Positions 1-35,789 of a stretch of 35,789 bases of DNA are shown one piece after another. Under the pieces are notes generated by a model, which was given only the letters and a program-made list of their open reading frames with translations, was not told where the DNA came from and did no database searches. The stretch is from Catajapyx aquilonaris. Its lineage: Eukaryota. How positions within the stretch are numbered: position 1 is the stretch's first letter; every line of letters starts with the position of its first letter. Both the position numbers and the translations under genes were made by a program. The stretch lies in the NCBI GenBank assembly GCA_000934665.2, contig KZ539038.1, positions 1-35,789 of the forward strand, read 5' to 3'.

Positions 1-450
1 ACGATGTCGCCGTGGGTTACCGAACTGGCAGTCAGCGCGGCGCTGCCAGATCGTCGCTTTCTTCGTGCGAGTTGTTATTGTTCATGGAGAGGGGTATTTT
101 CGATCCCAAAGTTTGGCCAAACCAAGACTGCCACACTCGTGCCCTTTCACACACTTACGGTAATTCGCCGTAAAAACCTCGTGACAGGCTCGAATCTCAC
201 TGGTACCGACATGGAAAGGAGTGATTGCGGGTCAAAATAAAAAACTGCATCTGGCCGCGGCGGCCGCAAATATCGCCCCAGGAGAAAAATAAGCGCACCA
301 TCTCAAAGTGCAACCCTTTCGCGTCCAGATACTCCAGTTTCATGCCGATACCTCCATATTTGCGGCGCGAGAGGAAGAAGTGTCAAACTCACGGGCCGGC
401 CCGCGACGGGCTACCCGCAACAATGAATAGCGTAGCCTAGAGCGCGCTCT
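1..450 (+). promoter_or_regulatory. CpG-rich 5' region (promoter/first exon of eIF4G)
   Basis: Dense CpG compared with the TpG/CpA-rich gene body. Contains a splice donor at 160. Confidence 0.55.
84..159 (+). CDS. eIF4G: Putative first coding exon E1 of eIF4G (MERGIFDPKVWPNQDCHTRALSHTY)
   Basis: ATG at 84, open to donor ACG|GTAATT (phase 1). In frame with acceptor 2500 and ATG 2529. Lies in CpG-rich DNA. Confidence 0.5.
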
Positions 451-1326
451 TAAGGTGATGAAACAACAACAACAAAAAATCCCCAGGATAAAGGTCGGGT
501 GATGCAAAATGGTGATGCCAGGCTGAGCCTTAATGGATTCATGAAGGGATCACATTTTGTAGATGTCATGGAGGTTAAGGCCCGTGTGACAACAGATCTA
601 GAGGGGGTTCCCAAGGTAAATTTTCCTGTTTTCAGAAGCTTTATGAATGTTTTCAAATGTGTGTTGTCTGATGGAGGGAACTTTGAATGCCAATAAAGGT
701 CATTCCTATGTACCTTCTGCTTTGTTGCTTTTATTGTAACATTCACCGAACGTTTCAGACACACCACGAATGTTGACTTGGTTTGCTTTGCATATAGACC
801 TGGTCTACATGGGTGCTGTGCAAGTGCACCAAAGTGAGCTCGTTCAAGAATAATTCCAGAACAGACCTAGTTTTATCAATGTTGTGTGAGTGGCTCCTGT
901 TATTGCATGGACTTCCGGGTGATGAGTTGTATTACACACCATTACATTTATAACTATTGCTGTGTGGTCTCATGAAGGTGAAATGTGAGGGATAAGATGC
1001 TAAAGCGAATCTTGGATAAATATTTAATGTTTATGAAGTGAATCCCTTTGCAATTCATATGGAAACCTGGGTGAATCCCGTATGGTTTTGTTGAAATGTC
1101 AACCCCTAGGTGAAGTGCTATATTAGGATATAGTGCATGGGCTCTGTCTTCCTTACTGGTACCTAGGATGTCCTAGAATTCTCTCCTTTAAATTGCATAA
1201 GTATTTTTAACCTTGCCAACTAGAAAATCCTTACATGAAGCTTGCTGGGAAAGGACAGTAGTGCATGAGGATTAGGGCAATCAGTCTGAAAAAAAATTTA
1301 CGATTTGCTATGGCTGCCATAGCAAA

Positions 1327-1613
1327 TCTTCTCTATAAATAAAGCCGTTTGTGAGTCTGTCTGTCCGCCTGCCAACCGTCACTTGCCTGCCATCTGTGCT
1401 CACCCCCAGGCCGGGAGAGGATGGAGGTGTTGGGGGTTGACTACAAATGGCAGGCAAATGACGGTTGCCGTTATACAGGCGGGAGAGGTTCAAGCAGGAC
1501 CACAGATGGCATTGGTGGCAGGATACACAGAAAGACAGGCAGTTGACGGGGGTACTGGCAGGTGTTTTCCCTTCATTCATTTCTTCCCGGGCAACGCCGG
1601 GTGCCGCAGCTAG
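1327..1613 (+). mobile_element. Non-autonomous Helitron-like element
   Basis: A|TC start, CTGT repeats, 3' hairpin CCCGGGCAACGCCGGG then CTAG|T. Confidence 0.75.
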
Positions 1614-1661
1614 TTGTAAATAATGGCATGATTTTTGAGCAGCAAAACTCCCTTGTATATA

Positions 1662-2079
1662 CAGGGTGATTCCGGTAACTTTGGCAAAAATCACAGCGTG
1701 GGTAGAGGCCCCATAGGTTAGTATTTTGAGCTTCGGTACCCATGTCCAGAAATGCCCCCATACGGGGGTATGACAGTTTCCACCTTTAGTATGTTACGCC
1801 TGGTGGGTAGGCAACCCATCATACTCGAAGGTTGCGTTCATCAGGTTTTGTACTTGACACTCGCAATTGTTTTCGCCTTCGTCTCCTCCACATGCGACAC
1901 ACCTGATGAACGCAAGTTTCGAGTACGGTGGGTTGCCTACCCACCAGGCGCAACAGACCAAAGGTGGAAGCGGCCATACCCCCATACGGGGGCATTTCTG
2001 GACATGGGTACTGAAGCTCAAAATACTTGCCTATGGGGCCTTACCCACCCTGTGATTTTTGCCAAACGGAATCACCCTG
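1662..2079. mobile_element. Tc1/mariner-type fold-back MITE
   Basis: TA|CAGGGTGATTC...GAATCACCCTG|TA. Almost entirely palindromic. Confidence 0.9.
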
Positions 2080-2499
2080 TAGAGGCGCAAGCAGCCACTG
2101 ATTTATATTTTCCCTCTTGAGGTAGGAAAAATGTACAAGAGAAAACTGCATATGATCATTTACCTGGCTTGGTTGAGCTATCCATCTCAGAAGTGTGTCT
2201 TGTCTATGAGGAGAACCTGTGCTAATGGTTCATACCTTCCTGCCTCCTTTGCTCTCAACTGCTTTTTAACGGACTGTGTTAAAAAGCAGAGAGACTCACC
2301 TCTTATGCTTCCTGTTATTCCTTTTCTGTTCCAATTTTCGTCATGGGAATATTGGAAATTTTGGGAGGAGGATGTGCCACTGTTGTACTATGCAGATTTT
2401 TGTTCCTCGTCCCTGTACAACAAGCATATTATACGCCTAACTACTGGGTAATCAGTGGAACCCTCTTGAGTGAATTGTTTTTATTTTCTCTTCCCGCAG

Positions 2500-2582
2500 G
2501 TGCAACATCCCATGGTCAGTTACACACAATGAACTATTCTGTGTCGACGCAGGCTCCTGGGCCAAGACCCACAGCACAACAG
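2500..2582 (+). CDS. eIF4G: eIF4G exon E2 (..[18 protein letters not shown])
   Basis: Strong acceptor ttttctcttcccgcag, donor CAG|GTAGGT, ATG at 2529. Confidence 0.75.
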
Positions 2583-5500
2583 GTAGGTTTGTGATGCATA
2601 TGGCAGAGGGAGACCCTTTTTCCACCTCCTCACATACACTTCCTGTTCGCTGTCTGGACGGTTTTTTAAATGGGGGGGGGGAGGGCATGGGGGTCCTCGT
2701 ATTCTTCCCTGGCTTTGCATTTTTATGAAAAAAGGAGAGAAAAAGAACCCACTGAGCAGATTTGTGGTGTGTTTGCTGCACTGGTGTGGGTTTCATATTG
2801 TTGTCCTTTATTCTTTATTTTCTTACTTGTTAAATTTAAAATGCTGTGAGATTGGGCCTGTGTGTATGGGTAAAGTGGACAGAATGTCTGTTCAGACCTA
2901 ACATGCTGTGCATGTTTGCACTTAACACCAGGTTGTTTGTGTGAACTAATGAGTAGCAAGCACTCCTCAAAGATGCCACCCTCTCTTTTCTACTTTATTT
3001 ATTTGTATGAATGGTGGGATGACTTTTTGTACATGTGTGTCTCCATATCTGGTATGCATTATCAGTTCAGCCAAGTACCATCAGTATATGGCTAAATTTA
3101 TATACATTTTTGCCATTCAGATTACATGCAGTATTGTTTCCAGGCAGAGAACGATTTCGCAGAACAAAAGTTAACTAACAAGAAGTATGGCAATGCCAGT
3201 CAGAATTTTACTCCCTGTTACCAATTCTTCCCATTGAACATGGAACAGAAAGTGCTGCTTGACATTGAACACTGATAAATTTTCCCGAAACTTTTTCTTG
3301 GCCCACGCAGCCGTACTTTCAACCCAGGGCTGCTGCTGCAAGGGGGATTCCCAATACGCGCCCCTCTCATGTTATGAACGTGCCATCGGGAAACCCATCT
3401 CAGCAAATAGCATTCACCCCCCAGGTAGTGTATCAAGATTGTGATTACTATTTTTTTGAGATCTAATTATATTCTTTAAGAGCAGGATTATAAGAAATGG
3501 GTGCATGTTGGGGGCGAATTGAGATTTGGTTGGTTGTGGGTAATAATCACACAGCAACTGGGTGTATGAGAGTGATGGACAGTACAGTAGAAAATGAACA
3601 CAAGAATATTTCCCCTTGGGAGTGCCTGTAGATGCTTTTGCTTCTTTTTTGAGAGTGGTTTTCTTTGCACATTTCTTACCCGTCACCACCTCAAGGTTTG
3701 GAATTGTGTGCTAATTATGTAACAAAAATGATGTCCAGCTGTTGTGCTTTTTACTTGTGTGCATGTATGTGGGATGTGATGTAGGTCAGTACAAAGCAAT
3801 GTTTGCATGCCGTTATTTGTCCAGATGTCCATACTATATTATAATCCTTGTTTTAATGATATAGTGTCGAATTTTTGTCCCACTGCTAGATACTACTAAC
3901 TTAGCAGTACCGGTGTTACCAGTAACTAGCAATGGGATGAAATTGCCACCCAAAGTAACTAAGGGCCTGTTGTATGAATGTAAATCGAAGCAGAAAATAT
4001 TACTTATTATGAATACACATGTAAGATATTTCCCCTAATTTTTGCTGATAAAACCGGGCCTAAATATCGAAGGTATGGGAAATTTTAGTGTACTGAAAGT
4101 GATTTGTAGTGTTTTATTTGGGAATAATCTAGGCTATGTATGTGAGAGAATATTGTAATCTCATGAGACACCTCCCCTTTAAAAATAAAATTGCGAAGAT
4201 CCTTGATGATCAACCTCAAGCAACAATACTTGACAGGAACAGTGCAGCATTATGAAAGAACTAGCTGCGGCACCCGGTGTTGCCCTGGAAGAAATGAATG
4301 AAGGGATAACACCTATTCGTACCTGTAGCCCCCGTAAAAAATTTCATATATATATATATATTAGGAAGCCGGGTCGGGCCCACAGATGGCAGGTTGGCGT
4401 TATACAGGCGGGAGAGGTTGAAGGTGTTGGAGTAGGACCAGAGATGGCATTGGTGGGCGGACAGACAGACAGACGGAAAGACAGAATCACATCCGTCTTT
4501 ATTGATATAGATTGAAGATTGATATAGATAAGGCAAAACAATCCTGGATTCTTCACATGGGAATCTCTCCTGGGAGTTAGACTGAGAGTTGATGGAAGGG
4601 CCAGTCCAGCACATAGTGTGCTTCACCATACAATTTTTGGGGAGTTTATATCAGGGGATGGAAATGCACCAACTGTGCAGTGTCCTTAACTTGAACTGTT
4701 AGCATTACTTGGAATTGTCCAGTGTCAAGATTTTTAAAGCTATTGCTAGCATGCAGGCTTAAGAATTGCAGCATTCAACAATTAACTTGTAGGGTGCCTG
4801 TAAATTACAAGACATGCTTTTGGCAAATGTCGAGTTACCCTTGCATATGAATTTCTCACAACACTTGTTACCACTACCCTGTGGCACTTAGAGAACAAGT
4901 TGTGTAAACCTGCACCTCTCCTTGGGACATTCAGAGTAGGGGATTTTTCCCACCACCTGTCATCCAGGTGGCCCATAGGAGGATCCCAGGTAGGCATGCA
5001 ATAAGCGCAGTTTATGCAACTGCCCCAAAAGTGCATGTGTAAAGTATGCACATGTGTTGGAAAATAAATTAATCATTAATCTCAGACCCATATTTTGAGG
5101 TGCAAAAAGACTGTCACTGTCAAATGCCAAGGGTTTCAATCTGTTAAAGGTCATGAATCAATTCCAACATCCCATGATTGACCTGACTAGAATATGTCCC
5201 GACTTTTCATTCAGGGCTGGAATTAGGTAGATTACATATTTTAGTGCAATAGCTGAGCCCACCCCCCAGTCACTCCCTATATACAGTACCCTGCATTAAT
5301 GGCCATGCACAGACACCGCCATCTGCTGGGAACGAGCGGAAGTAGCCGAAGTTGGCTGCGTCCAAAATACTTGGACAGCTCAAGGCTATACTCACAAGAC
5401 TGCTCAAGACATCGCGGTGGATTTAAATGCTTGCTATAAAGATGGATCATGAATATAATTATGTATCCAGGGGATGGATTATAAAGCCATTGTGATTCCT

Positions 5501-8500
5501 ATCAATGCACTGAAATTGTGAACCGGTTATTACGCAGATCATTCGAATGCCTATTAATATTATTACTGTGTCCTGTTAATGTGTGGCTGTGTATGGGACT
5601 TTTTAGAGTGCGTGTAAACAGCATCACTCTTCTCCCATCATTTCGCTTTTTAATTCAGGAGTTATTTAATAAGGACGAGTAAGGGTATTCTGGGCTTCTG
5701 GGTATTCATTTCATTTAATGGGTATTCATTAATTCGCATGGTCTGTGTTATAAGTGGTTCACAACCTCAATGCGTTGATTGGAATCACAGTGGACTTATA
5801 ATCCATCCCATAAATACATGATCTATGATACATCTCCATAGCAAGCGTTTGAATTCACCGCGATATCTCGAGCTGACCAAGTATTTTGGACGCAGCCAAC
5901 CACGCCTACTTCTGCTCGTTTTCGGCCAGGTGGCGGTGTCTGTGCATGGCCATTAATGCAGGGTACTGTACCAGTACATTGCTACCTTCATTAGCTTACC
6001 TGATCTCTCCCACTGAGGGGGATTAGCCACGGTCAGCGCCAGAATCACTTACCCAGATGTTGGCACCTTACCTAGAGGGCAATTCTGAACCATTAGGGTC
6101 GACTCCGATTGGCTAGATCGTTAGAATTTAAAATGGCCTCCTGTGCTACTCCATGGCTCTTTTTAACCAATATACTACCTCCAGCCAATCGGAGTTGACC
6201 ATAATGGTTCAGAGTTGGCCGCTAGGTTAGGCTCCACCATCTCGGTAAGTGATTCTAGCGCCGACCGTGGCTAATTCCCTTCGGTGGGGGTGATCAGCTA
6301 TACTCATGGGAAAAGAGGGGAAGTGACTGTGGGTGGCTGAGCCTTTCCTTGGCGTGTGATTAGCCAGCAGAGGTTGCAGAGAAATGCAATATAAAACACT
6401 GCTGGTCCCTCACTACCACGAGGACCAATCTGTGAGCTACCTAGAATCGACCTTTGCCTGACTTCCCTGTCCAGTTGAACTGATGGCTGACATATTGTAG
6501 CATGGTCACTTGTTTATGGTTTTGCGGTGACACACTCACCCTCATGGCTTATGTGGCAAGGTCATGCTTGCCAAGGACTTGTTATTTTCCAATTGTTCAG
6601 TTTCTCATTTAAAATAGTTTTCAAATGTAATTTTGCATCTGGAATTAATGTGGTTTGGAGTAAAATGAAGCTGTGTAAAACACATCCCACATGTACCACA
6701 TTTGGCTATATACAAAGTGTACATACTCCAAGATAAATTTATTGCATTTTATATCCAGTAGGAGTAGACCAGTAGTTCCAACCTTTTCCGGGTTGCGACC
6801 CCCCTTTTATAATAGTCCAATAACCTGCCCCCCTTCCCCCCTTCCCCCCTTCGCCCGAGTATCAGTAGAAGATGAACGTAGTGTAGACATTAAAACACCT
6901 TTGCTGTGATATTTCCTATAAAATTTCTTGCAAGTAAAAATTACCGTGGCCACCACGTGACCCCTGACAGGTTGGGAACCACTGGAGTAGACAATTATGC
7001 AGGCATTACTGTATTTTAATTTATATAATTTTGTAAGTAATGCATTTATGTAATATGTATTTTATATTTAGACATAATGTGTATAATATTTTTAAATGCT
7101 TAGAACAAGTGGCATATGAGCTGGCAATATCCTGACACCTTGGCAAACTCCAAAATACACAAGCACGCTATTATTTGTGAGGTAATATGGTAGTGCCATT
7201 ATTGACTCGCATCTTCGCTACGTTTAGATTGCGAAGTACAGGTGTCCCTATACCATATGGGAAAAGAAAAACATTTGGTCGTAAATTTAAATTAATCTGC
7301 CAAATTTATACTGGCACATTTTAAAGAGTAGACCATTCCCCCATTGTGCATTATTTTTAAAATGCTGTCCTCTCTAGTGGACAGTGATGGTAGAATTATA
7401 TATTCTATATTATATATATATATTATTATATATAATTATATATTATTATATATATAACTATATAGGCGTTCATCTCTGATAAGTTTTATTTTTTTACTCA
7501 TATTTAGAGTGCGATTTTCCCAATGCAGTGAATATCCTGGGATTTGCAAGGAATGTGTATTAGGAAATACGAAAAGATGTGTCTGTGACAATCTTTGTTG
7601 CTGTAGAGAACTGGTAATTTTCTTCAAATGCCCATTTAAATGGACATCCGAAAAATGGCATTTTTAGCTGAATGGGCTTGACTTTTCTTTAAGTGCCTGT
7701 ACCTATACACCCATAAGGAAGTGTGCTTTGCACTAGACAGTTCAGTTTTAAAATCTAGAATAGCGAGGTACTATCGGCACGGAAAGGGTACGGACACTAA
7801 GGGATAAGCTGACCATTGACAAGTGTCCGTACCATTTTCGTACCATGCTAGTACCATGCTAGGATAAGGAGCAAGCCCCATGCCTGGAGTGGTGGCGTTC
7901 CAAAATAATTTCATTTATCTTTAATTGTCTTCTGAGAGGAATTGCTACTACGAATTCCACAAATGAATTTTAAAAACATTGTTTTAAGGATAGAGCACTA
8001 TGTTAGTGATCCATTAAGTGGTATTTGAATTTTCAGCTTTCATCCGTTCTGCTTTTGTACCACCAATTGGGTCCTAATGTTCTCATTGGTTGTTTGTCGC
8101 TATTTTTGTCAATATTTTAAAACTAAATTTTTTCTCTCGTTTCTTATATTGGGAAAATGTTCAGAAAATGCAATAGGAACTGACATTACGCTAAAAATTC
8201 TTCTCAGGTGTCAGGAGGATATTACTAATACAAATTGTTACTGCTCTGAAATTGTCATTTGAAAGGAGGGCACGTATGGTAGGTCCTAATATTCAGAAAA
8301 TTTTTGCATTGCGAGATTCATGTCCTGCACTGGATTACTTGATTCATATGAAATGATGTAAAGAGGTGATCATAAAGCTATTTCATTATGTGCATTTAAT
8401 GTGAAAGCAGGATTTAAAAAATAAATAAATTGTATCCTACAGAGTGCATGATTTTGGAATTTACCTTCTCTTGAAGGGGTGCATATATGCATCTCATGCT

Positions 8501-11500
8501 TCCTGATCATTGTAGCCAATGATCAACAACTATTCATTGGAATCTTGCCTCTGATTTGCATATTAAAATTCAAGCTACTATTATAGCATTTAATTTAAAA
8601 AAATACTTTGTAAAACTACTGAACACAAAAAATTATATTAAGGCCTGTGAGAAATCCCAGATCTTAAAAATACTGCTACGTAACATTTTGTAATTGGTAT
8701 TTCATAATTAGCTTTGGTAGGGTGTATGCTTGATTGGTTTTATCTGTTAATGACATTACTTAATGACAACTACATGCTGAACTTGTGGCATTTGAAGTTA
8801 AGTGCCTTGTAGTGTTACTTTCTTTTTTGCTTCTGCAAGTCAGTTCAATATTAAGAGTTGTCTGGGTTTAATACTTGTTCTAATGTCAACTAAGGAACCT
8901 GAGGGACTAGTGAAAGGCCCAAATGCACATGGGGAAGCGGTTTGGTAACTTCCTGCCAAAAGACCTTGCAGCTTTCACACATGAAGAGATTGTGAATTAA
9001 ATTATGATAAAATTTTATCCACGCGTGTTTTACTGCGAAGGTGGAAGCTTCACTATTTATCACTGGCACCTTTGGTTCACAGGTGTCAATTTATCCTGTA
9101 CTTCATCAAGTTCCTACTGCAACTGGTAGTGCACCAATGTATATCCACAGTAGCCAGCTGCCACTGCAGGTGAGTTGTAGCTACTGTCCCAGGGATTATA
9201 CAGTACATTTCTGTTGGTTTGCGCTGCCTCTCCCCACCCCAGCCCTTCCTTCACCTTTCCCTTTCGTACCCACCTGTGGAATGATATAACCTTCTGGGAA
9301 TTCAGTTCAGGAGCCACGCCCAACAAGAATATATATTTTTTATGTATCCCCCACTACCCCAATGCCTCTTCACCCTCCCTCCCATCTTAACCCACTTTTC
9401 TTGAAGGGAGCTGGTGTGATATCTTTTTCAACTTGCTGACCTTCCATCAGTGCAGATTGAACGTGTGGCATGATCCGTCTGTTTCAGTTCCAACATCAGC
9501 CCCGGCCGGCCCAGCCGAACAGCTTCTACCCTGCAGGCACTCAGCAGCAGATTTTTATGCCTGCCGCCCAAGTCTACTCTTCCTTTTCAACGCAGCCCCC
9601 TTCTCAGGGGACTCAGTGTGAGTAGCAGCCATTTTTTTATTGCATGTTCCCCCCACCCCCCACCCCCTCACATGCTCCATACCTCCCACCTGCACAACCA
9701 TCAGTGGGAACAGCTGTTGGACTGGATGGTTGATTAGTGGCAGTATTGTGCATTTTGTTGCTTGCCACTGAAGACCTAGGAACCATAGGACTTCAATCTG
9801 AACCACTGAAGTGTGCTGGTTTGTTGTAATTAATTAATTAATTAAGTTTTTGCATATAACCATATGTGAGTCTTTTCATTTATTAATGAATGAACTTGTG
9901 ACTGATGTAGCAACTTAGGGAACCCGAGTTCTTGCTGACTTGAAATTGGTGGCAAGTGAGGTTAAATTTCAGATCAGTTGCATATGCTTGTGTGTGTTTG
10001 AATCATATTTGTACTCATAATTATCGCTAACTTGTGATTGGGGAGGACCCTTGACATGCATTAGGACAGGGGTGCACACCAATCTGGGATGTTGAGCTAT
10101 GTTTTGATGAGCCTGTTACAAATCTGGGCAGTGTTTTCACCCCAGTTAGGAATTTTGCATGTCCACCCTTCAATTATTATTTTATTGCACATTGATAACC
10201 TTGATGAAAAGGGGAAGGCTCACAGGGGAGGGCACTCCTGGGTAGGTTTCCAGTCCTTTTGGACCACTAGTAATGCCAGACTTGCCCTGCCAGTGGAGTT
10301 GTTATAAGAACAGAAAAAGACCCTACCAAGTGAAGGCAACTGGATGGGTTTTGAACAAAGGACCTCCTGCTTGACTGGCGGGTGGCATAATCAGTAGACC
10401 ACTGTGTGCCCCAGATACTTTAAATTGTTGGAGGTGACTTCACTTGATGCAGAGTTTTCATCTGCAGAAAATATGTGTGCACTGAGTGAGCTACTCCAGT
10501 GCAATTGCAGAGTGAATTGCAGTTAATAATTTTATTACCATGTTTCTACTTCCAATGTTTTCTTCTCTTGCCCCTCAGTTTACATGCATCAGCAGCAGCA
10601 GCAGGGCTTTGCACCCATTGCCCCCCGCATGCCTGGCCCAGCTCCTGTTGCTCAACCTCCACCACCTCAAAAGAAGCGGAAGAATGCACTGGAAATTATT
10701 GACCCAAATACTGGAAGGAATATCCTGGCTGACATGGTGACTGGGGAGGGGGGAAGCTCCAGCACCACCCCTCCTAGATCGGGGGATAGCAGCGCTCGAG
10801 CTTCTCCTCCGACTGTGAGTGACGTAGGTTCTTTGGTTATTTTTTACTTCCTCCATTAATCTAGAATTTTGGTGGGTTGGAAGCATTTATAATTACCACT
10901 GAAGCGGTTAAGTGGGATAATTAAGCCGAGATCACAATGTAAATTATCACCATTGGCATTTAAGAAGTGTATCGTAACAGTCACGAGTATCTTTAATCTG
11001 TGGTGTTGCATGTAACCAAGTTGACTTGTTGGAAAGACTGTCAGTGTTGAGATTGTGACAAGTGATGTTGGTGTAATTTAAAGAATCATGTATGAGATGA
11101 GTTAGTCATTTAACTGCATGGCTAAATCCACTTGGGCAGAAGGCACTTCAGGAAACAGGTGAACTTCCATTCTGTTATATAATTAAAGGATGTGTGGGTA
11201 TTGCAGAGTGGTGTCGGAGCTTCCAGGGAGGCCAGTGCTGTGGCCCTTGAGTTTGCAGCCAAGGTGGCAAAAGCAGCAGCAGATGAGGATATAGCCAACA
11301 ATGCCAAGGATAGCGAAGTGTCGGCCAATCAAAGCCACAACATAGGTAGCAAAGTTACTGCCATTAGTGAGAATAATAATAAACCGAGTGGTGGTGAACA
11401 ACCACAGCCGGAAGTGAGTAAAGAAGTGAAAAACTCATGGAACCAATCTTTAGTGCAGAGCGACTCTAGGACTAGGGTTGGGGAGAAGGACAATGACGTG

Positions 11501-12918
11501 ACAGTAGCTGCAGTTGCGATAGGTGGCAGGAGCCAGCAGAGTGTTACGGCTGTGCAGAGAGATGAGGAGGTGGAGGAAGAAGAGGAGGAAGATATGGATG
11601 AAGAAGAGGAGGAGGAGGAGGAAGATGAGGAGGAGGAGGAGGAAGAAGAAGAGGAAGAGGATGACGAGGAGGAGGAGGTGCAAGTGTCAGCGGTGTCAGA
11701 ATCAGCAGTTCAGGAAAGGCCCTCTGTGTCACCTGAGACCCAGCCTTCTTCCATGCCTCCTGCACCTGTTGAGGTGGCGGCCCATCCAAAGCCGCCAGTG
11801 CCACCACCGCAGCAGCAGCATCCCCTTCCCCCCCACCCACAGCATTCCCATCATCCTCCACACCACTTGCACATGCAGCCGCCACCTCAAATGCAACCCC
11901 CACAGATTGTCCAGGTGCCTCTCCAACGGATGCCTGGTCAGCACTCCCAAATTCCCCCACAGCTGGCAATGCAGCATATGGCTATGCATCACATACAGCA
12001 GCATCAGCATCAGCAACAGCAGCAGCAGCATCAGCAGCATCAGCAACAGCAACAACAACAGCAAAGGCTGCCTATGCATCATCAACATCAAGGAGGGCCC
12101 CCCCCACATTCAGGGGGACACCCACTTCAACCCCAACACCAGCAAATGGGGCACCCAGGGCACTTGTCTCTGTCTCATCATGTGGGCCAACCTCACCCTG
12201 GACAAGCCCCAGGGCAGGCCATGGGTCCACGCCATCCTATGCTGCCCCCTCGCCCCCTGCTTGAGCTGGAGGTGCACAAACCGCCAGGCATGAAGGATGT
12301 ACCTCCTGGTCGGATGATGCACGAACAGCATGGTCCTCCTCCACACCAGCGCCAGCAGCAGCAGCAACAGCACCACCATCACCAGCAAATGCAACGACAT
12401 CATCCACCTCAAATGCAGCTTGGCAAGCCACCCATGCCGATGATGTCTCAGCAGCAGCCACCCCCGATGCCAACCCTGCCCTCACAGGGCCCACCTGGCA
12501 AGCCTGATCAACGCTACTTCCAATTGGAGGATCGGAATGTGCCAGGGGTTCCCAGGCCGGGGCCTGCCCCACCTGCTGGTGCCACCAATAAGATGCAGCC
12601 TCCTCTTCTTCCAGGCCCTGTGCCAGTAGGGATGACACCCACCCCGCCCCAGACCCAAGCTCCCCCACCACAACCTCAGGCTGCTCCTCCTCCTCCTGCC
12701 CCAGTCCCAGTCCCAGCCCCAGCCCCTGCCCTTGCCCCTGCCCCTGTGCCAGCCCCTGCCCCTGCCCCTGCCCCTCCCCTTGCCCCTGCCCCTCCCCAGC
12801 TGTCTGCACCAGCTCCAGAAAAGAAGATACAACACCCACTACTACCTCTTCCAACCCCAGTCATGGCCCCAGCGGTTGTGTCTGCTCCTGTGCCTGCTGC
12901 CCCTCCAGCTGCTCCAGT

Positions 12919-12950
<32 letters not shown>

Positions 12951-14966
12951 CACCAGCACAACCAGCACAAGCTCCGCCGATGGTTACTGCACCACCAGTT
13001 GCTGCCCCTGCTGCAGCTAAGGAAGAACCTGAGGCTCCACTGCCGGTTGAGGCAGCGAAAAAGGTGGACGAGCCCCAGCAGAATGGGGAGGTCACTAGTC
13101 CAGAAGGCACTGAAGGTAGGATGCGTTGGCATTTAAGCTTTCCTGACACTGTCAATTTCCCCACCAATTCTGGCAGAAATTTGTTGCAAAGTAGCAATGG
13201 AAGTGATCTTTTCACATTTTAGGCAGCGGCTTGAGGACAAGTTACCACTTAATATTCTCAAGGTCGAATTTTATGCCTAATGTTATGTGACAGAGTTATG
13301 TAACATCAGAGTGATTTGGAATGGAAGTCTACCTTGAAAATATGAGATTACTGTGATGTGGGATGGGAGCAGTGCAGAGCATGCTAATTTATCCATTGCA
13401 GTAGGGAAGTTGGTCACACTGTCAATTGCGTGCTGGTAGGTTAGGGGCTGCTATTCAGTATTTTAATTTCCAGATGGGGTTGTCTAGGACCAGGGTGTTT
13501 GCATTATTCCCAGTGCATGCCAATAGGAAAAAGAGCCCAGAGGCCGATTGGGCAAAATTAGAGGTTGCATCATTTCTGCCTCTGCGGTTTCGTTTGTCAC
13601 TGTTCGTTTGTCACTGCCCGTGATAGTGGGCCTCTGATCAAGTGAAGGGTGCGGAAGGGTGTGACTCTTGTTGTGTAGTAAGCCAGTGTGCTTGGGGAAT
13701 GGAAGGCCTCTCCTGTGGAGTAAGATGCATCTGGTGGCCACTCTCTAGACTGGCTGGCTGGGTGTAGCTGGAAGGCAGGGTGGCTCACCCCAGTAACCCT
13801 GGCTGAGGGTCAAGGCTGCCTCTCCTGGGGCCCTCATGGGTATCGCCTTCTGCATTCTTGGCTGGGGAGACCAGCAATTTTTACAATTTCTTATGCGGTT
13901 ATTTCACTTTCATATGCATTGGGGCCAGTAATAAGGAAGTTGATACAGTAGCACCTCCAGTAGGCCGTTAGGAACGGGGTAATTTCAGTGTGGTTTTGAG
14001 AATGTTACAAAAATGAGGCTTGCGGAATTTATTCATTAGGAGTTTTTCATCCAGGTTGTCACTTTTGCTGTAGAATGTTTGCATTCCTGTGCGAAAAGGA
14101 CTGAGTTAAAAAATTACTTTTGGGCCGTTACTCCAATGCATAAAAGTGCATCAGCCTGTTGTGTAAAACTATGGTTTTGTAATGCCTTTTGTACTTAGTA
14201 AAGTAATTACACATACACCGTGGCAACAAACTGTTACATTAGGTACAAGTACATCAGAAATCATATCAGCAGAATAGAAAAACAGATGATTGTTAGGGTA
14301 ATCTAGCACACATATCGGCATTAGCAGTTACTGAAGTGGCTGATAATTCTCTGTTGACATGAATTGCACATTGTGCTCTGGGCTCATTATTATGAGCCAT
14401 GCAGCGCATAATGGTTGCACTCTCGATTGGCCACAGTGATCATATTGATGTAAACTCTCATTAGGGGTTTGACGGCTGCTGAACATGGACAGGATGGGGA
14501 GGTGGGTGGTGTGGTGGAGAATTTATTATTCGAATCATGGTGAATAATTGGGGTCAACAGGATGAGGGGTGTAATATTATAACAGTGCATCATATGCAGT
14601 AAAGGCTGTAAAGTTGGAGTATACCAGAAAGGGGTTAAGGGGGGAGATGGGACAGTCTGTGGGTGGGTGGGGGGGTTTGTACTTATCACAGCTGGATGGA
14701 TAAAATGCCCATGGATCGAGTAGAGGTAAAGGTCGCGCCGAAGCCGATAAATACCAGTCTGGTTCAAGGCAACCATCCGAGGAGGATATGAATTATTGTG
14801 CAGTGAGTACAGCCGAGGGTTTGAATTCTTGGACTTGTAAAGTGTGCTTGTGGCTCACAGGAAGCGGCTATTATGCGGCTGTATGCCAGCTGCTTAGATC
14901 TCTCTTCAAAGCAGAATGGGCTCTTTGGTTATATAGTAGCCAGGAAAAATAACTGTTGCACCACAC

Positions 14967-15011
<45 letters not shown>

Positions 15012-18000
15012 ACCTTGGAGGAACTGCTTTCCAATCTGCCTGAGATTAGTGCACTTGATCAGATCTGCCCCGGTGGGGATTTGGTGCTTGGTGCACGTGC
15101 TTTTTGCCATGGCGATTATTCGGGGCGCGGTGGAAATATCTAGAGCGGGTTATTGCGACAGAGGAGTTGTACCGTGTGTTTCAGAATTTAGCTTACGGCC
15201 GTATCGGTAATAATTTGGCGCATACTGAAATGGCCTTTAATTATTTTAAAAAAATTTACTGTAAAATGACTGCAGGTGAAGCTAGCACGGTATATACGGT
15301 TGTCAGTCATTGATGTGGCAGTGAAAGTTCGTCCCGTTTGACGCATCTGTTGTCCATAACCGCCGGGAAAGGTCTTGGAGGAATTTGGAAAGGGAATGCA
15401 ATCCCCCCCCCCCCCCCCCCCCCCCNNNNNNNNNNNNNNNNNNNNNNNNNNNNNNNNNNNNNNNNNNNNNNNNNNNNNNNNNNNAACCCCCCCCCCCCCC
15501 CCCCCGGCTGGGCAAGGTTGTGAAAGTAGGGTGTTTTCGAAGAAGGGGGGGTCAGGTTTTGAGAGATTTTTACAGCCCCCTCCTTGAGCTTGAAGAAGGA
15601 AGTACCGCCAGTGGAGTCCACTTTTACAATTCCTGTTCCGCAAGAACGGACCCGCGATTATGGGAGAGACGTACTTTGGGGGGAGTGAAGGACGTTTGCT
15701 ATATGCCCTTGTTGGGGCTGCATGAATGGTATGGACAATGCGATATTTCAAAAAAAAAAAAAGAAGAGGTGAATGGATGCCCCCTCGTCATAGCACCGGG
15801 AGCAGATCTATTTTTAGTTAGACTGATCCGCTGGGCAGCGGAACTGTTCACGTCCTGACTGATTTGCTGGCAACGTCCGGCAACCTTTTATCGGCGGATT
15901 ACGGGGCTCGTAATATTCCTCGGAAGACGGTACATGCGAACATGCCCGAATTTAAGCACCGACATTTTAGTAGTTAGCAGACGATTTTCCCCCCCCTCCC
16001 GTTGGCGTAATTAATGGCAGCCCGAGCGATAACATTTCACATCCCATCTTCTCTACCGAAACGACCTTTTCTCGGGAGATGCCAGAGTGGGTGGTGGTGG
16101 TGTATGGGAGGAGGGATGCTTGCGCAAGGTTGCGACAGATGGACCCTCACTGTATGGTATCTTATTCTGCGCGTCATTCCCGCTGCAAAAAACCGGCCGT
16201 CCGAGAGATGACCACGTGACTTGCACCTGGCAACTCCGCCCCCGTTATCCACGTGGGCATGCATGCAAGGGAAGGACGACCCGCTCCTTTTTTTTTTATT
16301 TAAATTATTTGTAATGTACGGGGCGCCCGTCTTTTTAAAAATAAAACCGGCTCGGTTTGAGGCGCCACCTCCCTAAGACGATGTGAATGGAGAGAGATGG
16401 AGAGGGTTCGGGATGCTGGGAAGAGAGGGCGCCTGTACGACTCCCACGGTGGAGCCATGTTGTGTCCTTAGATGCTTCTGGTTGAGGAAAGAGGAGTGAC
16501 CATGGCGGGACTGTGTTGAGGTGTGCTCAGGAAACATGGACCCGGGTCCGAGCGGGGGGCAGAGGGCCCAGATGGGCCGGACGGTCAATGGGAAAGGTGA
16601 GGATTTGCAAAATTGGGGTTGGAGAGAGATGGGGAGGGATGTGGAGGATATATGGTGGGGTGTGGAATGGGAGGGGGGGGAAGTTCAGATGGGGTGGTGA
16701 ACCTGGCCTTAAATGGCATGGGATAGGTTGTCACATGACGTGATGCTGGGGGTTAGAGGCCAGTGTGATGGACTGGATCCATATGCATGAAATGACCTGT
16801 TGAATGCAGGGCTCTCTCTCCCCCCTTTTTTTTGAGGGCATGGCTTTTTTCCTCGCCTTCTAAAGGGGGGGATACCTCTTGATGGGGGGCGCTAGAGAAA
16901 GGAGTTGCCCGAGTGCAAGTTGGGAGCTAAAAATACTGTGCCTTGAGACAAGGTCTATTTTTGATGGTGGAGAGGCTTGGGGGGGCCCCAGTGGCAGGCT
17001 TTGCAAGCAGAGGATATCCTGTGCACATATTGGATAGATGAGATGCTATTGCAGTGCATGCCAATAATGGCATGGGAAGTGGGACAGGAGGCGATTGTCT
17101 GAACTGTCTTGAGGACAAGTAAAAAAATGTTCAAGACTAAAAAAAAGCGTGATGTTTTCCATATCAGAATCCTTTCAGCATTGAGAAAAGGAAACATTTT
17201 GGATTTAATATGCTCATTAAATTATTAACTTTTTACCAACTGAAGCTCAGCCACTTGATTTAAGATACGACTAGGATACCTCAATTAAAAATACCTAATG
17301 GGAAGGGAGAGGTTATGCCACATAATAATTGTTTACAAGTGAAATGATGTTGCAATAAGGTGGCATTGTAATGAAGCAGTGCTGATGCTGAAATGTGACA
17401 GGTGGCATGAATAATTAATGATGTCTCTTGTGCTGTTGCGTGGCATGCGCCAGCTGTTTAGTCTTGCAACCTGGTGAGGCCCAGGAGGCATTTGCATTTG
17501 AACTGGGATATGTAGATAAGTCTTCGACCCTGAATGCACTTCTCTTATTCTTGGGTTGGGTGTCTGTCCTCTTACAGTGAAGGCTTCCCAGCGGCAAAAG
17601 CCAAAACGCAGCCAGAAGAATCGGGAGTTGAATAGGAAAGGCGCTGAGAGGGAAGGGTCGGAACTGGATGCGTTCTATGACCCAACGGAAATGACCCCTC
17701 CTGTTCAGCAGCCAGTGGCTCCTGCCTCAGTTGCAGGGAAGGTGGCACCCCCTCCTCCTCCGCCCAACTCCACCTCTGCCCAGCAGCCGGCAAATTCTGC
17801 CCCTGTGGAGGATGAGGTTAACTCAAAGGAAAGTGGGGATGAAGAGGACCACCACCGCGTCGCTGTTCGTAATGAGGAGAATGCAGCCAAAGGTAGCCAA
17901 GTAGCAGAGGAAACTTCCGTTGAAGAGAAGAGTAGTAGTGCTGTGATAGATACCACTGCCCCTGCAGTCAAACCTGTCACGCAGCTGAAGCACAGCTATG

Positions 18001-21000
18001 ACGATGGTGAGTGTTGGCTTCCATTTAATTAGATTTCTTGGCAGAGCTAGGATGGTCCAAAATATTGGGTTGCTCGGAAAAGAGAGTCTAAATTCTAAAA
18101 CTTGGGAGCACTAACCTATTTGTAGTTATGAACTACATTCATATAGGAAGTCCTTGGTTTATGAACGAGCTAACTTATGGGGATCTGTATTTATGATCCT
18201 TTGCATGTATCCTTTGCAACTGGTGTAGCTGTTGTGACATTTCTTCTTGCATAATTTTAAAAGTTTATGACTGAATCAGTTATGTAGATTAATACTTTGC
18301 ACTACCATGTGTGGGAACCGAGTCATATGAATTGATTTACTCACATCGTCAGATTTAATGTTTATTAAACTAATCTATAATATACCGTTACGAGTGGAAC
18401 CTTGGGATCAACAAGAAAACAAATACTTCCGATATTAGTGATAACTAAAGATGACCCATGAACTTGAAACACCCTATATGTCAGTGAGTTTTGTTTTTCA
18501 TCCTCACATGATTGTTATGAGTCTCTTTTGATGTCAGCCACTATAACCCACTACAAATGATTTCTGATTTGTTGTGACAATATTATTGCAGTAGGAGGTT
18601 ACCTGTCATTATAAAACTGTTGTACATTTGCAGACCAGTGGAGCCCGGTGAACCCAGATGGAAAGAAGAAGTATGGAAGAGACTTCCTGCTGGAACTTCA
18701 GCATGATCCCCAATCCAAAAAGAAGCCTGAAAATCTTCCGACACTAGACATTATTTTAGACAGTACAAACAAGGTAGGACTACCTTCGTTAGCCTTATCA
18801 TTGCTCTAGATGTGTGCTAGGTGTGATTGCAGGTTTATGACATGATCATTCCCTCCACTAAAAAAGCACAAAGAATTGCTACTTATGTCTCGTTACGAGT
18901 GTTCTCACATGACGTACCAAATTCCTGAAAACTTTGTTCAACTTCTTTACATGCTTTCTGGAGATAAGATGGGACTGAACAGAAAAATACAGACAGGCTT
19001 TGAACTATTGCTTGGCAGTACTGTAATGGGTTTGAAAATGGTAAGAAGGGCACGACATCCTTGTTTCTGCTTTTTCGAACCTTCGAAACCATACCGTTTT
19101 GTGATTGGGAATATAATTTGGTCAGATATTTTTGTGCATTATTGGCTACCCTTCTGATTTATATTGTGTACCTTGGAGTTTGTTTATTTATTCCACCCTC
19201 CCCGCCCCCACCTCTTTCCATCTTGCGCTGAATGCTTGTGTGTGGATGTTTATTGATTCTTGTATTGTTGAGAGAAGTGGTGACATTTTATATTTAATTT
19301 GGTAAGATTGCCTTGGATTGCAACCTCGATGGATTCAGTGATTGTGGTTGAAGGGACACCATTTCAAAGAGACCCATGCTGCATTAACGTGATTGTAAGG
19401 CAGAGACGGTGTACATGTAGAGATCGGTTGTTCTATTGCATTGACGACGTGAACTGGGAGTGGGTTGCACATTTATTGCAAGGAAGAAAATTGCCTGCAT
19501 TTGACAGTAACGTCAAAAGGCCTTACGTCTAGTTGATGTAGCACCTCATGAGGTAGTTTCTGTCATTAACTTTGTGTTTTTTCCAATTGTGCTGATGGAT
19601 GAAATATTCCACGTTGCTTTTTTCAGCCAAGGGTACCTGAGACAAGGCCCTTGAACATGACTGCAAAGAGCTTTGCTGACTTTACTCCAAACTATGCAAA
19701 GTCCCCTGCACCTCGGGTGAGTTAGTTGGACTTGGTCTAAAGAGTTGGAATGTGAATGGGCAAGAATAACGGAGAATGTTTTCTGCAGATGCTTCCAAAG
19801 AGGAACAGCCAGCAAGGAAGGGTGAAGGCTCCCAAAGTGCTGCCCAGTCTCAGCTTGCAACTGAAGCAGGAAGTAAAACTTCATGAGGCTGAGAATGCAT
19901 GGAAACCTAACCTGAAGATAACTGTAAGCAAAAAGGAGCTGACCGAAGATGAGACCAAGTCAGAGGTAATGATGGTGACTGAAGGGGTGAAGAGTTTTTG
20001 TTTCCTGTGCATGAGTTATAACTTGGGATTTTTTGTGCAGGAGCTGTACAAGAAGGTTCGGGGCATCTTGAACAAGCTGACTCCTCAGATGTTTGAAATT
20101 CTGGTGGGCCAGGTGCAGGAGCTGCCCATTGACAACCAAGAAAGACTGAAAGGAGTCATGGAGCTTGTGTTCGAAAAGGTACTGTGTCTATCATAACGTA
20201 GTTGCAGGATATGGTTTGACAACAAAGGATTGTCACATTCCTGTCGGGGTCTAGGGCCTATTGGCCCGGTCGACCCTTGAAGTCCCCATGTAATGTCACA
20301 TTCCTGCCCCATTTGTGAATGTGAATGTCAATATCGAGAAGGCCACACTTGTATTTGTATGGATGGCTGTCAATAGGGGATACAGGTTATAAACTAGATT
20401 ATTGTGTGATACTGGTAAGGGGTAGGACTTGGGAAGACCGGGCTTTTAACGGGCTTCGAAAAATTGGTACACATCACTTGCCAGCACTGTATCCGCAGGA
20501 CCTTATGCCATAGCATCAGGAGTAATAATTTTTAAAAAAAGTAAAGAATTGCACCATTATGCCTTTTGGTAATTTATTAGTAAGACTTATCTGACTTGTT
20601 TAATTTTTCTAGGCGCTGGATGAACCAGGCTTCTCTGTGGCATATGCCAAGATGTGCAAGACCCTGGCCATGATGCAAGTGCCAGTAGATGAAGGCAGAA
20701 ATGAGTGTGTGAACTTCCGCAAGTTGCTGCTTCTCCGGTGCCAGAATGAGTTTGAGAAGGACTGGACAGATGAGCTGCGCAGCTTGAGGACCAAGGAAAT
20801 AGAGGCCACTCCCTCGGAGGAGAAGCGCAAAGAGATGCAGGTGGCACTTGATGAAGAGGAGCGTCGCCTTCGGAAGCGTTCTCTGGGCAACATTCGCTTC
20901 ATTGGAGAACTGTACAAGCTGGGCATGCTGACCTCCAAGATCATGCACGAGTGCCTGCAAAAACTTATACGTCAGGGGGATGAAGATTCTCTAGAGTGCC

Positions 21001-24000
21001 TCTGTCGCCTTCTGGCAACCATTGGGCGGGAAATGGAGAGTGAGATTGTGCAAAAGTCTAAGAACTCGGGCTCCAAGGAGGACATGGGACATTATTTTGC
21101 CCAGATGCTGGCCATCGTCCAAAAGCGGACCACCTCCAGTCGGGTGCGGTTCATGCTGCAGGATGTGATTGAATTGCGCAGCTGTAATTGGGTGCCACGT
21201 CGAGATGATAACAACCCCAAGACCATCGACCAGATCCATAAGGAGGCAGAGCGGGAAGCTATTGAACAGACTATTTCACTGCAGCAGGCACCTCCACCTA
21301 TGCGGGGAAGGGGTGGAGGCGGTGGGGGAATGGACGACAAGAAGAGGAAGGGTGGGATGCCTATGGGAGGAGGTGGCCCTGGCATGGGGGAGGATGGCTG
21401 GAACACAGCAGGGAAACCCGTCAGTACCAGGATATCTGGGATGGACTTCAGCAAACTGACCAAGCATGCCCTGAAGGTCAGTCACGATGTTTGTCTTTTC
21501 TCGTGTGGGGCACTCTTTAAGTACAATAGTACCAATTTTGTGCCGCATTATTCAGTTTTTAGGTCTATCTGTTGATGATAACACTTGCAGCTCAGGAATG
21601 CTCCTTAAGTGACGGTTGAGGCATTCAGACAGTCAGTTTTCGTTTCTTGTCACACTGGGGTGTTGTAAGTCAATCAACACAACCTCCACTCAACACCACT
21701 GCATGCATTCCTTAGGCACTGTCCACCTCCACCACCACATGACCATATCCTCTGGTGCATTGAACAGGTTCCAGCCCTGCAAACTGTCAGAAAGGGTGTG
21801 GAATTTGACTTGACCAAAGCTGACGGGCAGTCCATTTGTTATCATGAAAAGTACTGCTTGGACAAAGGAACGAAAACGGGCTGGGTAGAAAGGGATGGAT
21901 GCTCTTAAATGTGTCATACTGCTCAGGAGCAGCTAGCCACTTCAAGTTCTTTCTTTCTTCTTTTTTTCCCCCTTCTTTTTTTTTTCATTTTTTTCTCATT
22001 TTTTTTCCTTTGCATATGTGGGTGGTCATTTTACATTGGATTAAACACGGTCTTACAACATGTAGCAGTAGTTGCGTGCAAGCAGTGATGATAATTTTAC
22101 TTGCAGAACTCTTATAAAGAGCTACTGTTTTGTGGTCATCAGGGTTCCATATACACACATGTTAAAATTACAAAAAGTGATAGTATTCCTTCAATGCAAA
22201 TGCACCACACCATGGGTAAGAGGAAAGTACATATGTGGTATTGTACAATCAGCGTTGCAAACTGAGAAAAAACATTCTGCTAAAGCAACGTTAAAATCCA
22301 CTAAATGATTTTCCTTTGCCTTACATCACTCAGAAACCACAAAATTCATATACTTTCAAGATAAAAGTAACTCGCAATAATGAGGTACTACATGGAAGCT
22401 TCGTGGGAATCGATGAAGGTTGATATATCAGAATATAGATTCCTGCGATGTGCTGATGCGGGGTTAAATCTTTTTCATCGAAACCATTGTTCTAACTCTG
22501 CCATTCCCAAAAATGTGGAAACAGTGAGAGGCTGGCTTTCAGGAAAGGATACACTACACACTCCTAACAATTTTGTGACGCTAATGTCTGTTGATTCATC
22601 TATAATGACACTGGAATGTCAGTCCTTCTTAGACTGGCCTTGAAGTGTGAGGAAAGAATTATCTTAATTACACCACTACACTTGGTTACTTGCAAAGGCA
22701 TCTGAGAAGCTTGGTCAACACCTGTAATGCGTCTTTTTGAGAGACCACAAAGGTGATCCACATGTCTTATCACACAATGATTAGCCACAAACAAACATCA
22801 TGCAGCTTCTGCAGCTGCACCTTCATTTGCATGCCTTGCTATAATTATGCAAGTCTCACTTGGAGTGCTGTTGTGAGGAAAAGGGTCCTGCAGCTTTTAG
22901 AGATGCTTTTTGCTTGTTGAATGGGTGAGTAAAGGACGCAATTTTAAAGTGGTCTGGCTATATCTACAGTGTGAACTTGCCAAATCAGTGGGTACCTCAA
23001 CCATCCAGTCTTTCAATAATTCGTTGGTGAGCCACTCCTTCCTAAATATTTGGTATACCTTTTGTCTCTTTCCATCAAAAATTACTGATGGCCTTACATA
23101 AATCCATTAAAAATTTTGATGACCACTGAACAAAACATTTTCCCCATTGACATGGCATAAAATCTGTCTGAAATTATGCGAAGTTGGCAACACTTAGAAT
23201 ACGTTCGGTACCGGGGGGAAATCCCTCTCACACAACTAGGGTGTGAGAGGGACAGTCCTCCTCCAGCCAATTGTACAGTACCTCCGCAACCCATCACTCT
23301 ACTTTCTTCCTCCTACTACACCTATTTCCAGCTCCAGAACAAAGGCAGTCCACCTAGAGAGTCCAGTGAGCAGGACGTGGTGGTGACTAGTCATTCCTAG
23401 TTATAAGAGATGTGAAGTTCAGAGTGCGTCACATGAAATCAGCACATTTTCTAGTGATTGTGCTGCCCTGGTTGAATCGATGGATCAAATTTGAATGCTG
23501 TCTTTTATATTGCAGCTAAATCTTTGAATTTTTAGAGTTGTAGGGGGAACTTAGGTTCAGATTTTTAGATTCAAGGGGTTGCATTGTTCAGTTTTTTTTT
23601 TGACGTATACGTTGGAGGGAAGGTTGAAAGACACAAAATGGTAAGACAGTTTTTTCCAGACCTGCGAGCAATGCATAGAAATACATGCATTAACTGATGT
23701 GCCGTGTAAACATTTCAAAAATGTAACTAAAATGCAACTTAACAAGTTGGTTCCCTGGAGATTTCTTATGGAAAGAATACTCACTGGTGGGTAATTGTAG
23801 ATACGGTAGGGAGAGAGTGAAGTTGGGATGGGCCAATTGCTTGTGAGTAGGATGAAGCTCTTTAATGCCTCCATTCTTATAATTTCATGTAGCTGTTGCC
23901 AAATGACGCTGCTGATGTTGATAAGGTTGGCACAATCATTTGGCTGAATTTCAGTTTCTTAATTTTTTTCTTATTAATATTTGGAAGGTTCTGCAGGTGT

Positions 24001-27000
24001 GATATTCAACACTAATTCACCATTTTTTTTTCTTTTACACCTCACACCAATACCACAGTTGGAGCCAGAAAATATTCAACTGGGACCTGGTGGCCGTGTG
24101 GGCTCTTGGATGAAGGGCAGTCAGCTTGGCAGCAAACAACTGGCCTCCCAAGACCAGATGGAACAGAAGCCTTCAGGAATTGGATTGGGAAGTGGAATGA
24201 CAATGAGTGGAGGAAGTGCGAGTGTTGGAGGTGGCAGTGCCCCCACCAACCGCTTCCTGGCACTGGGTGGGGACTCTGGGCCTCCTCCTTTTGCTTCTTC
24301 GAGAGGGAGCAACAGGACACCTCCCCCACCGTCTGGCAGGGACCAGAGAGGTGGAATGGGTGGTCGAGATGGGAAGCAAGCCTCTTCTGCTGCCATGCCG
24401 GCCATGGACAAGGGGAAGGAAAATGCCCTGGCGGCAGTGCGATATATCACAGGTGGGTTCCCTCGTGAATTAGAATTATTTAGTCTTTACACTAGCTCAG
24501 ATCAAACTCGGTGAAGCAAATCCTGGTGGATTGCCCTTGTTATTAATTGTTGACAAAGACTAACTACAGTAGGTAACATTTGGCCTACCCAGATTTGTTT
24601 GACAGAGTTTGGTGTCCCAGTCATTAGGAATTATTGTAAACCACAGTGTTTTTGTCACACTAACAATGACGATGTCCCTCCTCTTCCCATCCCAAAAGCA
24701 CGCTTGGCAATAGACGGAAGTGAAAATGGTATGGGAAAATTTGTGACTCAGCATGGGCAGTTTGATCAGTGTATATTAATGCATTTTTCTCTTTGGAGTA
24801 GGGGATTCTGGCAAATCCCGCAGCCAGCAGTCGTCCCGTGAGAGTTCAGTAGCCCACGAGGAGCGTCCTCCCTCATCGACGGATCACCGGGAGCCCCGCC
24901 AGGGCAGTGGGGCTACTCCCCCAGCCTCCACACCTCCTGCTGCCCCGGTGGCAGCATCCTCCATGCTCAAGGGCTCTCCTAACCTGACTCAAGATGAGAT
25001 TTCCCACAAATCCAAGGCGCTCCTGGATGAGCTCTTCAGTGGGGATGACTTTGAGGAGGCAGTCACGTGTGTGACGGAACAGTTCCATCCCACAACTGTG
25101 GAAACCTTTGTGTTAGAGTCGCTCAACCATGTTCTTGGGAGGTCTCCCAAGTCCAGGGCCACGTGCGGGGCCCTCTTCCGCAACCTAGTCAGGCAGGGAG
25201 TCTTGCACCAGTCACAGTATATAGCAGGGTGAGTCACTGGCTCCTCACGCCTTGATTTTAGGTATCTGAATGTTGTCTTTGGTGCAGAGCAGAACAATGC
25301 AAGTTAATACCTCCAACAATGACGCAGAGACAAATGTGAAAGTTTGCTTCTTTCTTGCATGGGATTCCGAAACTTCGCTTACTAGTATACGTGCGAGTGA
25401 GTCCTTACCATCAGCTTTTTTTTTCCATTATGTTGCAAAGTAAATTATTGGTAGAATCTACTGTAATAGGCAGACACTCGAACCATGGAGAAAAGCTCTG
25501 TAATAATAATAATAATAATAATAATAATCCGGGTAGTGCTTGACCTCATCAGAGGTATAGAGCACGAACCTTTATTTATGTCTCGTACATATATTGGAAC
25601 CTTTATACGTAACGCCCAGGCCCACTGGCAGGATGACAGGAGGGGATGTGCAAGGTGCAGTGCGATGTCTTATACGTGGCCATTTTTAGTGAACTCCCTC
25701 GGGTGGTTTAGTCTGTGGAAATACCACCCGAGACGAAGCCAGAGGTGACCCTGAACTTTGCCTGAGGTGAAGGGGGTGTCCCCGGGTTGGGATCCAACCC
25801 GGGACCTTAACATCCGTGGGCGCGTACGTTACCGCAGCGCCACTTCGCCTCCCTGAGAAAAGCTCTGTATTGGGAACCTTTCCATTTGGGAAAAAGTTTA
25901 TTGGATCAGTAGATGTACTATATCTCTCAAAATCGTCTCTATGTTTTTGAGAGATATAGTACATGAGTGAACTGTGTTATAAAAAATCCTGCTTTCTTGT
26001 TTGAGGTAGTAGCAGATTGTGTATGGGCATACTCTTGCTTGTCTATTGGGATTAAATTGCACATGCAAACCAGCAGCTGTGGCTGAGAGAAATGTGCTAA
26101 GCGTTGAACAGGTTTCTAAGTGAAATCACTCTGTAGTCTATACCTTGCATGTTTTCTGTACCAAAATATATTGAAATGCCTCTCCTGGAATATGAATTTT
26201 GGAATATGAAACAGAGAGGCTTCATTCCATATGCATGCAGGATGTGTTGATAATTAGGTGGGGAAAAACAGTGTGATGTGTTAATTGGTTCCTTTTTCTA
26301 TTTCAGAGTTAAAAGTATATTAGAATTTGCAGAGGACCTCGTGATAGACTTTCCCAAGTTTTGGGAGTACATGGCAGAAATAATAAGTAAGTGGATCGTT
26401 GCATTTGTGTTTTTCTTGTTCTGGTAAGAGATGACATGCTTGCAGGCACATAACATTTTCCCCCTTCCGCCCCTTTGCAGGTCCAATACTCGAGGATGAT
26501 ACTGCGAATTTCCATTTTCTGCGAGAAGTAGCTCAACCTTTGAGGGAGATTAACCTTGCAGGGAAGATGGTAGCTGCAGTCATGCGCTGCATTGCCAATT
26601 CCAAGGCAAGTAACTTTCTAAAAGCATTTTGAAAGTTTAATCATTTCAGTACTTGAAATGTTGACTTGGACTGCATTAATTTTGAATGTACAGTCATTGC
26701 TGTAGTATTAGGTGTGATAGTTACCTGACAGGCAAATATCAGTGGGGCCTTGTATGATATTCTTGTACAATCTCTAATTGTGATTTTGGGATTAACTTGT
26801 GTGTATACACACGTAATTTTTAAATACGGGGTTCAACCACTGGCTTTTCATGATTTGACATGGATTGGCATAAAGTGGTGAATAAGTGCCTCATAGCATA
26901 GTGCTAATGTATTGTACTCTGAATATGATAACAGTCTGTTGACAGTTTGCCACACATAGTTTAGTTCATGAAGGGAACTCTTCTTAATTACCACCAGGGT

Positions 27001-28872
27001 CCCAAGAAGGTCAGTGAACTCTGGCGTTCAGCTGGCCTCAAATGGACAGTTTTTGTCGCAGAGGGAGAAGTTTCCCAGTTTGTCTCCCAGAATCAGTTGG
27101 AGTATGTGACTGGGGATGGCCCTGCCCTTCCTTCCTCACCTGGAATCTCGATGCCTGCCGTCAAGGCAAAGCTGGACGAGATGCTTCAGAAAGATGACCA
27201 CACTGATCACATCTTTGATTGGATAGATGTGAGTTTTGAAACTGCCCATTTTTCAACACACGAATCCGACAATTACATTGCATGGGTGAGCACAGTTGCA
27301 TTAAAACTGAAAACTTATTTTGATTGATTGACAAGACCAATTATGCTGCAGTGCATGAATGGATCTGTAGCTATAAAATCGTGTGAGAGCTGTCATTGCA
27401 GCTGTGCTCATTCTGCATACTCAAGTTGCTTTTGAGTGCAATGATGATGAGAAAATTGAACATACATTTGTGATGAGTTTCTCTAAAAGCTCAACAGGAC
27501 TGATTTGCACACTTGATAGATGTGAAACCCTCATCTAAAAGCCATGTCAGTGGTTTTTAATCAGTGGTTTACTTCTCAGGTGAATGTTGGTAACAAGACA
27601 AAGGATCCTCAGTTTGTACGTGCCTTGATGACGTCTGTCTGTGAACATATAATTAATGGTCAGTGTTCATATTCTTATGGCAAGTCTGTGAATGGGGGAG
27701 CATGTTGTGATTGTGTGGTCTTATTCTCTATTCAGCGCAAGCGCAGACCCCTGTAAGGGACAGGATGAAGCAGTACACAAACCTGCTGCAGCGGTACCTT
27801 GACCACAATGACCAGCTGGAGCTTCAGAGTCTGTATGCCCTTCAAGCCCTTATGCACAGGTTGCAGCCGCCAGCTGGTGAGTTTAAATTGTGTTTATTGC
27901 GTTGTTAATGTAAATTGTCATCATCCGAACAGTCGTGTTGTAATGAAAGGGAGCTATGATGGTTTATTTGGAAGAAGCCAAAGGAGCTATGATGACTTAT
28001 GGAAAGTTTTATTTGGCTGGAAATCAGCTGACCGGCAAATTTTTTTCCATAAATACGTAATATTGCAAGGATCTAGCTCCCCTTAGGACTCAAAAGTCCA
28101 ACATTTTAAATGGAATATGACTGTTTGCTGTGCAGAGAGACTCCTAAGACTGATTTTTTATACCTTCTTCTCAATCATTCGTATTTTAGCTGATAGAATG
28201 AGATCATACTGTAAGAGTTGACACGAGGTCTCAGATAAAGAAATTGCAGTAAAACCCCAATTATCTGTCACCCATGGGGACTGGGGCATTGTTGTATAAC
28301 AGAAAAGGTCGGATAATCCCAAGAGTAAAGGAAACACAACAAAAAGTGTAAAAAACCATGAAAGGTGTACAATATTACGCTTTTCTAAGAAATAGTGAAA
28401 TATTTATCATTTACGTACACACCACTGTTTAAAATTTAACTGAGGCAATACAAATGAAATGATTAGTAGGCCTGCATTACAGTATTTGATGAGAAAACAT
28501 GTTTATTGCTGGACCGGGACCCTCTGATGATAATCCGAGGTCGGTTAAACAGGGTTCCACTGTACTGGATAATTATGGGAATTAAAAACTAGAAAAGTGA
28601 GATTTTTCAAATGAAACTGGAGGAGGTACCTAGTTATTGTAAGATGAAGGTTAAGGACATTAACTGAATTTTTTATTCCTCCTTCAACAGGAGTTCTTGG
28701 CCAGATTTTTGAAGCCCTTTATGATGAGGAGGTAGTGTCGGAAGATGCCTTCAAACAGTGGGAGCAGAGCACTGATCCTGCCGAACAAGAAGGCAAGGGT
28801 GTTGCCCTCCTGTCAGTCACACAATTTTTCGTCTGGCTGAAGGAAACTGAAGAGGATGATGAGGACTCTTGA
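2529..28872 (+). CDS. eIF4G: Eukaryotic translation initiation factor 4 gamma (eIF4G1/3-like), spliced CDS of 20 exons (E2-E21), 2008 aa from ATG 2529
   Basis: Manually joined exons 2529-2582, 3311-3424, 9083-9169, 9488-9617, 10579-10814, 11207-13115, 17578-18006, 18634-18773, 19627-19716, 19789-19965, 20041-20178, 20613-21476, 24059-24452, 24802-25228, 26307-26386, 26481-26605, 26998-27228, 27580-27658, 27736-27876, 28691-28872. All phases are compatible and the total is 6027 nt. eIF4G motifs occur in the expected order: PABP site, YxxxxLL, MIF4G, MA3, W2. Confidence 0.95.
3311..3424 (+). CDS. eIF4G: eIF4G exon E3 ([20 protein letters not shown]...)
   Basis: Acceptor cccacgcag, donor CAG|GTAGTG, 38 codons, phase 0/0. 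P/Q-rich composition like eIF4G N-termini. Confidence 0.75.
4261..4528 (-). mobile_element. Second copy of the Helitron-like family
   Basis: Same CTAG/hairpin terminus in reverse, (GACA)n, and shared internal sequence with 1327-1613. Confidence 0.75.
5250..6345. mobile_element. Older fold-back element interrupted by the 5284-5968 MITE
   Basis: Long imperfect inverted repeat between ~6000-6120 and ~6180-6300. Outer matches at 5251-5278 and 6317-6343. Confidence 0.6.
5284..5968. mobile_element. pogo/Tigger-like MITE with long TIRs
   Basis: TA|CAGTACCCTGCATTAATGGCCATGCACAGACACCGCCA, with its inverse ending at 5968|TA. Confidence 0.9.
6770..6984. mobile_element. hAT-type MITE
   Basis: TIRs CAGTAGTTCCAACCT / AGGTTGGGAACCACTG with a perfect 8-bp TSD GAGTAGAC. 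Confidence 0.9.
7396..7465. repeat. AT-rich (TA)n-like microsatellite
   Basis: tatattatatatata arrays. Confidence 0.8.
9083..9169 (+). CDS. eIF4G: eIF4G exon E4 ([29 protein letters not shown])
   Basis: AG acceptor and GTGAGT donor, 29 codons. Confidence 0.8.
9488..9617 (+). CDS. eIF4G: eIF4G exon E5 ([21 protein letters not shown]...)
   Basis: Acceptor tgtttcag, donor GTGAGT, phase 0/1. Confidence 0.85.
10200..10411 (-). mobile_element. Degenerate tRNA-derived SINE
   Basis: Minus strand begins gggcacacagtggtctactg...gtcctttgttcaaaaccc, with decayed A/B boxes. Confidence 0.4.
10579..10814 (+). CDS. eIF4G: eIF4G exon E6, PABP-binding motif
   Basis: [25 protein letters not shown] resembles the human eIF4G1 PABP site [26 protein letters not shown]. 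Canonical splice sites. Confidence 0.92.
11207..13115 (+). CDS. eIF4G: eIF4G exon E7, 1909-nt low-complexity exon (acidic, Q/H/P/M-rich, PA repeats)
   Basis: 676-aa ORF. Acceptor ttgcag and donor G|GTAGGA, with phases matching E6 and E8. Confidence 0.9.
14967..15008. repeat. (CA)n(GA)n microsatellite
   Basis: Seen directly. Confidence 0.95.
15403..15505. other. Poly-C tract spanning an assembly gap (N at 15426-15484)
   Basis: Seen directly. Confidence 0.98.
17578..18006 (+). CDS. eIF4G: eIF4G exon E8
   Basis: [18 protein letters not shown] resembles the conserved KELNKKE..DLLDAF segment. Boundaries cttacag and GTGAGT. Confidence 0.92.
18634..18773 (+). CDS. eIF4G: eIF4G exon E9, eIF4E-binding motif YGRDFLL (18672-18692)
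   Basis: [23 protein letters not shown] contains the canonical YxxxxL-hydrophobic motif. This exon is too short to appear in the ORF track. Confidence 0.95.
19627..19716 (+). CDS. eIF4G: eIF4G exon E10 (DFTPNYA motif)
   Basis: 90 nt, boundaries tttcag and GTGAGT. DFTP motif conserved in eIF4G. Confidence 0.9.
19789..19965 (+). CDS. eIF4G: eIF4G exon E11 ([12 protein letters not shown])
   Basis: Conserved pre-MIF4G AWKP motif. Canonical splice sites. Confidence 0.93.
20041..20178 (+). CDS. eIF4G: eIF4G exon E12, start of MIF4G domain
   Basis: [18 protein letters not shown]...[11 protein letters not shown]. Confidence 0.96.
20613..21476 (+). CDS. eIF4G: eIF4G exon E13, rest of MIF4G domain and Gly-rich linker
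   Basis: [54 protein letters not shown]. Confidence 0.97.
24059..24452 (+). CDS. eIF4G: eIF4G exon E14, linker
   Basis: QLGPGG..SWMKGS and TNRFLAL match eIF4G linker motifs. Phase 0/1. Confidence 0.92.
24802..25228 (+). CDS. eIF4G: eIF4G exon E15, start of MA3 domain
   Basis: [24 protein letters not shown]. Phase 1/2. Confidence 0.92.
25503..25854 (-). mobile_element. tRNA-derived SINE with (TTA)n tail
   Basis: A box TGGCGCTGCGG and B-box-like GGTTGGATCCC on the minus strand, (TAA)n at 25501-25528, and a 15-bp TSD GAGAAAAGCTCTGTA (25488-25502, 25855-25869). Confidence 0.88.
26307..26386 (+). CDS. eIF4G: eIF4G exon E16 (MA3)
   Basis: [23 protein letters not shown]. Confidence 0.93.
26481..26605 (+). 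CDS. eIF4G: eIF4G exon E17, ends at a GC donor
   Basis: [21 protein letters not shown]... The frame is kept by AAG|GCAAGT. Confidence 0.88.
26998..27228 (+). CDS. eIF4G: eIF4G exon E18
   Basis: [16 protein letters not shown]...IFDWID. Confidence 0.93.
27436..27510 (+). ncRNA. Intronic box C/D snoRNA, predicted 28S rRNA 2'-O-methylation guide
   Basis: Box C ATGATGA at 27441, C' GTGATGA at 27470, box D CTGA at 27500, terminal stem GTGCAA/TTGCAC. Guide AAGCTCAACAGG (27487-27498) is complementary to conserved LSU CCUGUUGAGCUU. Ends about 70 nt before the 3' splice site. Confidence 0.85.
27580..27658 (+). CDS. eIF4G: eIF4G exon E19 (W2 region)
   Basis: [12 protein letters not shown]. Confidence 0.93.
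27736..27876 (+). CDS. eIF4G: eIF4G exon E20 (W2)
   Basis: [18 protein letters not shown]. Confidence 0.93.
28247..28562. mobile_element. Degenerate CAGT...ACTG (pogo-like) MITE
   Basis: cagtaaaacccc...gggttccactg|ta, with subterminal gataatcc motifs. Confidence 0.55.
28691..28872 (+). CDS. eIF4G: eIF4G terminal coding exon E21 (W2, Mnk-binding end)
   Basis: [18 protein letters not shown]...[26 protein letters not shown]. Confidence 0.96.
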
Positions 28873-30310
28873 GACTAGTGGACGCTTAGGGTCTATGCTG
28901 ATATGTTTTTTACATATTTTTTTTCCACCCAGTCTTGTTTGTTTGGTATTTTTTTGCCCCCTCCCTCCCCCACCCCCAGTGCGTTTTTCGTTACGTTGGA
29001 GATGGTTTTTTTTTTGCAAGTACTATTTTTAATTTTATTAAATTTTGTTTGAGTTTTCTTTTTTTCCTGTGAGATTGAGCGGACAGGACGCTGACAGGGA
29101 CTATGGAGGGTTGAGGATGATTTCTTTTTTTTTCCATTACTTTTTCGGGGGTTGTGGAGGGAAAGTTTGCAGGTTGGGGAGGGGAGGGGGTTAAGACAAG
29201 GCGAGTTGGAGATTTGTTTTCGTGTTGTGTGGGGCGAGGTTTGGGGTAGCTGAACCATGGATCATGTTGATGCTGAAAAGTTTGTTTGAATTGTACAACC
29301 CTATTATTATCAACTTGTACAGAATCGTGTATCTTTGAACAAAAAAAAAACAACAACAAAAAAGAACCATGGAAAAATGAACGGGAGATAAATTTTCGTT
29401 GTCCCATGAGAACACTTGGGCTGCTATTCGTGCAGGTTTTTGGGACATATGTAATTTTTCCTCCCTCCCTCCCCTGTTTTTTTTTTTTGTCTAGTGACCC
29501 CCTTGACCCCAAAGTCTTCCTTGACCAGGGGATTGTGAAAACAAGCTTTATTTGCATAATAATTGAAACAGTGAACTGGTTTATATAAAAATGTAACATG
29601 CCTACATTGCATGAGACAGGGTTAAGTAATATACTTTCTCCTTTTTTTTTTGTCAACATAAACTGGGGGTTGACAAGCTCAAATTCTTGCAGTTTACACA
29701 AGACACATGGACACACAACAACAGTGCTGACACAAGCTGAGAAAAATTTTTTTCTAATTTTTTTACAGTTGTTAATAAGTGGAGTTGGGGACAGGGCATG
29801 ATTTTGAGCTTGTACATATAATAATGACAGTAAGCTTAACTTGTTGGTTAAATATACAGGAAGGTGTGCATGGTGATGCAAAAAAAGAAAAAAAAAATCA
29901 CATATAATGGAAAAAATCAAATGCTGGCCAGGGTTTTATATGGCTGCATTGGTCGGTATTGAAAATTTGTATGATATGCATAATTGGATAGGAATGATAA
30001 TAATAAAAATACGACATTGAAACAGCCTTGCATGCTACAGATCCAGCATCTCTTCTGATCATTACACATCTCACTAGAAGCAGAATAAAAAATAAAAAAA
30101 AGAATGAGATTTTTTCCCATTGACTGCGTAATTTTTTGGGCCCCGTGAGGACGAGATGCTTGCCTTCGTTTATTGACGCTGATGACAAATGCCGAGGAAA
30201 CATGTATGATAAACAATTTATCTTGGGAATGGAAATGTTATTTATGAGAACAGGAGATATTTGATGTCATTATTAGATGCATATCTGAATAAACTGAAAT
30301 GAAATAACAC
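28873..30310 (+). other. eIF4G 3' UTR with several polyadenylation signals
   Basis: U-rich tracts. AATAAA at 30002, 30084, 30091 and 30288. Pumilio-type TGTACATA at 29811. The end point is approximate. Confidence 0.65.
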
Positions 30311-30550
30311 AACACTTGTTACCTGTGTGCCTCTTTGGGAGTGTATGAGAGTTGTTCGTGAAATGCCCTTGGGATGGGAAAATTGGGATAGTTCCAATCA
30401 GGGCTTGTTGCCTTATTGCAGCCTGGACATCATTGAAGGCAAGTGGTATGAGGAGCACATGCCTCATAAGTCGTGTTGATAGGGGTGATGAAGGCCCCCT
30501 TTCTCCACCTCGATGGCCTACAGCTTCCTTGCGAATGCTTTCCGTCGTGT

Positions 30551-31590
30551 CCGCGGTTAATTCAAAGTGAAATTCCTCATATCTCGCAGTCAACCAGGCA
30601 TTTCAGTGTACCCTTTCGATTGGCACAACCCGGCCGCCCCGTTTTTCCCGCCAATTTTGAAGGCACTTTTAAATGTGCCGTAATTTATCCAGTAATGTCA
30701 TTTTGATGCAACAGAGTGATGGAATGTATGTTTACGGGCATGGGCTAGCTAGTTATGAACAAAAATCCCAAATCCCAGGCCAAGGCTACTTCCCCATTAC
30801 CGCGCCTAGAAAAATTTAAAGTGACAAAGAGGCCATCACTCATGAACAGTCTTGATCACCGCATACATTTTGTTGGAAGTATTAGGCTCGTTTTCTCGAA
30901 CAGGGAACAGTGGTTCAAATCTAAACCCTGGTCAAGTCCGGTTTAATCCCAGTTCAGAGTCTTTTAGCTGGGATTAAACCCTCTGAACTGGGATTAAAGC
31001 ATAGCCTATACTTGAATCGGGTTTAGATTTGACCCACTGTTCGAGAAAAAGGGCATAATATTGCAAATGAAGGTGATGCAATCTTCCATCATACACCTTG
31101 GTAACGAGAATCTACCTGTATTACAGTATTTTTATCCTTGCAATACATTATTGTTGGCATCCCTGAGTCAGCAAATAGATTATCACGACAAGTCAGCATA
31201 ATATATGTTAGCCCTGACTCAGCGCAAGCTAAGCACACTTTATGAAATGTTGGGACGCCCTGCCCGGTGCAAAGCAGGTGCGGGGCATTGTGGGCGATTG
31301 CAGACCCTCCTGAGCCCACAATCCCACCACAATAATCCAGTCCCCACCTTATGCCAGCCCGCCATTCGCGCCCAGTAGCCCCTGTAAGAGCGTCGGCGCC
31401 CCGAAGAACCACAGCGGACACGCGAGCAATCACTCCGCGCAGGCAACCGGCGCGGCGCCACCTAACACCTCTATACACCCTTTTGGTTGGGAACCCCTGC
31501 TCTAAAGTGTGATGATTTTTACTCTCGCTGGCAGAACGCTGCTCACTCCCCTCCGCTAGCACCTCCGCAGGTTTGCGCGAGACTTCAAAG
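30551..31590 (+). promoter_or_regulatory. CpG-rich region with three E2F/CDE-N4-CHR composite motifs upstream of the duplicate
   Basis: CCGCGG-ttaa-TTCAAA (30551-30566), TTCCCGC-caat-TTTGAA (30645-30661), TTGCGCG-agac-TTCAAA (31573-31589). Confidence 0.45.
30885..31055. mobile_element. Short palindromic MITE (PIF/Harbinger-like)
   Basis: ttttctcgaacag..caaatctaaacc versus ggtttagatttg..ctgttcgagaaaa, with TTA/TAA flanks. Confidence 0.65.
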
Positions 31591-34303
31591 ATTTGGTAAG
31601 ATTGTCTAGGATTGCAAGCGCGATGGATTCGTTGATTGTGGTTGGAGGGACACCATTTCAAAGAGTGCCATGCTGCATTAACGTGATTGTAAGGCAGAGT
31701 CTGTGTACATGTAGAGATCATTTGTTCTATTGCATTGACAACGTGAACTGGGAGTGGGTTGCATATTTATTGCAAGGAAGAAAATTGCATGCATTTGACA
31801 GTAACGTCAAAAGGCCGTACGTCTAGTTGTTGTAGCAACTCGTGAGGTAGTTTCTGTCATTAACTTCGTGCTTTTTCACATTATGCTGATGGATGAAATA
31901 TTCCACGTTGCTTTTTTCAGCCAAGGGTACCTGAGACAAGACCCTTGAACATGACTACACTGAGGTTTGCTGACTTTACGCCAAACTCTGCAATGTCCCC
32001 TGCACCTCGGGTGAGTTAGTTGGACGTGGTCTAAACCAAGGTCTAAACTCTAAAGAGTTGGAATGTGAATGGCAAAGAATAACGGAGAATGTTTTCTGCA
32101 GATGCTTCCGAAGAGGAACAACCAGGAAGGAAGGGTGAAGGCTCCCAAAGTGCGGCCCAGCCCCAGCTTGCAACAGGAGGAGGAAGTAAAACTTCATGAG
32201 GCTGAGAATGCATGGAAACCTAACTTCAAGATAAGCATAAGCAAAAAGGAGCTGACCGAAAAAGAGACCATGTCAGAGGTAATGATGGTGACTCAAGGGG
32301 TGAAGAATTTTTGTTTCCTGTGCATGTTATAACTTGGGATTTTTGTGCAGGAGCTGTACAAGAAGGTTCGGGGCATCTTGAACAAGCTGACTCCTCAGAT
32401 GTTTGAAATTCTGGTGGGCCAGGTCCAGGAGCTGCCCATTGACAACCAAGAAAGACTGAAAGGAGTCATGGAGCTTGTGTTTGAACAAGTACTGTATCTA
32501 TCATTCATAACATACGGGTCATTCCCACATGCCACAAAATCTCGATCTTCAACCATGATTCTGAGGGGCAAAATCGGGATCGTTTGGTGACTGTTCCCAC
32601 CAGCCACGTACTTTTCACGATTTTCGGTAGATGGGTCTGGAAGCATGCCCTCCTGCCTGGCGAAAAAATGACTCGATTCGGCTCATGGCCAAACGCATGG
32701 GTGTCTCTACGATGGGCTTGGCTGTAATAGCAACGAGGCATGCTATCCATGTTATTGCACATGTCCTGGCTGCCCGCAGAGCGAGGGACCAGATGGGACC
32801 AAGCAGACAGCCGCCATGTTACTCGGCTAAGATCCGGTCTGGAGGGGGAGTGACATCAAGACCAAGACTGGAAACCTGGCAGCCAGCATCTACAAGCTGT
32901 TTCGCCGAATCACCTTTGTAAATCAAAATGCGTTCGGGTGGAGGGAGGGCATGTGGGAACAGCCCAAGATCGATTTTCGGGGGTATTAATCGAATCATGG
33001 TCCCTGTGGCATGTGGGAATGGCCCTGTTGGTGCAGAATTGGTTGGACAACAAAGGATTGTGTCACATTCCTGCCCCTTTTGTGAATGTCAGTGTCAGTA
33101 TCGAGAAGGCCGCACTTGTGCCTATGAGGTTCTGTCATTAGGGGATGCAGGTCATGAGCTGGCTTCTTGTATAATACTGGTAAGAGGCAGTACTTCAGAA
33201 GATGCATATATTCAAGGTGGTGGCTTTACTGGATTTTTAAAAAATTTATCTTTTGGATATATCCACTAATCACTTGCCAGCAATGTCTGCAGGATCTTAT
33301 GTCATAGACAGCAGATCTAATTTCTTCAAAAAGTAAAGAATTGCACCAATGGCTTTTGATAATTAATTAGTAACACTTTTGTAACTTTATGTTGAATAAA
33401 TTTTTATAGGCGCTTCATGATCCAGCCTTCTCTGTGGCATATGCCAAGATGTGCAAGACCATGGCCATGATCCAAGTGCCAGTAGATGAAGGCAGAAATA
33501 AGTGTGTGAACTTCCGCAGGTTGCTGCTTCTCCGCTGCCAGAATGAGTTTGAGAAGGACTGGACAGACGAGCTGCGCAGCTTGAGAACCAAGGAAATAGA
33601 ACCCACTCCCTCGGAGGAGAAGCGCAAAGAGATGCAGGTGGCACTTGATGAAGAGGAGCGTCGCCTTCGGAAGCGTTCTCTGGGCAACATTCGCTTCATT
33701 GGAGAACTGTACAAGCTGGGCATGCTGACCTCCAAGATCATACACGAGTGCCTGCAAAAACTTATACGTCAGGGGGATGAAGATTCTCTAGAGTGCCTCT
33801 CTCTTCTCCTGTCAACCATTGGGCGGGAAATGGAGAGGGAGATTGTGCAAAAGTCTAAGAACTCTGGCTCCAAGGAGGACATGGGACATTATTTTGCCCA
33901 GATGCAGGCCATAGTTCAGAAGCGGACCACCTCCAGTCGGGTGCGGTTCAAGCTGCAGGATGCCATTGAGTTGCGCAGCTGTAAATGGGTGCCACGTCAT
34001 GATGATATCAACCCCAAGACCATTGACCAGATCCATAAGGAGGCAGAGCGGGAAGCTATTGAACAGACTATTTCACTGCAGCAGGCACCTCCACCTATGC
34101 GGGGAAGGGGTGGAGGTGGTGGGGGAATGGAATACAAGAATAAGGGTGGGATGCCTATGGCAGGTGGCGACCCTGGCATGGGGGAGCATCCGTGGTTCGC
34201 AGCACAGAAGCCTGTCTATACCAGGATATGTGGCATGGATTTTAGCAAACTGACCAAGCATGCCCTGAAGGTCAGTCTCGATGTTTGTCTGATTTTCTCT
34301 CTG
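31591..34303 (+). repeat. Segmental tandem duplicate of 19297-~21507 (introns included)
   Basis: Colinear high similarity from atttggtaagattg onward in both exons and introns, ending about 30 nt after the E13 donor. Confidence 0.97.
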
Positions 34304-34306
34304 TAA
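31951..34306 (+). CDS. Partial eIF4G paralogue (MIF4G-only), ~423 aa if expressed; young gene or intact pseudogene
   Basis: Copies of E10-E13 at 31921-32010, 32102-32278, 32351-32488 and 33410-34270 with GT/AG sites retained. ATG at 31951, no internal stop or frameshift, read-through to TAA at 34304-34306. Confidence 0.6.
32516..33025. mobile_element. MITE in an intron of the duplicate, absent from the parental intron
   Basis: 21-bp TIR gggtcattcccacatgccaca / tgtggcatgtgggaatggccc (1 mismatch). The empty site is visible near 20195-20205. Confidence 0.85.
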
Positions 34307-34392
34307 TGTGTATCCAGCGTACACAGTTGTGCTGGAAAACATTCTAATTGTGTATTCAGTGTACACAAATTGTACACTTCCTCCTTCCTGTT

Positions 34393-35480
34393 ATGATGGG
34401 TGTTCATAAAGTTCGCGACTTTTCCTTGTAAAGCAAGAGGTAGGAAAACAATATTTTATTTTTCAACATATTCTCCTTTCATGTTAATAATCTTTGTCTC
34501 GAGTTTCTCCCATTTTTCTCTCCAGTCCCCCAAAAGTGGTTTGTGAAACCCACCCAACACCTCCTCCGCAGCAGAAATCACTTCATAGACAGATCCATCT
34601 ACCCTTCCGTAAAGTTGACTGATATTGGGGATTAGGAAAAGGCTGAAAGTTTCGCTTTGTAGTAGTAACCGTGCAAAAAAGTCTCCCTTGTCACGAGGAA
34701 AAAATCCCGAATTATAATATCATACCCCATTGAAGCAGTTCTGGCTTTTTAGGGGGGAGATTTGTTTTTTTGGCTGGAACTCTTGTAAACTTTATTTCGC
34801 TTTTTGGGACGGGATAGGGATGGAAGGAAGCGGCTGTGGCCTATTAACTAGGAAACAACTCCGGTATTCACCTGGAGGAACCGTGGGAAACCACAGAAAA
34901 CCACGGTCGGAGTTGCCGGCACCGGGATTCGAACCTCGAACCCAGGACCTCCCGATTAGCAGGCGGACTCCATATCCACTACACCAACCTGCTTCGGTAA
35001 AAAAAAAATCCCGAATTGGTCTGTGACAGCTCAGCTTGAGTGGCAAACTGTGAGGCTGAGTGGTACCCAATGAGAGGTAACCTAGCTGGAGCAAAGGTGT
35101 TGATGAAGGATGGTATCTACCACAGCCAAACCGATGGCCAGGACCTCTTCTATGTACCACACTGTCAACCACACTGCCGGTTTCCCATTACCTTGGTCTC
35201 CACAGCAGAGATGTTTTCACAGCAATCACTGGCCTTCCCAAGTGGGGGTCATCATCCATGCTCTCTTTCCCACACTTGAAGCATACCACCCATCTCGTAA
35301 CCGTTGGGTATGATGGACAACAGCCCCTCATTGTCTCTGGCATGTTCTTATAAATCTCCAAGTGCTCGTCTTTTTTCGAAGTGAGATATTTGATCACAGA
35401 ATGATGCTCAGTGTTGTCCTTGCAGAAGACTCACTGCACTTTGCACTACTCTCAATTTTTTCGTCCCTTTTATATGATAC
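34393..35480 (-). mobile_element. Decayed mariner transposon (transposase pseudogene)
   Basis: N-terminal HTH-like IKYL..CPSYPTVTRWV..FKCGKESMDDDPHLGRP (35397-35188), a WVPLSL motif near 35060 after an in-frame stop, C-terminal KGEYVEK* near 34460, and a TIR-like end at 34393. Confidence 0.85.
34791..34998 (-). mobile_element. tRNA-derived SINE inserted in the mariner
   Basis: A box TGGTGTAGTGG, B box GGTTCGAATCC, non-tRNA body and A-rich tail. Confidence 0.85.
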
Positions 35481-35483
35481 ATA

Positions 35484-35789
35484 CAGGGTGTTTACGACCT
35501 AACTTTACAAACTTCCAGGGGTAATAGAGGGGACCAAGACAAACATTTTTGACATAGGAACCCGTGTCCGGAAACGCCATCTAGAGGGGGTTCATAGACG
35601 AGGAACGGGTGCGCTCAGACGCGTCACGCGAGAGGCGCTAGGGGAGCGGCCTGTTTTGTTGATAGATGGCGCGCAGTTGTTGCCAGGTTATGGCGTATCG
35701 CGTCGTTGTAAGTAAACAACAACGCGATACGCCATAACCTGGCAACAACAGAACCGCTGTTGGCTATCCGCGCGTCTCCTAGGAGGCGG
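35484..35789. mobile_element. Tc1/mariner-type MITE, truncated by the window end
   Basis: TA|CAGGGTG start, CpG-rich body, 34-bp hairpin at 35676-35749. Confidence 0.6.

Follow-up and report, generated by a model that had tools for sequence, protein, structure and literature searches.

The stretch of DNA analysed here (the window; 35,789 nucleotides) carries on its forward strand a gene for the initiation factor eIF4G. The gene body, as far as mapped, is marked by Pfam hits to the MIF4G, MA3 and W2 domains and by tblastn matches of named eIF4G proteins, in agreement with an earlier suggestion that a translation-factor gene is the host; its upstream exons probably start near position 10530. 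One intron of this gene contains, on the sense strand of the intact host, a candidate small nucleolar RNA (snoRNA) of the box C/D class at 27436–27510. The features are:

17520..28872, + strand, eIF4G gene body as far as mapped
27229..27579, + strand, host intron of eIF4G, 351 nt, phase 0
27436..27441, + strand, 5′ half of the terminal stem, GTGCAA, forming six Watson–Crick pairs with 27505–27510
27444..27450, + strand, box C, ATGATGA
27456..27459, + strand, possible degenerate D′ box, TTGA
27470..27476, + strand, box C′, GTGATGA
27487..27498, + strand, D guide, AAGCTCAACAGG
27500..27503, + strand, box D, CTGA
27505..27510, + strand, 3′ half of the terminal stem, TTGCAC

The host intron has the donor GTGAGT and the acceptor TTCTCAG, and the exons on either side of it give collinear alignments with P0026, a named eIF4G (tblastn; window 27007–27297 and 27601–27663), the first of these alignments overrunning the end of the exon (27228) into the intron. 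The MIF4G region of the window gene is at most 63% identical to that of any relative among the matches listed, the closest named ones being chelicerates (60–62%), which leaves unproven the assumption of the preliminary description that the relatives are other insects. Reads of sequencing run X1 cover only a repeat in the last intron (28296–28520) and positions 27925–27991 and have no bearing on expression of the snoRNA.

The boxes and the stem halves were read directly in the sequence. Boxes C, C′ and D, the 6-bp terminal stem and the 12-nt guide are all present where the preliminary description had placed them. A second copy of ATGATGA (27441–27447) overlaps the one listed as box C; the copy at 27444–27450 gives canonical geometry, with one U–U mismatch closing the stem, and is also the copy to which R1, a model of the family described below, aligns its box C. 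Box C′ aligns with a C′-like element of the family members. The guide AAGCTCAACAGG is a perfect 12-nt complement of CCTGTTGAGCTT, its pairing is uninterrupted over 12 pairs starting at position 2 from box D, and the G of CCCT-G-TTGAG falls opposite C27495, five bases upstream of box D, as had been read before. Thus, box C (RUGAUGA), box D (CUGA), a terminal stem and a guide of at least 9 bp lying 1–2 nt from box D, by which the class is recognised, are all found in the element. The fold energy of the element is no better than that of shuffled sequences (z = 0.02), which is usual for C/D snoRNAs and adds no support.

On reading the sequence of the 27436–27510 element, no canonical D′ box was found, nor had one been claimed; TTGA is the nearest candidate, and the spacer ahead of it is too short to guide. 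When the 5′ spacers of 45 rows of the family alignment were compared with three fungal or protist proxy rRNAs, a second guide was not found, only scattered matches of 7–10 nt. The 5′ spacer is without consistent rRNA complementarity in the window and in the family members alike, and a D′ target in an animal-specific region of the rRNA may escape proxies of this kind.

The D guide is complementary to the large subunit (LSU) rRNA sequence CCUGUUGAGCUU. In contaminant contigs, the 21-nt target motif was located within eukaryotic LSU rRNA (RF02543), in line with the previous statement that a conserved eukaryotic LSU sequence is targeted. It occurs verbatim in 29 of the 29 rDNA stretches retrieved; seven of them were scanned, each with a match to eukaryotic LSU rRNA. 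The 12-mer target occurs once in each of the two proxy rRNAs checked. The target assignment rests on conservation of the motif in other eukaryotes rather than on the 28S rRNA of the window species itself. The predicted target G lies in domain V, a few nucleotides 3′ of the stretch equivalent to A2058–A2062, and corresponds to yeast 25S 2409 (the number given in the preliminary description), human 28S 3913, Drosophila 2788 and Arabidopsis 2410 (Table S4, PMC11014333).

In line with the preliminary description on yeast and human, no methylation of this G is recorded in either of them, nor in mouse, Xenopus, Drosophila or Dictyostelium (Table S4, PMC11014333), and in Drosophila no methylation site is recorded between Gm2774 and Gm3152. 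The site itself is a known one. In Arabidopsis the same nucleotide is Gm2410, guided by the D′ guide of SnoR29 and, according to PMC8053127, validated; Gm is also given for it in tomato, tobacco and an alga. Within the table of PMC11014333 and the plant papers, methylation at the target G is recorded in the green lineage only. A relation of the site to human Gm3899 was rejected, since in published tables Gm3899 corresponds to Arabidopsis Gm2396, a different G. Literature searches combining Gm2409/G2409, Gm3913, 28S-G3913, Gm2788 or Gm2675 with snoRNA returned nothing relevant, and the guide sequence combined with snoRNA occurred solely as a qPCR primer.

The window was compared with Rfam 15, and no family matched at gathering score, either in the window or in the 20 of 59 family loci that were scanned. 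The best sub-threshold score was 18.7 bits against a threshold of 45. Among 33 weak matches (E up to 10), 28 were to C/D families, on the + strand and spanning the element; a second C/D-like locus in the window, at 447–535, drew none of these.

Relatives were sought in metagenomes with the pattern TGATGA-N25-55-AGCTCAACAGG-N-CTGA, taken from the window. The scan gave 59 loci with 63 hits, and after removal of eight likely chance loci and of duplicates, the remainder formed 14 sequence clusters, the largest with 18 rows. Of 53 distinct hits, among them the window, 31 have a terminal stem of at least 5 bp, compared with 11% for mismatched flanks. In an alignment of 45 rows, the stem cells are paired in 72.7% of cases; shuffling lowers this to 49.5% (none of 500 shuffles reaching the observed value) and sliding the partner to 44.4% or less. 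All seven pairs of the stem have changed on both sides. Thus, the family is conserved and its terminal stem covaries.

Exons of eIF4G lie within 400 nt in 11 of the 59 loci. One group of loci (L056, L060 and L084) is 97% identical to Atta eIF4G, seven others (L054, L067, L068, L072, L076, L077 and L087) are 88–99% identical to Daphnia pulex eIF4G, and L062 is a further copy hosted by eIF4G. These exons were found with all open reading frames of the window and with named eIF4G proteins; the eIF4G exons of the window, used as short peptides against the family loci, gave no significant matches. The preliminary description had suggested that the guide may be lineage-specific, which proved too narrow, since eIF4G introns from an Atta-like ant and from Daphnia-like cladocerans are among the 14 clusters. 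Searches for Daphnia or crustacean snoRNAs and for insect snoRNA catalogues returned nothing on a family hosted by eIF4G among the matches listed.

The position within the intron is similar throughout. The D box is separated from the next exon by 76 nt in the window, where 69 nt lie between the stem and the 3′ splice site. The corresponding D-box distances are 71 nt in L056, 75 in L060, 71 in L084, 91 in L062, 76 in L067 and 79 in L077b. Distances of this order are those reported as optimal for the processing of intronic C/D snoRNAs. The intron used is different: the eIF4G intron of the window is not one of those used by the ant, Daphnia-like and L062 copies, and Daphnia-like contigs have two or three copies in consecutive eIF4G introns.

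Because the family was retrieved with a pattern derived from the window, 22 positions are identical by construction, which makes the score of 52.1 bits that R1 gives to the window circular in large part. When the pattern-fixed positions are left aside, the nearest family member is 42% identical to the window. The Atta-like, Daphnia-like and L062 copies share with the window the guide and D box, the C box, the covarying stem, the host gene and the distance to the exon; they differ in using other eIF4G introns and in being at most 42% identical to it outside the search-fixed positions. The features that define the family (a C box, AGCTCAACAGG-N-CTGA, a covarying stem, a sense eIF4G intron and about 70–90 nt to the exon) are thus found in the window, the identity of the guide being imposed by the search. 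This makes the element a credible member of an undescribed family of animal C/D snoRNAs hosted by eIF4G.

The element is probably a box C/D snoRNA gene, about 75 nt long and encoded in an intron of eIF4G, with a single guide predicted to direct 2′-O-methylation of a G in 28S rRNA. By analogy with established snoRNP biology, it would be expressed with its host: the host intron would be spliced out and then debranched; Snu13/15.5K, Nop56, Nop58 and fibrillarin would bind the kink-turn into which boxes C and D fold with the terminal stem; and exonucleases would trim the flanks. The guide 5′ of box D would then pair with pre-28S rRNA, and fibrillarin would 2′-O-methylate the G opposite the fifth guide base. 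Only this single guide would act, as a D′ guide does not appear usable.

Two known snoRNAs invite comparison by target or host. Arabidopsis SnoR29 (box C/D; 25S Gm2392, Gm2410 and Um2411) targets the same rRNA nucleotide as the window guide, and a T-DNA mutant of SnoR29.2 has lowered methylation, as described in PMC8053127. However, in SnoR29 G2410 is read by the D′ guide beside a degenerate D′ box while the D guide serves G2392, whereas the element in the window uses its D guide for this site and shows no second one. It also differs in its host, an animal eIF4G intron; the two are set apart by description rather than by sequence, and no SnoR29-like family is included in the Rfam matches of the window element with E up to 10. 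Human SNORD66 is an intronic C/D snoRNA in EIF4G1, that is, in the same host gene family, but guides 18S C1272 (table in PMC7072173). SNORD66 is absent from the 33 Rfam matches of the window, and a relation is not indicated.

Alternatives to a methylation guide can be weighed against this background. That short motifs came together by chance in an AT-rich intron is very improbable. The window contains nine pairs of a C box and a D box, and three loci have a stem of at least 6 bp; in 300 dinucleotide shuffles the mean was 0.023 such stem-bearing pairs, seven of the 300 having a single one and none having two. In favour of chance, a 12-nt complement to the three proxy rRNAs just upstream of a CTGA occurs at two of 308 CTGA sites, about 0.8 being expected by an arithmetic estimate. 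However, of these two sites only that at 27500 is accompanied by a C box and a stem, the other, at 14479, being chance-like. The other C/D-like loci in the window, 447–535 (+) and 12110–12181 (−), have no rRNA guide against the proxy rRNAs, which also speaks for chance; against it stand the conservation of the family with covarying stems and the host gene common to ants and Daphnia-like contigs. The flanking eIF4G exons likewise argue against the family hits being artefacts derived from rDNA. A decayed or silent copy, with boxes kept through recent origin and no processing into a stable RNA, is improbable, if somewhat less so than chance. The element is single-copy within the window and its intron position is unlike that of the other eIF4G-hosted copies, as might be expected of such a copy, but its boxes are all preserved, as are the 6-bp stem and the entire guide; it is as far from the 3′ splice site as other family members are; and its host gene, which has the same orientation, is intact.

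The most serious rival, though still an unlikely one, is that a real snoRNA pairs with 28S rRNA near the peptidyl transferase centre without methylating it, as a folding chaperone or effectively as an orphan. There is a precedent in yeast snR190, a C/D snoRNA complementary to the same part of domain V, with a predicted site at G2395, 14 nt upstream of G2409. This site is reportedly unmethylated, and a chaperone role has been proposed for snR190, which is not known to lie within an intron of a translation-factor gene. The window guide falls within the same domain V stretch as the predicted site of snR190, and the guide is invariant across clusters, though this invariance is imposed by the search pattern. 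Furthermore, the animals mapped to date (human, mouse, Xenopus and Drosophila) have no recorded 2′-O-methylation (Nm) at the target G. On the other side, 12 uninterrupted pairs extend up to position 2 from a canonical D box, and plants methylate the same G by means of a snoRNA. Such geometry accompanies detected methylation in Arabidopsis, where 100 of 104 assigned sites have at least 9 bp, as given in PMC8053127.

If the element is indeed a methylation guide, it adds incrementally to a well-understood class and brings no new mechanism. It would be a further example of a snoRNA that keeps one host gene while changing introns. A broader proposal, which can be held with middling confidence, is that the family is an old animal one, at least pan-arthropod (ant, cladoceran and the window species), which was kept in eIF4G while changing introns and installs a Gm beside the peptidyl transferase centre and the tunnel entrance. 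This G is unmodified in vertebrates and Drosophila and methylated in plants by an unrelated guide arrangement; the modification could be convergent or anciently shared, and coupled to expression of an initiation factor. Maps of ribose methylation in rRNA cover very few animals, all of them without a mark at the target G, and conservation of the guide in ants, Daphnia-like crustaceans and the window species leads to the prediction of an Nm site in animals, next to the catalytic centre, that model organisms would not have revealed. Since Drosophila is without the site, it would provide a test case for the gain and loss of ribosome modifications.

The candidate snoRNA lies on the sense strand of an eIF4G intron and, by direct reading of the sequence, has the following parts:

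27229-27579 (+), host intron, 351 nt, phase 0, with the element on its sense strand
27436-27441 (+), 5′ half of the terminal stem, GTGCAA
27441-27447 and 27444-27450 (+), box C, two overlapping copies of ATGATGA
(+), spacer of 19 nt between the C box and the C′ box
27470-27476 (+), C′ box, GTGATGA
(+), spacer of 10 nt between the C′ box and the guide
27487-27498 (+), guide, AAGCTCAACAGG, followed by a single A
27500-27503 (+), D box, CTGA, followed by a single T
27505-27510 (+), 3′ half of the terminal stem, TTGCAC

All of the parts named in the preliminary description (C, C′ and D boxes, 6-bp stem, 12-nt guide) are present in 27436-27510 (+); the terminal stem has six Watson–Crick pairs, and the kink-turn geometry is canonical, save for a closing U-U mismatch, when the second C box (27444-27450) is used. 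There is no canonical D′ box in the element (27436-27510): the nearest candidate is TTGA at 27456-27459, and the spacer preceding it is too short for a guide role. Counting upstream from box D, the fifth base is C27495. The element is best read as a functional single-guide C/D snoRNA, which would direct 2′-O-methylation: the guide would pair with 28S rRNA, and the G of CCCU-G-UUGAG would receive the methyl group. From the sequence, we infer that the RNA would be expressed, bound in a snoRNP, and active in methylating the target G. On the same reading, the element would belong to an uncatalogued family in the introns of animal eIF4G genes, at least in an ant and in cladocerans.

The host, claimed earlier to be a translation-factor gene, is indeed eIF4G: MIF4G, MA3, and W2 domains occur on the ORF pieces around the element, and these pieces align in order with named eIF4G proteins. 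The flanking exons align to one such protein (P0026) at 27007-27297 and 27601-27663, the first alignment running beyond the exon end (27228) into the intron. In the MIF4G region, the closest listed relatives are 60-63% identical (63% for an unnamed protein, 60-62% for named horseshoe crabs and a scorpion), and molluscs, amphioxus, and insects are 51-57% identical. These values make the host organism an animal but give no narrower placement, and they do not establish an insect.

Within the window, nine C-box/D-box pairs lie 40-140 nt apart (both strands), three of these loci having a terminal stem of at least 6 bp. In 300 dinucleotide shuffles, the mean number of C/D pairs with such a stem was 0.023 (one in 7/300, two in 0/300). 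As proxy rRNAs, three rDNA stretches from contaminant contigs of bacterial assemblies were used, which Rfam scored as eukaryotic SSU, 5.8S, and LSU rRNA. A perfect 12-nt complement to these lies just upstream of two of the 308 CTGA sites in the window (about 0.8 expected, by our own arithmetic), and only the site in the element also has a C box and stem. The other site, CTGA at 14479 (+), is preceded by GTTTGACGGCTG, is without a C box or stem, and looks like an expected chance match. A second C/D-like element at 447-535 (+), with GTGATGA, CTGA (523-526), and a 6-bp stem (TTAAGG/CCTTAA), is not complementary to any proxy rRNA over 12 nt, or even over 10 nt or more, and Rfam gives it no weak C/D matches; either an orphan snoRNA or chance could account for it. 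A C/D-like motif at 12110-12181 (-), ATGATGA...CTGA with stem CCCACA/TGTGGG, lies antisense in a His/Gln/Pro-rich eIF4G coding exon and probably results from codon repetition there.

Scanning metagenome contigs with the pattern TGATGA-N25-55-AGCTCAACAGG-N-CTGA yielded 59 loci with 63 hits. A terminal stem of at least 5 bp was present at the expected place in 31 of 53 distinct hits, the window among them, and in 11% of cases when flanks were paired across unrelated hits. Eight loci (L043, L052, L058, L063, L066, L070, L078, L085) were taken as chance and, by our judgement, left out before alignment because most lie within ORFs of 112-284 aa on prokaryote-like contigs, with atypical lengths and mostly short stems (at most 3 bp in six, but 7 bp in L052 and L070). 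The other 44 distinct sequences, which form 14 clusters at 60% identity with the 22 search-fixed positions set aside, aligned well with the window, whose nearest relative is 42% identical outside those positions. Across the seven-pair stem of the aligned rows, the paired fraction of cells is 72.7%, compared with 49.5% in column shuffles (0/500 reach the observed value); sliding the 3′ partner by 1-3 columns leaves at most 44.4% pairing, and changes on both sides are seen at all seven pairs. A covariance model from the 44 metagenome rows had its sole window hit at 27435-27513, with a score of 52.1 bits (next best 12.4 bits) that is mostly circular, since the guide and boxes of the window itself served to retrieve the set. 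Tandem clusters of two or three same-guide copies, 300-500 nt apart, occur at L038/L039 (one contig) and at L086.

In 11 of the 59 loci, eIF4G exons lie on the same strand as the snoRNA and no more than 400 nt from it; in the other 48, the 400-nt flanks examined contain no eIF4G exon. The exon that follows the snoRNA in L056, L060, and L084 shares 97% identity with eIF4G of Atta cephalotes and A. colombica. For L054, L067, L068, L072, L076, L077, and L087, the best matches are Daphnia eIF4G or unnamed proteins recovered alongside (L068 and L077 are 99% and 88% identical to D. pulex eIF4G, P0122). The Daphnia-like contigs L076/L077 and L067/L068 carry three and two copies, respectively, in consecutive eIF4G introns, i.e., one snoRNA per intron with small exons between, and the snoRNA of L062 is in the last intron, ahead of the W2 exon. 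The host intron of these relatives differs from that of the window, yet the spacing to the next exon is similar. From D box to next exon there are 76 nt in the window (69 nt from the stem end), 71 in L056, 75 in L060, 71 in L084, 91 in L062, 76 in L067, and 79 in L077b; distances of about 71-91 nt are reportedly within the optimum for intronic C/D snoRNA processing attributed to Hirose and Steitz.

The 21-nt rRNA motif of the preliminary description occurs verbatim in 29 of 29 retrieved rDNA stretches (all seven scanned with Rfam match eukaryotic LSU rRNA, RF02543), and the 12-mer target is present a single time in both proxies checked. We take the target G to be E. coli G2067. These rDNA stretches (L001-L029), some with group I introns, lie inside assemblies labelled bacteria or archaea and are contamination of those records.

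The main rival to methylation is that the snoRNA pairs with rRNA without methylating it, as yeast snR190, which pairs nearby, is said to do; the mark at the target G is absent from every mapped animal. Two further readings, a silent copy and a chance motif, are much less probable. The accessible rows of Table 1 for Drosophila list no site between Gm2774 and Gm3152, and eIF4G, G2787, and G2788 are all absent from the Drosophila supplement. A row of Table S4 in Sklias et al. 2024 (PMC11014333) equates Drosophila 28S 2788, human 28S 3913, yeast 25S 2409, Arabidopsis 25S 2410, and Dictyostelium 26S 2675, with methylation recorded for Arabidopsis only. From the neighbour pattern, we infer that the row refers to the G of CCCU-G-UUGAG: the motif agrees both with Arabidopsis U2411, directly after the G, and with U2422 (yeast U2421, human U3925), 12 nt beyond that G. 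The earlier placement at about yeast G2409 is therefore right, by that table and the neighbour spacing. The Arabidopsis site was found earlier without a guide (PMC8583080); according to the accessible text of PMC8053127, SnoR29 targets G2410 through its D′ guide, and an insertion mutant of SnoR29.2 has lower methylation there. A review table (PMC11542601) gives Gm2412 for both tomato and tobacco and Gm2252 for an alga, and leaves human and yeast blank. The predicted animal site is one shared with plants, where the guide is arranged differently.

Absence from Rfam, on which novelty had been made to depend, was borne out: the whole window has no match at gathering score in Rfam 15, nor have 20 representative metagenome loci. 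At permissive settings (E up to 10), 27380-27560 had 33 matches, 28 of them to C/D-box families with + strand alignments across the element; the best score was 18.7 bits, where the threshold is 45. The element therefore has a generic C/D snoRNA look, outside every curated family. The family was not found in Rfam or in searchable full texts; the supplements of other snoRNA catalogues, outside this search, could hold it. Box C/D snoRNAs as a kind are textbook; the novelty lies in the family, in its fidelity to a single host gene, and in the prediction of an Nm site next to the catalytic centre in animals.

Elsewhere in the window, some 3 kb beyond the last exon of the gene, there is a second, partial set of eIF4G MIF4G exons (32111-32494 and 33401-34087, +). 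Its match to named eIF4G proteins is as good as that of the first set, which makes it a tandem partial duplicate or a pseudogene. The intron after that of the element has a tandemly duplicated GGAGCTATGATG(G/A) unit with C-box-like words (27950-28000, +), and contigs of one sequencing run (X1) cover 27925-27991. Many contigs of this run also match, at 90-95% identity, a repeat in the last intron (28296-28520, +) that looks like a dispersed repeat family. An assembly gap at about 15400-15460 consists of 59 N between G- and C-runs.

Follow-up and report, generated by a model that had tools for sequence, protein, structure and literature searches.

eIF4G has a natural paralog, eIF4G2 (DAP5/p97/NAT1), that lacks the PABP and eIF4E sites; DAP5 is ancient and conserved, has its own gene, and retains the MA3 and W2 modules. 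The middle fragment of eIF4G, known from experiments and from the action of viral proteases, can drive cap-independent initiation. Pseudogenes are usually recognized by a stop codon or frameshift.

Here we describe a partial duplicate of eIF4G in a 35,789-nucleotide stretch of the Catajapyx aquilonaris genome (contig KZ539038.1, positions 1 to 35,789; hereafter the window). Like DAP5, the predicted product of the copy would be derived from eIF4G, start near MIF4G, and be unable to bind eIF4E; unlike DAP5, the copy arose recently and locally, comprises only MIF4G and linker, and shows no constraint at the residue level. Like the eIF4G core fragment, it comprises MIF4G and the linker next to it but not the N-terminal third; that fragment, however, is wild-type, whereas conserved motifs in the copy are altered (RFML>RFKL, CRLL>SLLL, and DGWNT>HPWFA). 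Like an unprocessed partial pseudogene, the copy keeps its introns, lies in tandem to its parent, is without the 5′ and 3′ portions of the gene or an evident promoter, and has accumulated changes on the copy only, regardless of conservation; unlike most such relics it has no stop or frameshift at ~7% exon divergence, so that the usual pseudogene hallmark is absent. Two or three full-length MIF4G copies occur in all 14 of the top-ranked long homologs that we examined (P0123-P0136, predicted eIF4G-like proteins from a bivalve, coral, crab, fishes, scorpion, jellyfish, and others), a sample biased because multi-copy proteins rank first; the identity between those copies (74-99.5%) is comparable with the 92% between copy and parent in Catajapyx, but they lie within one predicted ORF whereas the Catajapyx copy lies beyond the 3′ end of its parent. 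A full-text literature search returned no paper describing, by title or abstract, a partial eIF4G duplicate of this kind. We conclude, with a probability of roughly 0.55, that the copy is an unprocessed partial pseudogene, a piece of a gene without function in which no stop or frameshift has yet arisen.

The duplicated segment and its surroundings

Comparison of 31001-34700 with the rest of the window by blastn reveals the copy as a second instance of a segment of the parent eIF4G gene, on the same strand and with 86-91% DNA identity: 31591-32504 corresponds to 19297-20194 (91.06% over 917 columns, E=0), and 33061-34299 to 20294-21502 (86.24% over 1250 columns, E=0). No further long repeats besides this pair were found by self-BLAST of the whole window. 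The copy is 2.7 kb long, for a parent segment of ~2.2 kb, comprises four exons with their introns, and begins ~2.7 kb downstream of the parent stop codon (TGA, 28870-28872) and ~1.3 kb beyond the last AATAAA of the parent. Although the gene extends over at least 10671-28872, homology is confined to 19297-21502, and in a MAFFT alignment of the pair it breaks off sharply at both ends of the copy, inside continuous sequence; the only run of Ns in the window (15426-15484) is distant from the copy. A preliminary description of this DNA had held that only exons E10-E13 were duplicated (the numbering is its own, and is kept here), and blastn, MAFFT, and self-BLAST all bear this out.

The parent encodes an eIF4E-binding motif, MIF4G, MA3, and a W2-like C-terminus (MIF4G and MA3 by Pfam), and the eIF4E-binding motif YGRDFLL (18633-18767) falls outside the copied segment. 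As expected of an unprocessed partial pseudogene, the copy has neither the promoter nor the start codon nor the terminal exons of its parent. The DNA around the copy is repetitive, with palindromic MITE-like elements and a weak match to Mos1 HTH. No Pfam family scored above its cut-off in 9 ORFs around the copy, where Mos1 HTH_48 came closest (E=0.031), or in 15 others from the rest of the window; ARAGORN found no tRNA; and Rfam models matched 28000-35789 only as hairpins at 35661-35768, far under their gathering scores. Capture of the fragment by a transposon is unsupported, as no inverted repeats flank the copy. The CpG-rich stretch that touches the 5′ breakpoint could represent a promoter-like island, or else a young repeat.

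Table 1. Features of the parent gene and the partial duplicate (window coordinates; primes denote copied exons)
Feature	Position	Strand	Basis or observation
Parent eIF4G, part recognizable by homology	10671-28872	+	tblastn with four eIF4G homologs (P0147, P0144, P0146, P0154)
Copied parent segment: end of intron 9, E10, E11, E12, E13, ~25 nt of intron 13	19297-21502	+	blastn, MAFFT
CpG-rich stretch touching 5′ breakpoint	31301-31700		observed/expected 0.91-0.94 vs 0.45 for the window
Partial duplicate; no N-run inside or adjoining	31591-34299	+	blastn, MAFFT, self-BLAST
E10 / E10′	19627-19716 / 31921-32010	+	5/30 residues changed
E11 / E11′	19789-19965 / 32102-32278	+	12/59 residues changed
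E12 / E12′, MIF4G start	20041-20178 / 32351-32488	+	1/46 residues changed
MITE-like insert in copy intron 12, absent from parent	32512-33029		MAFFT, inverted repeats
AATAAA ~10 nt upstream of E13′ acceptor, absent at aligned parent place	33395-33400	+	
E13 / E13′, remaining MIF4G and Gly-rich linker	20613-21476 / 33410-34270	+	31/287 residues changed, 1 codon deleted
Preserved E13 donor (AAG/GTCAGT), 11 read-through codons, TAA, end of duplication	34271-34306	+	MAFFT

Reading frame, splice sites, and transcript signals

Exon pairs were set by GT/AG sites, reading frame, and tblastn with the four eIF4G homologs, and they bear out the junctions 32010/32102, 32278/32351, and 32488/33410 as first given. 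Spliced as the parent, the copy has 422 aligned codons with 49 amino acid changes and one deleted codon but neither stop nor frameshift, in agreement with the initial estimate of some 50 changes and one in-frame deletion in an undisrupted frame; the earlier distribution of changes (12 in E11, ~13 in the tail, 1 in E12) is likewise reproduced, with 13 differing columns in the tail (aa 341-423). The ~423-residue product proposed at the outset is an ORF of exactly 423 aa, running from an ATG at 31951 to a TAA at 34304-34306; the ATG is the first in frame in E10′ and is preceded by an in-frame stop in intron-derived sequence.

All seven GT/AG pairs required for the spliced product are intact, and the only lesion is a weakened E12′ donor, which has changed from AAG/GTACTG in the parent to CAA/GTACTG in the copy (G>A at -1), with a shift in computed U1 duplex energy from -6.2 to -2.8 kcal/mol; the remaining three donors are unchanged. 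The claim in the preliminary description that no splice site was lost holds, therefore, for the dinucleotides but not for the strength of this donor. Retention of intron 12 would lead to a stop after 33 intron codons. As had been noted from the letters, the introns carry indels (10 in the aligned portions) and intron 12 a MITE-like insert, whose 21-nt terminal inverted repeats (32516-32536 and 33005-33025) are 95% complementary. Between 30294 and the window end, the AATAAA in intron 12 is the only canonical poly(A) hexamer on the + strand, and neither AATAAA nor ATTAAA occurs there in 33401-35789, which takes in the 1.5 kb after E13′, so the first impression that no clear AATAAA lies downstream was right, with the one hexamer at 33395 placed inside the intron. 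Should the copy be transcribed, the weak E12 donor, the enlarged intron 12 with its new AATAAA, and the want of a downstream poly(A) signal would together disfavor efficient production of the 423-aa protein. Farther upstream, four AATAAA hexamers (30002-30288) lie between the parent stop and the copy, and a consensus-like donor, TTTG/GTAAGA at 31596/31597, could join a non-coding first exon to E10′.

The encoded domain is readily recognizable. E13′ alone matches Pfam PF02854 (MIF4G) with E=4e-36 and 125.1 bits (cut-off 30.8; the parent scores 137.9) over profile positions 47-203 of 203, and aligns to the DAP5 MIF4G structure 4iul_A with E=2.8e-22; E12 (ORF 19756-20196) encodes profile positions 1-48, and E12′ differs from it by one residue. 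Against human eIF4G1 the copy scores 212 bits and the parent 245. An account of eIF4A contacts (PMC10746786) lists yeast N615/DAP5 N86 and yeast K837/DAP5 R295, and by a positional estimate through the 4iul alignment, the Asn of ILNKLT in E12′ may be the eIF4A-contacting Asn of that account, and the RVRF stretch of E13′ may hold the second contact. Both ILNKLT and the arginines of RVRF (E13′) are retained, with M>K two residues past the second Arg.

Protein-level constraint and the persistence of the frame

Comparison with 40 outgroup eIF4Gs allowed 25 of the 50 differing columns to be polarized. In every one of the 25 it is the copy that carries the derived state, never the parent, and changes unique to the copy outnumber those unique to the parent for 39 of the 40 outgroups (24:1, for example). 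Within the MIF4G core, 8 of 102 sites conserved at 80% or more carry a replacement in the copy, against none in the parent; among the other core sites the copy has changed at the same rate, 12 of 149 (Fisher p=1.0). The retention of conserved residues that is typical of the eIF4G MIF4G family under purifying selection is not seen in the copy, and its replaced residues that are identical in human eIF4G1 include the C and R of ECLCRLL, the M of RFMLQD, the V of QDV, the R of WVPRR, and the K of FEK. All four motif changes listed in the preliminary description (FEK>FEQ, LDEP>LHDP, CRLLA>SLLLS, and RFML>RFKL) are indeed present, and the linker after MIF4G has changed from DGWNT to HPWFA.

Pairwise dN/dS between parent and copy is 0.50 (sd 32.5 over S 278; nd 57.5 over N 988). 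The protein collection contains no close outgroup by which to polarize synonymous changes. With nonsynonymous changes given to the copy and synonymous ones halved between lineages, the implied dN/dS values on the copy lineage are ~1.0 overall, 1.75 for E10-E11, 1.16 for the tail, and ~0.66 for the MIF4G core, the last not significantly below 1 (P=0.17 vs neutrality). A ratio near 1 across the core had been named beforehand as evidence against a functional protein, and ~0.66 approaches that value without cleanly reaching it. In E12, 1 nonsynonymous difference stands against 3 synonymous. Exons have diverged by 88/1266 (7.0%) and well-aligned introns by 32/506 (6.3%), and the replacements have a mean BLOSUM62 score of -0.11 vs -0.42 +/- 0.27 for a random-mutation null (P=0.14). 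With dN/dS ~1.0, exons about as diverged as introns, and no conservative bias, the pattern is the neutral one expected of a pseudogene; judged from these comparisons, every protein-constraint test that we ran favors the pseudogene side.

An open frame, on the other hand, is unlikely under strict neutrality. Given 50-70 random substitutions on the parent coding sequence, the probability of no stop is 0.07-0.15. Exons contain 1 indel (3 nt, in frame) per 88 substitutions and aligned introns 10 per 101 (Fisher p=0.025; p=0.068 when limited to introns 9-11 and 13), and at the intron indel ratio the probability of no frameshift is 0.004-0.024; the joint chance of an open frame is ~0.001-0.03, the upper end presuming that exons are less indel-prone than introns. 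Runs identical to the parent, of 139, 92, and 85 nt (33603-33741, 34025-34116, and 32340-32424), include synonymous and intron positions, and shuffling within E13 gives P 0.0012 for such runs; they would be in keeping with gene conversion, not with selection acting on the copy. The odds of the open frame were computed given the differences that survive, so gene conversion cannot account for them.

Origin and fate of the copy

The frame is open but has changed as if without selection on the protein, and a decaying fragment is accordingly more likely than a new mini-eIF4G. The preliminary description had left a mini-eIF4G and a young pseudogene equally likely; its anatomy stands, the open frame is improbable by chance, and the constraint tests shift the balance toward the pseudogene. 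In the explanation that we favor, a segmental duplication at the DNA level carried ~2.2 kb of eIF4G, beginning at a point inside intron 9 and ending shortly after the E13 donor, into intergenic DNA rich in repeats, where the fragment arrived without promoter, 5′ exons, or 3′ end; afterward the copy changed free of protein-level constraint while the parent stayed almost fixed, with a few tracts possibly re-homogenized from the parent by gene conversion. We assume that the copy is transcriptionally silent.

It is possible, if unlikely, that the copy instead encodes a translated, fast-evolving, 423-aa MIF4G-only protein under relaxed or diversifying selection, whose transcript would originate in the CpG-rich stretch, perhaps with a short non-coding first exon spliced from 31596/31597 to E10′, and whose product would be without PABP, eIF4E, MA3, and W2 modules and would make contacts with eIF4A and eIF3 that are probably altered. 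The improbability of the frame under neutrality (both the missing stops and the exon indel deficit) speaks for such a protein, as do the retention of every GT/AG dinucleotide, the nearly unchanged E12′ with its ILNKLT stretch, a core dN/dS below 1 (though not significantly), the elevated CpG ratio exactly where a promoter would be required, the donor that could serve a first exon, a proposed start that is the first AUG available after the in-frame stop, and the open-frame, lineage-specific MIF4G duplicates of other animals described above; but no purifying selection is detectable in the 25:0 asymmetry, the unspared conserved sites, the unbiased replacements, or dN/dS, the changes at residues shared with human eIF4G1 include radical ones (RFMLQD, M>K; ECLCRLL, C>S and R>L; and, in the linker after MIF4G, DGWNT>HPWFA), the E12 donor is weakened, the downstream hexamer is absent, and the C-terminus is intron read-through. 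Nor was any protein matching the copy found in a 5.8-billion-sequence collection (proteins of at least 163 aa were covered), where the best match was 50% identical among proteins of near length and the best relative of the parent 63% identical among longer ones, an argument that is weak, as the organism itself seems to be absent from the collection. That selection has kept the frame, for a young, rapidly diverging MIF4G-only protein whose expression would be driven from the 31.3-31.6 kb CpG-rich stretch and whose altered eIF4A, eIF3, and linker surfaces would confer a regulatory or decoy role in initiation, we consider unlikely; the eIF4A decoy, cap-independent factor, and protease decoy of the preliminary description are speculative roles.

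The copied exons might also be used only within other transcripts, either as a read-through isoform in which parent E9 is spliced to E10′, yielding a C-terminally truncated eIF4G with a variant MIF4G, or as non-coding or NMD-targeted RNA. The copy does lie downstream of the parent on the same strand, E10′ retains the parent acceptor and phase, and the preserved E13′ donor makes downstream splicing possible; however, the four intervening AATAAA hexamers count against it, and a read-through isoform would require a working variant MIF4G, against which the constraint tests argue, so that we regard use of this kind as quite improbable. More improbable still is an assembly artifact, in which a divergent haplotype or distant paralog has been misjoined downstream of eIF4G. 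Five sequencing runs match the stretch, four of DNA with 0.88-0.90 of its sampled words and one of unspecified kind with 0.11, and none is listed as RNA; the four DNA runs come from one sample, are not independent, and may derive from the very sample used for the assembly, but they do place the diverged sequence in reads. Moreover, the remoteness of the N-run and the abrupt ends of homology within continuous sequence count against a misjoin, and 7-22% divergence, a private MITE-like insert, and several indels look non-allelic.

If the copy is a relic, as we favor, it would be an ordinary by-product of segmental duplication and a caution for annotation, since automated gene prediction could annotate it as a MIF4G domain protein or merge it with eIF4G. 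The only unusual point would be the conflict between an absence of residue-level constraint and an absence of frameshifts and stops. If, however, the frame is maintained and expressed, the copy would be a natural experiment on the eIF4G core in vivo without eIF4E, PABP, MA3, and W2, and a new gene made from an internal gene fragment; and if selection has kept it, the recurrent open-frame MIF4G duplicates of other animals may hint at a repeated evolutionary route.

The duplicated eIF4G segment

The partial duplication of eIF4G is real; it left an incomplete copy in tandem with its parent, introns included, and the pair is the sole long repeat in a whole-window self-comparison. The window, animal nuclear DNA with spliced genes, a mean CpG o/e of 0.45, and MITE-like palindromes, carries a full parent eIF4G gene on the forward strand, with conserved parts at 10671-28842 (tblastn, four homologues) and AATAAA hexamers past its stop codon that are likely its 3′ ends. 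In the pair alignment, homology starts within parent intron 9, ends ~25 nt past the E13 donor, and spans four exons with their introns, in two blocks of 91.1% (917 columns) and 86.2% identity (1250 columns).

Coordinates of the parent eIF4G gene and of its partial copy
Feature	Position	Strand	Basis or counterpart
eIF4E-binding motif YGRDFLL, parent	18633-18767	+	
MIF4G-coding exons, parent	20041-20178 and 20613-21476	+	
MA3, parent	~24963-25229	+	
Conserved C-terminal exon, parent	28690-28872	+	tblastn
Stop codon TGA, parent	28870-28872	+	sequence read
AATAAA hexamers 3′ of parent stop	30002, 30084, 30091, 30288	+	
First matching block, copy	31591-32504	+	parent 19297-20194, blastn
Second matching block, copy	33061-34299	+	parent 20294-21502, blastn
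Inverted ends of insert, copy intron 12	32516-32536 and 33005-33025		
Start ATG of copy ORF	31951	+	
Stop TAA of copy ORF	34304-34306	+	

Spliced in the manner of the parent, the copy has 422 alignable codons with no stop or frameshift, 49 replacements (E10, 5; E11, 12; E12, 1; E13, 31), and one deleted codon, so that the anatomy claimed in a preliminary description (duplicated exons, about 50 changes, one in-frame deletion, an undamaged frame) holds almost to the letter. The MITE insertion described there for a copy intron is also present, as a ~520-nt insert private to the copy that separates the two blocks and is MITE-like in having 21-nt inverted ends (95% complementary). The 423-aa ORF of the spliced copy has an in-frame stop 5′ of its ATG, and its last 11 codons are intron-derived. 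The parent intron has also been altered since the duplication, as a ~57-nt piece of parent intron 12 (20245-20300), with a direct repeat of GTCACATTCCTG on both flanks, is absent from the copy. Palindromic or inverted-repeat elements at 1660-2081, 5282-5970, 5989-6308, and 30873-31067 (arm identity 70-81%) look like MITEs.

Residue-level constraint and the open frame

Four independent comparisons of sequence agree in saying no to any protein-level selection that might act on the copy. Specifically, i) of 104 matching homologues of at least 1000 aa, 99 covered the region, 59 near-duplicates (at least half of 5-mers in common with a kept sequence) were dropped, and the 40 outgroups kept were aligned together with parent and copy; over 50 differing columns the outgroup state is clearly that of the parent in 25, that of the copy in 0, and ambiguous in 25, and Tajima-type counts are higher for the copy in 39/40 outgroups (24:1, for example); ii) within the MIF4G core (aa 90-340), changes fall on 8/102 conserved sites (parent residue present in at least 80% of outgroups) vs 12/149 of all other sites (Fisher p=1.0); iii) Nei-Gojobori counts for the whole alignment (S=278.3, N=987.7, sd=32.5, nd=57.5) give a pairwise dN/dS of 0.50 from raw proportions or 0.48 with Jukes-Cantor correction, and, with the nonsynonymous changes sitting on the copy branch, this implies a dN/dS for that branch of ~1.0 overall and, by region, of ~0.66 in the core (P=0.17 vs neutrality), 1.16 in the tail, and 1.75 in E10-E11; and iv) mean BLOSUM62 is -0.11 for the 35 replacements that differ by one nucleotide, vs -0.42 ± 0.27 when nonsynonymous, non-stop mutations are drawn at random on the parent (P=0.14). 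Exons have diverged by 7.0% vs 6.3% for well-aligned introns 9-11 and 13, and the 3′ part of intron 12 by 22%. Residues identical in human eIF4G1 are altered in FEK>FEQ, the E>D change of the EP motif, ECLCRLL>ECLSLLL, RFMLQDV>RFKLQDA, and WVPRR>WVPRH, and the copy scores 212 bits against human eIF4G1, 33 below the parent (245).

We wish to stress that the open frame of the copy is not trivially explained, and that it stands in tension with the constraint tests. When 50-70 random substitutions were simulated on the parent coding sequence, just 7-15% of trials stayed stop-free. Indels relative to substitutions number 10/101 in aligned introns vs 1/88 in exons, where the single indel is in-frame (Fisher p=0.025; p=0.068 for introns 9-11 and 13 only), and at the intron ratio a frame free of shifts would arise with probability 0.004-0.024. 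Because indels probably occur less readily in exons than in introns, our joint estimate for the frame staying open under strict neutrality is roughly 0.001-0.03. Runs of 139 nt (33603-33741), 92 nt (34025-34116), and 85 nt (32340-32424) are identical between parent and copy, synonymous and intron positions included, vs 7-20% divergence around them (P=0.0012 on shuffling within E13), which suggests that they may be gene-conversion tracts; conversion leaves the stop and frameshift deficit standing, since only differences that survived enter these figures. The mutation process was clustered and heterogeneous, as two or three nucleotides differ in 14/49 changed codons and local divergence reaches ~20% at 34103-34250 (tail) and 33061-33400, vs 3-9% in the rest of the duplicate.

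Splice and transcript signals

All GT/AG dinucleotides are retained in the copy. The E12 donor has changed from AAG|GTACTG to CAA|GTACTG. Its positions +4 to +6 all depart from the consensus, and with the -1 G gone little U1 pairing is left; the computed duplex energy weakens from -6.2 to -2.8 kcal/mol, and the other three donors are the same in both. Copy intron 12 (32486-33409) unites three private changes: this loss of the donor -1 G, the MITE-like insert, and an AATAAA gained at 33395, ~10 nt 5′ of the E13′ acceptor. Were the intron retained, the frame would close after 33 codons. No AATAAA or ATTAAA lies 3′ of E13′ as far as the window end. DNA 3′ of the copy has the look of repeats; it includes a tRNA-like stretch (34890-34990; no tRNA call by ARAGORN), an ORF on the reverse strand (35188-35430) with a weak Mos1-transposase HTH_48 match below cut-off (E=0.031), and, at 35676-35749, a hairpin (arms of 34 nt) far under Rfam gathering thresholds.

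At the other end, CpG-rich DNA (31301-31700, o/e 0.91-0.94) adjoins the 5′ breakpoint, and the copied segment opens with TTTG|GTAAGA (31596/31597), where a short non-coding first exon could conceivably end, although this is speculation. CpG-rich islands also occur at 1-500 and, within the parent gene, at 15801-16400 (o/e 0.9-1.25 across the three).

Relic or gene

Internal gene fragments that lack a promoter are, as a rule, dead, and the prior for function is accordingly low. We consider it somewhat probable (roughly 0.55) that the copy is a relic without function: it is like an unprocessed pseudogene in every respect but one, the lack of any disabling lesion. That open frame raises the odds of function, but they drop again with the damaged E12 donor, the lack of a 3′ signal, and the absence of any residue-level constraint, and a translated, fast-evolving MIF4G-only protein would be unlikely; the stand-alone "mini-eIF4G" that the preliminary description proposed, beside a young pseudogene, on its otherwise sound anatomy is disfavoured. 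It is more doubtful still that the copy exons would be used only inside other transcripts. An assembly artefact is very improbable; the sole N-run of the window (15426-15484) is distant from the copy. The small probability left over is assigned to none of these readings.

In what is missing, the copy is like the experimental eIF4G middle fragment and DAP5/eIF4G2, in line with PMC10746786, but in behaviour it is unlike a conserved member of that group. Among top-ranked long eIF4G homologues, all 14 examined (P0123-P0136, predicted eIF4G-like proteins of other animals, a sample biased towards multi-copy proteins) have 2-3 complete MIF4G domains each, 74-99.5% identical within a protein. Lineage-specific duplication of the MIF4G part of eIF4G seems to be recurrent, or else often merged into one gene model, and with similar duplications in many animals the event seen here is not unusual.
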